Below the pieces are notes generated by a model. It searched no databases, was not told where the DNA came from, and worked only from the letters and a program-made list of their open reading frames with translations. This document shows positions 1 through 64,000 of a DNA stretch of 64,000 nucleotides, one piece after another. Source of the stretch: Desulfosudaceae bacterium (GTDB lineage Bacteria > Desulfobacterota > Desulfobacteria > Desulfobacterales > Desulfosudaceae); NCBI GenBank assembly GCA_963674745.2, contig CAXXDV010000001.1, positions 2,336,001-2,400,000 on the forward strand, given 5' to 3'. The position numbers and the translations under genes were made by a program. Position 1 is the stretch's first letter; every line of letters starts with the position of its first letter.

Positions 1-84
1 GATGTTTATACCCGGTTGCAGATCAGCGAGCGTGTAGTCGGTGAAGATGCCGAAGCCGTCAATATGTATTTGTGTCAGACGCAT
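1..84 (-). CDS. YhaN-like AAA/SbcC-type ATPase, N-terminus only (runs off the window)
   Basis: The reverse strand from ATG at 84 reads MRLTQIHIDGFGIFTDYTLADLQPGINI, the typical I.GFG.F...L.PG.N start of AAA_27/YhaN proteins. It lies 5 bp downstream of a YhaO-like gene. Not in the ORF track. Confidence 0.75.
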   Translation of the reverse strand, partial: MRLTQIHIDGFGIFTDYTLADLQPGINI

Positions 85-89
85 AGTCG

Positions 90-1346
90 TTATTTGAAAA
101 AAAGATCAATCAATCTGCGCCGGGCCAGGGCTGTAATCTGCCGGCAATCATCATCATTTAATGGACGCGTTTCTTTCCGGATGGCATGGGTCGCGAATTC
201 TTCAGCCATGGACCGGATCAGCTCGGCCGAACTTTCCGGATTTTCGTAATACGCATTAATCCCTTTGAGAATATCCGCCGGGAAATCATTGCCTCCGGCG
301 ATGCTGTCCAGATCAATATCCGGAAGGGTTTGGGATTCAATCCGATCGATATGGAAAAAAGAGCCTAAAGAGAGAGATTCGTTCAACCACTGCGCCAGAT
401 CTTTCAACGCTTCTTCGCTGGTTAAATGGGAATGTAGTGACGTTCGTCCCGTTAAAACAAGTCGCACGATGCAGCCCGTCTGTTCCGGACCGGAAGTGCT
501 GTTGAAACCGGCTGACGCGATCATTTCCGGGATCCGATCCAGGGTGTCGACGCCGGTCAGGTCAACGGGTATTCTTTCGAACCGGACCGTACAGGTGGGA
601 ATAAACGTTATGTCCGGTTTCTGATCGGGGGCCAGGACGACCCGGCAGCAGCCCTTGAGACCGGTTTCGCCGAAGTCCCTTCCCTGAGGGTTGCCGGGAT
701 AAACAACAGCCGGGTCGGCGTCTCGAACCACCCGCTGGTTATGAATATGGCCCAGGGCCCAGTAATCAAAGCCTTTTTCCATGATATCATCTGCGGTAAA
801 AGGACCGTAAGGAAGGTGCGGCCCGGCCGGACCGATGGTACCATGGAGCAGACCGATGGAAAAACGGGCCGGCAGGTCTTTTCGTTGAAACAGGGCCGTG
901 GGGTTGTCGTTTCCGGAACGGCTGTCAAAACTGATACCGTGAATATCCACCAGGGGGTCTCCGTTTTTGGTGAAAGTTATCGTTTTCGGTTGCGAGCAAG
1001 GAAAACAATGGACATTGTCCGGTAATGCCAGTTCTTTCATCCAGGTCTCCTCGGGGTCATGGTTGCCGAACACCATGTAGACCGGAATCTGCGCCTGTGC
1101 CAGGCGCTGCAGTTCGTCGGCAAACCCCAGTTGTGCGGACAGGCTGCGTGATTCGCCGTCAAACGTATCACCGGCGATCAGCAGAAAATCGACCGGTTCC
1201 CGGAGGCAGCAATCCACGATTTGTCGGAAGGCCTGGAAAGTCGACTTTTTAAGGCGTTTGGCCAGGGTACTGTCGACTTCGGTCAGCCCTTTGAAAGGTG
1301 TGTCCAGATGGATGTCCGCCGTATGGATGAAGGTGACTTTCGGCAT
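90..1346 (-). CDS. Mre11/SbcD-family DNA repair exonuclease (YhaO-like metallophosphoesterase)
   Basis: Motifs HTADIHLD, AGDTFD, GNHD, LLHG, WALGHIH, YPGNPQGR. ATG 1346 is preferred over TTG 1382. Confidence 0.9.
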   Translation of the reverse strand: MPKVTFIHTADIHLDTPFKGLTEVDSTLAKRLKKSTFQAFRQIVDCCLREPVDFLLIAGDTFDGESRSLSAQLGFADELQRLAQAQIPVYMVFGNHDPEETWMKELALPDNVHCFPCSQPKTITFTKNGDPLVDIHGISFDSRSGNDNPTALFQRKDLPARFSIGLLHGTIGPAGPHLPYGPFTADDIMEKGFDYWALGHIHNQRVVRDADPAVVYPGNPQGRDFGETGLKGCCRVVLAPDQKPDITFIPTCTVRFERIPVDLTGVDTLDRIPEMIASAGFNSTSGPEQTGCIVRLVLTGRTSLHSHLTSEEALKDLAQWLNESLSLGSFFHIDRIESQTLPDIDLDSIAGGNDFPADILKGINAYYENPESSAELIRSMAEEFATHAIRKETRPLNDDDCRQITALARRRLIDLFFK

Positions 1347-1436
1347 AAACCCGGGCCTTTGCCTGATGGTTGTCCGGCTCAATTTTACCGGTTATGTGTC
1401 AGCATAGGGAAAAAAACGGGGAAGGTCAATGGCCGC

Positions 1437-1457
1437 AGGTTCAAGGTTCGGGGTTCA
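1437..1457. repeat. Short 7-bp tandem repeat (AGGTTCA/AGGTTCG/GGGTTCA)
   Basis: Three imperfect heptamers. The last one supplies the TGA stop of the methyltransferase on the minus strand. Confidence 0.45.
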
Positions 1458-2057
1458 TTCCTGAGGTCCTTCCAGCTTTAAGACATATGCCAGCCAGTCG
1501 TCTTTTGAATTTACGGCTGACTGGCTGCATGAGAAGTCCAGGACGGTCAGGCCAAGGTCCTGCCAGATACGCTCAAGCCGCTCTGTTTCCCAGAGATAAA
1601 AAACACGTCCGAATTGATCAGACGTTGTTTTTTGTCCCTGTTTAAGCGAGATGTAGGCAACACCGGAGCAAGCCAACGCCATCAGCATCCGCTTTAACAG
1701 GCCGGTCAGTCGTTCGTGAGGAACATGCACCAGTGAGCCGCAGGCCATGATGGCATTAACGCCAAAAACGGAAAAATCCAGGGTTTCAAAATCCCCGACA
1801 ATTACCTCGCATCCGGAATGGGCTCTGGCCAGTTGCGCCAGGCCCGGCGCCCGCTCAACACCCGTGGCCGTAAAACCGCGGTCCTTCAGCCACAGGAGGT
1901 CGCGGCCTGATCCACAGCCGATGTCTAAAACGGAGGCGCCTTTTCCCAGGTGACGAATAAACGGCGTCAGAAAAAGAGCGGGATCGACGGAAACCGTCCG
2001 TTTAAAATAATCCCGGTAACGGCTCTGGTAGAAGTCGGTTACACGCGCTTTTGACAT
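1455..2057 (-). CDS. Class I SAM-dependent methyltransferase
   Basis: VLDIGCGSGRD motif I, a GSLVHVP motif and YISLKQG. Confidence 0.9.
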   Translation of the reverse strand: MSKARVTDFYQSRYRDYFKRTVSVDPALFLTPFIRHLGKGASVLDIGCGSGRDLLWLKDRGFTATGVERAPGLAQLARAHSGCEVIVGDFETLDFSVFGVNAIMACGSLVHVPHERLTGLLKRMLMALACSGVAYISLKQGQKTTSDQFGRVFYLWETERLERIWQDLGLTVLDFSCSQSAVNSKDDWLAYVLKLEGPQE

Positions 2058-2089
2058 AATGTCTTCCTGTCGGCCATAAGGATGAATAA

Positions 2090-2512
2090 TTATTCTATCC
2101 GGGTGATTTTTTTGCGGTTGCGTTTTAAACGACTGCGATGTGTTTTTGTTTCCCTGAGACGCTTTCGGGAACCCGCGGTGGGCTTGGTCTTTCGCCGGGT
2201 TCTGGGTTTTTGAGCGGCCTTCTGAATCATTATCGCCAGGCGCAAGACGGCATCCTGACGGTTTCTGGACTGCTCCCGGAACTGCCGGGCATCGATAATC
2301 AGAACCCCCTCATCATTCATCCGTTTGCCGGCCAGTTTTGTCAACCGCTTGCGGACGCTTTCCGGCAAAGACGGCGACCGGCGGACGTCAAAGCGGAGCT
2401 GAACCGCCGAGGATACTTTATTGACGTTTTGCCCGCCCGGACCCGAGGCGCGAATAAACTTGAATGCCAATTCATTTTCGGGAATGGCGATCTGGTCGGT
2501 AACATGAATCAT
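2090..2512 (-). CDS. arfB: Alternative ribosome rescue peptidyl-tRNA hydrolase ArfB (YaeJ)
   Basis: RASGPGGQNVNKVSSAVQLRFD with the GGQ motif, and a basic C-terminal tail (RRKTKPT). Confidence 0.95.
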   Translation of the reverse strand: MIHVTDQIAIPENELAFKFIRASGPGGQNVNKVSSAVQLRFDVRRSPSLPESVRKRLTKLAGKRMNDEGVLIIDARQFREQSRNRQDAVLRLAIMIQKAAQKPRTRRKTKPTAGSRKRLRETKTHRSRLKRNRKKITRIE

Positions 2513-2643
2513 TAATTTATCAAAATAAATGACTTTTATTAAACCGTCAAATCGAATGAAATAAAGATTGACATGTAAATACCCCCTCCATAATACTGAT
2601 CACACAGAATCGTAACCAAGATAACCCAATTCCATGAGAGCCC

Positions 2644-4599
2644 ATGTCTGACAATGACGTTGAAAATACTGGCGAAGTGACCGTAAAAAGCCTTATCCGG
2701 TATTTTATGAAGCTGTATAAGGTACAACTGGGTGTCCCCAGAGACACGAATTCGAGAATCGCCTATGTAGAGCCCAGCCGGCAGTATCCCAAACTGATTA
2801 CCTACGATTTGTTCGTGGAGCAAAAAGGTGAAATGATATCCCGCCGGGTAACCGTCGGTCCCATTGCCGAAGATACCGGCAGCAAAAGCAGTTGTTTTTT
2901 AGCTATTTACGACAGCAAAATTGTTATTAAAATTCCGCCCACGCCGATCAGAGATTTTGATGAGTATATCAGTTGTATTGAGCGGGACAGACAAATCGTT
3001 GCTACCCTCGCCCCCCGGGAATGCCTGATCCCCGGCGTTTCCATGATTCTGGACAAAATTTATAAATTTCCGAGGATTAATAAATTACGGGGGAATGAGC
3101 GGGAGGACGCTTATTTTGAATGGTTGAACTTTAACCAGGAATACCAGTCGTACCTCAAGATAGAAGACAGTTTCGCTTTTTTCATGGATCTTTCCAAGCA
3201 TATGTTTCTATCGGATATTCTGTCCCTTTTTCACGGCCTGGAAACAAAAGTCCCGGAGGAGATCACCCGTGATCCCTCTATTCTGGAAAGCTTTGAAAAA
3301 TTTGAAGGTCGTTACGGCGTTGAAAATATCCATATCGGTGTAGACCTGAAAGAAGTTTATAAGAAATACGAAGGCCAGGCCTGCAGCCAGATGGCGAAAA
3401 CCAGTGCCGGTTCGTCCGATATGCTGTATAAACTTCAACAGTGGTTTTTCAGTTATATCAGCCGTCAGTCCTTGAAAAAAGAAGACAATGATATGGCTGA
3501 AACATATATACCCGGATTTAATGATTTAATGGCCAAAATCGTTGAAGAGAACAAAGATGTTCTGGAGCAGTACCGGTCCATGATTGTTCATTCCCTGAGG
3601 GTCAAACACTCTTTTCAGAACCGGCGTTTTAAAGAGGGGGTTGTGGCCAATATTCTTGAGATGCTGGCCGGTGTCAGGGGAAAAAACGTCGCCATCAGGG
3701 ACATCAAGCCTGATAATTTACTTATAACCGGAGATATGGACAATTATCCGGCCTTTCTGACCACGCCGGAACGGTTTTCCATCGGTTTGATAGATTTTGA
3801 AACATCCATCGTCTTTGATCCGGAAAACCAGCAGGAGATGGAACAGCCTTTTCTCGGGGGGACGTCATGGTATGCCACGCCGTTGAATATGTACAACAAT
3901 AAGGTCCTGCGGCTGTTTTATAAAGATATGCCCCGCTCGTATTATCTTCAGGACTGGTATTCGGTGGTGGCCATGATTTACCGGATAATTATCGGAGAGC
4001 ACCTGTTCCCAAAGACATCCAAGCTTTTTAAGGTGGCGGCTGGAAAGCTTCGGGAAGCCAAAAAGACCGGCCGGCCGGCGGAAGTCGTCGTAACTGAGAT
4101 AAACGATATATTCTGGAAAAACGCGGTCCGGGAATTTGAAGCCAACCTGGCAAAAAAGAAGGATGCCCTGCGGTTTTTACAGGCCATTTTGTGTGATTCC
4201 GCGCGTGACATGTTTTTAGAAGAGCTGGCGGCGGAAAATCATTCCAAAGATAAAGAGATCAAGCACCTGATCAATCAACAGACCCTGTTCAAGAGCCAGG
4301 GAAACAGGGAGCAGCTCTATATCGTTTCATCTGAACAGCTCGGCCATTTGATCAAAAAAGCCCAGGACAGCTCGGGCGGAGCTGCGGCTCAGTCTCTGGT
4401 AAAACCACTGGCCCAGCTCAAGACGATTCAGCAACTAAAAATGGACCTGGCGAGAAATCATGAGATTATGCATCGTCTTGAAATCGGCGGCTTTGATTTT
4501 ACCGTCTATGAGGTGCTGAAGATCATGTTTTACCGGGTTGTTTCTTTTATGAATATCAGGCCCCTGGATGAGGTGAAAAATTATGAGCCCGGCCAGTGA
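2644..4599 (+). CDS. Protein kinase-like protein with a large insertion
   Basis: IVIKIP, IRDIKPDNLL, LIDFE, GGTSWYATP and QDWYSV appear in kinase-subdomain order. Confidence 0.7.
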   Translation: MSDNDVENTGEVTVKSLIRYFMKLYKVQLGVPRDTNSRIAYVEPSRQYPKLITYDLFVEQKGEMISRRVTVGPIAEDTGSKSSCFLAIYDSKIVIKIPPTPIRDFDEYISCIERDRQIVATLAPRECLIPGVSMILDKIYKFPRINKLRGNEREDAYFEWLNFNQEYQSYLKIEDSFAFFMDLSKHMFLSDILSLFHGLETKVPEEITRDPSILESFEKFEGRYGVENIHIGVDLKEVYKKYEGQACSQMAKTSAGSSDMLYKLQQWFFSYISRQSLKKEDNDMAETYIPGFNDLMAKIVEENKDVLEQYRSMIVHSLRVKHSFQNRRFKEGVVANILEMLAGVRGKNVAIRDIKPDNLLITGDMDNYPAFLTTPERFSIGLIDFETSIVFDPENQQEMEQPFLGGTSWYATPLNMYNNKVLRLFYKDMPRSYYLQDWYSVVAMIYRIIIGEHLFPKTSKLFKVAAGKLREAKKTGRPAEVVVTEINDIFWKNAVREFEANLAKKKDALRFLQAILCDSARDMFLEELAAENHSKDKEIKHLINQQTLFKSQGNREQLYIVSSEQLGHLIKKAQDSSGGAAAQSLVKPLAQLKTIQQLKMDLARNHEIMHRLEIGGFDFTVYEVLKIMFYRVVSFMNIRPLDEVKNYEPGQ

Positions 4600-5215
4600 A
4601 CAGGCGCTCTCCATTCTGCGCGATCCCGGAAATATGCAGTGGTATGTAGTGCCGTTGCTGATTTTTGTCATTTACGCCTACGTGTCAGAGATTGAGCGAA
4701 AAAACTGGCCTGCGGTGGCGCTGGGCATCGCCTTCTGGGCCGGCGAATTTATCTGGGAAATGTTCAATGCCCTGGTATTGAAAATGAACGGCTGGGCACC
4801 CATGTGGATAACACCCGGCGGCAATTCCGCTTATGTGATTTATGTCGGCCTGAATATCGAAATCGCCTTCTTTTTTGCCGTGGCTGCCCTGCTGGTTCTC
4901 AAGGCCCTGCCGGCAGATCGTTCATTGAAAATTTTTGGTCTCCCCAACCGTCTGGTCATTCCGGTTTTGATGGGCCTGGCATCTGTGTTCGTGGAGGTGT
5001 TGTTAAACCGCGCCGGGTTGCTGGTATGGGATAATGTATGGTGGCAATGGCCGCACCTCTGGTTGATTGTGGTCGCCTATTGCCTGCCCTTTCTGGCCGT
5101 AACCTGGTGCCATGATCATCTGACACTGAAAACCAAGACCGTGGCCGCCGTCATCCTGCCTGTTCTGGCCGTGGTTTGTCACCTGATCTTTGCCACCTGG
5201 CTGAACTGGATTTGA
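4583..5215 (+). CDS. Integral membrane protein of unknown function
   Basis: About 6-7 hydrophobic segments, Trp-rich. Overlaps the upstream gene by 17 bp. Confidence 0.75.
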   Translation: MSPASEQALSILRDPGNMQWYVVPLLIFVIYAYVSEIERKNWPAVALGIAFWAGEFIWEMFNALVLKMNGWAPMWITPGGNSAYVIYVGLNIEIAFFFAVAALLVLKALPADRSLKIFGLPNRLVIPVLMGLASVFVEVLLNRAGLLVWDNVWWQWPHLWLIVVAYCLPFLAVTWCHDHLTLKTKTVAAVILPVLAVVCHLIFATWLNWI

Positions 5216-5219
5216 TATC

Positions 5220-6197
5220 CTAGAACATGCCTGCCATTTCGGGGACCAGGTTTTCAGGAACCCTGCCTTCGAGGGCGGCAATTACGTTTCGGGCCGCCAT
5301 AACGGCCATGGCGGAGCGGGTTTCCACGGTGGCCGAACCGATGTGCGGCAGCAGGACGACATTGTCCATGGCCATCAGCTCTTCGGTGACAGCCGGTTCG
5401 CGCTCGTATACATCAAGACCGGCGCCTTTGAGCCGACCGGAGGCAAGCGCTTCGGTCAGGGCGGTTTCATCGATCAGCTCTCCCCGGGCCGTGTTGATCA
5501 GGTACGTGCCGGTTTTCATCCTCTCAAATACCGATCGGTTAAAAAGGTAACGGGTCTCTTCGGTTAGCGGCGCATGGATGGAGATGACATCGGCCCGGGT
5601 CAGCAGTTCGTCAAAAGAACAGTAAACAGCCGACAGATGGTTTTCAGTTTTTTCGTCCAGCCGGCGGCGGTTGTGGTAAATGACGGACATGCCGAAGGCG
5701 CGGCATTTTTCCGCCAGGCTTTGACCGATTCTGCCCATGCCGACAATGCCCATGGTTTTGCCGGCCAGCTCGTCTCCGAGAAACAGCAGCGGGTCCCAGC
5801 CGATAAAACGTCCCTGCCGGGTGTACCGGTCGGAGGTCATGATACGGCGGGTCAGCGTGATCATCAGGGCAAAGGCCAGTTCGGCGGTGGCGTTGGTCAG
5901 CACCCCGGGTGTGTTGGTTACCATGACGCCTTTTTCCTGTGCCGCCCTGATGTCGATATTGTTATACCCCACAGCGTAATTCGCGATAATCTTCAATTGG
6001 TTTACCTGATCAAGCAATGCCTGGTCGATGCGGTCGGACAACAGGCAGACCAGGGCATCGGCTTTGCCGGCGCCCTGTATCAAGTCCTTTCGTTCAATCG
6101 GTGCCGGCTGTTGTGATACGGACACATGGAAACGGTCCCGGAGCAGGTTTAAGCCCGCTTCGGGGATGACGCGCGTAACAAAAACGGATTTTTTCAT
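5220..6197 (-). CDS. D-glycerate dehydrogenase/glyoxylate reductase (D-2-hydroxyacid dehydrogenase family)
   Basis: YAVGYNNID, VTNTPGVLT, GMGRIG, INTARG, LDVYEREP, LPHIGSAT. Confidence 0.93.
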   Translation of the reverse strand: MKKSVFVTRVIPEAGLNLLRDRFHVSVSQQPAPIERKDLIQGAGKADALVCLLSDRIDQALLDQVNQLKIIANYAVGYNNIDIRAAQEKGVMVTNTPGVLTNATAELAFALMITLTRRIMTSDRYTRQGRFIGWDPLLFLGDELAGKTMGIVGMGRIGQSLAEKCRAFGMSVIYHNRRRLDEKTENHLSAVYCSFDELLTRADVISIHAPLTEETRYLFNRSVFERMKTGTYLINTARGELIDETALTEALASGRLKGAGLDVYEREPAVTEELMAMDNVVLLPHIGSATVETRSAMAVMAARNVIAALEGRVPENLVPEMAGMF

Positions 6198-6386
6198 AAC
6201 GACACACGATGATTTTTAGTTCTGGTTAACCCCCGGCAACCATCCTGAGTGGTTTGCCCCGCTGCTTGCAACCACACGCTTTTATGTGTTACAAGTTGTC
6301 ATCGCGAAATTCGGCCGTTTTTATTAACTGGCTGATTTGTCAGACGATAAAGCCAAAACAGCAGATAACGGCCGGGCCATGACGGG

Positions 6387-7112
6387 ATGAACACGTTTAA
6401 AGATAACATGACTGGGAAAAAAATAAAAATCCGGATTGAAAAATACCGGAATTATACCTTCGGCTCATTGGTGCCCCTGGGCACCACTACCCTGGACAGG
6501 CTCATTGATATTTTTGAACATCCTTCGGCCCAAAAGACCAAACGCCTTGAAGGTCGGGCCGCGCCCCGATTCGCTGCTCTGCCCGAGTCCGGTCCGGTTG
6601 CGGTTAAATTTTTTAAACGTGGCGGTTGGCTGTCACGTTTTAACCGGGAACGATATTTGAGAACGTTTAAGACACGATCAAGAAAAGAGTTTGAATTTCT
6701 TTTTTTAGCGGCCGAAGCCGGTGTCCCGGTACCGGCTCCGGTGGCGTTTGCCAGTCGGGGCAGCCTGGTTTATAGAGCCTGGCTGATCACCGGCGCTATA
6801 AAAGAGGCCGTTCCCTTCGTACGACTCTGCCAGGACGAAAAAGACAAAGCCCTGGCACTGATGCCTGAAATTTCAAGTCATATCCGCGTTTTAATTCAAC
6901 AGGGCATTTTTCATGTGGACCTTCATCCCGGTAATATTATTGTCGGTAAAGATGATAAACCGTATATTATTGATTTTGACAAGGCCTGTCAGTGTTCTTT
7001 TACCGGACCAGAACTGGCTGCAAAATATCAGCGGCGGTGGATAAGAGCCGTTAGAAAATACAGCCTGCCGGATGTTTATGGGAATCTGGGTCTTACAGAG
7101 ATTGACAGCTAG
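6387..7112 (+). CDS. Kdo kinase-like LPS kinase (KdkA/WaaP/InaA family)
   Basis: VKFFKRGG, R..KEF, GVPVPAP, YRAWLIT, HVDLHPGNI, IIDFDK. Confidence 0.85.
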   Translation: MNTFKDNMTGKKIKIRIEKYRNYTFGSLVPLGTTTLDRLIDIFEHPSAQKTKRLEGRAAPRFAALPESGPVAVKFFKRGGWLSRFNRERYLRTFKTRSRKEFEFLFLAAEAGVPVPAPVAFASRGSLVYRAWLITGAIKEAVPFVRLCQDEKDKALALMPEISSHIRVLIQQGIFHVDLHPGNIIVGKDDKPYIIDFDKACQCSFTGPELAAKYQRRWIRAVRKYSLPDVYGNLGLTEIDS

Positions 7113-7174
7113 GTCCGGCCTTGTTATAGCTGTGGGCAAAATAATTTTCCTATTTTTTTAAGGGATTAGATAAA

Positions 7175-8119
7175 TTGCGAGGCAAAATTTCCGGTTTTAT
7201 CGCAGGTATTCCATATCGCCATGTCGCGGCGTTGGGAAGCATCGTCGGCCTGCTGATTTATTTTGTGGATGCCAGGCACCGGCGGATCGTCCGCCGGAAC
7301 CTGTCTTTTGCCTATCCGGATTGGACAAAAGCGCAGATTAAAGAAATGTCCGGCCGGGTTTTTCGGAACCTGGGCACGACCCTGATGGAGATCTGCCAGA
7401 TAACCTGCCTTTCCGGGGACGACATCATCAAAAGAGTGAACATCAAAGGGGAAGAACATCTCCGGGAGGCCCTGGAATATCACAAAGGCGTGGTGCTGGT
7501 GTCCGCCCACCTCGGAAACTGGGAAGTGGTACCCCTGTTCTGGCCGCTGTATTTCAAAACGCCGGTTGCCTTTGTGGCCCGGGAGCTTGAGAACAGGATC
7601 GTTGACCGGTGGGTTTGCCGTCTCAGAAGCCGGTTCGGCGGTGAAGTGATTTATAAAGAAACGGCCATGCCGGAAATGATTCGCGCCTTACGCGCGGATA
7701 AGGCGCTGGCCATATTGATCGACCAGGGCACAAAAAGTTCGCTGGGTGTAAAGATAACGTTTTTCGATAAATTCGTAACCGCCACATCCGGTGCATCCCT
7801 GCTGGCCATGCGTTGTAAAAGCCCGGTACTGCCCGGTTTCTGTATAAGGAATGGTGACGGTACCTTTACCCTGCACCTGAAAAAGCCCATGTTTCTGAAA
7901 CGAAGCGGTGACCTTCGCGCGGATTTGAAGGAAAATACGCAGATCATGACCGGCCTCATCGAACAAATGGTGAGGCAATACCCGGAACAATGGTTCTGGG
8001 TGCACAAGCGCTGGAGGAAGTATTATCCGCATCTTTATCCGGAAGACATTGCCAGGCGTAAAGCCCGGCGGGCGAAAAAAAACAGAAAACGGGAACGCGA
8101 AAGAGCCGTCAATCCATAG
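7175..8119 (+). CDS. Lipid A late (lauroyl/myristoyl) acyltransferase, LpxL/HtrB family
   Basis: SAHLGNWE, LIDQ, FFDK, YPEQWFWVHKRW. The start codon is uncertain (see findings). Confidence 0.9.
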   Translation: MRGKISGFIAGIPYRHVAALGSIVGLLIYFVDARHRRIVRRNLSFAYPDWTKAQIKEMSGRVFRNLGTTLMEICQITCLSGDDIIKRVNIKGEEHLREALEYHKGVVLVSAHLGNWEVVPLFWPLYFKTPVAFVARELENRIVDRWVCRLRSRFGGEVIYKETAMPEMIRALRADKALAILIDQGTKSSLGVKITFFDKFVTATSGASLLAMRCKSPVLPGFCIRNGDGTFTLHLKKPMFLKRSGDLRADLKENTQIMTGLIEQMVRQYPEQWFWVHKRWRKYYPHLYPEDIARRKARRAKKNRKRERERAVNP

Positions 8120-8136
8120 TGCCGAGGTTCAGTTAA

Positions 8137-9096
8137 ATGCCGACGACCCTGAAGGACTTAACCATTGTGATCGTTAACTGGAATACCAGGGAGCTGCTAT
8201 GCAGTTGCCTGAATTCGGTATACGGTTGCATCAAAAATATCAGTTTCGAAGTGTTTGTGGTGGATAACGCCTCCTCAGACGGGAGTGCGGAAGCGGTCCG
8301 GCAACGTTTTCCGCAGGCGCAGCTGGTTGTCAACCAGAAGAACGAGGGGTTTGCCAGGGCCAATAACCAGGTCCTGCGCCGGGTCAATACGCGATACGCG
8401 CTGCTTCTTAACTCGGATACCGAAGTGCTTCCCGGCGCCATCGAAGCCCTGGTTGCCTTTATGGATCAGCATCCGGCCGCGGGCGTGGTCGCCCCGCAAT
8501 ATCTTAATTCCGATGGTTCAAAACAGAACTCCTTTGAAAATTTTCCGGGTTTGATTTCGGAGTTGCTGAATAAAAGCCTGCTGAAAATGATTTTTCCGCA
8601 AAAGTATCCCAGCAAGCGCAAGACCTATCTCGATCCGTTGCCGGTCGATTCGGTAATCGGGGCCTGCATGATGGTGCGGACGGAAGCCATGGAAAAAGTG
8701 GGCTGCCTGGATGAAGACTATTTTTTCTTTCTGGAAGAAACGGACTGGTGTTATCGCATGCGCCGGGCGGGTTATGGCGTTTATCATTTACCACAGGCAC
8801 GGATTTATCATATCCAGGGTGCCAGCAAAGAGAAAGTACCCGCCCTGGCCTGGATCGAATACTACCGGTCCAGTTATCTTTTTTTCAAGAAAAACAGAAG
8901 CGGTTTTTCCTGGTTGGTTTTTCGTATGTTCCGTCCCGTAAAGCTGGGGATTAATTTTTTTCTGGCGTCGCTGGCAGTACTGCTGACGTTGGGCCGACAT
9001 GCGCGATCAAGGCGCAAGTGGGGCATTTACTCCCGGCTTTGCCTGTGGCACATTAAACTGTGCCCGGATAACATGGGGTTGAGGGCAAAACAATAG
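8137..9096 (+). CDS. GT2 glycosyltransferase (WbbL-like)
   Basis: IVIVNWNT, VVDNASSDGS, GFARANN, LLLNSD, GACMMVR, FFFLEETDWC. Confidence 0.92.
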   Translation: MPTTLKDLTIVIVNWNTRELLCSCLNSVYGCIKNISFEVFVVDNASSDGSAEAVRQRFPQAQLVVNQKNEGFARANNQVLRRVNTRYALLLNSDTEVLPGAIEALVAFMDQHPAAGVVAPQYLNSDGSKQNSFENFPGLISELLNKSLLKMIFPQKYPSKRKTYLDPLPVDSVIGACMMVRTEAMEKVGCLDEDYFFFLEETDWCYRMRRAGYGVYHLPQARIYHIQGASKEKVPALAWIEYYRSSYLFFKKNRSGFSWLVFRMFRPVKLGINFFLASLAVLLTLGRHARSRRKWGIYSRLCLWHIKLCPDNMGLRAKQ

Positions 9097-9107
9097 CCCG
9101 GGAATAA

Positions 9108-10286
9108 ATGTGTCAAAGCGCAGGTGACGGGTTGTCTGTTATGTTAAATCAAGACTCATACCCTTGTTGGGATGCTGCCAATTGTACCCTGTTAAAGGAG
9201 TCAAAACATAAACGGCTCCTGCGCGGTCCCGGTGATCCCAAAGCCCCGCATAAATTATTTTTGATTAAAATATATTTTTATCCGGGTCTCTGGCAGCGGT
9301 TAAAATATGTTTTCCGCCGGGGCCGGGCGCAGCAGGAAATGGCTCTGGCCGGGCGCATAAAAGCAAAAGGTATTCCGACAATTGTGCCCCGGCAGACGCG
9401 GGACATCAGAAAACGGGGGCTTTTGCATAAAAGCATTATCGTAACGGAATACCTGCCGGGATGTATGAACCTGGAGGAACTGCTCATCAAACAGCAACTT
9501 TCCGACTGGCATTTGAAACGAAAAGTACTGAATGAATATGGCCGGCTGGCGCGAAGGATTCATGATCAGGGGATCTTTCAGGATGATTTCGATCCGAATA
9601 ATATTTTGTATCAGCCCAAACCGGACGGGACATTCCAGTTGTATTTTATTGATCTTGAGAAAACCCGGCTGGTTGAAACCATCGACGCAAAGCAAAGAAT
9701 CCATATCCTGGCCAAACTGAATCGTATGGGACAGCGGCTGGGCGCTACCGACCAGATGCGCTTTCTGGCGGCCTATCTGGGGCCGCAGACGGGCAGGCGG
9801 GAAAGAAAGCAATGGGCGAGGTGCATCAAGCGTGAAGAAAAGCGCGTGCGGTTAACTGATCGGCGCAGGGCCTGGAGAAAAAGCACGTCTGTCGGTAAAA
9901 AAATCGGCTTTATCCGGCACGACGGTTATCAGGGATATTATCGGAAAAGGCACCATTCACGGGAATGCTATACCAGCGCCGATATCATCGGTCTTGTTCA
10001 GGCCATTGAAGATAATATCCCGAAACAATCAGTCCCGGTTGGCCGGTCTATTACCGTCACCGCGCGACTGCATGACACAGAATCGTCATTCCGGGTTTTG
10101 CCTTTTGAGTATGGCGGTTTTTTTCATTGCCTGCCCGGCACGAGAAATAAAACGCCGCTTATTAACGCCTGGCGGGAAGATAACGGCTGTCTTAAAAACA
10201 GGTCCGCCGATTTCATGCCGGTGGCGGCCGTGGGAAAAAGAATCGCCTGGAACCGTTATCACGGCTACCTGATCCGTCAGATTTGA
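9108..10286 (+). CDS. LPS kinase, WaaP/InaA family, with C-terminal extension
   Basis: IKIYFY, RAQQE, GIPT, VTEYL, QDDFDPNNIL, FIDLE, LAKLN, MRFLAAYL. Confidence 0.8.
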   Translation: MCQSAGDGLSVMLNQDSYPCWDAANCTLLKESKHKRLLRGPGDPKAPHKLFLIKIYFYPGLWQRLKYVFRRGRAQQEMALAGRIKAKGIPTIVPRQTRDIRKRGLLHKSIIVTEYLPGCMNLEELLIKQQLSDWHLKRKVLNEYGRLARRIHDQGIFQDDFDPNNILYQPKPDGTFQLYFIDLEKTRLVETIDAKQRIHILAKLNRMGQRLGATDQMRFLAAYLGPQTGRRERKQWARCIKREEKRVRLTDRRRAWRKSTSVGKKIGFIRHDGYQGYYRKRHHSRECYTSADIIGLVQAIEDNIPKQSVPVGRSITVTARLHDTESSFRVLPFEYGGFFHCLPGTRNKTPLINAWREDNGCLKNRSADFMPVAAVGKRIAWNRYHGYLIRQI

Positions 10287-10301
10287 GTTGTGGAGAAATC
10301 A

Positions 10302-11084
10302 ATGGAAATTTCAGCTATCATAATGACCTATAATGAAGAACAGAATATCCGCCGTTGCCTGGTGTCCTTGCGGGACATCGTTGATGAAATCGTGGTGGTC
10401 GACTCCTATTCAACCGATAAGACCGAACAAATCTGTCGGGAAATGGGCGTGATTTTTATGCAGCATAAATTTGAAGGATATATCGAACAGGAGAGTTACG
10501 CCCTCGGTAAAACGCGTTATGATTTTGTCCTGTCTCTTGATGCGGATGAAGCACTATCCGATAAACTCCGGGAATCTGTTCTGGCTGTCAAGAACGACTG
10601 GGGCAGTGACGGCTACGCCTTTAACCGGCTGACCAATTACTGTGGAAAATGGATCCGGCACTGCGGCTGGTATCCCGACATAAAAATACGGCTGTGGGAC
10701 AAGCGAAAAGGGGGCTGGGGAGGGGTCAACCCTCATCCCCGGGTGATTATGCACGAGGGGACCACTGTCAAGCACCTGGAAGGAGATTTGCTTCATTACT
10801 CCTATTACAGTGTCCGGCAGCAGGTGGAACAGATCAACAGCTTTTCCGATCTGGCTGCCCGGGCGGCTGATGACAAAGGGAAAAGGTCTTTTTTTATAAA
10901 AGACATTCTGCTTAATCCCGTGTTTACCTTTATCAAAATGTATATCCTGCAGAGGGGGTTTCTGGACGGTTATTTCGGTTTTGTGATTTGTGCCAATTCC
11001 AGTTATGGAAAGTTTTTGAAGTATATCAAGCTGCGGGAAATACGGATGCAGAAAAGCAACGCATTACCTGATCAGCCGGAGTAA
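10302..11084 (+). CDS. GT2 beta-1,4-glucosyltransferase-like protein (WaaE/KdtX/LgtF type)
   Basis: TYNEE, VVDSYSTDKT, LSLDADE, GWYPD, LLHYSY, RGFLDG. GGAG RBS before ATG 10302. Confidence 0.92.
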   Translation: MEISAIIMTYNEEQNIRRCLVSLRDIVDEIVVVDSYSTDKTEQICREMGVIFMQHKFEGYIEQESYALGKTRYDFVLSLDADEALSDKLRESVLAVKNDWGSDGYAFNRLTNYCGKWIRHCGWYPDIKIRLWDKRKGGWGGVNPHPRVIMHEGTTVKHLEGDLLHYSYYSVRQQVEQINSFSDLAARAADDKGKRSFFIKDILLNPVFTFIKMYILQRGFLDGYFGFVICANSSYGKFLKYIKLREIRMQKSNALPDQPE

Positions 11085-11122
11085 ATGAATTGCATCGCTT
11101 TCTGTGCGAACGAAGTCCCTGG

Positions 11123-11296
11123 AAGGGGCCAAGGGTTCAAGGATTCAAGGGGTCAAGTAAACGGCTGCAAATTTAAATCTTATGCGTCTCTGAATGTTCG
11201 GTCTATGGGGCAATGCCTGGATATTATAGGCAGACTGTTCAATTCCCTTGGCCCCTTGGCCCCTTGGCCCCTCGACCCCTTGAATCCTTGAACCCT
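11123..11296. repeat. Inverted pair of 8-bp tandem-repeat arrays enclosing an ~87-bp spacer
   Basis: Left arm GGGGCCAA-GGGTTCAA-GGATTCAA-GGGGTCAA. Right arm (CCCTTGGC)x3-CCCTCGAC-CCCTTGAA-TCCTTGAA-CCCT. The arms are complementary at 25/26 positions. Confidence 0.85.
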
Positions 11297-11318
11297 GCTA
11301 AATGTTGCACAGCGGGTA

Positions 11319-12512
11319 TTAATCAGGAGCTTCCGACTTCTGAGCGGCAATACCGGCCGTCAGGGCCAGCGGCAGCCAGAAAAAGAACCAGAACGGACCG
11401 GGGTGGGTAATCACTTTATCCTGGTCGATGAGAATATTACCGGCGCCGAACAGAATCAATGCCAACAGGATGATATCCCCGGTCAGGAAATAGTGGCGCA
11501 GGCTCTCCCTGAAGGCCATGGCCAGCAGAAGCAGAAAAATAAAAAGGGCCGCCAGACCGCCGTACAGGACCATCCCCAGATAGACATTGTGCGGGTGGTA
11601 TAACAAGAAACCGTCGTTTGCCCTTATCTGCTGATCGGTGGTTATGCCTTTGCCGAAGAACACATCCCCTTTGATCATATTGATCGTTTTCTCGGCCAGT
11701 TCGATGCGATAACTCAGCCCCCGCTGGGTCACCGCTTTTTGGATCGAATCGTTTTTTGTGAAAAGGGTTGCACCGAGAATAATGATACAGGCCAGAACGA
11801 TCAGCAGCTTGAAATCCCGTGTCAGCAGGCCGCCGACAATAAACGTGATCAGCAAAATCCCGAGCGGTCCGCGGCTTTGCGTCAGTACAACCGAACCGGC
11901 GACGATCGCCGCCATCATACCGTATAACCACCGGCGTTTACGGTCGGGGGTTTTTTTCATGATATAAAAATATATGATCAGTACGATCATGCCGTAAATG
12001 ATCCCACCGAAAACGGCATTATGAAGCTGGTCTGCGATGTATTCCAGCCGGGCAGCGGGGAAAGGAGCGGCGTGATAAAAATAGAGCATGGAAGCCACCG
12101 CTGTCGCCGTGCCGATCCAGGCCAGAAAAGAGAACAGTTTTTCAACAAACCGGGGACCGGTTAACGACAGTTCCATGGTCAGGCTGAAGAAGACAAACAG
12201 ATAAACCACCTTGCGGATATAATAGGTGGCGCTTTTGTCCCCGGTGTTTTTTTCCCACAGGATGGTCAGCACGAGGTAAACCAGGAGGGCCATGGTGACC
12301 AGCCAGATCCTTGAACCCAGAAAAAACCGGATTTTGGTTTTGTTCAGTGAAAGCAAATAGACCGGAATGATAAGTCCGTAGAACAGGTTGCAATGCAGGC
12401 GGAGATTGGGGGAAACGAAAAAAATCAGCACAAAGAGAAAGTACAGTTTAAGATTAATCTGCTTGTCTTCAACAAAAGCCAGGATGTTTGTCCGTAAGTT
12501 CGCAACGTTCAT
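11319..12512 (-). CDS. O-antigen ligase family protein (WaaL-like)
   Basis: About 12 TM segments, LTQSRG, SYRIEL, FFGKG, HPHNVYL..L..GGL. Confidence 0.88.
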   Translation of the reverse strand: MNVANLRTNILAFVEDKQINLKLYFLFVLIFFVSPNLRLHCNLFYGLIIPVYLLSLNKTKIRFFLGSRIWLVTMALLVYLVLTILWEKNTGDKSATYYIRKVVYLFVFFSLTMELSLTGPRFVEKLFSFLAWIGTATAVASMLYFYHAAPFPAARLEYIADQLHNAVFGGIIYGMIVLIIYFYIMKKTPDRKRRWLYGMMAAIVAGSVVLTQSRGPLGILLITFIVGGLLTRDFKLLIVLACIIILGATLFTKNDSIQKAVTQRGLSYRIELAEKTINMIKGDVFFGKGITTDQQIRANDGFLLYHPHNVYLGMVLYGGLAALFIFLLLLAMAFRESLRHYFLTGDIILLALILFGAGNILIDQDKVITHPGPFWFFFWLPLALTAGIAAQKSEAPD

Positions 12513-12547
12513 GTCGGTCGACTTATCCGGTTTAAAGGGTTGATTTT

Positions 12548-14050
12548 TTAAGGCGCCAGCTTCGCAAGATCAAGGCCGAAAGGCAAGGTGTTTTTCTCCC
12601 TGGTGACGGCCCATATTTTTCGATATGCCTGACGCCGTACCGCTCTGGATGGCAGTTCCTCCCGGCAATAATAATGAAAAAAACGCAACCGGTCTTTTAA
12701 GGTCAGGTGACTGCTGATGGATGCGTTCAGTTGGGCCAGGTTGATCAGTTTTTTGGGCCATGGCAGGTGGCGACGGATTTTGACGCCATCCAGATCGACC
12801 ATCATGAATTGATTGTCCAGGGCCAGCACATTGCTGGATTTGAAATCACGCTGCCAAATGTTCAGGTCGTGACAGGCGCGAAGCCAGGCGGCAAACGCCC
12901 GTATGGCGGCTTTTTTCCCCGTACGGCTCATATCCGAAGAAAGGTAATCGTTGAGTGGCAGACTGTCGCTGTAATATGATGCCAGAAAATAAGTCATACC
13001 ACCCGCGTCAAAGTAAGCCAGGGCGGCAGGGACGTTTATGCCTCTGACCGCCAGCATTCTGGCCATCTTCCAGCCGGCCAGCGAACGATCCTTGTGGAAA
13101 AGTCTTTTGTTGTGAATTTTAATGCAAACGTTTTGATAAACCATCAGCTTATCGTCTTTGATCAGGTGCCCCCGGTCCAGAGCGTTCTGCAGTTCCTGTT
13201 TACCCCACTTGAAATCCCTTCGTTTAAACCCTTTTAACCCCTGGCCATTTCTGATGACTTGAAATTCGGTGCTGTTTTTCATGCATCTTGCCGCGCGGGA
13301 GCGATAATGCCGTTGCTGCCGGCGGTCAACGATAGCCGCTACTTTACCTGAATCAACAGGTTCTTCCTGGCTCTGATTGTAGACATTTAAGAATTCCTTC
13401 AGGGCCACCGGGCATTGCGTCCGGCAATGAAGGTGCCACCAGAATTGTGCCAGGTTGGAAATTTTCAGTTTTCGGGGCAGCCGGGGAAGAAAATACGTTT
13501 CCTGGACATCGAGTAATACCGGCTGATCATTCCGGTCCAGAAGCAGGTTCCCGGGATGGAGATCCCGGTGATAAATCCCCCTGTCATGTAAAACGGCCAG
13601 GTGGCCGGCCAGTTTAAGCACCTGTTCACGGCTTTTGCAGTCGATTTCCGAGCCCTGAACTGCCTCTGTGACAAGAAAAAATCCTTGCCCCGGGAATCTG
13701 CCCTTATAGCCGAATAAAACACGCTTTGGCGCCGGAATGGATTTTTGCGCCAGCCGGGATAAATTTCGCCATTCCGTTGTCATGCGCCAGGGAAGCAGTA
13801 AAAAACGCAAGCGGTCTTTTTTTCGGCGCAACGGACTGAGTTTAAGAAAAAAAGTGCCGGCGTCGGTTTTAACGGCATACACCTCCCGGCGAAACCGGTC
13901 GGAAACAATAAAGAATCGCTCGACATTATCCGTCAACCAGTTGATTTTAAAATGGGCGTATGCCGGGTCCCGGACAATCCGGCAGGCATTAATAAAATCG
14001 TATAAACGGGAGGCGGAAGAACGGTCAACCGGTTCAGGATTCTGATTCAT
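12548..14050 (-). CDS. Tandem two-domain LPS kinase (WaaP/InaA family)
   Basis: Domain 1 has HRDLHPGNLL...LLDVQ. Domain 2 has QRDFKSSNVL...VDLDGV, NLAQLN and DRLRFF. Confidence 0.85.
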   Translation of the reverse strand: MNQNPEPVDRSSASRLYDFINACRIVRDPAYAHFKINWLTDNVERFFIVSDRFRREVYAVKTDAGTFFLKLSPLRRKKDRLRFLLLPWRMTTEWRNLSRLAQKSIPAPKRVLFGYKGRFPGQGFFLVTEAVQGSEIDCKSREQVLKLAGHLAVLHDRGIYHRDLHPGNLLLDRNDQPVLLDVQETYFLPRLPRKLKISNLAQFWWHLHCRTQCPVALKEFLNVYNQSQEEPVDSGKVAAIVDRRQQRHYRSRAARCMKNSTEFQVIRNGQGLKGFKRRDFKWGKQELQNALDRGHLIKDDKLMVYQNVCIKIHNKRLFHKDRSLAGWKMARMLAVRGINVPAALAYFDAGGMTYFLASYYSDSLPLNDYLSSDMSRTGKKAAIRAFAAWLRACHDLNIWQRDFKSSNVLALDNQFMMVDLDGVKIRRHLPWPKKLINLAQLNASISSHLTLKDRLRFFHYYCREELPSRAVRRQAYRKIWAVTREKNTLPFGLDLAKLAP

Positions 14051-14319
14051 ATATTTATTTCATAAAAAATATTGGCAGTTGGTGGCAGGTCACCTGCTCC
14101 CGTTCGGTTTTTTTGCAGCCGAACGGAATTTTGTGTAATAAATCAAAAGGTTTTTCTCGGTGATGGCCATTCTTCATTTTTATCCCTTTTATCATAAAAC
14201 AAATTGAATTGGCAACAAACAAGGACGCTTACAGCCCGGCTAGCGGGATTTGAATGGTTGACACCTCTTTTTAAGCGCTGTTATATTAGCCATCTGATTT
14301 ATAGACGAAAGGATAGAGT

Positions 14320-15156
14320 ATGTTGCTGAAAAACCTGCAACGCAAGCTGCGTCTGGTACGCCAGTACGCGGTTTCCAAAGCGCGCGCGCCACAGTACCAT
14401 GATGTTTTCGAAGGCGTTGAAACATACTGCATGTTTATCGGGTATCCCCGAAGCGGACACACCCTGGTCGGGTCGCTGCTGGACGCGCACCCGGAGGTTG
14501 TGGTGGGCAACGAACTCAATACCATTCGATACGTACGGTACCATTTTCGCCGGGACCAGATCTACTGGCTGCTGCTTGAAAATACCCGCCATTTTTCCCA
14601 AAAGGGACGCTGGCATACGGATTATCTTTATGCCGTTCCCGATCAGTGGCAGGGGCGCTACAAACGGCTGCGGGTGATCGGCGATAAACGGGGCAGCGGA
14701 TCAGTCAAGAAGATTTACGCCAATCCCCGGCTTTACCGGCGCCTGGTTGACATGGTGGGGGTGCCGATCCGTGTGATTCATGTCGTCCGCAATCCCTTTG
14801 ATAATATCAGTACCATTTTTCTCAAAGGCCGGAGCAAGAATTTTCAGGAAAGTATCGACTATTACTTCTTTCTGGCAGAAGAAGTGAGCAAGCTCAAACA
14901 GGTCATCGGCGAGGGCAACATACTGGAAATTCACCATGAGGATTTGATTCGTGATGTCCCCTCCCACCTTCAGAAGTTGACCGCCTTTGTCGGTGTAGAG
15001 GCAACGCCGGATTACCTGGAGGCCTGCAGCAGCATTGTCTTTTCCAGGCCCCATCAGACGCGCAATGACGGACCTTGGACCGAGGCGTTGATCAAAGAGG
15101 TCAGTGAGCGAATGCAGCAGTATCCTTTTTTAGCGGCCTATTCTTTTAATAACTGA
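14320..15156 (+). CDS. PAPS-dependent sulfotransferase family protein
   Basis: 5'-PSB loop FIGYPRSGHTLVGSLLDAHPE, GDK, and 3'-PB motif HVVRNPFDNIST. Confidence 0.88.
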   Translation: MLLKNLQRKLRLVRQYAVSKARAPQYHDVFEGVETYCMFIGYPRSGHTLVGSLLDAHPEVVVGNELNTIRYVRYHFRRDQIYWLLLENTRHFSQKGRWHTDYLYAVPDQWQGRYKRLRVIGDKRGSGSVKKIYANPRLYRRLVDMVGVPIRVIHVVRNPFDNISTIFLKGRSKNFQESIDYYFFLAEEVSKLKQVIGEGNILEIHHEDLIRDVPSHLQKLTAFVGVEATPDYLEACSSIVFSRPHQTRNDGPWTEALIKEVSERMQQYPFLAAYSFNN

Positions 15157-15189
15157 TCACATCAAAGCGGTTTTTACTGGCTGTAAACT

Positions 15190-16329
15190 ATGAAGATTAT
15201 ACATCTTCTCAGCAACTGGAAGTGGACGGAACGTTCAGAGCTGGTCGTCGAACTGGCGTTATCACAGCGCCGGCTGGGGCATCAGGTCTGGCTTGTTTGC
15301 GGGCAGCCGTCACCGGAAGATGGTGAGGTCCTGGATGTGTCGTTTCATGCCGGACAAAAAGGGCTTGAAAATATAATTGTTTTACCTGAAATGAGCAAAC
15401 ACATCCGGATTTTTTCCCTGCTCCGGGGCAGCCGGAGGCTTCGGGGTGTCTTTGATCGTATCGGGCCGGATGTCGTTCATTGCCATATGCGCAACGCCCA
15501 CCTGCTGGCCGGCCTGGCCCGCAGGAAAAGCATGAACCCGCTCTGGATACGAAGTGTCTATAATCCCGAACAGGTGGCCCGGGATTATCGTTCCCGCTGG
15601 TGTTATCGCAATTGTACCCGGGGGATCATCGTGGTCAGTGAGAAGGTCCGTCAATCGGTTTTATGCCGGAGATTCCCGGTCGAGAACGTCATTGTTTTAC
15701 AACCGGGTATCGATCTGGAACGGTTTTCACCGGAAAGGGAATTGGCCGATCAGACCCTTTATTTTGAGCTTCCTGATGATGCCTTTGTGGTCGGGGTGGT
15801 CAGCCGGATACGGCCGACGCGTCGTCTGGATATCCCCTTGCATGTCATTCAACGGTTGAAAGATCAGTACCCCCGGTTAAGACTGCTTCTGGTGGGCCGG
15901 GGGCGTCCCGGCGCGTTTGAAAGGGTCATTGAAAGACCGGCAGCCGAACTTGGCATCCGGGGCAGAATTATCCAGGCAGGATACTGTATGGGGGATGATC
16001 TGGTGGCCGCCTATCGTCGCATGCAGGTTCTGCTGTATCCCATCCCGGGGACCGACAAAACCTGTCGGACGGTCAGAGAGGCCCTGGCTGCCGGTGTTCC
16101 GGTGATTGCGCCGGACATGGAATTTCTGCCGGAGTTGATTGAAAACGGGCAAAACGGATATCTGGTCGATCAATCCCCGCAGGGATTTGCTTCGGCCCTG
16201 GCAGAACTGATGGATTCCCCGGAGACGCTGGACAATATTTCCCGCCAGGCACTTTCCTCGGCCAGGGAGCGGTTTAACTGGGGGGCGCTTGCGGAAAAAA
16301 GCCTTAAATTTTATGAAAGACTTATCTGA
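15190..16329 (+). CDS. GT4 glycosyltransferase
   Basis: PDVVHCH, PGIDLERF, VGVVSRI, REALAAGVPVIA, ENGQNGYLV. Confidence 0.9.
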   Translation: MKIIHLLSNWKWTERSELVVELALSQRRLGHQVWLVCGQPSPEDGEVLDVSFHAGQKGLENIIVLPEMSKHIRIFSLLRGSRRLRGVFDRIGPDVVHCHMRNAHLLAGLARRKSMNPLWIRSVYNPEQVARDYRSRWCYRNCTRGIIVVSEKVRQSVLCRRFPVENVIVLQPGIDLERFSPERELADQTLYFELPDDAFVVGVVSRIRPTRRLDIPLHVIQRLKDQYPRLRLLLVGRGRPGAFERVIERPAAELGIRGRIIQAGYCMGDDLVAAYRRMQVLLYPIPGTDKTCRTVREALAAGVPVIAPDMEFLPELIENGQNGYLVDQSPQGFASALAELMDSPETLDNISRQALSSARERFNWGALAEKSLKFYERLI

Positions 16330-16398
16330 CGGTGAACATGGCTGTTTTTTTGATCCCTCTGCCGGACAGGTGGCGGGAACGGATCCGATGGGGGTGTA

Positions 16399-17274
16399 AT
16401 GGTGGTAAACCAGATCACTGAACGGTCCCGGACAAGTGCCGGGGCGGATTGCAGTGTCCTGATCGCCACTTATAACCGGCCCGGTACACTCAAACTGCTG
16501 TTAACGGCACTGAATATCCAGACCGTAAAGCGATTTGAAGTTCTGATCTGTGACGACGGGTCAGGACCTGAGACGGCGGAGATGATCACGTCAATCCGCC
16601 AGACCCTTGACTTTAATGTCCGGTATATCCGGCATGAAGACCAGGGATTCCGCAAGGCCATGATCCTCAACCGGGGTATTCTGGCATCCGGCACGGATTA
16701 CCTGCTTTTCCTCGATGATGACTGCATTCCCCACAGTCGCTATATTGAAAGCCATCTGAGGAAAAAAAGTCCGGGCACCCTTGTGTTCGGGAAGTTTGTC
16801 AGAATCCGGCCGGAGCTGATCGGTTTGATCACCGAAGACCTGATACAAAACAGGGGCATGGAGAAAAAGCCGTTTTTTACGCCGGGAAAAAAGTTCGGCC
16901 TGGTGATGAACCGGTTACGGTTTTACAGGCACCTGTTGCAGAAGAATTCTTTACGGCCAAAACTGTATGGTGCGAATTTCGCCGTGGACAAGCCCTCCCT
17001 GTTTAAGGTGAACGGTTTTAACGAGGCCTTCGAAGGCTGGGGTTATGAGGACAATGAACTGCGATTACGCCTGGTCAACAGCGGCATCAGAATGCGGGAA
17101 GCCATTACAGAAGCCATTGTTTTTCATCTCGTGCTTCAGGAACACAGAAAATCCTGCCAATATGATTCGGGACGCCTCAACAAGGACCTGTTTCTTCAGC
17201 AAAAAAATGAGCAATGGGCGTTGCGCGGCCTTCGTCAGCACAAACAGGCAGTAAAAGAACAGGAAACGATTTGA
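16399..17274 (+). CDS. GT2 glycosyltransferase (GT7-like C-terminal motif)
   Basis: IATYNRP, CDDGS, GFRKA, FLDDDCIP, VNGFNEAFEGWGYED. Confidence 0.92.
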   Translation: MVVNQITERSRTSAGADCSVLIATYNRPGTLKLLLTALNIQTVKRFEVLICDDGSGPETAEMITSIRQTLDFNVRYIRHEDQGFRKAMILNRGILASGTDYLLFLDDDCIPHSRYIESHLRKKSPGTLVFGKFVRIRPELIGLITEDLIQNRGMEKKPFFTPGKKFGLVMNRLRFYRHLLQKNSLRPKLYGANFAVDKPSLFKVNGFNEAFEGWGYEDNELRLRLVNSGIRMREAITEAIVFHLVLQEHRKSCQYDSGRLNKDLFLQQKNEQWALRGLRQHKQAVKEQETI

Positions 17275-17313
17275 TAAGAACATCATGCGTTATTGAAAAG
17301 AGCCTTACCGATC

Positions 17314-18360
17314 ATGACAATTAAACCGGAGAAAATGGTTGTCTTCTGCCCGAACTGGGTTGGTGACGTGGTCATGGCCACCCCGGTCTTTGACTGCCTG
17401 CGTCAGAATTATGCGCAGGCACACATAACGGGTGTGATCCGGAAATATGCCGCCGGCGTGATCAAGGACGGCCCCTGGTTTGATGATATTATTGAGCTTG
17501 ATGAGGATAAAACCCCTGGCGGCTTTATGGCCGGTGTCCGCGACGTCAGAACCGCCCGGCCGGATATGGCCATTGTCCTGCCCAACTCGTTCCGATCCTC
17601 CCTGATTGCTTTTCTGGGCGGGGCGAAAAAACGGTACGGCTATAAAAGGGCTTTACGGTCTTTTCTGTTGAGCGGCGGTCCCAGGCCATTGAAGGCGGGG
17701 CATGACATCAAGCCGGTGCCCATGGCTGAATATTATATGGCGGTCTGCCGCTATCTCAATCTTAACCTGCCGGAAAAAACACGACCGGAACTGTATTTTT
17801 CCGAATCAATCCGGGAAAAAGGAGAGTCGCTTTTTGAAAAGTATCATATTCAACCGGGTGAGATGTTGATCGGCTTGAATCCCGGCGCGAAGTTCGGCGC
17901 CTCAAAATGCTGGCCGCCGGAATATTTCGCCAGATTGGCGGAAGGGATCAGTAAAAAATGGGCTGGCCGGATCCTGCTGCTGGTCGGGCCCGGGGAAGAT
18001 GAAATCGCAGCCTCAATCATCAAGTCCAGCAGTGCGGAGATTATCAATACCGGTCCCGACAAAGTGGATCTTGAACTGTTAAAGTATGTGATCAGCCGGC
18101 TGGATCTTCTGGTAACCAATGACACCGGCCCCCGGCATTACGGGGTGGCCTATGACATTCCCACGGTGGTGATCATGGGGCCGACCAATCCCGACTATAC
18201 GGCCGCCAATCTTGATAAAACCGTTGTCCTGCGTAAAATCCTGGACTGCTCCCCCTGCCATGAAAAAACATGCCCGCTGGGTCATCATCAATGCATGACC
18301 CGGATCATGCCGGAAGAAGCCCTGGCGGCGTCTGTTCAACTTTTGGCCAGCCTGCGCTGA
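17314..18360 (+). CDS. waaF: ADP-heptose:LPS heptosyltransferase II (GT9)
   Basis: PNWVGDVVMATP, LPNSFRS, NPGAKFGASKCWP, VTNDTGPRH, GPT, CSPCHEKTCPLGHHQCM. Confidence 0.9.
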   Translation: MTIKPEKMVVFCPNWVGDVVMATPVFDCLRQNYAQAHITGVIRKYAAGVIKDGPWFDDIIELDEDKTPGGFMAGVRDVRTARPDMAIVLPNSFRSSLIAFLGGAKKRYGYKRALRSFLLSGGPRPLKAGHDIKPVPMAEYYMAVCRYLNLNLPEKTRPELYFSESIREKGESLFEKYHIQPGEMLIGLNPGAKFGASKCWPPEYFARLAEGISKKWAGRILLLVGPGEDEIAASIIKSSSAEIINTGPDKVDLELLKYVISRLDLLVTNDTGPRHYGVAYDIPTVVIMGPTNPDYTAANLDKTVVLRKILDCSPCHEKTCPLGHHQCMTRIMPEEALAASVQLLASLR

Positions 18361-18377
18361 AGATGATAAACGATTAA

Positions 18378-18908
18378 ATGGACGTGATACACCGAAACCT
18401 CTGCCGCTACCTTGAGGTCGAAGCGTTTTTGAACGAATTCTTCAGGTCCTTTGATTACTGTTTTGAACAATGCATTAAAAAGGAACTTGAACAAAACGGC
18501 GGCAACCCGGTGGCGGCATGCTGCCGGAATAAATACTACCGGCTTTATGACCTGGACCATCCCGCCTTTGATCTGCTTAGAAAGGAACGTGAACAGCGGT
18601 ATGGACAGCCTGGTGACTATCTCTGGCCATCTCCTGTCTCGCCATGCGAGTATCACAACCCATCTGAAGGTTGTGTTCTGACGACCCATAAAAGCCCCAT
18701 CTGCCTGGCTTTTATGTGCCGTGAAAGTATCGACTTTCTGAGGGAAAACTATGATATTTATAGCTATGATTATCTCGGCATGCACTATGCCCTGGAGTGG
18801 ACCCTGACCGGTGACTTTTCAGACAGGCAGTACCGGGAACTGAAGGACAGCATTAACGGCATGATCGTATCGATTGAAAACAGGAACCGATCAATCATCC
18901 GGACCTGA
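18378..18908 (+). CDS. Cysteine-cluster protein, possibly YkgJ-like (Zn or Fe-S binding)
   Basis: Spacing CxxxC...CC...PC......GC......PxCxxFxC. Confidence 0.6.
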   Translation: MDVIHRNLCRYLEVEAFLNEFFRSFDYCFEQCIKKELEQNGGNPVAACCRNKYYRLYDLDHPAFDLLRKEREQRYGQPGDYLWPSPVSPCEYHNPSEGCVLTTHKSPICLAFMCRESIDFLRENYDIYSYDYLGMHYALEWTLTGDFSDRQYRELKDSINGMIVSIENRNRSIIRT

Positions 18909-19087
18909 AATAGGCCTTTTTCCTGCTTTTCAAAACGAGTCCATTTTTTTGGAAAACGTCACCTGACAATTTATTTTTGTATAAAAACAATTGGTTAACG
19001 TTTTGTATGTGCCTTCCACAGTGAAATTGAGTCCTGAAAATCAGTACAAAACAATCTGTTGCGATTTTTCCCATCCGGCTGATTTTC

Positions 19088-19148
19088 TATCAACCCATTG
19101 TATTTGCAGTATATTTAATTTTTATGATGGCTTGGCATGCTTCTTGAT
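19088..19148 (+). promoter_or_regulatory. Putative sigma-54 (-24/-12) promoter with upstream IHF site
   Basis: TATCAACCCATTG (19088-19100) matches IHF WATCAAN4TTR exactly. TGGCATGCTTCTTGAT (19133-19148) matches TGGCA-N6-TTG(C/A). GGAGGAG RBS at 19180. Confidence 0.55.
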
Positions 19149-19261
19149 AGGTATATAGTAACGTTGTTAATAAAACTTTGGAGGAGCCTATATTATTTTT
19201 TATATTTAATAAGAATGCCGGTTGACCAGGATGTTTCGGGGCCGGGATTGTGTTCTAGTCA

Positions 19262-19292
19262 CCCCCCCCCCCACCCCCCCCCCCCAAACCCC
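19262..19292. repeat. Poly-C tract C11-A-C12-AAA-C4
   Basis: Read directly from the sequence. Confidence 0.9.
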
Positions 19293-19440
19293 GACAAACA
19301 TATTTCCCGGCCCTGGAATTTCCTGGCCAACCGGCATTTTGAATTAATCCTGAATTTAAAATTTCAACTTCCGGAACACCTTCTGTTCTTCTTCACTTAA
19401 GCAATGACTTTCCCGTGCTTCATGTCTTTCCCCTTTTGCC

Positions 19441-19560
19441 AATGTCAACGCCATGGTGGTTTAGGATAACAAGCTGGGCGTGGATTCCGGTCCCGGCGAC
19501 GGGGTTTACCGGTACAATGGTGCCTGGAACCTGATACGGTCCTGGAGTACGGCCGAGTAA
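19441..19560 (+). pseudogene. Probable 3' remnant of a lost or garbled gene (beta-repeat-like peptide)
   Basis: The frame reads NVNAMVV*DNKLGVDSGPGDGVYRYNGAWNLIRSWSTAE*. It is protein-like with normal GC and has one internal TAG. Confidence 0.35.
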
Positions 19561-19592
19561 GCCAGGGAGACCGCCAAATAGTAAGCAGGCAG

Positions 19593-20708
19593 TTATGGCT
19601 TTATGACCTGAAAGAGCTTCTGTTTGACATCTTCTGCGGTAATGGCGTTCAGGCAGGCCAGGTTTTTGCCCGGGCATTTGCGTTTATAACATGGGGCACA
19701 ATCAAGGGGCTTTTTGACGATCAGGTGTTCACTGCCAAAAGGTGCGGTAAGCGAAGGGTCGGTCGGACCGAAGATGGTTACATAATGCGTTCCAACCGCG
19801 GCGGCGATATGGGCGGAGCCGCAATCAGGTCCGACCGCGGCTTCGGCCTGCTGTAAAACCGCTGCCAGTTCCGGCAGCGACGTCTGCCCGACCAGGTTGA
19901 TCAGGCGGGCGTTACTGATCTCATGCTCAAGGTCGCAGGCCATTTGATATTTTGCCCCGGTGTCGACCATGACCATATTTAAGGATGTTTCCTGGAGAAG
20001 GTCACGAATTAAGTCCGCGTATCCTTTAAAATGCCATTCCTTTGAAACCCAGCTTGAACCGAGAACGACGGCCATGAAGGGCGGCTTCAATTTTGGCAGC
20101 ACCTTCTCCGCATTGGATGAAAGCGCGTTTTTTGAAAAACCGAAATCAAGCGCCTGGGATTTGAAAAGTTCCCGGGACCGGGACGGGTCAAATGCCGTAT
20201 GACAGCCCAGAAGTTCCGTAAATTTCAGGTAATGAAAGATTTTGGGGTATGCCTCATCCATGCGGGGGATATGGATATTGTTAAACAGCCAGTTCCCCTC
20301 TTTGGCGTTTGCCCGATGAAACCCGATCCGACAGGCGGCGCCGGTAACAAATGAAAAAAATCCGCTTTTCAGGTGACGCTGTAGATCAAGCACACAGTCA
20401 AAAGGCCTTTTCCTCAGCTCATAAAGGATACCTGTTAACCCGCCCTGTTGCCAGTTGGCCCGGTTAAACACCAGGATCTCATCGATAAGCGGGTGGACCG
20501 TTACGATCCCCTCGCATTTGGGCTCTATCAGCCAGGTAATGGTGGATTCCGGAAATCGATTTTTAATCAGTGAAACCAGACACAGCCCCCGGGTCACATC
20601 ACCCAGGGACCCCATGAGGATGATCAGAAAAGACGGTGCTTCAGGCAATTGCAGGCCGTCTCCGGCGCGTGATTCGTCTATATGTGTTGATGGTTTGATT
20701 CCGGTCAT
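19593..20708 (-). CDS. GT9 heptosyltransferase family protein
   Basis: MGSLGDV, LDLQRHLKSG, GSSWVSKEW, VGPDCGSAHIAAAVG, FGPT, CAPCYKRKC. Confidence 0.9.
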   Translation of the reverse strand: MTGIKPSTHIDESRAGDGLQLPEAPSFLIILMGSLGDVTRGLCLVSLIKNRFPESTITWLIEPKCEGIVTVHPLIDEILVFNRANWQQGGLTGILYELRKRPFDCVLDLQRHLKSGFFSFVTGAACRIGFHRANAKEGNWLFNNIHIPRMDEAYPKIFHYLKFTELLGCHTAFDPSRSRELFKSQALDFGFSKNALSSNAEKVLPKLKPPFMAVVLGSSWVSKEWHFKGYADLIRDLLQETSLNMVMVDTGAKYQMACDLEHEISNARLINLVGQTSLPELAAVLQQAEAAVGPDCGSAHIAAAVGTHYVTIFGPTDPSLTAPFGSEHLIVKKPLDCAPCYKRKCPGKNLACLNAITAEDVKQKLFQVIKP

Positions 20709-20916
20709 ATGTTCAAAAGTCCTTCCAGGATCGTGTAGGGGAAATTACCATGCCTGAACAGGATTATCAAGCTGTCAGCCAGGAAGGGCCGAGTCGTCGC
20801 ATCTGTCGGCCGCACCAGAAAACCATTGACACCAACCGCCGCTCTTGTTAGAGGTAATCATTTTTAGAGATACCCTTTGAAATAAATAGATTATCATTAT
20901 TTTTTTACTTCAGCAC

Positions 20917-22407
20917 ATGATTCCTCAGTTATATTCAGCTAAATGGGAAAACTTGAAAAAAGGTGAGCCTGATCCGGAGGCGATAGGTCACCTGGCACGC
21001 CAGATCGCCCTGTCTTTTATGGACGCCTGTTTGTATTGCGACCGGTATGAACATACCTGTATCCAGCTGTTATGTGAGATGGCCACCGCCTTTGAGGCGG
21101 ACAGCGGATTGAACGCCAAGGCCTCATCAGCGCTTTTTAATATTGTTGTTGAAGGCCTTTGTGACGAGTTCGAGGACATGCAGGTGGAAATATACGACCG
21201 GGTCATGTGCCAGATCATTTCTTTCTGCCGGAACATTCCCCAGGGACAGGACCTGGATAAAACACTTTCCCGTTTTGGCTTTGGTTCTTCTGAGAGTCTC
21301 ATTGGCCGTGCTGCCGGCATGCGCAAACATTTTTTCATTCAAGAAGATATCGAGAAACCGGGAAAAATTATTTTTCTTTCCCGGGTGACCTTTGGCGCGG
21401 ACATCGCGGTTACCAGCGTGCTGATACAGCGGTTTGCCGACGCTTTTCCCGGGGCGGAACTGGTCTTGCTCGGCAATGGCAAGTTAAATGGCCTGTTCGG
21501 CGGACATGAAAAGCTGCGGATTCGAGAGCTTCATTATCCCCGCCGGGGAGATCTGCTGGCCCGGTTTTCGGCCTGGTTTTCCACCCTGGAAGCCATCCGG
21601 GAAGAAACGGCGGAAATCGGCCACAGGTTTCTGGTAATTGACCCGGATTCACGCTTGTCCCAGCTGGGTATCCTGCCGGTGACGGATACCGGGCGGTATT
21701 TTTTCTTTAACAGCCGGTTTAACGGCAGCAGTCCTTACCGCTTGTCCATGTCGGAGCTGGCCAATGAATGGGCCAATCGTATTCTGCCCGAGTCCGGTTT
21801 TTATCATCCCGGGGCCTGGATCGATGACACCTCGAAGGAAACTGCCGGGAGTTTAATTAAAGCGTTGCGCCGTTTTTCAGAACGTATTGTAACCGTCAAT
21901 CTGGGTGTGGGCGGAAACAGTCGGAAGCGGCTGGATGATGATTTTGAGCTCAGGCTGCTGGCATCGCTATTGTCTGAAGAAAACACTTCCGTGGTCCTGG
22001 ATTGCGGGGCCGATGACGAAGAAAAAAAGCGGGCCGAAAAACTGCTTGCGGCCCTGGGCGAACAGGGGGTTGCAACCGCCGAGGCTGATTTGAGCGGCTC
22101 CCCGGTAACACTTTCCGGCCCCGGTATTATCAGTATTCTTTCCAGCATCGGTGAAATCGCGGCCGTAATTTCCGCCAGTGATGAGTTTATCGGGTATGAT
22201 TCGGCCTGCCAGCATATCGCGGCTGCCGCCGGCATCCCTTCCTGCACCGTATTTGCCGGCTCGAATAACCCCCGCTTCGTCAGGAGATGGCATGCCCGGG
22301 GACAGGCCGTCAGCCGTATTATCCATGTGGATAATTTGAGCCGGGACAAAATCTTCGATAACGCCGACATTATCGCACGTATCAATGCCGCCAGGGAACG
22401 GGCATGA
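20917..22407 (+). CDS. Divergent GT9-like glycosyltransferase with ~145-aa N-terminal domain
   Basis: SRVTFGADIAVTSV resembles the LGD motif, and FIGYDSACQHIAAAAGIP resembles GNDSG.MH.AAA. Confidence 0.7.
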   Translation: MIPQLYSAKWENLKKGEPDPEAIGHLARQIALSFMDACLYCDRYEHTCIQLLCEMATAFEADSGLNAKASSALFNIVVEGLCDEFEDMQVEIYDRVMCQIISFCRNIPQGQDLDKTLSRFGFGSSESLIGRAAGMRKHFFIQEDIEKPGKIIFLSRVTFGADIAVTSVLIQRFADAFPGAELVLLGNGKLNGLFGGHEKLRIRELHYPRRGDLLARFSAWFSTLEAIREETAEIGHRFLVIDPDSRLSQLGILPVTDTGRYFFFNSRFNGSSPYRLSMSELANEWANRILPESGFYHPGAWIDDTSKETAGSLIKALRRFSERIVTVNLGVGGNSRKRLDDDFELRLLASLLSEENTSVVLDCGADDEEKKRAEKLLAALGEQGVATAEADLSGSPVTLSGPGIISILSSIGEIAAVISASDEFIGYDSACQHIAAAAGIPSCTVFAGSNNPRFVRRWHARGQAVSRIIHVDNLSRDKIFDNADIIARINAARERA

Positions 22408-23921
22408 AAGTACTGTTTGTTTATCCCAATGCCGGTTCACAGCTTGGTTTTAATTATGGCCTGGCTCAGATGAGCGCCGTGTTGAAACAGGCCGGACACC
22501 AGGTAACACTCGTCCACCTGGCCGAAGAACTGGGGCCGCTGCCACAAGAGGCGCAGCTCCAGGCCATGGTCAAAGAATACGATCCCGGGCTGATCGGTTT
22601 TTCCGTGGTGACCAACCAGTGGCCCCTGGCCCGGCAAATCGCCGGATGGATCCGAAAGACCACAGACGTGCCCATTGTCTGCGGCGGTATTCATGCCACG
22701 GTGGCCGCCGACCAGATCCTTCGTTCGGGGGTGTTTGATTATGTACTGGTCGGAGAGTGCGATACCGCTCTTCTGGAATTCGTCAATATCATTGAGCAGG
22801 GGGAGGACCCTTCCGGCATCCGGAACCTGGGGTTTTTAAAAGACGGCACCGTCCGGATAAACCCGGTCCGGCCGTTTCCCGGCCTTGAAACGCTTCCCAT
22901 GAAGGACTACAGCCTTTTTGACTTTCAGAAGCTGATCGATGAAAAAAACGGCTGGGTCGGTCTGATGGCCTCGCGGGGCTGCCCTTTTCAGTGTACTTAC
23001 TGCTTTAATCATCTAATCGTGAAAAAATACCGGGCTGAGCTTGGCTGTAGTTTTTCGGGGCTGAATTATATCCGTCATGTCCCTGTTCCCGCCATGATCG
23101 CTGAGATCAGGTACCTGATTGAAAATTATAAAAACATTAAAATGTTCATCTTCGATGATGACCTTTTTACCTTTAATGCCGATTATCTGCTGGCGTTTTG
23201 TGAGGCTTATAAAAACGTCTGCCAGATCCCGTTTGTGGTCAATGCCCATGTTCACTTTTTCGACCGTAAGCGGGCAAAAGCGCTGGCCGAAGCCGGTTGC
23301 CGGATTGTCAAATTCGGCCTGGAAAGCGGCAGCCCCAGGGTGCGCAAAGAAATCATGCGCCGGCATACCAGCAACAAGGATATCGCCCAGGCCATTTCAT
23401 ACGCCAAGGACGAAGGCATGCACACCTCTTGTTTTGTCATGATCGGTCTGCCCGGAGAAACATCTGAAAACGTGATGGAAACCATTGACCTTCTGGCACA
23501 GGCAAAACCAGGACGGTTCCGCTGGACATTTTTTTACCCCTTTCCGGGAACAGAAGCTTACGCCATCAGCGAACGGGGCGGCTATATCGACTTTGAAAAA
23601 AAAGAACAACTGGTTAATTTTACCGACACGACCTGTCTCGACTTCGGTCCGGAACAGAACCTGTTCTTAAAAAAGGTCGGCCGGATTATGCCCTGGTTTG
23701 TTAACGCCCGTGCAAAAATGGACTGTTCGCAGGTTTACCGGCAGAACGTCGATGCGCTTCTGGCTCTGGACGAAGCCGCATGGGCGGCCGTTGCGGACGG
23801 CCTGGTTGAAGAGGATAAACAGCTTTCATCGCAGATGGTCGAAGCCGGGAAGACCCATTACGCCATCAAGTATAACCGCTTTATGGGCGTTATTTCGGAT
23901 TATTTCTTAGAAGAAGAATAA
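22404..23921 (+). CDS. B12-binding domain radical SAM protein
   Basis: N-terminal Rossmann-like B12 domain (GGIHAT, VGECD), SRGCPFQCTYC, DDDLF, GLESGS, MIGLPGET. ATGA overlap with the upstream gene. Confidence 0.93.
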   Translation: MKVLFVYPNAGSQLGFNYGLAQMSAVLKQAGHQVTLVHLAEELGPLPQEAQLQAMVKEYDPGLIGFSVVTNQWPLARQIAGWIRKTTDVPIVCGGIHATVAADQILRSGVFDYVLVGECDTALLEFVNIIEQGEDPSGIRNLGFLKDGTVRINPVRPFPGLETLPMKDYSLFDFQKLIDEKNGWVGLMASRGCPFQCTYCFNHLIVKKYRAELGCSFSGLNYIRHVPVPAMIAEIRYLIENYKNIKMFIFDDDLFTFNADYLLAFCEAYKNVCQIPFVVNAHVHFFDRKRAKALAEAGCRIVKFGLESGSPRVRKEIMRRHTSNKDIAQAISYAKDEGMHTSCFVMIGLPGETSENVMETIDLLAQAKPGRFRWTFFYPFPGTEAYAISERGGYIDFEKKEQLVNFTDTTCLDFGPEQNLFLKKVGRIMPWFVNARAKMDCSQVYRQNVDALLALDEAAWAAVADGLVEEDKQLSSQMVEAGKTHYAIKYNRFMGVISDYFLEEE

Positions 23922-23936
23922 ACGATTTAACCGTAA

Positions 23937-24094
23937 GGGTATCTCTAAAAATTAGAATTTTGGTTCGAGGTCAAGGCGTGCGAAAATTATACAGTAGGGG
24001 CACGGCGTGCCGTGCCCTGATTGGTCGTATTTCGAGGATTAAAATTTGAGCACAACGCCGACATCGGGCCAAAAGGCAATTTTTAGAGGTGCCC
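23937..24094. mobile_element. MITE-like element, 158 bp, with 17-bp TIRs and a 4-bp TSD
   Basis: GGGTATCTCTAAAAATT ... AATTTTTAGAGGTGCCC (15/17 inverted match), flanked by GTAA on both sides (23933-36 and 24095-98). No ORF inside. Confidence 0.8.
23994..24018 (+). repeat. GTAG-type REP-like hairpin nested in the MITE
   Basis: GTAG followed by the perfect stem GGGCACGGC-GT-GCCGTGCCC. Confidence 0.7.
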
Positions 24095-24098
24095 GTAA

Positions 24099-25232
24099 TC
24101 AGCTGCCCAGCATAAAACTCCACAACACACCCGCTGCAATGGCCGAGCCGATAACGCCGGATGAATTACAGGCCATGGCATGCATGAGCAGATAGTTGGT
24201 GGGGTCTTCATGCAGACCGACCAGGTGGACCTCCCGGGCGGATCCCGGAACCGCGGAAACGCCGGCTGCACCAAGCAGGGGGTTGATCTTGTTTTTCATG
24301 AACAGGTTCATGATTTTCCCAAAGATAAGCCCCGATGCGGTAGCAACGGAAAAAGCGACCGCACCCAGAAAAAAGATGCCGATGGATTTCCCGGTCAGGA
24401 AAATATCACCCTGGGTGCTGGCGCCTACGGTCATGCCCAGGAAAATGGTGGCGGCATCCATGATAACCGTTCGGGCGCTTTGGGCCAATCGTTCAGCCTG
24501 GCCGCATTCTTTGAGAAAATTACCGAAAAAGAACGGCCCCAGCAGGGGAATTGAGGCAGGTGCCAGAAAACAGCAGAGCACGATACCGATGACCGGAAAA
24601 ATCATGCGTTCATTTTTGGATGTTTCACGAATTTCCGGCATGCGGATCAAGCGTTCCTTACGGGTGGTCAGCAGCCGCATGATGGGCGGCTGGATGACAG
24701 GAATCAACGCCATGTAAGAATAAGCGGCAATGGCAATGGGGCCGATCAGGTGGGGCGCCAGCTTGGCTGTAAGGAAGATCGAGGTCGGGCCGTCGGCGCC
24801 GCCGATGATGGCCACGGAAGCGGCTTCTTTGGGCAGAAAACCCAGCCCCAAGGCACCCAGCAGGGTAAAAAATACGCCGACCTGAGCCGCCGCCCCCAGA
24901 AGCATCAGCTTCGGTTGGGATAACAGCGAGGAAAAATCCGTCATAGCCCCCAGGCCAAGAAAGACGATGGATGGATACAGCCCGGAAGTCACGCCGAAAT
25001 ACAGGTAATGCAGAACACTGTTGTTCTCATACACACCAAGCCCGAAACCTTTAAAGAAGGGAACGTTGCCGATAATGATGCCCAGTCCGATGGGGATCAG
25101 CAGTAATGGTTCATAGCCCTTGGCCGCACCAAGGTAAACACAGGTGCTGCCGACAACCAGCATGATCAGGTTGCGGTAATCGGCCAGTGCGAAACCGGTA
25201 TTGCTTAGAAAATCAATGGCTAAATTAAGCAT
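24099..25232 (-). CDS. oadB: Na+-translocating decarboxylase beta subunit (OadB/GcdB/MmdB family)
   Basis: YEPLLLIPIG, GAMTDF, GAAAQ, IIGGADGPTSI, AAYSYMAL.P.IQPP, GAAGVSAVP. Confidence 0.93.
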   Translation of the reverse strand: MLNLAIDFLSNTGFALADYRNLIMLVVGSTCVYLGAAKGYEPLLLIPIGLGIIIGNVPFFKGFGLGVYENNSVLHYLYFGVTSGLYPSIVFLGLGAMTDFSSLLSQPKLMLLGAAAQVGVFFTLLGALGLGFLPKEAASVAIIGGADGPTSIFLTAKLAPHLIGPIAIAAYSYMALIPVIQPPIMRLLTTRKERLIRMPEIRETSKNERMIFPVIGIVLCCFLAPASIPLLGPFFFGNFLKECGQAERLAQSARTVIMDAATIFLGMTVGASTQGDIFLTGKSIGIFFLGAVAFSVATASGLIFGKIMNLFMKNKINPLLGAAGVSAVPGSAREVHLVGLHEDPTNYLLMHAMACNSSGVIGSAIAAGVLWSFMLGS

Positions 25233-25271
25233 TTGTGCTCCTGTTAGAGAGTCGCTGAAGCGGGTTGCGGG

Positions 25272-25691
25272 TTATGTGCGCCATTTGAAGCGGCCGTTTC
25301 CTTCCGGGACAAGCAGACCGGCTTCACGCAATGCTTTGATGGTCAGATGAGGGTGCGGCAATCCGCTTTCCTCGGAAGACCTGTAAAGTTCTGAAAGTTG
25401 GAAAATTTCACCCAGAGACTTGGCGCAATCTTTATAAACGGCGGCAATTTTATTAATACCTTCCTCGGACAGGTCGTCCGGTTTTGATTCAACAACCGGT
25501 TTATGCCCGGGGACTCCCGGTGCTTTTTTGAAGATCGACCCGATTTTCTCCATTATAACCACCAGCATCGGTACTCTGGATATGATAGTCGCAAGCAAAG
25601 CCAGTCCGGTGAGATCGATCGTAATCCCCAGTGCGGCCATTGCCCATCCGTTTTGGGCGGTAATTCGAGAAAAACTAAATAAATCGAACAA
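25272..25691 (-). CDS. OadG-family (decarboxylase gamma/delta) subunit with C-terminal extension
   Basis: Single N-terminal TM segment (GWAMAALGITIDLTGLALLA), directly upstream of oadB. Confidence 0.65.
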   Translation of the reverse strand: MFDLFSFSRITAQNGWAMAALGITIDLTGLALLATIISRVPMLVVIMEKIGSIFKKAPGVPGHKPVVESKPDDLSEEGINKIAAVYKDCAKSLGEIFQLSELYRSSEESGLPHPHLTIKALREAGLLVPEGNGRFKWRT

Positions 25692-26003
25692 AATATCCTC
25701 CCCGGCGGTTTTGTTATGCCAGCCGTTGTTTTTATTCTGTCTGTTGCTGTATCACTTTTTTCGATGTTCCCCCTGACTAATCATATCTGGGGGTAAAATC
25801 TGTTATGTTAATCCATAATTCTCCTTTGATGTCAATAAAAACTTTGATTACACACAGACCTCCCGTAACGCTTTTGATAAACCACCGGCCGGACCGGAGA
25901 TGTTGACATGACTGCCGGCACCGGATAAATTGAACCCTGAGCGGATTGACGTAAGGCGCGTCAATTTTAGCTGAGCGCTGAATGCGATTATGCGGATGAT
26001 TCC

Positions 26004-27485
26004 ATGAGACTGGCCCTGATTTTTAATCCCTTTAAATATAAAGTTCATGAAGAAAACCTGAGGATCGTGCAAAAATATTTCGGTCTGTTTCCCCCGTTGA
26101 GTATCTGCTGGGTGGCGGCCATTGCCCGGCAGGCGGGTCATGAGGTGACGATTATCGACGCCCGGACATTGAAACTGTCCAAAGAAGACGTGTTTGAGCG
26201 GCTGAAAATGTTCAAACCGGATATCATGGGCTTCATGATGACCACCTACATGTTTCAGGATACCCTGGAATGGATCCGTTATCTCAAAAAACGGCTGGAT
26301 ATCCCTGTATTGATCGGTGGCTATAATTTGAGGGTTTATCCGGAAGCATCACTCAGCCATCCTGAAATCGATTACGGGGTGGTGGAACACGCTTTGGAAA
26401 CCGTACCCAGTCTGTTTGCGGCCCTGGAAGGTACGGGAAACCTTGAGGATGTGCCGGGCCTGGTCTATAAAGAGGATGGTAAGATCATCATAAATCCACC
26501 AAATCCTGTCAGTTTTGAAGGTTTCCCCAATCCGGCCCGGGATCTGTTGCCGAACGACTTGTATGCTGAATTTCCGACGGAGAGAAAGAATTTCACCGTC
26601 ATGGTGACCAGCCTGGGCTGTCCTTACGGTTGCAGTTTTTGCGAGGCCGGCAGAACGGTTTATAATCCCAGAAGCCCTGTAACCGTCGTCAATGAAATGG
26701 AGGAGTGCTATACCCGGTACGGTGTCCGGGAAATCGACATCTTTGACTATTCCTTTACGGCGGATAAACAGCGCACGATTGACATCTGCCGGGAGATGAA
26801 AAATCGCGGCCTTGATATCCTGTGGGCCTGTCGCTCACGGATTGATATCGATCGGGAATTGCTGGAAGAGATGAAAAAAGCCGGCTGCGGCAGAATATAT
26901 TACGGCATTGAATCCGGTTGCCAGGAAATTTTAGACCGGGTCAATAAGGGGATTACGCTTGAACAGATCAAAGAGACCATCGATCATACCCGGAAGCTGG
27001 GCATGAAGGCGCTGGGATTTTTTCTTATCGGCGCGCCCGGTGAAACAAAGCAGACGGTCAGGCAGACCGTGAAGTTCGCCCGAACGCTTGATCTGGAGTA
27101 TGTTCAATTTTCCAAGTGCCTGGCCAAACCGCTGACGCCGCTATGGGAACAGATGAAACAGGAGACGGGCAAAGACTACTGGGAAGACTGGGTGCGCGGG
27201 CTGGAGGTGGATCGCCCCCTGCCGCGGCTATGGACGGATTTGACCGACGCGGAAATCGACCGCCTTGCCAAGTGGGCTTATGTCAAATATCACTCCCGGT
27301 TTTTGTTTCTTCTCCGCGCCACAATTCAGGTCAAGTCATTTTCGGAGTTTAAACGAAAATTTTTCGGGTTTTTGGAAATGGTTTTCAGCCAGGAAGATGT
27401 GTCCACAAGGGACGAGTCTTTTATCGCTTATAATGATAATTCCAGGCGGCTGGACTTTTACAAGAAGATTGCAAAATACAAATAG
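26004..27485 (+). CDS. B12-binding domain radical SAM protein
   Basis: FPPLS, B12-type N-terminal domain, TSLGCPYGCSFC, GIESG, IGAPGET. Confidence 0.93.
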   Translation: MRLALIFNPFKYKVHEENLRIVQKYFGLFPPLSICWVAAIARQAGHEVTIIDARTLKLSKEDVFERLKMFKPDIMGFMMTTYMFQDTLEWIRYLKKRLDIPVLIGGYNLRVYPEASLSHPEIDYGVVEHALETVPSLFAALEGTGNLEDVPGLVYKEDGKIIINPPNPVSFEGFPNPARDLLPNDLYAEFPTERKNFTVMVTSLGCPYGCSFCEAGRTVYNPRSPVTVVNEMEECYTRYGVREIDIFDYSFTADKQRTIDICREMKNRGLDILWACRSRIDIDRELLEEMKKAGCGRIYYGIESGCQEILDRVNKGITLEQIKETIDHTRKLGMKALGFFLIGAPGETKQTVRQTVKFARTLDLEYVQFSKCLAKPLTPLWEQMKQETGKDYWEDWVRGLEVDRPLPRLWTDLTDAEIDRLAKWAYVKYHSRFLFLLRATIQVKSFSEFKRKFFGFLEMVFSQEDVSTRDESFIAYNDNSRRLDFYKKIAKYK

Positions 27486-27494
27486 TTGACTTTT

Positions 27495-28994
27495 ATGCGG
27501 ATTACATTTGTACACCTGGGAAGAGAGCATCTGGGGATTGAATATCTTTCCAGTATTCTCAAACAGCAGGGCCATGACGTCGCCCTGGCCTATGACCCGG
27601 GCCTGTTCGGGCCGGAAGACAATGTCTTTTATATCCCGTTTCTGCAGAAACTGTTTGATCAACGGCAGCAGGTGGTCTCGACTGTCAGGTCCTCTGCGCC
27701 GGACGTGGTCGCCTTTACCGTATACACCGGAACCTACCAGTGGGCCTGTGGCATCGCCAGGGAAATCCGCCGACATCTGGATGTGCCGATTGTTTTCGGC
27801 GGCAGCCACGCCACACTTGTTCCAGAGGTGGTCATCAGCAATGATGAGATTGATTTCGTGATCGAGGGTGAGGGGTTTCATGCCTTTCCCCAGCTGATCG
27901 ACGCCCTGGCTTCGGGTGGTGACCGGCTGGATGAGGTGAACAATCTGTGGTTCAAACAAAACGGTTCCGTCAAACGGGGCCGCCTGGCGCCGCCGCTGGC
28001 GGATCTTGACCGGCTGCCCTTTCCCGACAAGACATTATTTGAAAACGATGTCAATTATATTGATGATTACGTGATTATCACCAGCCTGGGATGTGTCTTT
28101 AATTGCAGTTACTGCTGTGAAAGTTACCTCAACCGGCTTTATCAGCATAAATATTTTCGCCGCCGGAGCGTAAAGTCCGTTATTGATGAATTGATTGTCA
28201 TGAAAGCCAGATATCATTTTAAAGAAGTCATGTTTAACGACGCGCTTTTTTTTACAGACAAAGCCTGGCTCCGGGATCTGATAACCGAGTACAGGCGAGT
28301 GATTAATGTGCCCTTCCGGTGTTTCGGTAAGGTTTCTCATCTGGATGACGATATCTGTCGTTTGCTGAAAGCCGGCGGATGTTACTGTATCGAATTCGGT
28401 ATGCAGACCTGGAATGAACATTTGAAAAAAAAGGTGCTGCATCGCAATGAAACCAATGTCCGGGCGCTGGAAGCTTTCAAGCGCTGTGACAGGTTCGGGC
28501 TGCGATATGATATCGACCATATCTTCGGTCTGCCGGGCGAGACAACCCGGGACCATACTGATGGCCTTTATTTTTACAGCCAGCTTAAACTGTTAAATAG
28601 AATCAAATGCCACAATTTAACCTATTTCCCGAAGACGGCCATTACGCAATACGCCCTGGATCACCATTTGTTGGCAGAAGAAGAGATGACCAGGCTTGAA
28701 CAGGGTGACATCTCCGATTTTTTTCACGGTGACGCCATCAGGGACAGCACGCTGAAAACGGCCAAAGACGCCTTTTCAAAATGTTATAAATGGCTGCCGA
28801 TTATTCCAAAATTTATCATTCGGAGACTGATCCGAAGCGAGAATTGGAAGTGGTTTGGCGCCATACCCGGGCCGCTCATTATTCTCGGCCAGCTGCTGGT
28901 GGCCGTCAAAGGACGGGATTATCGTTACCTGATATATTTAAAATATTATCCGCTGAGGATCAGACAGTCGTTAAGGAGAATGCGGACCGGTTAG
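27495..28994 (+). CDS. B12-binding domain radical SAM protein
   Basis: HLGIEYLSS, GGSHATL, GEG, TSLGCVFNCSYC, FGMQT, FGLPGET. Confidence 0.93.
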   Translation: MRITFVHLGREHLGIEYLSSILKQQGHDVALAYDPGLFGPEDNVFYIPFLQKLFDQRQQVVSTVRSSAPDVVAFTVYTGTYQWACGIAREIRRHLDVPIVFGGSHATLVPEVVISNDEIDFVIEGEGFHAFPQLIDALASGGDRLDEVNNLWFKQNGSVKRGRLAPPLADLDRLPFPDKTLFENDVNYIDDYVIITSLGCVFNCSYCCESYLNRLYQHKYFRRRSVKSVIDELIVMKARYHFKEVMFNDALFFTDKAWLRDLITEYRRVINVPFRCFGKVSHLDDDICRLLKAGGCYCIEFGMQTWNEHLKKKVLHRNETNVRALEAFKRCDRFGLRYDIDHIFGLPGETTRDHTDGLYFYSQLKLLNRIKCHNLTYFPKTAITQYALDHHLLAEEEMTRLEQGDISDFFHGDAIRDSTLKTAKDAFSKCYKWLPIIPKFIIRRLIRSENWKWFGAIPGPLIILGQLLVAVKGRDYRYLIYLKYYPLRIRQSLRRMRTG

Positions 28995-29021
28995 CCGGTC
29001 TTCGTCTCTACTCAAACGTAA

Positions 29022-30008
29022 ATGAAACAAATGAATATGTTCAAACCTGCCATCGGCCTGTTGCAGGCGAAACTGCTCAAGCGCAAGAAACCGCTTGTCG
29101 TCGGTTGGGCCATAACGGATCAATGCAACAGAAAGTGCGCCTATTGCGCCATATGGCGGCGTCCTGAGAGGGACCTGCCTCTGGAGCAGGTTACCGCCAT
29201 TATTGATGACCTGGCCGAAGCAGGTGCCCTGAGGATTTCATTTACCGGCGGAGAGCCGCTGTTAAGACAGGACATGGGGGATATTATCAGCTATGCTCAT
29301 GAAAAGGGCATAGAAACAAAAATGAACTCCAACGGTTCGCTGGTGAAAGAGAAAATAGATGCGTTGCGCCACCTGGACCTGCTGACCTTGAGCCTGGACG
29401 GACCGATGGAAATTCATGACGCTATCCGCGGCCGGGGGGCTTTTGCCGACGTGCAGGCGGCTCTGCGGGCGGCGCGGGAACAGGGGGTTAAAACCAGCCT
29501 GGCCACGGTGTTGACGTCGACCAATCTTGACGCTGTCGACGCCATTCTCGATATTGCCCGTCAGGCGTCGTGCCGGGTCACGTTTCAGCCGGCAACGACA
29601 ATGCGCCTGGGCGGGCAGATTAAAAACGACCTGACACCGCCGGCAGGACCGTATCGGGAAACCCTGAATCATCTGATTATCAGGAAAAAAGCCGGAGATC
29701 AGCATATCGCCAATTCTGTTTCCGGATTAAGCCATCTTCAAAAATGGCCGGAACCAACCAGCATGGCATGTGCCAGCGGCTGGATCAGTTGCCGGATAGA
29801 ACCTGACGGGAGCGTCCTGTATTGCAGTCGGGAATCGTTTCCTTTTCAACCCGGCAATTGCGTTGAGGCGTCGTTTCAGGAAGCGTTTAATAAATTGCGG
29901 CCGGTGGTTTGCAATGATTGCTGGTGCGCCGCAAGGGTGGAGCTTAACCTGGCCTACGCGCTTAACCTGCCGGTGCTTTTAAACCTAGTAAACAACCGGG
30001 TTGACTAA
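29022..30008 (+). CDS. Radical SAM protein with C-terminal twitch/SPASM-like Cys cluster
   Basis: CNRKCAYC, FTGGEPLLR, SLDG, and C-terminal CASG...C.I.PDG.V.YC...CNDC.C. Confidence 0.9.
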   Translation: MKQMNMFKPAIGLLQAKLLKRKKPLVVGWAITDQCNRKCAYCAIWRRPERDLPLEQVTAIIDDLAEAGALRISFTGGEPLLRQDMGDIISYAHEKGIETKMNSNGSLVKEKIDALRHLDLLTLSLDGPMEIHDAIRGRGAFADVQAALRAAREQGVKTSLATVLTSTNLDAVDAILDIARQASCRVTFQPATTMRLGGQIKNDLTPPAGPYRETLNHLIIRKKAGDQHIANSVSGLSHLQKWPEPTSMACASGWISCRIEPDGSVLYCSRESFPFQPGNCVEASFQEAFNKLRPVVCNDCWCAARVELNLAYALNLPVLLNLVNNRVD

Positions 30009-30989
30009 TTGCCAAGTAACGTTATCAAAAAACTTCGTTTTGTGCTTCCGCTGGCGGTTTCATTTCTGATTCTTTTTCTGTTGTCCCTGAAAATAGATGT
30101 CGCGAAAATCGTAGATTCGCTGCGGGGGTGCGATCTGAGACTGGTTGGCCTGGCCGTGACCGTCTCCCTGTTTGTGAATATACTGGTTGGTGCCGAAAAA
30201 TGGCGTCAGATTCTGGCCGCCCTGGGCTGTTCCCTTTCTTTTCGGGAAACAATTTCCATTCGCACCGCCTGCATCCCGTTTAAAATTCTTTTACCGCTTA
30301 AGTCTTCAGAATTATTAAAAGCCGTGTACCTGGACAGGCGTCGGAGACTATCATTTGCCAGGGCCACCGGATCACTAATAATTGATAAGGCTCTAAATAT
30401 ATTGGTGATAATTCCAATAGCCGCAGTCGGTCTGACCATGGTGGATCTTCCCGTTTCCAGAAGTATGCTGTTTGCTCTGTTGTCCGTTATTCTGGTGTTG
30501 ATTCTGCTGACAGTTTATTCGGTTATGTTCAGGCAGGGGCTGATCAGCCTGGCTTCAAAAATACATTCCCGCCTGAACGGTTTTGCGGTTGACCTGCTAA
30601 GCGGTTTTGCCGAGATCGGACCGGGCCGGAAAACCATTCTGTTGTTTTTTTCTTTTATCTTTCAGTCTTCTGAATTTATAAATACGTTTATCCTTTTAAA
30701 AGCGGTCGGCGTTACGGTTCCGATTTATTATTTGATGGTTATCATTCCAGTGATTATGATTATCAACAACTTGCCGATTACAGCTCTCGGCCTGGGTACC
30801 CGGGAAATTGCCATCGTTTATTTTTTTTCGGCGTTCGGCCCGGCGGCCGCTCTCCTTAGTGCCGGTATTTTGGTCTCTCTGGTTGAATATGTTCTGCCGG
30901 TTTTAACCGGCCTGTTGTTTATGCGTTCTTTTCAAGCCTATTTTACAATTAAAAATGACGCACTTTTTACTGAAACGGCGGCAAAATGA
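30009..30989 (+). CDS. Flippase-like / lysylphosphatidylglycerol-synthase TM-domain protein
   Basis: About 8 TM segments, KWRQIL, LPLKSSELLKAVYL, LPITALGLGTRE. Confidence 0.82.
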   Translation: MPSNVIKKLRFVLPLAVSFLILFLLSLKIDVAKIVDSLRGCDLRLVGLAVTVSLFVNILVGAEKWRQILAALGCSLSFRETISIRTACIPFKILLPLKSSELLKAVYLDRRRRLSFARATGSLIIDKALNILVIIPIAAVGLTMVDLPVSRSMLFALLSVILVLILLTVYSVMFRQGLISLASKIHSRLNGFAVDLLSGFAEIGPGRKTILLFFSFIFQSSEFINTFILLKAVGVTVPIYYLMVIIPVIMIINNLPITALGLGTREIAIVYFFSAFGPAAALLSAGILVSLVEYVLPVLTGLLFMRSFQAYFTIKNDALFTETAAK

Positions 30990-32383
30990 AAATAGTTCTG
31001 GTTAACCCGCGTTCACGAAATCCCGAGGAGCTTCAGCAGAAATGTTTTGCGCCGGTTAACCTGCTTTACCTGGCCGCTTCGCTGCTGGAGAATAATTTTG
31101 AAGTGGATGTTGTGGACGCCAATGCTTACGGGTTGTCCGATAAGGCTGTGGCAGAACTGGTCGGGGGGAAAAAACCTGATTTGATCGGCGTCTCCTTGCT
31201 GTCTGAAACAATGCCGCGGACTTTTACCTTGAGTGAACGCCTTAAGCAGTCCTGCCCCCGGGCGACACTTCTGCTCGGCGGCCCACACGCCAACGCCATG
31301 CCGGAAGCGGTTTTGGAAGAATTTACCCATGTCGATCTGGTTTTGACAGGCGAATGCGAACAGCGCCTGGTGACACTTTGCCGGACAATTGAGCAAAACG
31401 GCAATCTCGGCCGTGTTCCGGGACTGTTTTACCGCCAGGAGAAAAGAGTCGTCGGCACAGAAGGGGATGATTCAATCAAAGCGCTGGACAGTCTGCCCGC
31501 CCCGGCGCGTCATCTCCTGTCGGACGCTTATCAATCCGACCGTTATTACATGATTCTTGAAAAAGAGCGGCCGGTGGAAACCCTGCTGACCAGCAGGGGC
31601 TGTCCCTTTCAATGCGCGTTCTGCAGTAACATTCCGGGGGCTTTCAGGGCCAGGTCACCGGAAAATGTGGTGGCGGAAATCGTCGAGCGGTATACGGCCG
31701 GGATAACCAATTTTGATATTGCTGACGCCAATTTTACACACGACCCCGATCGGGCGATGCGGATTTTTGATTTGATCATACGGGAGAAGCTCGATATTTC
31801 TTTCCGGTTTAAGAGCCGGACAACGGTAATCCGTGAAGAACTGATGGATAAAGCCCGGCGGGCAGGTGCTTATCTGGTCTCCATGGGCATGGAATCCGGA
31901 TCGCAGGAGATCCTGCGGCGTATGAACAAAAAAACACGGCTCCAAGCGAATGTGAAGGCTTGTGAAACCGTGTTAAAGGCAGGCCTGAAGTTGAACACCG
32001 GCTGGATCATCGGTTTTCCGGGGGAGACACCAGAGACGATACAAGAGACAGTAAGGTTGATCGTGAATGTAAAACCGACAACCGCTAATATTCTGCGGTT
32101 GATACCTTATCCGGGCACACAGGTGTACGAAGAAGCCCGGGCTGAGAACCGCCTGGTCGGCGACTGGTCGGCCAACCGGACTTTTACACCCTGGATAAAA
32201 CTGCCCTGGATAGAATCTCTTTTTGACCTTGAAAAACAAACTCAGCAGGCCATTAACCGGGTGTATTTCCGGCCTCATTACGTATTTTTATTTGCAAATG
32301 AGATTTTAAAGAATGCCAACAGCATGCTGGCCAGGTATGCCATTCAGGAGGCGGGTAAAGCCCTCGGCAGCGTGTTTCGTTGA
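30986..32383 (+). CDS. B12-binding domain radical SAM protein
   Basis: LLYLAASL, GGPHAN, TGECE, TSRGCPFQCAFC, GMESGS, IGFPGET, PYPGT. Confidence 0.93.
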   Translation: MKIVLVNPRSRNPEELQQKCFAPVNLLYLAASLLENNFEVDVVDANAYGLSDKAVAELVGGKKPDLIGVSLLSETMPRTFTLSERLKQSCPRATLLLGGPHANAMPEAVLEEFTHVDLVLTGECEQRLVTLCRTIEQNGNLGRVPGLFYRQEKRVVGTEGDDSIKALDSLPAPARHLLSDAYQSDRYYMILEKERPVETLLTSRGCPFQCAFCSNIPGAFRARSPENVVAEIVERYTAGITNFDIADANFTHDPDRAMRIFDLIIREKLDISFRFKSRTTVIREELMDKARRAGAYLVSMGMESGSQEILRRMNKKTRLQANVKACETVLKAGLKLNTGWIIGFPGETPETIQETVRLIVNVKPTTANILRLIPYPGTQVYEEARAENRLVGDWSANRTFTPWIKLPWIESLFDLEKQTQQAINRVYFRPHYVFLFANEILKNANSMLARYAIQEAGKALGSVFR

Positions 32384-32438
32384 AAATTACCGGGGTGGGG
32401 CACTTTTAAAAAAAACAAGAACAGGCAGAAATTCAGAC

Positions 32439-34136
32439 ATGATTACCAATGCGACTTTAAAATCACGCATCGTGCCGGTATTTGTACTGTCGGTTGTGTG
32501 TCTGGCGCTTTTTTCTAACACCTTCACCAACGAATTGGTCTGGGATGACCCGGAAATTATCACCGAGAACGTTTATATCCGTGACTGTAAAAACATCTTT
32601 CTTTTTTTTACCCCTCATTATTGGAACGAATTGCATCCAGATCCAAGTCTATACCGACCATTGCGTACCATATCTTTTACCCTTGATCACGCGCTTTGGG
32701 GATTAAACCCGACCGGGTATCATATCACCAATGTTTTACTACATGTGGCAAACGTTTTGCTTGTTTTTTACCTGACGACTATTATCACGAAAACGCGCAA
32801 TGCCGGGTCTTCGGCCGGGCGCTCCGCACAAAAGGGCTTCCTTAGCCCGGCTTTTTTAACAGCCCTGTTGTTTGCCGCTCATCCGATTCATACGGAATCG
32901 ATCAATTTTGTCAAGAATCGTTCCGACTTGATGGCGTTTCTGTTTTTTTTCTTATCGGCACTGCTGTTTATAAAATCATTTTCAGCAGCCGGCCGTAAGT
33001 CCCGAGGGATACGCATTGTAGGCGCCTGGCTGTTGTTTGTCCCGGCGGTGTTGTCAAAGGAAATAGCTCTGACCCTGCCCGGGGTGTTGGTGTTATACGC
33101 CGTCTGCTTTTTGCCACGCCCGGACCGGAGAACGGCGTTGGCCTGGATTGTTCCCTACGGTCTGATGATTCTGATATTCTTCTGGACCATTCAGACCTTT
33201 ATTGCATCTGTCGGCCCGCTCCCTGCCGGCCCCCCCATGCCTCGAGGGGTCGGCCAGCATCTACTGACGGTCGTAAAGACCACGGGGATTTATTTTAAGT
33301 TGCTGGTATTGCCCTTCCCGCTTAGCGCCGACCGGGCGTTTATCGTTCCGACCGGCGTGTCCAGCCCTGCCGTCCTGGCGTCCCTGCTGGCGGTCTTGTT
33401 TTTGCTGATCGTTGCCGCCCGTACTTACCGGCGGGCGCCGATTGTATGCTTTGCCATCGGCTGGATCTTATTGACCCTGGTGCCTGTAAGCAATTTGGTG
33501 TTTCTGGTGTCCCGGCCCATTGCCGAACAGCGCCTGTATCTCCCTTCGTTCGGTTTTTGTCTGCTGATTGGTTATGGAATTGAGCGGTTGGCCTGTTTCG
33601 GGCCCCAAAAAGGGGGGCGTCCCTGGCCGATTCTCGCAGGCATTGCACTGACTGTGAGTATCGTCGCGTTATACGCTGTTGCTACCGTTCAGCGGAATTT
33701 TCAGTGGCGGAGCAATGTCGCTTTTTGCGCCAGCACTGTGGCTGCCAATCCGTTCAGCATCAGGATGCGATACAATTACGGCAATGCTTTGAGCGATATC
33801 GGGGCATATGAAGAAGCCATCAGACAGTACCAAACCGCGCTACATATGAAATCGGACTATCTGGAGGCACATTACAATCTGGGTGTCACCTATTATAAGA
33901 TCGGACACCACGATAAGGCTGTCCATCATTACCGGGCGGTGCTGGCGCTGGAACCGGATAATATCGATGCCCTGAACAATATGGGCGTCGCTTTTTATGA
34001 CAGCGGTCGCCTGAAAGAGGCCCTTGAATGTTTTCGGGAAGTGCTCAGGCTGTCACCTGACGATGTCAAGGCTGAACGAAACATGAAAGATGTTCTGGCA
34101 GACCTGGACCGTTTGGAGACGTCTGCCGAACCGTAA
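32439..34136 (+). CDS. TMTC-like GT-C membrane glycosyltransferase with C-terminal TPRs
   Basis: VWDD, YRPL, YHITNVLLH, HPIHTE..NRSD, LSKE, AEQRLYLPS, plus three TPR repeats (YNYGNAL, HYNLGV, LNNMGV). Confidence 0.85.
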   Translation: MITNATLKSRIVPVFVLSVVCLALFSNTFTNELVWDDPEIITENVYIRDCKNIFLFFTPHYWNELHPDPSLYRPLRTISFTLDHALWGLNPTGYHITNVLLHVANVLLVFYLTTIITKTRNAGSSAGRSAQKGFLSPAFLTALLFAAHPIHTESINFVKNRSDLMAFLFFFLSALLFIKSFSAAGRKSRGIRIVGAWLLFVPAVLSKEIALTLPGVLVLYAVCFLPRPDRRTALAWIVPYGLMILIFFWTIQTFIASVGPLPAGPPMPRGVGQHLLTVVKTTGIYFKLLVLPFPLSADRAFIVPTGVSSPAVLASLLAVLFLLIVAARTYRRAPIVCFAIGWILLTLVPVSNLVFLVSRPIAEQRLYLPSFGFCLLIGYGIERLACFGPQKGGRPWPILAGIALTVSIVALYAVATVQRNFQWRSNVAFCASTVAANPFSIRMRYNYGNALSDIGAYEEAIRQYQTALHMKSDYLEAHYNLGVTYYKIGHHDKAVHHYRAVLALEPDNIDALNNMGVAFYDSGRLKEALECFREVLRLSPDDVKAERNMKDVLADLDRLETSAEP

Positions 34137-34218
34137 TGTATATTTATAGCCCATCAGTGTGGCTTTGTGTAACGCAGGACGCTACGAAGAAGCCGTCAGT
34201 CATTTTCAAGCCGGCCTG

Positions 34219-34803
34219 TTATGAAAACAACGGCTGCAGGGCCATGGCAAAAGCCATTTCGCCTTCAATCTGCAGTTTGCCGCTCATGAACATCTGAATA
34301 GGTGTGTCCTGACGGGCTGTCAGGGCCCTGGCGTCCTCCATTGCCAGTTTGAGCGTGACTGCCGGCTGCGGGGCGCCGTTGAATGTGGCCGTAATTTCAG
34401 CTTCCGAGCCGTCCGGCTGTGCCAGCTTGAAAACAGCGGTTCCCTTAAGCCCTGCCAGAACACCATACTGCTGACGGGAAGCCTGTCCGCCGGAGATCTG
34501 GCCCTGCATTCCCAGCAGCATGTCGATATTTTTCATGTCTGCCAGTATGGCCATGCTTTCTACCGGGATGGACAGGAGAACCATGGGGTTTTCAATATCG
34601 CCTTCCTTGACGTCAAACGTCTGGCCGTCCTTGATGGTATAGCTGTAGCGGTTTCCCGAAGCATCCACGGTCAGGGTCAATGTCGTACCGGCCAGCGCTT
34701 CGTCCGGACCGTTTAAGGCAATAAACTGCCGGGCCAGCTTGGGAATAAACTCGGTTAACAGTTCGGCGACATCAACGGTAATGGTAAAGGTTTTTTCTGC
34801 CAT
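34219..34803 (-). CDS. SCP2 sterol/lipid-binding domain protein
   Basis: C-terminal PIQMFMSGKLQIEGEMAFAMAL SCP2 signature. The N-terminal half is also SCP2-like. GGAGG RBS before ATG 34803. Confidence 0.8.
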   Translation of the reverse strand: MAEKTFTITVDVAELLTEFIPKLARQFIALNGPDEALAGTTLTLTVDASGNRYSYTIKDGQTFDVKEGDIENPMVLLSIPVESMAILADMKNIDMLLGMQGQISGGQASRQQYGVLAGLKGTAVFKLAQPDGSEAEITATFNGAPQPAVTLKLAMEDARALTARQDTPIQMFMSGKLQIEGEMAFAMALQPLFS

Positions 34804-34820
34804 GACTTTCCTCCGATTGC

Positions 34821-35300
34821 TCAAGAGACACCGCGTCCCAGAATTTTTGTCATGATTTCCAGAGAAAGCTGTTCCGCGTCGTGTTGGATGGTCTTTTTAG
34901 CCGTTGCCACCTGGGCTTTGACCTCGTTCTGGGTGTTTTCCTTGAGGTCTGTTATGGTTTTCCGGGCTGTATCGACAACGTCTTTTGCCTGGTCGTTGGC
35001 TACGGTTTCCAGTTCGCTTTTCAAGGTCTGGCCTTCCTGCCGGGCGGAAGCTTCTTTTTCCTTCAGTTGTGCCATCAAATCCGTTGCTTTTTTCTGAGCG
35101 GTCTTGATGTCACTGTCCAGCTCGTTCAGATGGCCTTCTCGTTTGCGAATGGTATCGTTCAGGGGACGAAACATCAACCGGTTTAAAATCATCACAAAAA
35201 TCAGAAAAGACACCAGAATCACAACAAGCGTTTCATTGATTGTGATCATACCGTTGGTGTAGGCGACCGAGAAGATATCGTTGGAGTATAAAATTTCCAC
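34821..35300 (-). CDS. atpF: ATP synthase F0 subunit b/b'
   Basis: INETL...FLIF...LNRLMFRPL...KRE, then a charged coiled coil ending KILGR. Confidence 0.88.
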   Translation of the reverse strand: MEILYSNDIFSVAYTNGMITINETLVVILVSFLIFVMILNRLMFRPLNDTIRKREGHLNELDSDIKTAQKKATDLMAQLKEKEASARQEGQTLKSELETVANDQAKDVVDTARKTITDLKENTQNEVKAQVATAKKTIQHDAEQLSLEIMTKILGRGVS

Positions 35301-35352
35301 GCCGTACTACCTTTATTATATCGAGTTAAATCAAAATGTTAATAAATACCCA

Positions 35353-35469
35353 GCCGATTTTTGCTGCATTTTTTGGGCAAGGCAGGCGAAAAATTCAACC
35401 ACAGGCAAATAAACCGTATTTTAACGGCTGGAATTTTCGCCTGCCATAAAGATCGGCAAAACAGCAGCA
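35353..35469. repeat. Long imperfect hairpin, degenerate relative of the 23937 MITE core
   Basis: GGCAGGCGAAAAATTC ... GAATTTTCGCCTGCC inverted repeat. Shares CAAGGC..GCGAAAA, GTATTT and ATCGG..AAAA blocks with the MITE. Confidence 0.6.
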
Positions 35470-35481
35470 CACGAAAAAGGA

Positions 35482-35724
35482 CTAGACGACGAAGAGCAGC
35501 AGCAATGCCACCACCAGAGAGTAAATACCGGTGGATTCGGTTACCGCCTGCCCGACCAGCATGGTCCGGGTTAACAGACCGGCTTCAGAGGGATTTCTGC
35601 CGATGGCCTCACAGGCTTTGGCCGCAGCCATTCCTTCGCCGACGCCGGGTCCGATGGCGCCCAGCCCCATGGCCAGTCCCGCACCCAAAAGAGCGCATGC
35701 TTCAACAATATTACCTTCGATCAT
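35482..35724 (-). CDS. atpE: ATP synthase F0 subunit c (single hairpin, Na+-type motif)
   Basis: GAIGPGVGEG, RNP loop, GQAVTESTGIY. Confidence 0.96.
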   Translation of the reverse strand: MIEGNIVEACALLGAGLAMGLGAIGPGVGEGMAAAKACEAIGRNPSEAGLLTRTMLVGQAVTESTGIYSLVVALLLLFVV

Positions 35725-35784
35725 TTTTTTCTCCTTCGCTATTATTTCCTATTCGCAATTAAGCCGGGGAAACACCCCCGAAAC

Positions 35785-36459
35785 TCAGTTTACCTGAACC
35801 GATATATATACGATGGTCAGCATGGTAAATACAAACGCCTGGATGGTACCGACAAACAATCCGAAAAAGAAACACAAAAACGGCGGCAGGACCAGGCTGT
35901 AGATCAAATGGGAAACCACCAGGATGATGATGGAGCCACCCATGATGTTTCCGAACAGACGAAAGGAAATGGATATGACCTTGGCCAGCTCACCGATGAC
36001 ATTCAACGGGAACATGATAAAAAAAGGCTCCATATATCCTTTCACGTAAGTTTTTATCCCTTTCTTTTTGATGCCGCAATAGTGGGCGATAACAAAACCC
36101 ATGATGCCCAGACTGAGCGGAACATTCAGGTCTTTAGTGGGCTCCTCAAGGAGCGGCACGATGCCCAGGGAGTTGGAGATCGCCAGAAACATGAACAGGG
36201 CGCAGATCATGGGTGCGTATTTTTTGGCCAGTTCTTTGTCCAGGGCGTCTTCCGCAAGGGCGTAAAGCTGTGATACAAAAAGTTCTCCCATCAACTGCAG
36301 GTTGCCTGGAACGAGGCTTTTTTTACGGGTTGCTAAAAAGGCAAATACGATCAATATACCCATGACCAGCCATGCCATCAGGATGACCTTAATATTAAAG
36401 TGCATGGTATAGTCGCCGACGGGAACGAGCAACTGGTATATTTTCCCGAGTTCATCCAT
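35785..36459 (-). CDS. atpB: ATP synthase F0 subunit a
   Basis: PTKDLN, SFRLFGNIMGG, IQAFVFTMLT. AGGAG RBS before ATG 36459. Confidence 0.96.
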   Translation of the reverse strand: MDELGKIYQLLVPVGDYTMHFNIKVILMAWLVMGILIVFAFLATRKKSLVPGNLQLMGELFVSQLYALAEDALDKELAKKYAPMICALFMFLAISNSLGIVPLLEEPTKDLNVPLSLGIMGFVIAHYCGIKKKGIKTYVKGYMEPFFIMFPLNVIGELAKVISISFRLFGNIMGGSIIILVVSHLIYSLVLPPFLCFFFGLFVGTIQAFVFTMLTIVYISVQVN

Positions 36460-36461
36460 TT

Positions 36462-36860
36462 CTATATATCTCCTGACAGTTTTTTGCGGAATCCGGCCCA
36501 TACCGGCGCGGTCAAGTAGTCCGCAAGAATACTCAACTGGACAAAAAAGAGTCCCGCTACGGTCGTTATCAGATTAAATTCAGTACGTTTTATGGCAATC
36601 ACCATGGGCACGGCCAATAAGACCATCCTGGCGCCGAGTGCCCCGGCGGCGATGACAGAGGCCGTTCTTCTGGTTTTTCCGATTTTCATGGGAATGGTGG
36701 CGCCCAGAGCGATAAAATTGACAATGCCGAACAGGCAGCCCAGGATCAAGCCCTTACCCATGGCGGTCAGGCCGCAGACGATTAAAGTGCCGCCGATGAT
36801 AATGGCGGCAATCAGTGCCCGGGAGCAGTACTTTTTTTCTGTCTGCCGGATGGCGTCCAT
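36462..36860 (-). CDS. atpI: ATP synthase subunit I (AtpI-like, 4 TM)
   Basis: Four hydrophobic helices, GLILGCLFGIVNF, position directly upstream of atpB. Confidence 0.8.
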   Translation of the reverse strand: MDAIRQTEKKYCSRALIAAIIIGGTLIVCGLTAMGKGLILGCLFGIVNFIALGATIPMKIGKTRRTASVIAAGALGARMVLLAVPMVIAIKRTEFNLITTVAGLFFVQLSILADYLTAPVWAGFRKKLSGDI

Positions 36861-37150
36861 CAATTTTTTCCTTCGCCGGACTCATCGTCCGTTTGAGTGG
36901 TGACGGCCATAATCTGGCGATAAACGACATTGGCCCCGCCAACAACACCCAGAATGGTGAAAACCGTTATAAAAATTCCTCTGGTGCCTAACCACCCATC
37001 AATTAAATAACCGATATAAAAACAAAATATAATGCACCCGGCCATTGTCAGGCCGATCTGCATGGTGATCTGCAGGTTTTCCGTCCAGGCGCTGTTTTTT
37101 TTAAAATCAAATTTAAACATGGCCGTTTCTGTTCGTCGGTCACCCGTCAT
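36860..37150 (-). CDS. AtpZ/AtpI-family (gene 1) protein
   Basis: QIGLTMAGCI...GYLIDGWLGT...GVVGG. Confidence 0.85.
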   Translation of the reverse strand: MTGDRRTETAMFKFDFKKNSAWTENLQITMQIGLTMAGCIIFCFYIGYLIDGWLGTRGIFITVFTILGVVGGANVVYRQIMAVTTQTDDESGEGKN

Positions 37151-37180
37151 TGTTTTTGTCGTCTGCCCGGAATATGTTTT

Positions 37181-38155
<975 letters not shown>

Positions 38156-38546
38156 TCAGATCCTGTATTTCTTCACATGATTGTTAACAGAGCAGTCGCT
38201 GGTAACAGACTTAATATGGTTTTTTGAGTATGATACTTGTTGTAATTTGTAAAGGGATTTTATTGGGTTTTTCAAAATTATTTTAAAGCTTTTTATAAAA
38301 ATAAGTTCCAAGTTATTAAACTATTGATAAAACCTGATCACACCCGGGCTGTCAACCTTGAATTTAAGCTTTCATAGAGAATATTGGCGGGGAGGTTGAA
38401 CCGCAAATCAGCAGATTAAGAGTTGACAAGCGAACGCCATTTTTAATAAGTATGTTTTTTTTGAAGCGATCCTTTTATACGGCTCGCAATCACAACGTAT
38501 GCTAAGCTTTTTCAATAATGAACAAGGCTAAAGAAAGGGGCATTCC

Positions 38547-39416
38547 ATGAAAATTCTGCAGTTCTATGAAAACAATCAAAAGCCCGTTATTTCTATGGAA
38601 TTTTTTCCGCCCAAAGATATCGGGGCGTTTGATAAGGCGGTTGATGAACTGGTGTTGTTGAAACCGGATTATGTTACGGTGACCTTTGGTGCCGGTGGGT
38701 CTACCCGGGACGGCTCTTATCAGGCCGTTAAAAAGCTGATCGAAGATAAAAACTTACCGGTCGTCGCCTATATCGCCGGTTATGGCCTGGGGCCGAACGA
38801 CATTACCGATGTGCTGGATAAATATCAGGCCCTGGGCATCGGAACGATTTTTGTGATCCGCGGCGATAAACCCCGGGAAGCGGACTTTACGCCCCATCCG
38901 GACAGCTTTTCGTATGCCTATCAAATGATAAAATTTATCAAGGAAAATTATGATTTTACGCTGGGGTGCGCGGGCTATCCGGAAGGCCACCTGGAGGCCG
39001 AAAGTCCGGAGGCGGATATCGAACACCTGAAATTGAAGGTCGACAGCGGCGCTGAATATATTGTGACCCAGTATTTTTATGACAACAGCATGTATACCGG
39101 TTTTGTGGAAAAATGCCGGGCCACTGGTATTGATGTCCCGATCATCCCGGGCATTATGCCGGTATATTCCATAAAAATGACCAATATGCTGGCCAAACTT
39201 TGTGGCGCAACGATACCCGAAACCATGCGCCAGAAATTGGACAGCCTGACGGATGCGGGCAGTGAGGCCGTTCTAAATTATGGTATTGACCTGGCCACAG
39301 AGCAGTGCCGGGGGCTGGTACCCCAGAACGTGCCGGGGCTGCATTTTTATACCATGGACCGCAGCCGTTCCACCTCTGAGATTATTCGCCGTCTGAAAGC
39401 GGATAAACTTTTTTAG
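38547..39416 (+). CDS. metF: Methylenetetrahydrofolate reductase
   Basis: SMEFFPPK, VTFGAGGSTR, RGD, AGYPEGH, VTQYFYD, PIIPGIMP, GLHFYTMDR. Confidence 0.95.
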   Translation: MKILQFYENNQKPVISMEFFPPKDIGAFDKAVDELVLLKPDYVTVTFGAGGSTRDGSYQAVKKLIEDKNLPVVAYIAGYGLGPNDITDVLDKYQALGIGTIFVIRGDKPREADFTPHPDSFSYAYQMIKFIKENYDFTLGCAGYPEGHLEAESPEADIEHLKLKVDSGAEYIVTQYFYDNSMYTGFVEKCRATGIDVPIIPGIMPVYSIKMTNMLAKLCGATIPETMRQKLDSLTDAGSEAVLNYGIDLATEQCRGLVPQNVPGLHFYTMDRSRSTSEIIRRLKADKLF

Positions 39417-39467
39417 AGATACCCGAATAAATTTAGGCGGAATAGATTTAGCCCGGATATTTCATGC

Positions 39468-39576
39468 GTAGGGTACCCTCTGTGGGTGCCCATCACCGGG
39501 CAGGCACGGGGGCCTGCCCCTACAATATTCATGAACGCCTCCCACGACCCGTTGGGGCACCCCCCTGTGGGTGCCC
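39468..39576. repeat. Cluster of GTAG-type REP-like hairpins (a doublet plus one copy)
   Basis: GTAG-GGTACCC-TCTGT-GGGTGCCC ... GGGCAGGC-ACGGGG-GCCTGCCC-CTAC (39468-39523) and GTTG-GGGCACCC-CCCTGT-GGGTGCCC (39551-39576). Confidence 0.75.
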
Positions 39577-39621
39577 TTCGTCGGGTAACCAGGGGCGTCC
39601 CTGCTTTGAGCGGTATTTGCT

Positions 39622-40446
39622 TTACGGGGCCAGCCATTCCCCCGGTCGGTAATCGTCTTTAACCGCTTTAAGCCGGTCTTTTAGGGTTTCGTATTCCATT
39701 TTTTTGCCCAGCAGCCATTCCATATGTTTCATCTGACCTTCTTCGGTAAATTCCGGATCGAAATAGTAGAAGTCCAGTGACGGGCCGTTCTGACGGGCCC
39801 GTGACTTACAGACGGCGCATTCCAGCCCGCCGTCGGAGTGGGGCCGGAACAGGTCGGAAAGGCATCGCGGGCACTGTTGGCCGGTGACCGGTTTATCCGT
39901 ATCGGGTGTCGTCAGTGAACGGGCAACGTCTCTGACCCGGGCGTTGAAAGCCTCATCCAGCGCCGCTTCCCCGGGATGGGTGCCCAGAAAACTTTCCACC
40001 CGGACAATGTTCAGGCCCAGCGATGCGGTCTGGACACACAGGGCTGTCTGGGCAATACCGTTATATTTTTTCAGGCCAAGGGTCAGGATAACGGCGGTCG
40101 GGACCTGTTTAAAGAAATGAAAGTAGTGCGCCACCTGTAACACCCGGTCGGAAATCATTTTTACAACACCAACCGGCCCCAGGGCGTAATTCGGGGCCGC
40201 CATGATGACCGCATCGGCCTTTTTAATCTCTTCCAGAAGCCAGACCACGTCGTCCCGGATCATGCATTCCTTGTCCGGTATGAGGCAGGCGTAGCATCCC
40301 CGGCAGGGCGCGATATCCAGTTTGGGCAACCGGATCAATGACAGTTCCCAGTCATCGCCCATCCGGCGGGCAATGGCCTTGGTGGTGATTTCCGAGTTGC
40401 CCAGTTTTCGATAGGACGCAATCAACCCTAGTACTTTCTTCCCCAT
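39622..40446 (-). CDS. Iron-sulfur flavoprotein / NAD(P)H-dependent FMN reductase family protein with C-terminal Cys pairs
   Basis: SYRKLGNS, PCRGCYAC...C.I.DD, APNY, and C-terminal CPRC...CAVC. Confidence 0.85.
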   Translation of the reverse strand: MGKKVLGLIASYRKLGNSEITTKAIARRMGDDWELSLIRLPKLDIAPCRGCYACLIPDKECMIRDDVVWLLEEIKKADAVIMAAPNYALGPVGVVKMISDRVLQVAHYFHFFKQVPTAVILTLGLKKYNGIAQTALCVQTASLGLNIVRVESFLGTHPGEAALDEAFNARVRDVARSLTTPDTDKPVTGQQCPRCLSDLFRPHSDGGLECAVCKSRARQNGPSLDFYYFDPEFTEEGQMKHMEWLLGKKMEYETLKDRLKAVKDDYRPGEWLAP

Positions 40447-40479
40447 TTGTCATGCTCCTCTGTTTTAGGCTTTTAGTGG

Positions 40480-40655
40480 TTAGGTGATTATGTGTTTAAG
40501 TGGTTAAGTGGGCCGGGTTTTTGAAAAGGTTTTCCCATAAAAATCTAACCACTTCTTCTTCCAGCCCCTGCTTTGTCAAACCTATGCTCTGCTTTTGTTG
40601 CCTGCCCGCCGACAACCGCCTAATCACTTAACCACTTAAACACATAATCACCTAA
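40480..40655. repeat. Perfect 31-bp inverted repeat built from CACNTAAN octamers
   Basis: 40480-40510 is the exact reverse complement of 40625-40655. A further octamer array lies at ~40758-40790. Confidence 0.9.
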
Positions 40656-40674
40656 AGCGCTAAAACTTTTTAAA

Positions 40675-40711
40675 CCCCTTGAACCCTCGACCCCTTGATT
40701 CCTTGAATCCT
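40675..40711. repeat. CCCTTGAA/CCCTCGAC-type tandem array
   Basis: Same motif family as 11245-11296. Confidence 0.75.
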
Positions 40712-40797
40712 CCAAACACATTGACGATCTTGGCTTGTTCGGATAGTATGAAATGCCCTTAACCACTTAATCACTTAACCACATAAGCACTGTTTTT

Positions 40798-42387
40798 ATG
40801 AGCGAAAAAAGCAAAGTCGTCCGGGCCACCGGTGTTATCGGCGGGGCCACATTATTGAGCCGTATTTTCGGTTATGTCCGGGACATGGTGCTGGCGGCCT
40901 TTCTCGGCGCCGGCATGGTGTCGGACGCCTTTTTTGTCGCTTTTACGATTCCCAATCTGTTGCGGCGCCTGTTCGCCGAAGGGGCGCTGACCATCGCTTT
41001 TATACCGGTCTTTACCGAGTACCTCGAAAATCGCGGCCGGCAGGAAGCCTTTGCCATGGCCCGGTCGGCCCTGCGCCTGTTGACAGTGATCATGCTGACG
41101 GTAACATTGGCCGGCATCCTGCTTTCCCCGGCGATCGTTCACATCGTCGGCCTGGGCTGGGTGAAGGATCAGCCGGACAAGGTCGCCCTGACCATCACCT
41201 TGACCCGCATCATGTTCCCTTATGTGCTGTTTGTCTGCCTGGTGGCATTGTGCATGGGCATTTTAAACGCTCTGGGGCATTTTGCGGCACCGGCCTTGTC
41301 TCCGGTTCTGCTGAATATTACCATGATCGTCGCCCTGGTCGGTGTGGCAGTGTTGTCCGAGGACAATCTGCTGCGGGTTAAAGTGTTGGCCTGGGGCGTG
41401 GTGGCCGGCGGCTTCATGCAATTACTGCTGCAGGTACCCTTTCTGATCAAAACGGGTCTGCGGTTCTGGGAAAAAGCATCGTTTTATCATCCGGGCCTGA
41501 ATAAAGTCGCCCTCCTGATGCTGCCGGCCGTGTTCGGGGCGGCGGTTTACCAGGTCAATATTATTGTCGGCCGAATGCTGGCCACCATGTTGCCGGAGGG
41601 GAGCGTAAGCTATCTGTATTATGCCGACCGACTGGTTCAGTTCCCGCTGGGCGTTTTTGCCATATCCGGGGCCATGGCGGTATTGCCCAGTCTTTCCCGG
41701 CAGGCCGCCAACCGGGATTATGAAGCCGTAATTGACACCTTCGGTTATGCCATGAAACTGACTTTTTTCATAACCCTGCCGGCCATGACCGGATTGATTG
41801 TGCTGCGTGAACCAATTGTGGCGCTTCTGTTTAAGCGGGGACAGTTTGACCTTGAGGCGGTGCGCATGACGGCCCAGGCCCTGATGCTTTACGCCGCAGG
41901 CCTGTGGGCGGTTTCCGCCGTCCGCATCGTGGTCTCGGTATTTTACGCGCTGTCGGATACAAAAACACCGGTTCGCGTGGCCGTTATTTCGACGCTGGCC
42001 AATATGGTTTTCAGCCTGGCCCTGATGGGGCCGTTGTCTCATGGTGGACTGGCACTGGCTACGTCGCTGGCCGCCTTTCTGAATTTCGCTTTGCTGATGC
42101 TGGCGCTCAGGAAAAAGCTGGGATCACTCGGACTGATGTCACTGCTGGCCGCTGTTTTACGATCTGGCTTGTGTTCCCTCCTGATGGGGCTGGTCGTGTG
42201 GCAGACCGCGGCTCACGTGATTGCCGTTGACGCGGGTCTTGTCGGGCTGCTGCTGGGTATCCTGGGAAGTATCTGCGTGGGGGTTGCCTGCTATGTTTTT
42301 TTTGCGTATATTGTCAAAAGTGATGAGTTGGATGGTTTGCTGACGATTTTCAAAAGGAAACGTGTTCCGAATGAAAACCAGTCATAA
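40798..42387 (+). CDS. murJ: Lipid II flippase MurJ (MviN)
   Basis: TLLSRIFGYVRD, PNLLRRLFAEGA, RIMFPY, YADRLVQFPLG, HGGLALATS. Confidence 0.96.
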   Translation: MSEKSKVVRATGVIGGATLLSRIFGYVRDMVLAAFLGAGMVSDAFFVAFTIPNLLRRLFAEGALTIAFIPVFTEYLENRGRQEAFAMARSALRLLTVIMLTVTLAGILLSPAIVHIVGLGWVKDQPDKVALTITLTRIMFPYVLFVCLVALCMGILNALGHFAAPALSPVLLNITMIVALVGVAVLSEDNLLRVKVLAWGVVAGGFMQLLLQVPFLIKTGLRFWEKASFYHPGLNKVALLMLPAVFGAAVYQVNIIVGRMLATMLPEGSVSYLYYADRLVQFPLGVFAISGAMAVLPSLSRQAANRDYEAVIDTFGYAMKLTFFITLPAMTGLIVLREPIVALLFKRGQFDLEAVRMTAQALMLYAAGLWAVSAVRIVVSVFYALSDTKTPVRVAVISTLANMVFSLALMGPLSHGGLALATSLAAFLNFALLMLALRKKLGSLGLMSLLAAVLRSGLCSLLMGLVVWQTAAHVIAVDAGLVGLLLGILGSICVGVACYVFFAYIVKSDELDGLLTIFKRKRVPNENQS

Positions 42388-42667
42388 ATTTGCGCTTGCC
42401 GTTGTCGGCCTGGTGATGATCGGTCTGGTCGGTTTGATCCTGTTCGGGCAGAACGGATACAGGGATTATCTTCATTTAAAAGAGCAGAAAGACATGCTGA
42501 CCATGAAAAACAGAACGGCTGAAGAGGCAAATCGTCTGCTTCGCCAACGGGTAGAGCGATTGCGGGACGATGATAAATATATCGAGTACATCGCCAGAAA
42601 GGAACTGGGCATGATTGCCGGCGATGAGGTTGTTTATAAATTTAAGCAACGGGAGGCAACGCCATGA
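42371..42667 (+). CDS. ftsB: Septum formation initiator FtsB/DivIC family
   Basis: N-terminal TM segment, FGQNG, coiled coil, YIEYIARKELGMI..DE. Confidence 0.88.
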   Translation: MKTSHKFALAVVGLVMIGLVGLILFGQNGYRDYLHLKEQKDMLTMKNRTAEEANRLLRQRVERLRDDDKYIEYIARKELGMIAGDEVVYKFKQREATP

Positions 42668-43308
42668 AGAATAATGCCATTTTTTATACGGCTTCAATGG
42701 CCAGGCTTTGTGCTGATCAGGGGTATTTTGATAAAAGTCTGGAAATTTATCGTTGCTTGCTGGAAACAGATCCGGCTAACGATGCCTTGCGTTCGGCCTT
42801 GAACACGGTTGAACAGGTCAAGGCGGCCGCTGTCGATTTTGCCACGGCAGAAGATGAAGCACCGGTGATTATTGTCGGTGAAGAGGCTGATGAGGAAGAG
42901 ACGATAGCAGATGCGATTAAAGCGATCAGCGGGGCAGAGAAAGAAAGCGTCGAAATGCCGAAGGCGGCAGCGACTGATCCCGGCGCCATAGAGGATGTGC
43001 CTGCTGTTACCGAAACAGTTGTGGCGACAAAGGCAGAAACAGCAGGGGCTGCTGAAGAGACTCCCGATGAAATGATAGAACAGCCGGAAGCTGTTGCCGA
43101 GATCACCGAAGCAGAGGACGCCCCTCCGGTGGTATCGGCAGAAAAGCATGCTGTTGATAAAGAGACCGCTGCAACTGAGGCTGGCGCCCAGGGCGGCCTC
43201 GAACCGGTGATTAAAAAGTGGGTGGAGTTGATGATTGAACATGACCTGAAGGCCAAATTTGATAAAATCCGTAAGGCCGTTACATATTTACAGCCACCCA
43301 CCGTTTAG
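42664..43308 (+). CDS. Hypothetical protein: TPR-like N-terminus, acidic Ala/Glu-rich linker, C-terminal helix
   Basis: FYTASMARLCADQGYFDKSLEIY...P is TPR-like. ATGA overlap with ftsB. Confidence 0.7.
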   Translation: MKNNAIFYTASMARLCADQGYFDKSLEIYRCLLETDPANDALRSALNTVEQVKAAAVDFATAEDEAPVIIVGEEADEEETIADAIKAISGAEKESVEMPKAAATDPGAIEDVPAVTETVVATKAETAGAAEETPDEMIEQPEAVAEITEAEDAPPVVSAEKHAVDKETAATEAGAQGGLEPVIKKWVELMIEHDLKAKFDKIRKAVTYLQPPTV

Positions 43309-43377
43309 GATCAAACCCATTGGGGCTGGTGCCCGGCTTTTTCGAAGCAGGCCCTGGTTCCAACGGAAATATTCAAT

Positions 43378-43884
43378 ATGCACTTTTACCAGATGATTAA
43401 AGAGGCGGCTATCTTGTCGGTGGCCGCCGTATTATTGGCCCTGGTGGTCAATTTTCTGTCTCCGGTCGGGATCCCGCTTGACCGCTACTATAAACCGCCG
43501 GTAGATCCGTCGTTTTCCGCAGACCCGTCGCTTCCAGTGGTATCGTCACCGTTTAAAATCATGAGTGTGTCGGAGGTGAAGCAGATGGTTGATTCTGGAG
43601 AAGGGGTTCTTGTGGACGCCCGTCCGGTCAAGCAATATAGAGCAGGCCATATCCCCGGCGCCTGCCCCCTTCCGTTATATCAGATGGATGAGTATCTGGA
43701 TTCGTTTTTTTCCGCGGTTTCATCCCTTGTCCCGATTGCGACATACTGCTCATCATTGACCTGTGAAGACAGCTACCTGCTGGCTAAAGAGCTGGCCGAC
43801 ATGGGGTACGAAGATATCAGGATCTTTGCCGGGGGCATGGCTGCCTGGGAGGAAAAGGGGTATAATATTGTCGTTCCGAAATAA
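43378..43884 (+). CDS. Membrane-anchored rhodanese-like domain protein
   Basis: VDAR, GHIPGA, YCSSLTC, GGMAAW. Confidence 0.88.
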   Translation: MHFYQMIKEAAILSVAAVLLALVVNFLSPVGIPLDRYYKPPVDPSFSADPSLPVVSSPFKIMSVSEVKQMVDSGEGVLVDARPVKQYRAGHIPGACPLPLYQMDEYLDSFFSAVSSLVPIATYCSSLTCEDSYLLAKELADMGYEDIRIFAGGMAAWEEKGYNIVVPK

Positions 43885-44338
43885 CGAAACGAAGACCGCT
43901 TTAAATGTTGAAAGACTGGCCCGCTGGCTGCTGGGAGGGCTTTTTGTTTATGCCAGTTTTCACAAAATCGCCGATCCCGATCAGTTCGCACGGATTATCA
44001 ACGGCTATAAGCTTTTCCCCCTGATGGCCATTCATCCCATAACGGTGATTTGTCCGTTTTTTGAACTGGTCTGTGGTATGGCGCTGATCCTGGGCGTCTA
44101 CCCCCGTGGTGCGGTACTGGTTATCAACATGATGCTGTTGCTTTTTATTGTTGCAATTTCGATTAATCTCGTCCGTGGGCACGAGTTTATATGCGGCTGT
44201 TTTTCTTTCGCACATCAAACCGGTCGTACCGCTGCTATTCTTCTGCTCGTTCGGGATACCTTTTCTCTGGTCATCGGGTTATACATCCTGTTGAGCAGGC
44301 TGTTGGAGCCCGATCGATTTGTAAAGCATTCTTCTTAG
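43868..44338 (+). CDS. MauE/DoxX family redox-associated membrane protein
   Basis: RWLLGGLFVYASFHKIADP, PFFELVCG, CGCF, RD. TTG start at 43868 assumed. Confidence 0.85.
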   Translation: MSFRNNETKTALNVERLARWLLGGLFVYASFHKIADPDQFARIINGYKLFPLMAIHPITVICPFFELVCGMALILGVYPRGAVLVINMMLLLFIVAISINLVRGHEFICGCFSFAHQTGRTAAILLLVRDTFSLVIGLYILLSRLLEPDRFVKHSS

Positions 44339-44499
44339 CCCGTATATTCCTGGGTTTTGGTGATCATCATATGTTTCTGCAGGGCCGGTTAAAAAAACGG
44401 CGGGAATTGTTAGTAATAAGCTGTTTTTATAATTATATTCATCTTATTCGGAAAATTTAGAAATATCCGGCCGGGACAATAAAAAACTTGGAAAAGGGG

Positions 44500-44545
44500 T
44501 TGACAAGGATTTTATTCGATGCAATATTGAACTGACATGTCAGTT
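44500..44545 (+). promoter_or_regulatory. sigma70-like promoter with a perfect 16-bp palindromic operator
   Basis: TTGACA at 44500-44505. AACTGACATGTCAGTT at 44530-44545 overlaps the expected +1. Confidence 0.7.
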
Positions 44546-44611
44546 TTTTTGATTGGGAAAGTTCAGCCTTTCAAAAAATTTATCTAATACAGCTTATTCA
44601 GGAGGCGGCGT

Positions 44612-45706
44612 ATGCTTAATTTCGCAATGTCAAAACAGCAGGAGATGGTCAAAAAGGAGGTCGCAAAACTCGTTAAAAGTATAGTGGCCGAAAATGCCCA
44701 TGATATGGATGAAAGCGGCACCATACCCGGGGATTCAATTCAAAAAGCCTGGGAACTGGGATTCTCCGTCAATTCAGTACCGGAAGCGGTGGGTGGTTTC
44801 GGGATGGATGATTCCCCCCTGGAAAGCACGATCGTTTTAGAGGAACTGGCCTACGGTGACATGGCCTTTACCGTTGCCGTAACGGCACCGTCACTTTTTA
44901 TCTCGCCGTTGGCCAAAATGGGTACGGAAGACCAGAAAAAGAAGTACCTGCCGATGGTATGCAAGGATGATTTCGCACCCTGCACCCTGGCGCTCAACGA
45001 ACCCAGCTTTGCATTTGACGCGGTCTCTCTTAAGACAACCGCCGAAAAGAAAGGCAGTGCTTACATCTTAAACGGGACCAAATGTTTTGTTCCGCTGGCG
45101 TCCACGGCTTCGCATATCATGGTCGCTGCTGCCGCGGACGGAAAAAACGAGTTGTTTATCGTGGATGCCAAGAACCCGGGTGTGAAAATCGGTGAAAGGG
45201 AAAAAACCCTCGGGTTATATGCGTTGGAAATGAATCAGGTGGTTCTTGAAAACTGTGAAGTTCCGGCCGAAGATAAACTGGGCGGTGAAGAAGGTTGTGA
45301 TTACGGCCTGCTGCTTCAGCGGTCACGGGTCGCCATGTCGGCCATGGCAACAGGTGTGGCCAATGCGTCTTACGAGTTTGCCAGAGAATATGCCAAAACA
45401 AGAGAACAGTTCGGCGAGCCCATCTGCTATCGCCAATCCATCGCTTTCATGCTGGCCGAAATGGCCTACGAAGTGGATGCTTTACGCTTGATGACCTGGA
45501 AGGCGGCGTCAAAGCTGGAAGCCGGCAAAGATGGGACCCGGGAAGCATATCTGGCTAAATTGTACGCCGGTGAAATGGCCATGAAGATCGCCGATTACGG
45601 TGTTCAGATCCTGGGCGGTCACGGCTATATCCGGGAATATCCGGTTGAGCGGTATTATCGCAATGCCAGGAGCTTCAGCACGGTTGAGGCGCTTTCTTGC
45701 ATTTAA
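44612..45706 (+). CDS. Acyl-CoA dehydrogenase (FadE24-like, C-terminally short subunit)
   Basis: LEELAYGD, LNEP, LNGTKCFV, REQFGEPI, QILGGHGYIREYPVERYYRNAR. Confidence 0.9.
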   Translation: MLNFAMSKQQEMVKKEVAKLVKSIVAENAHDMDESGTIPGDSIQKAWELGFSVNSVPEAVGGFGMDDSPLESTIVLEELAYGDMAFTVAVTAPSLFISPLAKMGTEDQKKKYLPMVCKDDFAPCTLALNEPSFAFDAVSLKTTAEKKGSAYILNGTKCFVPLASTASHIMVAAAADGKNELFIVDAKNPGVKIGEREKTLGLYALEMNQVVLENCEVPAEDKLGGEEGCDYGLLLQRSRVAMSAMATGVANASYEFAREYAKTREQFGEPICYRQSIAFMLAEMAYEVDALRLMTWKAASKLEAGKDGTREAYLAKLYAGEMAMKIADYGVQILGGHGYIREYPVERYYRNARSFSTVEALSCI

Positions 45707-45774
45707 TCTCGTTTTTGTATTGTTTACAGACTAATTGACCAAAGACATGACATATATATTTTAAGGAGAGACCA

Positions 45775-46971
45775 ATGTTAGATCTCGAATTCTCAGAAAA
45801 ACTTGAAAAAGTGGCTACCAGCATGAGAGGGTTCGCCATGGGTTTGCTGCGACCCGTCGCACGGAAATATGATGAAGCCGAGCACGAGTACCCCAAAGAA
45901 CTGGATGTATTAAGGGGTATGGGCGGTGCTATGGGCGGTGGTAAGAAAAAGAAAAAAGACGGTGAGCCGGAAAAGAAAAAAGAGGCCTCGGACACAACCA
46001 GCAATATTTCCATTATCGTTACCGTCGAGCAGATGTGTTACGGTGACACGGGACTGATGTTGACCATTCCCGGCCAGGGGCTGGGCAACGCGGCCATCGC
46101 GGCTGTGGCAACGCCTGAGCAAATGGAGAAATACGGTGACATGTGGGCGGCCATGGCCATTACCGAGCCTGCTTCCGGATCAGACTCAGGTTCTATTCAA
46201 ACCACTGCCGAACTGGATGGTGATGAATGGGTTTTGAACGGCGAGAAAATTTTTGTCACCTGCGCCGACCGGTGTGACTGTGTTGTTGTATGGGCCAACA
46301 TTGATAAAGAAGCGGGCAAGGCCGGTATCAAGTCATTTATCGTGGAGAAGGGTACGCCCGGTTTCAAGCTTGAACACCTGGAGCATAAACTCGGTATCCG
46401 CGCTTCTGATACAGGTACTTTTGTACTGAATAACTGCCGTATCCCCAAGGAAAATCTTCTGGGCAGCGCTGAAATCAAGAAGGGCGGTGAAGGCTTCAAG
46501 GGCGTCATGAAGACGTTTGATAATACCCGTCCCATGGTGGCGGCCATGTCCAACGGCGTGGCTGCTGCGGCCATTGATTTTACCCGGGAAAAGATGGAAG
46601 AAGCCGGCTATAAAATTGATTATGGTAAGAATCCAAACAATTTAAGCAGCTTGGAAAAAGAGTTTTACTGGATGGAAGCAAACCTCGAGGCCATGCGTCT
46701 GCTGACGTTGCGGGCGGCCTGGATGGCGGATAATAAAATGTTCAACAACCTGGAAGCCTCCATGTCCAAGGCCAAAGCCGGTCGCTACGGCACCCTGATA
46801 ACCCAGAAATGTTGTGACCTCCTCGGCCCTCTGGGCTTTTCCCGGGAGCATCTGGCGGAAAAATGGATGCGTGACAGTAAAATTCTGGACATTTTTGAAG
46901 GAACCGGTCAGATCCAGCATTTGATTGTGGCCAGAAACATCTTGAATTTGTCAAGAAAAGAGCTTAAGTAA
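45775..46971 (+). CDS. Acyl-CoA dehydrogenase (FadE23-like)
   Basis: RPVARKYD..EH.YP.ELD, GLGNAAI, AMAITEP.SGSD, TFDNTRP, RDSKILDIFEGT.QIQ, C-terminal ELK. Confidence 0.93.
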   Translation: MLDLEFSEKLEKVATSMRGFAMGLLRPVARKYDEAEHEYPKELDVLRGMGGAMGGGKKKKKDGEPEKKKEASDTTSNISIIVTVEQMCYGDTGLMLTIPGQGLGNAAIAAVATPEQMEKYGDMWAAMAITEPASGSDSGSIQTTAELDGDEWVLNGEKIFVTCADRCDCVVVWANIDKEAGKAGIKSFIVEKGTPGFKLEHLEHKLGIRASDTGTFVLNNCRIPKENLLGSAEIKKGGEGFKGVMKTFDNTRPMVAAMSNGVAAAAIDFTREKMEEAGYKIDYGKNPNNLSSLEKEFYWMEANLEAMRLLTLRAAWMADNKMFNNLEASMSKAKAGRYGTLITQKCCDLLGPLGFSREHLAEKWMRDSKILDIFEGTGQIQHLIVARNILNLSRKELK

Positions 46972-47084
46972 TCTGACAGTATCAATTTTCGATTTTTGAT
47001 AAAGGTGTTTTTGTTCTAAGAGAGCCATAATCGTGAATTTATCAGTTGATGAATTCGGAAAAAGACTAAATAAGGAGGTCGGTA

Positions 47085-48248
47085 ATGAATTTGGATGATA
47101 TCAAAAAAGTAGCAGTTATCGGTTCTGGAGCCATGGGCAATGGTATTGCCCAGATCTGTGCCATGGCCGGGTTGCAGGTGACCATGGTGGACATCAAGCA
47201 GGAATTCGTTGACCGTGGTATGGCCACCATCAATAAAAGCCTGGATTTTCTGGTCGGCAAAGGCAAACTGTCCGCTGAAGATAAGGACGGGGTGCTTAAA
47301 AATCTGTCTACTTCCCTGAATAACGCGGAAGCGGTGGCGGACGTCCAGGCTGTAATTGAGGCGGTTCCGGAGATCATGGACTTAAAGAAAAAGGTTTTTG
47401 GGGAAATATCAGAAGCCGCCCCTGCGGATGCACTGCTGGCGACCAATACCTCGACCATGAGCATTACCGAAATCGCTTCGGCCGGAAAAAACCAGGAACG
47501 GATTCTGGGAATGCATTTCTTCAATCCTGTCCCGGTCATGAAGGGCGTGGAGATTATTTACGGCGATAAGACCTCTGATGCCAGCGTGGATCTTCTCTGC
47601 GAACTGACCACGAAAATCAAGAAAATTCCCATCAAGGTCCTCAAGGATGCGCCTGGATTTATCGTCAACCGTATCGGCGCGCCAAATCAAGCCCTGATCA
47701 ACGCCCTCCTGGATGAAGGCAAAGTCAAGCCCGACACGATTGACGCCATCATGAAACAGACGGGCATGCCCATGGGGCCCTTTGAACTGGCGGATTATGT
47801 CGGTATCGATGTTTTCTATCACACGCTCAAGTACTACGCCGAAACGCTTTCTGCGGATTTTACTCCCGGTAAAACACTGCAGGGTTTGATGGACAGCGGC
47901 AACCTGGGCATGAAATCCGGCCAAGGGATCTACACCTGGGTAGATGGCAAAGCCCAGATCGATTTGTCTGAACCGTCCCAGGAAATCGGCCCCATGGATT
48001 TTCTGGCCATTCAGATCAATGAGGCTGTTCGGGTCTACAAAGAAAAAATCGCGGCGTCCATAGACGATATCGACCAGGGTATGGTGCACTGCATGCGGGC
48101 TTTTGCCGGTCCCTTCGCCCTGACCGCGGGCATGGAACCCCAGCAACTGGCCGACGCCCTGAACAAACTGCATGATCGTTTCGGTCTGGCCATTTATAAG
48201 CCTGAGCCGGAAATCGTCGACGGGTCATACAAGACCTTGGGCAAGTAG
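47085..48248 (+). CDS. 3-hydroxyacyl-CoA dehydrogenase
   Basis: GSGAMGNGIAQ, IEAVPE, ATNTST, GMHFFNP, PGFIVNR, PMGPFELADYVGID. Confidence 0.95.
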   Translation: MNLDDIKKVAVIGSGAMGNGIAQICAMAGLQVTMVDIKQEFVDRGMATINKSLDFLVGKGKLSAEDKDGVLKNLSTSLNNAEAVADVQAVIEAVPEIMDLKKKVFGEISEAAPADALLATNTSTMSITEIASAGKNQERILGMHFFNPVPVMKGVEIIYGDKTSDASVDLLCELTTKIKKIPIKVLKDAPGFIVNRIGAPNQALINALLDEGKVKPDTIDAIMKQTGMPMGPFELADYVGIDVFYHTLKYYAETLSADFTPGKTLQGLMDSGNLGMKSGQGIYTWVDGKAQIDLSEPSQEIGPMDFLAIQINEAVRVYKEKIAASIDDIDQGMVHCMRAFAGPFALTAGMEPQQLADALNKLHDRFGLAIYKPEPEIVDGSYKTLGK

Positions 48249-48277
48249 TTTATTAAAATAAATCAGTTAATTGCAAT

Positions 48278-48316
48278 GCGGGGGGGCGACGGACAGTCGT
48301 TTCCCCGCTTTTTTTT
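48278..48316 (+). terminator. Rho-independent terminator of the beta-oxidation operon
   Basis: GC-rich stem GCGGGGGGGCGAC/GTCGTTTCCCCGC followed by T8. Confidence 0.8.
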
Positions 48317-48356
48317 GGTGGGGAAAAATGCTGATGTCAAAAAAGACCGAATTGTA

Positions 48357-48435
48357 TTGACAAGATATTAATATGGTTATAGACTGACTATTTTGATGTA
48401 GGGGCCTAAAAAGGGCTTTTGCAACATGTTGAAAA
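48357..48435 (+). promoter_or_regulatory. acs operon promoter and palindromic site
   Basis: TTGACA-N17-TAGACT (48357-48385) and TTTTGCAACATGTTGAAAA (48417-48435). Confidence 0.55.
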
Positions 48436-48570
48436 TAAAGGATATTTACACATTGAGTGTTTATGTATATTAGGGCTATTAAATGGCTGGTCGGTTAAGG
48501 CAGGGGGGTTGGTCTTCTGCCCGGCGCCGACAGCCGCGACAAAGAACGTATTTTTTATAAGGAGGTAGCT

Positions 48571-50100
48571 GTGGGTTTTGAAATGACGAAAGAAGCTTAT
48601 GCCGGCAGCATAAAGGAAGTCTCCTTCGGTAAAGGCAAAACTGCCGTTAAAGTCGGAGGGGAAACGAGTTATCCCTTTTATCTGTTCGAAGGTGAAATGC
48701 CGAATAAGCCCAAAGTGGCTATGGAAATTTGGGACATGGAACCGGATGACTGGCCTGAATGGGCTGTGGCACCGTTCAAGGATGTTATTGCCGATACCGG
48801 GGCCTGGGCCAAAAAGTGCGTCGAAAAATTCGGCGCGGATTTGATCGTACTGCAGATGAAAAGCACGGATCCCAACGGGAATAACACCAGTGCCGCCGAC
48901 GCGGTCGCGACCGTCAAAAAAGTGGTCGGCGCTGTCAAGGTCCCGGTTATTATCTGGGGGACCGCCAATGTTGAAAAAGATGAAGAAGTCTTTAAAAAGG
49001 TAGCCGAGGAATGCCAGGACGTTCAGTTGACCATGGGTCCGGTGGAAGAAAAAAATTATAAAGGGATTGGCGCCGCCGCCATGGGTTACGGCCATGCCGT
49101 TATCTCTTCTTCTCCGATTGACGTCAACCTGGCCAAGCAGATCAATATTCTGCTGGAAAACCTGGGTATGCCCATGGAACGGGTTATCATTGATCCCACC
49201 ACCGGTGGTCTGGGTTACGGCCTCGAATATTCCTACTCTGTCATGGAACGTCTGCGTGCGGCAGCCATGAGCCAGGGTGATGACAAGCTTCAGTTCCCCA
49301 TGATCAATAATCTTGGTAACGAGGTCTGGAGATGCAAAGAAGCCAAGCAGCCGGTTGATGAAGCGCCTACGCTGGGTGATCCGGAAAGGCGGGCCATTCT
49401 GATGGAAGCCGTCGGTGCCGCGACCTACCTGATGGCCGGCAGCGATATCTTGATCATGCGGCATCCGGAATCGGTTCGTATGGTGCGTGCCTTTATTGAC
49501 AAACTGACCGATGGCGGTTCACTGTCCGATCTGGCCGGTATTGAAAAACTGCTCGACGAAGCCAAGGTTGATTACGCCGCGCTGGCACCCAAACCGGATC
49601 TGACCATCGAAGAAGAAAAGAAACCCGCGCCCAAGAAAGCGGCCCCGGCAGCCAAGAAAGCTGCACCGGCAGCCAAGAAAGCCGCCCCCAAGGCCGCGCC
49701 CAAGGCCGCCCCGGCGGCAGCAGCAGCTCCGGCAGCGGCAGCTCCGGCAGCCCCGGCAGCCCCGGCAGCCCCGGCAGTCGATGCTGCGGCAGTAGCCAAA
49801 GCCGAAGCCGAAGCCGCGGCCAAAGCCAAAGCCGAAGCCGAAGCCAAAGCCAAAGTTGAAGCCGAAGCCAAGGCCAAGGCCGAAGCCGAAGCCCAGAAAA
49901 AGGCCGAAGCTGAAGCCCGCGCTAAACGCGATGAAGAGGAAAACGCCCTGCGCCTGAAACGGGCCGAAGAGAAGGCCCAGGCAGCGGCGAAGCGGAAACC
50001 GACGGTCAAGTCGACCATCAAAGTAACGGCGGCCGGCGATGTGATGTCCGGGCTGGACGAGATCCTCGCTAATCTGGATCGGTTCCACAAACGCGGATAA
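48571..50100 (+). CDS. acsD: Corrinoid Fe-S protein small (delta) subunit with long Ala/Lys/Pro/Glu-rich tail
   Basis: VGGET.YPFY.FEG, SPIDVNLAKQ.NI, DPTTGGLGYGLEY.YSVMER.R, MRHPE. Confidence 0.95.
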   Translation: MGFEMTKEAYAGSIKEVSFGKGKTAVKVGGETSYPFYLFEGEMPNKPKVAMEIWDMEPDDWPEWAVAPFKDVIADTGAWAKKCVEKFGADLIVLQMKSTDPNGNNTSAADAVATVKKVVGAVKVPVIIWGTANVEKDEEVFKKVAEECQDVQLTMGPVEEKNYKGIGAAAMGYGHAVISSSPIDVNLAKQINILLENLGMPMERVIIDPTTGGLGYGLEYSYSVMERLRAAAMSQGDDKLQFPMINNLGNEVWRCKEAKQPVDEAPTLGDPERRAILMEAVGAATYLMAGSDILIMRHPESVRMVRAFIDKLTDGGSLSDLAGIEKLLDEAKVDYAALAPKPDLTIEEEKKPAPKKAAPAAKKAAPAAKKAAPKAAPKAAPAAAAAPAAAAPAAPAAPAAPAVDAAAVAKAEAEAAAKAKAEAEAKAKVEAEAKAKAEAEAQKKAEAEARAKRDEEENALRLKRAEEKAQAAAKRKPTVKSTIKVTAAGDVMSGLDEILANLDRFHKRG

Positions 50101-50183
50101 GCCGGAGACCGGCTGAAAATATAGTGATTCGGCGGATAAGCCGAGAAAAAATCAAGTTGACATAATATGAGGAGGAACCTCTG

Positions 50184-52220
50184 ATGGCAGATGAAGAAAA
50201 AAAAGTAGCAGCCAAGGCTCCCAAAACCCCGAAGCTGGCTGATCCCATCAAGGCGTCCATCGATCCTGCAACTCAGCAGATGATCGCCCGGGCCCAGGAA
50301 CTGGGAATTGACACTGTTTTTGACAGAGCCGAAGCTATGAAACCCTGCGGTATCGGTATGCAGGGGATTTGTTGTAAAAACTGTTCCATGGGCCCCTGCC
50401 GGCTGCCTCTCCCTAAGGGGGGAATCGTGGGTGAAGACACACGTAAAGGCCTGTGCGGCGCCACCGCCAACACCATCGCGGCCCGGAATTTTATCCGCAT
50501 GATCGCCGGCGGCGCGTCCGCCCATTCCGATCATGGTCGTTGCGTGGCTGAAGTCTTTTTGTCCGCGGCCCGTAAGGAAACAGAAGCTTACAAGATTAAA
50601 GATACCCAGAAACTGCTGGCCGTGGCCGAGGCGCTTGAGGTGGCCACCACGGTGGAAGTGGACGGAGAAACCAAAGCCAGGGACATGGATGAGATCGCCC
50701 TGGAAACCGCTGAAAAAGCAATGGCCGAGTGGGGCAAACCCGAAGGCGAACTGATTTATGCCAAGCGCGCTCCGGCCCCGCTTTATGAAAAATGGAAGAA
50801 AAACGGCGTTATCCCCAGAAACATTGATCGGGAAATCGTCGAAATCATGCATCGCACCCACATGGGCGTGGACCAGGACTATCGGAACCTGATGAAGCAG
50901 GGCACCCGGGCCGCCATCGCCGATGGTTGGGGCGGTTCCATGCTGGCCACTGACCTGCAGGACATTATTTTCGGGACACCGACGCCGGTTCAGTCCGAGG
51001 CCAATCTGGGCGTCATGAAAGAAGATCATGTTAATCTTATTTTGCATGGTCATGAGCCGGTTCTGTCCGAAATCGTCGTGGCGGTAGCTCAGTCCCAGGA
51101 GATGATCGACTATGCCAAGAAAAAAGGCGCCAAGGGAATTCAGCTCAGTGGTATCTGCTGTACGGCCAATGAAATCCTGCAACGGCATGGTATCCCGACC
51201 GCGGCCACCTTCCTGCAGCAGGAACTGGCCATTATCACCGGTGCCTGTGATGCCATGGTCGTGGACATTCAGTGTATCATGCAGAACCTGGCCAATGTGG
51301 CCAAGTGCTTCCACACCAAGCTGATCACCACCCACCCCATCGCCAAGATGGAGCAGGATAATGTCATTCATATCGAGTTTGACGAACATCATGCCATGGA
51401 AGACGCCAAGAAGATCGTCAAGCTGGCCATCGATAACTACGAAAACCGTCGGACCGAGGTCATGATCCCGCGGCACAAGTCGGCGCAGGTGGCCGGCTTC
51501 GGCGTAGAGTCCATTGAGTACCATCTGGGCGGCTCTTTCCGAGGCACCTATTATACCCTGAACGACAACATCATCAACGGTCGTATCCGGGGTATTGCCG
51601 GTGTGGTCGGTTGTAACAACGCCCGCACCCGTCACAATGAAGGTCATATCACCGTCGTAAAAGAACTCATCAAGAACGATGTCATCGTTCTGACCACCGG
51701 TTGTAACGCCATTGCCTGCGCCATGGAAGGTCTGTTGACGCCTGAATCCGCCGGTGTCTACTGCGGTCCGGGTCTGGCTGAGGTCTGCGAGACCGTCGGG
51801 ATCCCCCCGGTACTTCACCTGGGTTCCTGTGTGGATAACAGTCGGATTCTGCTGGCGGCCACCGAAGTGGTCAAGGCCGGCGGCCTGGGCAATGATATCT
51901 GCGATCTGCCCGCGGCCGGAAGTGCGCCCGAATGGATGAGCGAGAAAGCCATCAGCATCGGCCATTATTTTGTGGTTTCGGGTGTCTATACGGTCTTTGG
52001 CGTGACCCTGCCGGTGGACGGTGCGCCGGTATTCCAGGATCACCTTTTTAAAGACTACGAGAAACTGTACGGCGGTATGTGGGACCTGGAAGTCGATCCC
52101 ATCAAGCATGCCCACAAGATGATCGCCCACATCGACAAAAAGCGGAAGGCGCTGGGTATTGACAAGGCCAGAGAACGTGTCCTCATGGATATGGCCGATC
52201 GTCAGGCACTGGAAGCTTAG
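50184..52220 (+). CDS. acsA: Anaerobic carbon monoxide dehydrogenase catalytic subunit (AcsA/CooS)
   Basis: CCKNCSMGPC, CGAT, HSDHG, HGHEP, GICCTANE, VDIQC, VVGCNN, TTGC, GSCVDNSR, EWMSEKA. Confidence 0.97.
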   Translation: MADEEKKVAAKAPKTPKLADPIKASIDPATQQMIARAQELGIDTVFDRAEAMKPCGIGMQGICCKNCSMGPCRLPLPKGGIVGEDTRKGLCGATANTIAARNFIRMIAGGASAHSDHGRCVAEVFLSAARKETEAYKIKDTQKLLAVAEALEVATTVEVDGETKARDMDEIALETAEKAMAEWGKPEGELIYAKRAPAPLYEKWKKNGVIPRNIDREIVEIMHRTHMGVDQDYRNLMKQGTRAAIADGWGGSMLATDLQDIIFGTPTPVQSEANLGVMKEDHVNLILHGHEPVLSEIVVAVAQSQEMIDYAKKKGAKGIQLSGICCTANEILQRHGIPTAATFLQQELAIITGACDAMVVDIQCIMQNLANVAKCFHTKLITTHPIAKMEQDNVIHIEFDEHHAMEDAKKIVKLAIDNYENRRTEVMIPRHKSAQVAGFGVESIEYHLGGSFRGTYYTLNDNIINGRIRGIAGVVGCNNARTRHNEGHITVVKELIKNDVIVLTTGCNAIACAMEGLLTPESAGVYCGPGLAEVCETVGIPPVLHLGSCVDNSRILLAATEVVKAGGLGNDICDLPAAGSAPEWMSEKAISIGHYFVVSGVYTVFGVTLPVDGAPVFQDHLFKDYEKLYGGMWDLEVDPIKHAHKMIAHIDKKRKALGIDKARERVLMDMADRQALEA

Positions 52221-52261
52221 TGGATATTATATGAATAAAAGCCTCAACGAAGGAGGACAAT

Positions 52262-54473
52262 ATGTCTAAGTTAGTTGCGTTTGCCGCCATTCAGGGCGGT
52301 TATAAAGTGGTATCCCAGGTGGAGGGCGAGTTGCGGAATGCGCTTGAATCCATGAGCGCGGATACCAAGGTGGAATTTCCCAATACCGGTTATTACCTGC
52401 CGGTTATTTACTCCCTGCTGGGCATGAAGGTCGAGACACTGGAAGATCTCCAGGCGCCCATGGCCTATGCCCGTAAACTGCTGCCCCCGCACATCAAGGG
52501 CAAAAATTATCTGCCTTACCTCGGGCCGCTGCTGGATGCCGGTATGGCTTCCATCCTGGCCTATGAAATCAAGGAAGCCTTAAGAATCGTCAAACAGCCT
52601 GATTTTTATTTCCCCGAGGAAGACCCGGATCTGGAAAACGGTAAAAAATGGGTCGGTCCGGCCGACGACGTTATCTTGAGAAAGCGTGGCGTGGAATTCG
52701 TGGACGGTTCAGCCCCGGGCTTTGCGGCCATGGTCGGCGCGGCCCCGAATCCCGAGATCGCCAAGATGATCGTGGAAGATTATCAGAAGCGCAATCTTTA
52801 TATTTTCTGTGCCGCCAATCACAACGGCACCACCATCATCGATCAGCTCATTGAAGCCGATGTTCAGATCGGCTGGAACACCCGTATCGTTCCGTTTGGT
52901 CCGGATATCTCATCGGCCGTATTCGCCCTCGGGTTTGCCAACCGGGCCGCCATGGCCTTTGGTGGTGTCCAGCCCGGCGATTACAAAAAGATCCTGATGT
53001 ACAACAAGAACCGTATTTTTGCTTTTGTCAACGCCCTGGGTGATATTGGTACCGAATGGGGTTGCGCGGCTGCCGGCTGCGTCAACTGGGGCTTCCCCAC
53101 CCTGGCGGATACGGATATTCCTGAAATTCTGCCGACCGGTATCTGTACCTACGAGCACGTGGTGGCCAATGTGCCTCATGAAGAAATGGTGCAGCGGTCC
53201 GTGGAAGTGCGCGGCCTGAAGGTTACGGTTTCCGAGATCGATATTCCCTGTTCATTCGGTCCGGCCTACGAGGGCGAGCGGGTCCGCGGTAAGGACCTTC
53301 ATTCCCAGATGGGCGGCGGCAAGACCCAGTGCACCGAGCTGGTCAAGTCGGCCGACATGAAGGAAATAGAAGACGGCAAGGTGATCGTGGTGGGCAAGGA
53401 TATTCCGGATCTGAAGGAAGGCGATACCCTGCCTCTGGGCATCTTTGTACAGATCGCCGGCCGCGAGTTCCAGGCGGACTTTGAGCCGATCCTGGAACGT
53501 CAGATCCACCATCTGGTCAATTATATTCAGGGCATTATGCATATCGGTCAGCGTGACATCTCCTGGGTCCGGGTCGGTAAGCCCGCTGTGGAAAAGGGCT
53601 TTACCTTGAAAGACATCGGCGTGGTGCTGCATGCGAAAATGCATCAGGACTTCGGCAAGATTCTGGACAAGGTCCAGGTAACGCTTTACACCGATAAAAA
53701 GGATGTGGACAAGCTCACGGCTACCGCGCGCGCCGAGTACAAGATGCGTGACGAGCGTGTCGACAAGATGACCGACGAAGATGTGGAAACCTACTACTCC
53801 TGCACCCTGTGTCAGTCCTTCGCCCCCAACCATGTCTGCTCCGTCAGTCCCGAGCGGACCGGCCTGATGCGGCGCTTACAACTGGATGGACTGCAAGGCA
53901 TCTTACGAGATCAATCCCACCGGCCCCAACCAGCCCATTATCAAGGGCGAATGTATCGATCCTGTGTTGGGTCAGTGGAAGGGCGTCAATGATTTCGTCT
54001 TTAAGGCATCTCGTGGTGCGGTTACCCATTATAACTTTTATTCCATGGTTCATGACCCCATGACCACCTGCGGCTGCTGCGAATGCATTGCGGCTACGCT
54101 GCCGGGCTTAAATGGTGTCATGACGGTCGGTCGCGATTACACCGGTGAGACTCCTTGCGGCATGAAATTCACCACCCTGGCCGGTGTTATGGGCGGCGGC
54201 GCGGTTTCACCGGGCTTTGTCGGCCACTCCAAGTTCAACATCACCCAGGGTAAATTCATCAAGGGTGACGGCGGACTGCTGCGCATGGTCTGGATGCCCA
54301 AGATGCTCAAGGAAGAACTCAAGGAGCGCATCGAAGCCCGTGGTAAAGCCATGGGTGTCCCGGATCTTTACGACAAGATCGCTGATGAAACCGTAGGCAC
54401 GACCGAAGAAGAAATCCGGCCGTTCCTGGAAGAAAAGGGCCATCCCGCGCTTTCCATGGATCCGCTCATGTAA
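52262..54473 (+). CDS. acsB: Acetyl-CoA synthase (AcsB/CdhC), frameshifted at ~53867 in this sequence
   Basis: ORF 52262-53992 carries FPNTGYYLP and YSCTLCQSFAPNHVC. The GAYNWMDC and PMTTCGCCEC motifs continue in the frame of ORF 53886-54473. Confidence 0.93.
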
Positions 54474-54575
54474 GCATGCGATTATCGGGACCGGGAGCTT
54501 TCCCGGTCCCTTCTATCGCATTCCGGGATTATTATCTGTATATTGATTATAGAATAAGCATATAAGGAGAGAAAA

Positions 54576-55922
54576 ATGGGTTTAACCGGAATTCAGATAT
54601 TCAAGCTCCTGCCGCAGACAAACTGCAAGGAGTGCGGGGCACCCACCTGCCTGGCCTTTGCCATGAACCTGGCGGCCGGAAAGGCAGAGTTGGACAGTTG
54701 CCCGTACGTATCGGATGAAGCAAGGGAACAGCTGGCAGAGGCCTCCGCGCCCCCCATTCGTCCCGTAAAAATCGGTAAGGGTGTTCGCGGCCGCGTTGCC
54801 GGCGGTGAGACAGTTCTTTATCGACATGAAAAAACCTTTTATAATTCGACCATCCTGGCGGCCCAGGTCAATGGCGATATTGCCCCCAAAGACCTGGAAT
54901 CCAAGCTGAAAGCCTGGAACGCCATTCAGTATGAGCGGGTCGGTTTGAACCTGCGGCCGGAAGTCGTGGCCGTCAAAGACACCGGTGATGCCAAAAAGTT
55001 TGCCGCTACAGCCAAGGTCATCGCGGAAACATCGGAATTCAACGTCATCCTGATGACCGAAGATGCGGCTGCCATGAAAGCCGGTGTTGAGGCCTGTGGC
55101 TTCAAACGCCCACTGTTGTATGCCGCGACTAAAGATAATGTCGACGATATGGGCGCCATCGCCAAAGATGCCGACCTGCCTCTGGCCATCAAGGCCGGGT
55201 CTGTTGACGAACTGGTGGAACTGTCCGACAAACTGACCGCCGCCGGGATCAAGGACCTTGTCCTGGATTCAGGTGCCCGGGAAGTCAAACAGGCGCTGGA
55301 AGATCAGGTCGCCATGCGCCGTGCTGCCTTAAAAGCGCAGAATCGTTCTTTGGGTTTCCCGACCATTGCCTTTGCCAATGAAATGGCGGGCAACGCGGAT
55401 GTTGAAAGCATGATCGCCGCCATGTTCGTCGCCAAGTACGGCGGCATCGTCGTCCTGTCGGACTTTACCGGTGAAACGGTCTTTCCGTTGTTGCTGGAAC
55501 GGCTGAACCTCTTTACCGACCCGCAGCGGCCCATGACGGTCACCGAGGGTATCTACGAAATCAATAACCCGGGCGAGAATTCACCGGTGCTGGTCACCAC
55601 TAACTTCGCCCTGACCTATTTTATCGTTTCCGGTGAAATTGAAAACAGCAAGGTTCCGTCCTGGCTGCTGATCAAGGACTCCGAGGGGCTTTCTGTTCTG
55701 ACTGCCTGGGCGGCCGGAAAATTTGCCGGCGATGATGTGGGCGCTTTTGTCAAAAAGTGCGGCATTGCCGACAAGACGAAAACCAGAGAGCTGATTATTC
55801 CGGGCTATGCCGCGGCTATTACCGGTGAGGTAGAAGAAGAACTGCCTGACTGGAAAATTACCGTCGGCCCCCGGGAAGCACCGCATCTTCCCGCGTTTTT
55901 AAAAGATAAAGCAGGCAAATAA
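54576..55922 (+). CDS. acsC: Corrinoid Fe-S protein large (gamma) subunit
   Basis: LPQTNCKECGAPTCLAFAM...CPY, YRHEKTF, TDPQRP, TTNFALTYF, SVLTAWAAGKF. Confidence 0.97.
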   Translation: MGLTGIQIFKLLPQTNCKECGAPTCLAFAMNLAAGKAELDSCPYVSDEAREQLAEASAPPIRPVKIGKGVRGRVAGGETVLYRHEKTFYNSTILAAQVNGDIAPKDLESKLKAWNAIQYERVGLNLRPEVVAVKDTGDAKKFAATAKVIAETSEFNVILMTEDAAAMKAGVEACGFKRPLLYAATKDNVDDMGAIAKDADLPLAIKAGSVDELVELSDKLTAAGIKDLVLDSGAREVKQALEDQVAMRRAALKAQNRSLGFPTIAFANEMAGNADVESMIAAMFVAKYGGIVVLSDFTGETVFPLLLERLNLFTDPQRPMTVTEGIYEINNPGENSPVLVTTNFALTYFIVSGEIENSKVPSWLLIKDSEGLSVLTAWAAGKFAGDDVGAFVKKCGIADKTKTRELIIPGYAAAITGEVEEELPDWKITVGPREAPHLPAFLKDKAGK

Positions 55923-56022
55923 ACAGGCTGATAGCATAAGATAATCCGGGAAAGACAGGCCACCCGGCCCGCCTTTCCCGGATATCTGTAACTAACCAAC
56001 CAGAAAATAAAGGAAGATCGCT

Positions 56023-56907
56023 ATGTTACTTATTGGTGAAAGCTTGAACGTCATTTCCAAAAAGATCGGTACGGCGTTCAAGGAACGTGACCCCAAGCCG
56101 ATCCAGGAAGAGGCCCTGGACCAGAAAGCCAGAGGCATGGATTACATTGATATTAACCTTGGGCCGGCCAAGAAAGACGGTCACGAGTTAATGCCCTGGG
56201 TCATCCAGACCGTGCAGGAAGTGGTTGATGACATACCCCTGGCGCTGGACAGCTCTAATATTGATGCCATTGAAGCGGGTTTGAAAGTTTATCAACCCAC
56301 CTCTCTGCCCCCCCTGATCAATTCCATCATGGCCCGTCCCGAGCGTTATGAAAGAATGATTCCCCTGGCAGCCGAGCACAAGGCCGATTTTATCGCCCTG
56401 ATGTGGGGCCCGGATGGCATGCCCCGGGATGAGAACGAGCGGGCCGCCCTGGCCGTGGAACTGATGACCGTGGCCAATGAGGTCGGTATTGGGAACGAGA
56501 ACATGTGGTTTGACGGCATTGTTACCCCGGTCAATGTTCAGCAGGATCAACTCATGAGCCTGTTGAATTTCCAGATGATGATCGGTGATATCGCGCCCGG
56601 TTGCAAAAGTACCTGCGGCCTGTCCAATATCTCCAACGGTCCCCCTTCACATCTGCGCCCGATCCTGAACCAGACTTACATGATCATGCTGGAACGCTAT
56701 GGCATGTTTTCGGTCATTTCCGATCCCCTGGATGAAAAACTGACCGAAATCGCCAAGGGCGGTCGTCAGGATATCCGTGACGTGGTTCTGGCGATCATGG
56801 ACGGAGAAGATCCGGATGTGGGCACCAAGGAGCTTCAGGACTATGCAAAAACCGCTAAGGTTATCCTGGGCCACACCCTCTACTCAGACTCCTGGCTGGA
56901 AGTTTAG
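56023..56907 (+). CDS. acsE: Methyltetrahydrofolate:corrinoid Fe-S protein methyltransferase (pterin-binding barrel)
   Basis: IGESLN, YIDIN, LDSSN, INSI, CGLSNISNG. Last gene of the acs operon. Confidence 0.88.
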   Translation: MLLIGESLNVISKKIGTAFKERDPKPIQEEALDQKARGMDYIDINLGPAKKDGHELMPWVIQTVQEVVDDIPLALDSSNIDAIEAGLKVYQPTSLPPLINSIMARPERYERMIPLAAEHKADFIALMWGPDGMPRDENERAALAVELMTVANEVGIGNENMWFDGIVTPVNVQQDQLMSLLNFQMMIGDIAPGCKSTCGLSNISNGPPSHLRPILNQTYMIMLERYGMFSVISDPLDEKLTEIAKGGRQDIRDVVLAIMDGEDPDVGTKELQDYAKTAKVILGHTLYSDSWLEV

Positions 56908-56936
56908 TCACGAGCGTTACAAGTCGTTTATATTAC

Positions 56937-56990
56937 AAAAGCCCTTTTCCGGTGGTTGCCTTAGTCTGCCGGGGAAGGGCTTTTTGTTTT
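56937..56990 (+). terminator. Rho-independent terminator of the acs operon
   Basis: AAAAGCCCTTTTCCGG ... CCGGGGAAGGGCTTTTT then GTTTT. Confidence 0.8.
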
Positions 56991-56994
56991 CAGT

Positions 56995-57030
56995 CCCTTG
57001 ACCCCTCGAACCCTTGACCCCTTGAACCCT
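56995..57030. repeat. CCCTTGAC/CCCTCGAA-type octamer tandem array
   Basis: Four octamers of the same family as 11245-11296 and 40675-40711. Confidence 0.8.
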
Positions 57031-57086
57031 TTATAATGATCATATTTGCAAAGTCGAACATTAAAAAATGAAAGGGATGATATCGT

Positions 57087-57560
57087 ATGAGTGACAAAGC
57101 TTTCCAGGACTACTATCCCCAAGATCTGAGCTGGTGCTATGGATGCGGCAGTAACAACCAGCATGGTCATCAGATCAAGAGTTACTGGGATGGTGAGGAA
57201 ACCGTTTGCCGTTTCCAGCCCCAGCCCTATCATACGGCCATCCCCGGTTTTGTGTACGGCGGGCTGATCGCCTCCCTGATCGATTGCCACAGCACCGGCA
57301 CGGCCGCTGCCGCCGCCTATCGGGCCGAGGGCCGGGAACAGGGCACGGAACCGCCCCTGCGGTTCGTGACCGCCTCCCTGCACGTGGATTATTTAAAACC
57401 CACGCCCCTGGGCCCGGTGCTGGAAATCCGCGGCCGGGTGAAAGAAATAAAAGGTAAAAAAGTGGTGGTGGAATCCACCCTGTCGGCTGATGGGGTCATC
57501 TGTGCTAAAGGCGAACTGGTCGCCGTCAGGATGCCCGAGAGCATGACACCGGCATCATAA
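57087..57560 (+). CDS. PaaI/hotdog-fold thioesterase
   Basis: CYGCG..N..G, YGGLIASLIDCH, VTASLHVDYLKPTP. Confidence 0.92.
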   Translation: MSDKAFQDYYPQDLSWCYGCGSNNQHGHQIKSYWDGEETVCRFQPQPYHTAIPGFVYGGLIASLIDCHSTGTAAAAAYRAEGREQGTEPPLRFVTASLHVDYLKPTPLGPVLEIRGRVKEIKGKKVVVESTLSADGVICAKGELVAVRMPESMTPAS

Positions 57561-59255
57561 AAGCGACTGCGGTGTAAACCCCAGCGCCTGTCCGATGCGC
57601 AGCCGTTCGTTTAATTCCTGCTCGATGGGATTTAAGCCGGCGATGTTGTCCCCCAGTGCGCCGACAGGCCCGTTGGTTTTTTCCAGGACCGCGCTTTTCA
57701 ACCGGGCTTCGAATTGTGCAGTGGTTTTTCCCACAACAGCGGTCAGGGTATCCTTGATCACGTTATCGATGTTGGAATCGATATTCATCGAAAAATTACC
57801 GATGGTGCCCTCTGTAACGGCAGTCAAATTGAAACGGGAAGTACCGGACAATTTATCGATAAGCGCCTGACCGATCTTGTTCAGTTCTTTTTCCGGGTTT
57901 GAGGAAAATTGCGCTTTTGATAGGTCAAAGTTCGCTTTTGATTTGAGGTTGACACTTTCAATGACCGTACTGATGTCCCAGTCAGCCGTTGCCGAGGTCA
58001 GTGCCAGCGGAAAATCATTACTGCTGCTGATTTTAAAATCACGAATAGCCATACCCCGGGCGCTTACGGTCATTTCGTCTTTGGGGCTTTGAGCGTTAAT
58101 GTGATCCAGCTCACCGTTGATGTTAATGGCCTCAATGTTTTTCATCTGCTTTGATGATAAAACAAAGGTCATGGGCCGGCCCAGAATATGCTGCCGGTTG
58201 GTCATGTTGTTGATGGCGCCGGAGATTTCACCGGCCGGAGTAACAACAGAGACAGCAGCCCGGCGTACCAGAAAATAAGGCAGGGGTTCGGCTTTCCTGT
58301 CTTGTACCGTTGACGTCTCAGCCTCTTTCTGTTCGGATTCGCCCGAATCAAGAAGCGGCCCAAGCCGTTGGTACCAGGCCAATCCGGTTTCCACCCATTG
58401 GCCGTATTCCGGACCGAACAGCAGGGCGGCCATGTGGCCCATACCCTCGGGTGTCAGGGAGTATTTTTCTTTGAGCCGCTGGAAGTCTTTATAAGGACTT
58501 CTGGCGACTTTTTCCGCCTGCTCGCGGAGCCGGGCAATGCTGTTACGCACATCGTCCCGGGCCTGATGAATCCGGGCCAGATCATCGCGGATGTCTTTTT
58601 GAATTGAATTGACCTGTCCGGCGGCACCCAGGATTTCCTCAATACCCCTTTTCCCTTTAAGCGCCTCGATCCGGTCTTCATACTGACGAAGTTTTTCCTT
58701 GTCCGGAAGTTCTTTGAGTTGTTTTTCAAACCGGGATCTCTCTTCGGCAATCTGCTGTTTCAGGCGTTCGGTTTCTTCGATGGTCTGCAAGGGCTCTTTT
58801 TCCAGGATGGTTTTTACATCCGCAATATCCAGAGAGGGTAGCTTAAAAACAGACATTTCAGCATCTTTTTTTGCCTTTCCGGCCAGGCCGGGAACCGCTC
58901 CGGATGTTTTTCTGTCCGTATCGAACCGGACACCCTCGACGGCCATTTCATCGGAAATTATTTTTTTTTGTAAAAGGGGAACCAGGTGCATGTCGAACGC
59001 GATCCGTGATATGTCGACAGCGTTTTTCATGGGCGCGTCCGGGTTGGTGACCTGCATGCGCGTGATTTCAAGCCCGGCAGGGAAAAAAGACAGGTCAGCC
59101 TTGTCCAGTTCCACCCTGGCACCGATCACACGGGTGCCGGCCGTTTCGATGCCTTTTTTGACCAGGCTGTCCGCGATCAGTATGAAAAAAACCGGCAGCC
59201 CGACAACCACTACCATAATACCAATCAGCCATTTACTGTGGAGTATGTTTTTCAT
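57555..59255 (-). CDS. TIGR03545-like (AsmA-related) membrane-anchored protein
   Basis: N-terminal TM segment, GARVEL...DLS, QVTNPDAPMKN, GVRFDTDRKTSGA, coiled coil, beta-rich C-terminus. Confidence 0.75.
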   Translation of the reverse strand: MKNILHSKWLIGIMVVVVGLPVFFILIADSLVKKGIETAGTRVIGARVELDKADLSFFPAGLEITRMQVTNPDAPMKNAVDISRIAFDMHLVPLLQKKIISDEMAVEGVRFDTDRKTSGAVPGLAGKAKKDAEMSVFKLPSLDIADVKTILEKEPLQTIEETERLKQQIAEERSRFEKQLKELPDKEKLRQYEDRIEALKGKRGIEEILGAAGQVNSIQKDIRDDLARIHQARDDVRNSIARLREQAEKVARSPYKDFQRLKEKYSLTPEGMGHMAALLFGPEYGQWVETGLAWYQRLGPLLDSGESEQKEAETSTVQDRKAEPLPYFLVRRAAVSVVTPAGEISGAINNMTNRQHILGRPMTFVLSSKQMKNIEAININGELDHINAQSPKDEMTVSARGMAIRDFKISSSNDFPLALTSATADWDISTVIESVNLKSKANFDLSKAQFSSNPEKELNKIGQALIDKLSGTSRFNLTAVTEGTIGNFSMNIDSNIDNVIKDTLTAVVGKTTAQFEARLKSAVLEKTNGPVGALGDNIAGLNPIEQELNERLRIGQALGFTPQSLL

Positions 59256-59331
59256 ACCAGACCTCTTTCGGGATAAGGGTTGGGGATTTATAAAATATAG
59301 CACCGCCGGTGGTGAAAATCAAAAGACTTTT

Positions 59332-61851
59332 CTACCGCACCCGTTTCCGATCAGCCTCGAGGATAACTTCGCGCAGGGCTTTTTCATTTTTGGCCCGCAG
59401 CCATTGGTGCTCGAAGTTGGGGGTCTGTACGACCTGGGCGATGGCGGACAGGGCCTGGAGGTGAAAATTGCGCTCGTCCTTGGTGCCGGCCAGGACAAAA
59501 ACGGCGTGAACCATGGGCGCGGAGTCGGAAAAGCGGATGCCCTGGCGACAGCGGGCCAGCAGGATATTGAAACGGTGGCTGCCGCTGATGATGATATGGG
59601 GAATGGCCAGCCAGCGACTGATGGCGGTACTGCTTTCTTTTTCCCGCTCCATCAGCCGGTCATGCAGCGACTGTGTGGGAATTTTCAGTGACCGGGAAAG
59701 GGCGTCGGCGATGATCTGGAACAGTTCCGCTACTTCCATCGGCTGATTGATATCCAGCACGATACTTTCTTCAATAAAGCGGTCAAACCTGTCTCTGGGT
59801 GTCCGGCCCGCGTCGACCGGAACCGAGTCCTGCCGGATGATCTGGGTTACCTCTGTCGCCAGCGATTTGGACGCAAGTTCCTTGGCGGCCACTTTGCCCA
59901 CCAGGTAAGCCAGGGCGTGTTCCCGGTTGGTATCAAAGCGCAAGGCCACTTCTTCCAATCGTTCGGGCGGACCGACCAGGGTTACCATGTCGCCCACCTC
60001 CAGGCGGGTATAACCATGGGACATCAGCATTTGGCCCTGGCGATGGATGGTCAAAATCAGGGTATCCAGCGGCAGGCGCAGGTCACGCAGGGCAATGCCA
60101 TGCAGGTTGGGATTGCGCAGCTCCACTTCCATGATTTTCTGGTTTGTTTCCAAACCCAGCAGCAGGGAGGCGGCTGAAGGTGAACGGACAAACTGATCCA
60201 TGAGGTTGACCAGGGCGGTGCCCGGGTCCACGATCATGGCGCCGAGTTCACGAAACCGGTTGATGTTGGCCAGTTCATTAAGTCTGACGACCAGGTTGGC
60301 CGTACCGAAGTGTTCATAGGCCAGTTCACAAATCCGGTAGTTCTCATCATCGGACAGCATGGTGACAATGGTTTCCGCCTCTCCGACCTGGAGTTGATTC
60401 AGGGCGGCCAGATTGATTTCATCAACGGCATGTATGTCAATTCCTGAGTGGGGGATATCTTCCGGGTGGACGCCGGGAGCGATGATTTTGACCTGCCAGC
60501 CGTTGTTTTTCAAGCTGTGAGCCAGGGCCAGGGACTGGCTTTCCAAACCGAAAAGAACCGCCTGGCGGCTGTCGTAAAAGTCACCTCCTTCGGCGCGGGT
60601 ATGTGTTTCTCCGGCCATGTTGATGGCGATTTTTAACAGGGGCGGGCCGATCAGCTGATTGAGCACGATGACGGCGATCAGTACGGTCCCCAGGGGGAGG
60701 CCCCAGTCCGGGAATTCGACCATTATCGCCTTGGCCAATCCCAGGCTGACGCCGGCCTGGGTGATATAGGCCATCCAGCCGATACGGTTGTGCCGCATGG
60801 GATCACCGGCGATGATGCCGCCGGTAAAAGCGCCGGCAAATATGGTCGCGACACGGACAAGCAGCAAAAGCAGGGCAATTTGCCAGGTATGTGCCAGAAC
60901 GTCCAGTGTCAGGGCGGCCCCGGTCAGGGTAAAAAAGGCGACATAAATCACCGGCCCGGTATCGGTCAGAATTTTTGAAAACTCCAGGCGACAATTGCAG
61001 TAATTGGTCACCATGAAGCCACCGATCATACAGATCAACAGCGGCTCGACCATGATTTCCACGGGCAGCCAGGCGTGGGAGGCGTTCCGCAGCGCGGCCG
61101 ACAACAGGTAAACACTGTAACCGATGGATACGATCAGGAAGGCTTTGATGTTGCTGCCGGCCGGCAGGGCCAGAAGATGAATCATGACTTGCCCCAGCAG
61201 AAACCCGAAAAAGATCGAAAGCGTCAATTCGGTCAGCAGGACCAGGAAAAACCGGAAATCAATACCGAGGCCGGTCATCAGGCCGTCGGCAATGGATACG
61301 TTGGTCGCAAACAGGGTAATGACGACCACATCGGTGATCATGGTCACACCGATGACCGTTTGGGTAAAGGGCCCCTTGGCCCGGAGCTCATTGATAACCG
61401 CCATGACCGAAGATGGTGAACGGGCCACCAGAATGGATCCGGCCAGCAGGGATACGGCCACACGGCCCGCGGTGGTCATGTCTCGCATGAAAGGAATCAA
61501 ATCAGACATCAGAAACATGATGCCGCTACAGACGATAAATGTACTGACAACCAGTCCGATGGTGATCCACTGGATGCTTTTTAAGCGGTCTTTCAGGTCT
61601 TTGAGGTACAACTGACTGCCGGCGGCAAAAGCGATAAAGGCCAGGGCGATTTCATCGATAAAACGCAGGCCGGCCACGGCTTCGGCTGATATCAGCCCCA
61701 GGACGTAAGGCCCGGCGAGGATGCCGGTGAACAAAAAGCCGCTGATCAGGGGCAGCGATGTTTTGCCGATAAAATCGCCCAGCTGTCTTGAAGCCAGGGC
61801 GATGATCGCAAAACTGAGCACGATGGCCAGCAGGTTTAAATACGGTTCCAT
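59332..61851 (-). CDS. Cation:proton antiporter fused to TrkA-N/TrkA-C (RCK) and PTS EIIA domains
   Basis: LPLISGFL.TGILAGP, FFTLTGA, QAGVSLG; RCK region (SDDENYRICELAYEHFG, SHGYTRL); C-terminal ERE.ESSTAI...AIPH. Confidence 0.88.
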   Translation of the reverse strand: MEPYLNLLAIVLSFAIIALASRQLGDFIGKTSLPLISGFLFTGILAGPYVLGLISAEAVAGLRFIDEIALAFIAFAAGSQLYLKDLKDRLKSIQWITIGLVVSTFIVCSGIMFLMSDLIPFMRDMTTAGRVAVSLLAGSILVARSPSSVMAVINELRAKGPFTQTVIGVTMITDVVVITLFATNVSIADGLMTGLGIDFRFFLVLLTELTLSIFFGFLLGQVMIHLLALPAGSNIKAFLIVSIGYSVYLLSAALRNASHAWLPVEIMVEPLLICMIGGFMVTNYCNCRLEFSKILTDTGPVIYVAFFTLTGAALTLDVLAHTWQIALLLLLVRVATIFAGAFTGGIIAGDPMRHNRIGWMAYITQAGVSLGLAKAIMVEFPDWGLPLGTVLIAVIVLNQLIGPPLLKIAINMAGETHTRAEGGDFYDSRQAVLFGLESQSLALAHSLKNNGWQVKIIAPGVHPEDIPHSGIDIHAVDEINLAALNQLQVGEAETIVTMLSDDENYRICELAYEHFGTANLVVRLNELANINRFRELGAMIVDPGTALVNLMDQFVRSPSAASLLLGLETNQKIMEVELRNPNLHGIALRDLRLPLDTLILTIHRQGQMLMSHGYTRLEVGDMVTLVGPPERLEEVALRFDTNREHALAYLVGKVAAKELASKSLATEVTQIIRQDSVPVDAGRTPRDRFDRFIEESIVLDINQPMEVAELFQIIADALSRSLKIPTQSLHDRLMEREKESSTAISRWLAIPHIIISGSHRFNILLARCRQGIRFSDSAPMVHAVFVLAGTKDERNFHLQALSAIAQVVQTPNFEHQWLRAKNEKALREVILEADRKRVR

Positions 61852-61929
61852 AAATTTAAGGTCTCGTAAAAAATGTTCCGGGTCAGCAGCGTATCGCCGG
61901 TCACGGATTTTTTACCGGGCCGTTCTTTT

Positions 61930-62490
61930 TTACAGGAAATCCTTAATGGTCAAGACTGAATACACCGGCACATCCAGGGCCTCAATATTCTGTCGGCCGT
62001 TTTCTTCGCATCTGTCCAGCAGTGCGATGACGCCCAGCACAATCAGGCCGTGGTCCTGTGCGACGCGGATGGCCTTGATGGTGGAACCACCGGTGGTGAT
62101 GACGTCTTCGGTGATGATGACCCCGTCATCCGGCTTGATGTGGCCTTCGATCTGCAGGCCGGTACCATGGCCCTTGGGCTCTTTCCTGATGGAGAAACCC
62201 TCTATTTTTTTATTGTTCAAATGAAAGGTATGGGCCACGGCAAACGAGATGGGGTCGGCGCCCATGGTCAGGCCGCCAATGCCGGCCGGCGTAAGTGAAA
62301 GCGCTTCGATCAGTTCGTAAATCATGCTGCCGACCAGAAATTGGCCTTCGGAATAACAGGTCACCTGTTTAAGGTTAAAATAAAAACAGCTTTTTTTCCC
62401 GGAGGAAAGGGTGATCTCCGGGGTTTTTGTTTGTCTGAAGGCGCGGTCCTTTATGAGTTCTATGAGTCGATCTTTTTTGTCCATGTCCAT
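61930..62490 (-). CDS. pyrE: Orotate phosphoribosyltransferase
   Basis: LSSGKKS.FY, GGLTMGADP, RKEPKGHGT, EDVITTGGS. Confidence 0.95.
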   Translation of the reverse strand: MDMDKKDRLIELIKDRAFRQTKTPEITLSSGKKSCFYFNLKQVTCYSEGQFLVGSMIYELIEALSLTPAGIGGLTMGADPISFAVAHTFHLNNKKIEGFSIRKEPKGHGTGLQIEGHIKPDDGVIITEDVITTGGSTIKAIRVAQDHGLIVLGVIALLDRCEENGRQNIEALDVPVYSVLTIKDFL

Positions 62491-62514
62491 CGTTTTCTCC
62501 AAAATAATAAAGGG

Positions 62515-62721
62515 CTACTGGTTGCCCAGGCCATTGAGCTGCCCGCATTCCGGGCAGACCCAGTTAATGCCGTTGCAGGAAAGACCCCAGAAATTTTCAT
62601 ACATACAGTCCTGGCAAATCGCGAAATTACAATGCCGGCATTGCCAGCAGAAGGGGTGGTCCTTTTTACAGCAGTCGCATTGATTTTTTTTCCTGGCTTT
62701 TCTTTTTGATCGGTATGACAT
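62515..62721 (-). CDS. Small Cys-rich putative Zn-finger protein (68 aa, 11 Cys)
   Basis: CDCC..CWQCRHC..ICQDC..SC..WVCPEC with a basic N-terminus. Confidence 0.75.
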   Translation of the reverse strand: MSYRSKRKARKKNQCDCCKKDHPFCWQCRHCNFAICQDCMYENFWGLSCNGINWVCPECGQLNGLGNQ

Positions 62722-62914
62722 GATATTCGTTTGTCCCGCCACTAATGCGATGTGTATTTTAATTGTTCACATGTTTCATTCCAATGATCAAGTCTATCAT
62801 GGCTTGATGAACCCGAAAAGCGCAATTTTGTTCCCCTCAAAAAGCCATCATTTAAATTGCATCCCCGCGGCATTACATGGTATAGCAGAGGGGAATATTT
62901 TGGAGATCAGGTGA

Positions 62915-63544
62915 GTGGGCCATAAAGACAACAGTGCCGGGCCGGTAACCGGTGTTATTCTGGCCGGTGGCGAAAGCAGTCGGTTTGATTATGTCAACAA
63001 GGCGTTTTTTGAAATCGACGGGGACCTGGTTGTCGAACGTGTCTATCAGGCCATGGGCGCTGTTTTTGATGAAATTATCGTGGTAACCAACAACCCCATT
63101 GATTACCTGAAGTGGGATGTTCAAATTACCACGGATATTTTTTCCTGCCGCAGCTCGATGACAGGGGTCCATGCCGGGTTGTTTATGGCGGAAACACCTT
63201 ACGTTTTTGTTTGCGGTTGTGATACGCCGTTCTTAAAACAGGTGTTAATCGAGGCTTTATTGTCCGGCCTGGAAGAGACGGTTGACATTGTTGTGCCCAA
63301 AAAAGCCAATGGCTGGTTTGAACCGCTCTGCGCTGTTTATTCCAAGGACTGCCTGCCGGCCATGGAGGCCTGTCTGCGGCAGCAGAAATTCGATATTAAG
63401 CGGATTTTTAAACAGTTTCAGGTGAAATATGTGGATGAAGCGGTGTTACGCCGGGCCGATCCGGAGCTGGTGTCGTTTTTTAACGTCAATACCCCGGAGG
63501 ATCTGCAGCTGGCCCGGGAGATGATCGGTAAAAGGAGCCTGTAA
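62915..63544 (+). CDS. mobA: Molybdenum cofactor guanylyltransferase
   Basis: ILAGGESSRF..NKA, CDTPF, EPLCAVY, FFNVNTPEDL. Confidence 0.95.
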   Translation: MGHKDNSAGPVTGVILAGGESSRFDYVNKAFFEIDGDLVVERVYQAMGAVFDEIIVVTNNPIDYLKWDVQITTDIFSCRSSMTGVHAGLFMAETPYVFVCGCDTPFLKQVLIEALLSGLEETVDIVVPKKANGWFEPLCAVYSKDCLPAMEACLRQQKFDIKRIFKQFQVKYVDEAVLRRADPELVSFFNVNTPEDLQLAREMIGKRSL

Positions 63545-63909
63545 TGAATATTTCTGATATGATCAACAAGGTCAAACAGCATCCGGATTTCTCCAGGGCC
63601 GGAATGGTCTTGTGTCATAACGGTGTGGTGCGGGCGACATCCGCTTCCGGTGATCAGCCGGTTGCGTCACTGGTGGTATCGGCTGATCACAAAAAACTGG
63701 CCGAGGCCGTCGCGCGGCATAAACAGATGCCCGGCATTATTGAAATTCTGGCAGAGGTGGCGGACGGCCGGGAACTGTCCGTGGGAGACGATATTATGGT
63801 GCTGGTCGTGGCCGGGGATGTGCGAACCAACGTGATTCCGGTTATGTCTTCATTGATTGACGAGGTTAAGGCAACGGTGACCAGTAAGACCGAAACATAT
63901 GAAGATTGA
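63544..63909 (+). CDS. moaE: MoaE-family molybdopterin biosynthesis protein (short form)
   Basis: GMVLCHNGVVR, L.VGDD.M..VVAGD.R. Lies between mobA and moaC. Confidence 0.82.
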   Translation: MNISDMINKVKQHPDFSRAGMVLCHNGVVRATSASGDQPVASLVVSADHKKLAEAVARHKQMPGIIEILAEVADGRELSVGDDIMVLVVAGDVRTNVIPVMSSLIDEVKATVTSKTETYED

Positions 63910-63932
63910 CGGCGCTGCATGTTGGAGAAACT

Positions 63933-64000
63933 ATGAATGAATTCACGCATATAGATGATGATGGCCGTGTCCGCATGGTAGATGTGTCCGAAAAGGCGCC
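63933..64000 (+). CDS. moaC: Cyclic pyranopterin monophosphate synthase MoaC, N-terminus only
   Basis: MNEFTHIDDDGRVRMVDVSEK matches the F.H.D..G..RMVDVS.K start of MoaC. GGAG RBS upstream. Confidence 0.88.
   Translation, partial: MNEFTHIDDDGRVRMVDVSEKA

Follow-up and report, generated by a model that had tools for sequence, protein, structure and literature searches.

In hopanoid synthesis, the HpnI-HpnJ-HpnK-HpnL module works on a sugar that is bound to a lipid: a GT2 glycosyltransferase puts an amino sugar on the lipid, the lipid-bound sugar is reworked by the B12 radical SAM enzyme HpnJ, which has been proposed to act at this stage, and the LPG_synthase_TM protein HpnL accompanies the module. 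ArnD is another precedent for tailoring of a lipid-linked donor, and the flippases ArnE/F are of a family other than LPG_synthase_TM. In three-component glycosylation systems, where a synthase is encoded together with a flippase and a GT-C glycosyltransferase, GtrA is the flippase and also belongs to a family other than LPG_synthase_TM, and tailoring of the lipid-linked donor before flipping has been described for the epimerases DprE1/E2 and ORF13 (PMC11127046). In the archaeal GDGT set, Gms is a SPASM/twitch radical SAM enzyme, while Grs and Gmm are B12 radical SAM enzymes (PMC11214058).

The locus considered here is an operon in a 64,000-nucleotide stretch of DNA (the window) from a Desulfosudaceae bacterium. 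It encodes three B12-binding radical SAM proteins, a twitch-type radical SAM protein, a flippase-like protein of the LPG_synthase_TM type and a transferase with GT-C fold and TPR repeats. We consider it slightly on the probable side of even that the operon is the tailoring and delivery part of a three-component-type periplasmic glycosylation pathway, in which the radical SAM enzymes rework a lipid-linked sugar. The features are the following (genomes and loci used for comparison are denoted by G and L numbers).

6387..18360, no strand assigned: lipopolysaccharide-core locus, context of the operon (Pfam)
19593..20708, minus strand: GT9 (heptosyltransferase-like) at the end of the lipopolysaccharide-core locus, PF01075 at 124.1 bits; probably associated
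20917..23921, plus strand: overlapping pair of a GT9-like gene and B12rSAM_0, 4-bp frame overlap (Pfam); probably associated
25903..25931, plus strand: promoter-like site TTGACA-17-TAAATT, about 73 bp 5' of the first gene, 10 of 12 positions in a consensus scan; a pattern match alone
26004..27485, plus strand: B12rSAM_1; Pfam B12-binding 62.5 and Radical_SAM 84.2 bits; CPYGCSFC at residue 206
27486..28994, plus strand: B12rSAM_2; B12-binding 59.3 and Radical_SAM 45.8 bits; CVFNCSYC at residue 203
29022..30008, plus strand: twitch-type radical SAM protein; Radical_SAM 98.2 bits; SPASM PF13186 at 20.0 bits, cut-off 21.5
30009..30989, plus strand: flippase-like membrane protein; LPG_synthase_TM PF03706 (MprF flippase domain) at 119.7 bits, cut-off 33.4
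30986..32383, plus strand: B12rSAM_3; B12-binding 60.7 and Radical_SAM 83.7 bits
32439..34136, plus strand: GT-C-fold membrane glycosyltransferase with C-terminal TPR, TMTC-like architecture (AlphaFold2, Foldseek, Pfam TPR)

The six genes lie on the plus strand between 26004 and 34136, and the open reading frame coordinates confirm the tight same-strand packing, with gaps of about -4 to 55 bp, in the original prediction: the gaps are 0, 27, 0, -4 and 55 bp when 32439 is taken as the last start. The last frame can also begin at 32313, but 32439 is favoured because nearly all the full-length matches listed align from its residues 1-25. A gene with an SCP2 lipid-carrier domain (Pfam) is found just downstream of the operon on the opposite strand.

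The domain calls made originally agree with Pfam, NCBIfam and structure comparison. By the presence of PF02310 and PF04055 above cut-off, with one CxxxCxxC motif each, the genes at 26004, 27486 and 30986 and that at 22404 encode class B radical SAM proteins, and the motif occurs once in each of the five radical SAM proteins of the region. The best-conserved member of the set is B12rSAM_1, which is 61-81% identical to its counterparts outside the window's genus, with 73-75% for the Omnitrophota and Planctomycetota copies, and which has 735 database clusters at E<=1e-100. The 119 relatives among the matches listed share 64% identity or more, and their names are either generic or likely misnomers ('BchE-like cyclase', 'YgiQ'). 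Its closest solved structure is AprD4 (6fd2, E 7e-25); since AprD4 is reported not to use cobalamin, the B12-binding domain does not prove use of B12. In a Planctomycetota MAG locus (L014), the B12rSAM_2-type protein is fused to a GDSL/SGNH hydrolase and the B12rSAM_3 copy is 58% identical.

None of the six operon proteins reaches the cut-off of a curated NCBIfam equivalog, which bears out that the enzymes are uncharacterised, as had been proposed: the radical SAM proteins score far below the cut-offs of HpnJ, BchE, HpnR, PhpK, BzaD, ApyD and the ladderane-type lipid protein. For B12rSAM_1 the top match is HpnJ with 159.6 bits (cut-off 577.6), for B12rSAM_3 it is BchE with 180 bits (cut-off 481), and the match to ApyD is 102.4 bits (cut-off 750). 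Membership in the hopanoid module was considered and rejected on this HpnJ score and on the genome, which is 99.96% complete and contains no match to squalene-hopene cyclase (PF13243) and no HpnJ-level match anywhere; the hopanoid reading is accordingly disfavoured.

In SPASM and twitch domains, a CX9-15GX4C motif is followed by further auxiliary-cluster cysteines, and a full SPASM domain has seven cysteines. The protein at 29022 contains C250-x12-G263-x4-C268, then C297 and C300; its domain is classed as twitch-like rather than full SPASM, because the full CX2CX5CX3C is absent and PF13186 stays under its cut-off. C35, C39, C42, C250, C268, C297 and C300 are invariant among 74 relatives, where G263 and C302 are at least 90% conserved. 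The AlphaFold2 model (pLDDT 95.0) has the sugar enzyme BlsE (7vob, TM 0.69) as its top fold match, in a practical tie with the peptide-modifying SPASM enzymes SuiB, PqqE and SkfB, and the modelled fold also matches DesII and, at rank 43, GDGT-MAS. The protein at 30009, with seven hydrophobic segments, is assigned to LPG_synthase_TM also by TIGR00374 (59.5 bits, cut-off 43.2), HpnL is not among its matches, and its flippase role is putative; we know of no LPG_synthase_TM protein that has been shown to flip polyprenyl-phosphate sugars.

In the last protein, Pfam identifies TPR families alone, at about residues 470-600 of the long reading frame. The AlphaFold2 model of residues 1-433 (mean pLDDT 94.5) has Pmt4, ArnT, STT3/AglB, AftB and AftD as its top Foldseek matches, all at probability 1.00 and a TM-score of about 0.45-0.5, and this predicted fold, together with an acidic motif in the first external loop, places the protein among the GT-C enzymes, as originally called. 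Conservation among 108 aligned relatives is at least 90% for the aspartates of the VWDD motif, D36 and D37, and likewise for H148, P149, E153, R161, K207, E363 and R419. The HPxHTE motif matches the segment of human TMTC3 that is quoted in PMC7801869, and the about 11 long helices of the model would fit the N-in/C-out TMTC topology given in that source. The likeness to TMTC that had been suggested stands as regards architecture and the DD and HPxHTE motifs, but not as regards membership, since there is no Pfam match to PMT_2 or to TMTC_DUF1736, for the latter even at E<=10; the protein is TMTC-like by architecture and motifs only. In an Atlas feature search with this protein, a TMTC_DUF1736 cluster appears at rank 21. 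The family is very large: at E<=0.001 it comprises 69,287 representative clusters.

The arrangement of the six genes is beyond chance: the set is kept in five further Desulfosudaceae genomes and recurs in other phyla. In the five genomes (G001, G002, G003, G005, G008) the genes are in the same order, with a PMT_2/ArnT-like TPR protein in the GT-C slot of G003. In Omnitrophota and Planctomycetota contigs and metagenomes the set is rearranged: L014 of Planctomycetota has all six types inside 10 kb, and L012 and L013 of Omnitrophota have incomplete sets. When the 26 loci outside the window's genus with a B12rSAM_1 orthologue at least 60% identical (locus lengths 2.1-21.5 kb) are taken together, a GT-C gene is present in 13, a B12rSAM_2-type gene in 12, a twitch gene in 10, a GT9 (heptosyltransferase-like) gene in nine, a GT2 gene like polyprenyl-phosphate sugar synthases in seven and a flippase-like gene in six. 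At least one of GT-C, GT9 or GT2 occurs in 18 of the 26; the eight with no glycosyltransferase are mostly short contigs. Further neighbours are GT4, DegT aminotransferase, carbamoyltransferase, sugar epimerase and deacetylase genes. In support of the original interpretation, the linkage holds within the family and across phyla, and the surroundings consist of sugar and envelope genes rather than peptides.

These neighbourhoods bear on two readings with other substrates, both disfavoured. According to the first, the substrate is a ribosomal peptide (RiPP), on which the B12 radical SAM proteins work as C-methyltransferases together with a maturase of SPASM type. This would fit the weak NCBIfam matches to ApyD and to the rSAM_ocin_1 family and the high rank of the maturases SuiB, PqqE and SkfB in the fold comparison of the twitch protein. 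However, the gaps within the operon are at most 55 bp, the upstream gap contains no convincing peptide gene, and across 33 loci there is no conserved stand-alone small reading frame of precursor type: the small ORF families that are conserved in at least five of these loci all lie inside large genes in another frame. With no gene for a protease, a transporter or a RiPP recognition element, and with its glycan-gene context, the operon is most improbably a RiPP locus, as had been anticipated from the lack of a visible precursor. The second reading, that the enzymes cross-link, cyclise or methylate the chains of core membrane lipids in the manner of archaeal Gms, Grs and Gmm, is only a little less improbable. 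The same pairing of enzyme classes acts on lipids and has bacterial homologues in Planctomycetes and candidate phyla (PMC11214058), the SCP2 gene lies just 3' of the operon, and GDGT-MAS is among the twitch fold matches; against it are the sugar-gene neighbours in 18 of 26 loci, a B12rSAM_1 homologue that is fused to a GT2 domain, and the unassigned ORFs of L014, which, when run against Pfam, contain no radical SAM domain attributable to Tes or Mss.

The GT2 fusion concerns the step where the sugar is loaded on its carrier. In G155 and G122 there is a 43-44% identical homologue of B12rSAM_1 with an extra C-terminal domain, encoded by a 738-aa ORF in a 744-aa open frame in the former and by a 756-aa open frame in the latter; at this identity, the fused protein is classed as a homologue and not an orthologue. 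Its C-terminal domain in G155 is a GT2, for which the best NCBIfam matches, all below cut-off, are PpgS, AglJ, PgfS and ArnC, all of them polyprenyl-phosphate sugar transferases. For the G155 fusion, too, HpnJ is the top NCBIfam match, and its locus also contains a polysaccharide deacetylase and an LPG_synthase_TM gene. In L079 and L083, a gene of the same GT2 subfamily overlaps the B12rSAM_1 orthologue (64-65% identity) or stands immediately before it, and altogether such GT2s, adjoining or fused, are found at L047, L049, L051, L054, L058, L079, L083 and L084. In the window operon and its Desulfosudaceae copies a polyprenyl-phosphate sugar synthase is absent, so that the synthase is not encoded together with the flippase-like and GT-C proteins as in a three-component system. 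By themselves the six genes do not make up a complete pathway: the enzyme that would load the sugar on the lipid carrier is absent from the operon, and the loading step is for this reason argued from relatives and from genes elsewhere in the genome.

To describe the preferred reading, consider a sugar that would be loaded on polyprenyl phosphate at the inner membrane face by an enzyme encoded outside the operon, in relatives presumably the GT2 that is fused to or overlaps the first B12 enzyme. The three B12-binding radical SAM proteins and the twitch enzyme would then alter the lipid-linked sugar in oxygen-independent reactions, for which C-methylation, rearrangement or ring contraction, and oxidation or decarboxylation are candidates. 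The LPG_synthase_TM protein would carry the product to the periplasmic face, where the GT-C/TPR enzyme could hand it to an acceptor in the envelope, with the lipopolysaccharide core made by the adjoining locus as the likeliest candidate and a secreted protein as the other. Of this, the analysis shows the identities of the domains, the GT-C fold, the conservation of the linkage, the context of sugar genes and the fusion to GT2, whereas we infer that the substrate is lipid-linked, in which order the steps follow, that flipping takes place, and what the chemistry and the acceptor are. The sequence of modification of a lipid-linked sugar, flipping and transfer outside, as originally put forward, is strengthened by the GT2 association in relatives, but the operon does not contain the whole of it.

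The GT2 fusion is equally compatible with a radical enzyme that acts on a nucleotide sugar before transfer. Consider, then, that the substrate of the radical SAM enzymes is a cytoplasmic, soluble NDP-sugar or ADP-heptose, which ordinary GT9 or GT2 transferases install once it has been altered, the flippase-like and GT-C proteins being a loosely linked envelope step. The GT9 gene directly 5' of B12rSAM_1 in seven loci (L014, L052, L053, L054, L057, L058, L064), the freedom that the fusion leaves in the order of steps, and the soluble sugar derivatives on which the nearest solved relatives act (AprD4 for B12rSAM_1; BlsE and DesII for the twitch protein) all speak for this. Yet the operon couples the flippase-like and GT-C genes tightly, by junctions of 0 and -4 bp, these genes recur with the set, HpnJ is the best, though weak, family match of B12rSAM_1, and GT-C enzymes use lipid-linked donors (PMC11127046); we therefore regard soluble tailoring as unlikely.

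As to the acceptor, the operon adjoins a lipopolysaccharide-core locus with three Kdo/WaaP-type kinases, an LpxL-type acyltransferase, a Wzy_C/WaaL-like ligase, three GT2, one GT4, a sulfotransferase and WaaF, the last as an equivalog at 176.1 bits (cut-off 134.6). The full arrangement is kept in G002, of the same genus, and the adjacency is seen in the window's genus only. The GT9 at 19593..20708, which scores 124.5 bits against the HepI model (cut-off 185.3), clusters with the GT9 proteins of about 402 aa just upstream of B12rSAM_1 in other phyla but is only 25% identical to them, and a closer copy lies on contig 3 of the genome. In the pair at 20917..23921, which is conserved in G002, the GT9-like member has 496 aa, of which the N-terminal 340 aa have no family, and B12rSAM_0 is the fourth B12-binding radical SAM protein of the region, with similar genes beside the set in L013, L049 and L061.

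For transfer to a periplasmic or surface protein, as originally inferred, the argument is the TPR/TMTC analogy. With the operon next to the lipopolysaccharide-core locus and GT9 genes recurring beside B12rSAM_1 (nine of 26), the acceptor is no less likely to be the lipopolysaccharide core or some other glycan. By the names of their sources, two B12rSAM_1 homologues come from archaeal MAGs (65% identity in Bathyarchaeia, 46% in Methanosarcinales), and archaea are without lipopolysaccharide; this, and the limitation of the adjacency to one genus, count against the preferred reading with the core as acceptor.

The same neighbourhood could mean that the radical enzymes edit lipid A-Kdo-heptose intermediates of the adjoining core locus directly, for instance as oxygen-independent stand-ins for the O2-dependent lipid A/Kdo hydroxylases or as C-methylases, and that the GT-C enzyme decorates periplasmically like ArnT. 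WaaF, the acyltransferase and the Kdo kinases next to the operon, the foreign GT9 genes, ArnT among the top fold matches and the ArnT-like protein in G003 are in line with such editing, which nevertheless appears improbable: the adjacency does not extend beyond the genus, the foreign loci as annotated contain no lipid A or Kdo genes, a TPR domain is not among the features of ArnT, and 15 GT-C/TPR paralogues per genome are many for lipopolysaccharide decoration alone. For the preferred reading it counts that nine of these 15 have a B12-radical SAM gene no more than 10 kb away; they are spread over four loci, three of them further loci that pair the two gene types. With random placement the mean is 1.7 and none of 2000 placements reaches 9, in a test that is inflated by tandem copies. 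An island on contig 3 (2.205-2.245 Mb) also has an Arn-like set with an epimerase, DegT, an acetyltransferase, GT2+DUF2304 and two LPG_synthase_TM genes.

If the preferred reading of lipid-linked tailoring is true, the sugars with which anaerobic bacteria from several phyla decorate their envelope arise by radical chemistry while on a lipid carrier, a step that to our knowledge is part of no characterised glycosylation system; in the literature searched, no description of such an operon was found. It would assign a first function within the very large GT-C/TPR family, and it bears on how Omnitrophota, Planctomycetota and sulfate reducers build their lipopolysaccharide or surface proteins. As a target, B12rSAM_1 is sharply defined, and the fused or adjacent GT2 and a DUF362-ferredoxin protein, as partner genes, suggest a route to its reconstitution. 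A bolder and unlikely proposal is that a widespread family of highly conserved B12-radical SAM enzymes performs carbon-carbon chemistry on polyprenyl-phosphate sugars, C-methylation or ring contraction to branched or carbacyclic sugars, which TMTC-like GT-C/TPR enzymes then attach to envelope proteins. This would amount to anaerobic bacterial protein O-glycosylation with a new class of sugar, and to a prokaryotic parallel of the TMTC pathway known from eukaryotes.

Among known systems, the hopanoid module resembles the operon in that HpnJ is the best NCBIfam match of both B12rSAM_1 and the GT2-fused homologue, but it has no GT-C enzyme. The archaeal Gms/Gmm/GrsA/B enzymes are similar in that they, too, join a twitch/SPASM gene and B12 radical SAM genes in one cluster of anaerobes (PMC11214058); as compared by description only, their substrates are lipid tails and their genes accompany tes or mss, whereas the partners in the operon are glycosyltransferases. 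With the eukaryotic protein O-mannosyltransferases TMTC1-4, the GT-C/TPR protein shares an N-terminal multi-helix GT-C domain with DD after the first helix, C-terminal TPR repeats and an LLFAxHPxHTE-type motif, and differs in its Pfam matches, its short TPR region and its very large family. The three-component systems, exemplified by GtrB/GtrA/Gtr*, ArnC/ArnEF/ArnT and the DPPR synthase/flippase/GT-C set for pentofuranose (PMC11127046), have the GT-C enzyme and a candidate flippase in common with the operon, while their synthase is matched, by a GT2, in the relatives of the operon only. Radical SAM tailoring enzymes were not found reported for such systems in the literature searched, whereas the operon would tailor with three B12-binding and one twitch radical SAM protein, its candidate flippase is of the LPG_synthase_TM type instead of GtrA or SMR, and its GT-C enzyme carries TPR repeats.

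The six genes of the operon lie on the + strand, and ORF calling bears out both the positions and the strand of the original prediction.

Genes of the operon, by ORF calling
26004-27485, + strand, B12rSAM_1, B12-binding radical SAM protein
27486-28994, + strand, B12rSAM_2, B12-binding radical SAM protein
29022-30008, + strand, twitch radical SAM protein
30009-30989, + strand, flippase-like protein
30986-32383, + strand, B12rSAM_3, B12-binding radical SAM protein
32313-34136, + strand, GT-C/TPR protein, for which a start at 32439 is likelier than 32313

The intergenic gaps are 0, 27, 0, -4 and 55 bp, and a terminator scan downstream of 34136 gives no clear terminator. In Pfam, proteins 1, 2 and 5 have a B12-binding domain followed by a radical SAM core, the twitch protein has a radical SAM core with SPASM below threshold (20.0 vs 21.5 bits), the flippase-like protein matches LPG_synthase_TM (119.7 bits), and TPR families are the sole matches of the last protein. 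Each radical SAM protein contains one CxxxCxxC motif. None of the operon's proteins reaches an NCBIfam equivalog cut-off, the best scores being those for HpnJ (159.6 vs a cut-off of 577.6), ApyD (102.4 vs 750), BchE (180 vs 481) and the PTO1314 family (117.4 vs 306). Since every score is under its cut-off, the radical SAM enzymes belong to no characterised equivalog, as had been anticipated, and their solved relatives (AprD4, TokK, OxsB, SkfB, viperin and BlsE) are all remote.

The host genome (5.5 Mb, 99.96% complete) has 53 B12-binding domain matches, and its close homologues carry source names that indicate Desulfosudaceae, a family of the Thermodesulfobacteriota. Five further genomes of this family, three of them from other genera, have an orthologue of the twitch gene (53-69% identity), and G011 has a 104-residue fragment of the gene. 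In those family genomes the order B12rSAM_1, B12rSAM_2, twitch, flippase-like, B12rSAM_3 is maintained, and one or two GT-C/TPR genes adjoin the five-gene run; in G003, a member of the same family, the GT-C slot is taken by a different GT-C with a PMT_2 domain and TPR. At L014, a locus in a Planctomycetota MAG, all six gene types are found inside 10 kb in changed order. The expected linkage of the six genes is thus conserved, in same-family genomes and, for all six types, in a Planctomycetota locus. Two Omnitrophota loci (L012 and L013) have partial gene sets at contig ends. Two loci with only a distant twitch-like gene, one in a UbiA/B12 cluster (L006, contig 40 of G017) and one in a haem cluster of Ahb type (L007, in G004), are not orthologous and were set aside. 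The operon is real, conserved and uncharacterised.

Conservation across its members is uneven, and B12rSAM_1 is the constant member. Identity to the L014 proteins is 73-74% for B12rSAM_1, 58% for B12rSAM_3, 49-50% for the twitch protein, 39% for the GT-C protein, 38-39% for B12rSAM_2 and 26% for the flippase-like protein. In the database 735 clusters match B12rSAM_1 at E<=1e-100, and the 119 relatives among the matches listed are each at least 64% identical to it. These matches bear protein names that are either unspecific or probably mistaken ('YgiQ', 'anaerobic Mg-protoporphyrin cyclase'), and their source names range over Thermodesulfobacteriota, Omnitrophota and Elusimicrobiota, with a single Bathyarchaeia MAG. 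Within the phylum the distribution is patchy: in an even sample of 400 other genomes, six have an orthologue with at least 62% identity.

For the membrane part of the last protein Pfam offers nothing useful, and a sequence search with the whole protein against solved structures returns TPR proteins alone. The AlphaFold2 model (mean pLDDT 94.5) has as its top Foldseek matches in the PDB Pmt4, ArnT, STT3, AglB, AftB and AftD, all with probability 1.00 and a TM-score of about 0.45-0.5. From model and matches it follows that the last protein is, as predicted from its structure model, a GT-C-fold enzyme. In an alignment of 108 sequences (107 database matches and the window protein), D36, D37, H148, P149, E153, R161, K207, E363 and R419 reach a conservation of at least 90%, so that both aspartates of the VWDD motif picked out in the original prediction are among the conserved positions. 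TMTC proteins have a DD motif and an 11-helix, N-in/C-out topology (PMC7801869), and the LLFAxHPxHTE stretch conserved in the last protein matches a segment of human TMTC3 described in the same source. An Atlas feature search returns clusters that carry PMT_2, with a TMTC_DUF1736 cluster at rank 21. The designation 'TMTC-like' is fair as a description of architecture and does not extend to membership at the Pfam level. The family is huge: in an exhaustive profile-free search, 69,287 representative clusters reach E<=0.001.

Across 74 relatives of the twitch protein C250, C268, C297 and C300 are invariant, and G263 and C302 are conserved to 90% or more; this is the twitch pattern and not that of a full SPASM domain. 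The best fold match of its structure model (pLDDT 95.0) is the sugar decarboxylase BlsE, with a TM-score of 0.69 both ways. The likeness is a lead only, because SuiB, PqqE and SkfB are virtually level with BlsE.

The partners of the constant member can be followed in 26 loci outside the genus, each with an orthologue of B12rSAM_1 that is 60% identical or more. Two further loci (L059 and L080) were dropped because a simple ORF picker called no B12rSAM_1 ORF there; the twitch gene of L001, missed by the same picker, was detected by tblastn. Many of the loci are short contigs, so that absences of partner genes mean little.

Gene types near B12rSAM_1 in the 26 foreign loci
GT-C (TPR type, PMT_2 or AftD-like), 13 of 26
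B12rSAM_2-type, 12 of 26
Twitch, 10 of 26
GT9 (heptosyltransferase-like), 9 of 26
Polyprenyl-phosphate-sugar-synthase-like GT2, 7 of 26
Flippase-like, 6 of 26

At least one of GT-C, GT9 and GT2 is present in 18 of the 26, and a GT9 of about 402 aa lies immediately upstream of B12rSAM_1 in L014, L052, L053, L054, L057, L058 and L064. GT4, DegT aminotransferase, carbamoyltransferase, sugar epimerases, a polysaccharide deacetylase, Wzx- and Wzy-type genes and GDSL/SGNH hydrolases also occur as neighbours, as does, in L047 and L079, a DUF362-ferredoxin protein. The B12rSAM_2-type protein of L014 (13387-15894, 835 aa) has a GDSL/SGNH hydrolase domain fused to it. A less likely rival reading of the operon is lipid-tail chemistry of the Gms/Grs/Gmm kind (PMC11214058).

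Some loci show other arrangements. In L060 a B12rSAM_1 orthologue is fused to HEAT repeats (10001-12241, 746 aa) and followed directly by a 3087-aa open frame (12242-21505), and another orthologue, P0272, has 973 aa. A contig labelled as a Methanosarcinales MAG encodes a 1014-aa protein (L016, 3-3047) in which a B12-binding and a SPASM domain accompany two radical SAM stretches, and its gene adjoins a 46% B12rSAM_1 homologue. In one Thermodesulfobacteriota genome PilX-like and PilY1-like type IV pilus genes stand immediately upstream of a GT9-GT2-B12rSAM_1 run (L079, 3429-7845), a single case that may hint at pilin as acceptor.

A search for longer forms of B12rSAM_1 homologues gave three matches. 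Genome G155 has a homologue (43-44% identical) with a C-terminal GT2 domain in a 738-aa ORF, and G122 has a similar open frame of 756 aa; such fusions of 738-756 aa are absent among the 120 near-length matches listed for B12rSAM_1, all of which have the B12-binding and radical SAM domains alone. The fused GT2 of G155 is 34% identical to GT2 genes of L079 and L083, which overlap or directly precede B12rSAM_1 orthologues of 64-65% identity. Its best NCBIfam matches, all under cut-off, are PpgS, AglJ, PgfS and ArnC, enzymes that use polyprenyl phosphates as sugar acceptors; a dolichyl-phosphate hexose transferase is a further match of the stand-alone GT2 genes. The fusion ties B12rSAM_1 to the step at which a lipid carrier is loaded with sugar. 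It does not set the order of action, and a rival reading has the sugar tailored at the level of the nucleotide sugar.

The association recurs elsewhere in the genome. Nine of the 15 GT-C/TPR paralogues, spread over four separate loci, have a B12 radical SAM gene no more than 10 kb away; random placement gives a mean of 1.7 and reaches 9 in none of 2000 trials, in a test that tandem copies make generous. The largest such locus is a 40-kb island on contig 3 (2.205-2.245 Mb; L075 and L076). Its radical SAM genes are one of SPASM and three of B12 type, and they are accompanied by a Dpy19-like GT-C and six or more genes of the GT-C/TPR type. The island also encodes a GDSL hydrolase, a sulfotransferase, two LPG_synthase_TM proteins, Alg13/14-like proteins and an Arn-like set made up of an epimerase/dehydratase, a DegT aminotransferase, an acetyltransferase and a small GT2 with DUF2304.

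Two further features of the window lie upstream of the operon.

6387-20708, LPS-core locus (Pfam, NCBIfam)
20917-23921, GT9-like protein and fourth B12 radical SAM protein, frames overlapping by 4 bp

The LPS-core locus encodes three Kdo/WaaP-type kinases, an LpxL-type acyltransferase, a Wzy_C/WaaL-like protein, three GT2, one GT4, a sulfotransferase, WaaF (176.1 vs a cut-off of 134.6 bits) and an additional GT9. The three separate kinase genes and the sulfotransferase suggest a heavily phosphorylated or sulfated core. The additional GT9 (19593-20708) clusters with the GT9 family of about 402 aa at an identity of only 25%. The genome's closer copy (34%), the orthologue of about 402 aa, is at L078 (contig 3, 2,455,000-2,470,000), flanked by a PMT_2 GT-C and TPR membrane proteins and next to a VKOR-DsbA fusion; this region has no radical SAM gene. 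Among solved GT9-type enzymes, the GT9 proteins resemble WaaF and no other. The GT9-like protein at 20917-22407 has 496 aa with the GT9 match in its C-terminal third; its first 340 residues or so match no Pfam family or solved structure, and the whole protein has no solved relative. The fourth B12 radical SAM gene occupies 22404-23921, and two decarboxylase-complex genes on the opposite strand separate the pair from the operon. The entire arrangement is maintained in G002, of the same genus, but not in G003, so that the LPS adjacency is not independent evidence.

On the other side of the operon, a gene for a protein with an SCP2 lipid-carrier domain (34219-34824, - strand) is convergent with the GT-C gene; it has the same position in G002 and a paralogue with 61% identity on contig 3. 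An ATP synthase c subunit of four fused hairpins (37181-38146, - strand) adjoins a second set of Fo genes. In G002 a search with the atp proteins of the window revealed no such ATP synthase genes between the SCP2 gene and MTHFR.

The best-supported reading of the operon is a pathway of extracytoplasmic glycosylation of the three-component type, in which a lipid-carrier sugar synthase, a flippase and a GT-C act together (PMC11127046). In this variant the radical SAM enzymes would act on the sugar, most probably in its form bound to the lipid carrier. For the acceptor, the GT9 link and the LPS-locus adjacency favour the LPS core, and the analogy with TPR/TMTC proteins, together with the many GT-C/TPR paralogues, would favour a protein; a rival to tailoring on the carrier is that LPS intermediates are edited directly. 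The original prediction held a RiPP to be less likely, and that reading is rejected, since across 33 loci none of the conserved small ORF families stands alone; each overlaps a large gene in a different frame. Nothing in the 312 bp between the operon and the gene upstream of it makes a convincing peptide gene either. Full-text paper searches uncovered no report of radical SAM enzymes in GT-C or three-component glycosylation. Membership of a hopanoid module is rejected, as the genome has neither a squalene-hopene cyclase domain nor a protein at the level of HpnJ. As a parallel, the hopanoid module HpnI-J-K-L is the closest known worked example of radical tailoring of a lipid-carried sugar.
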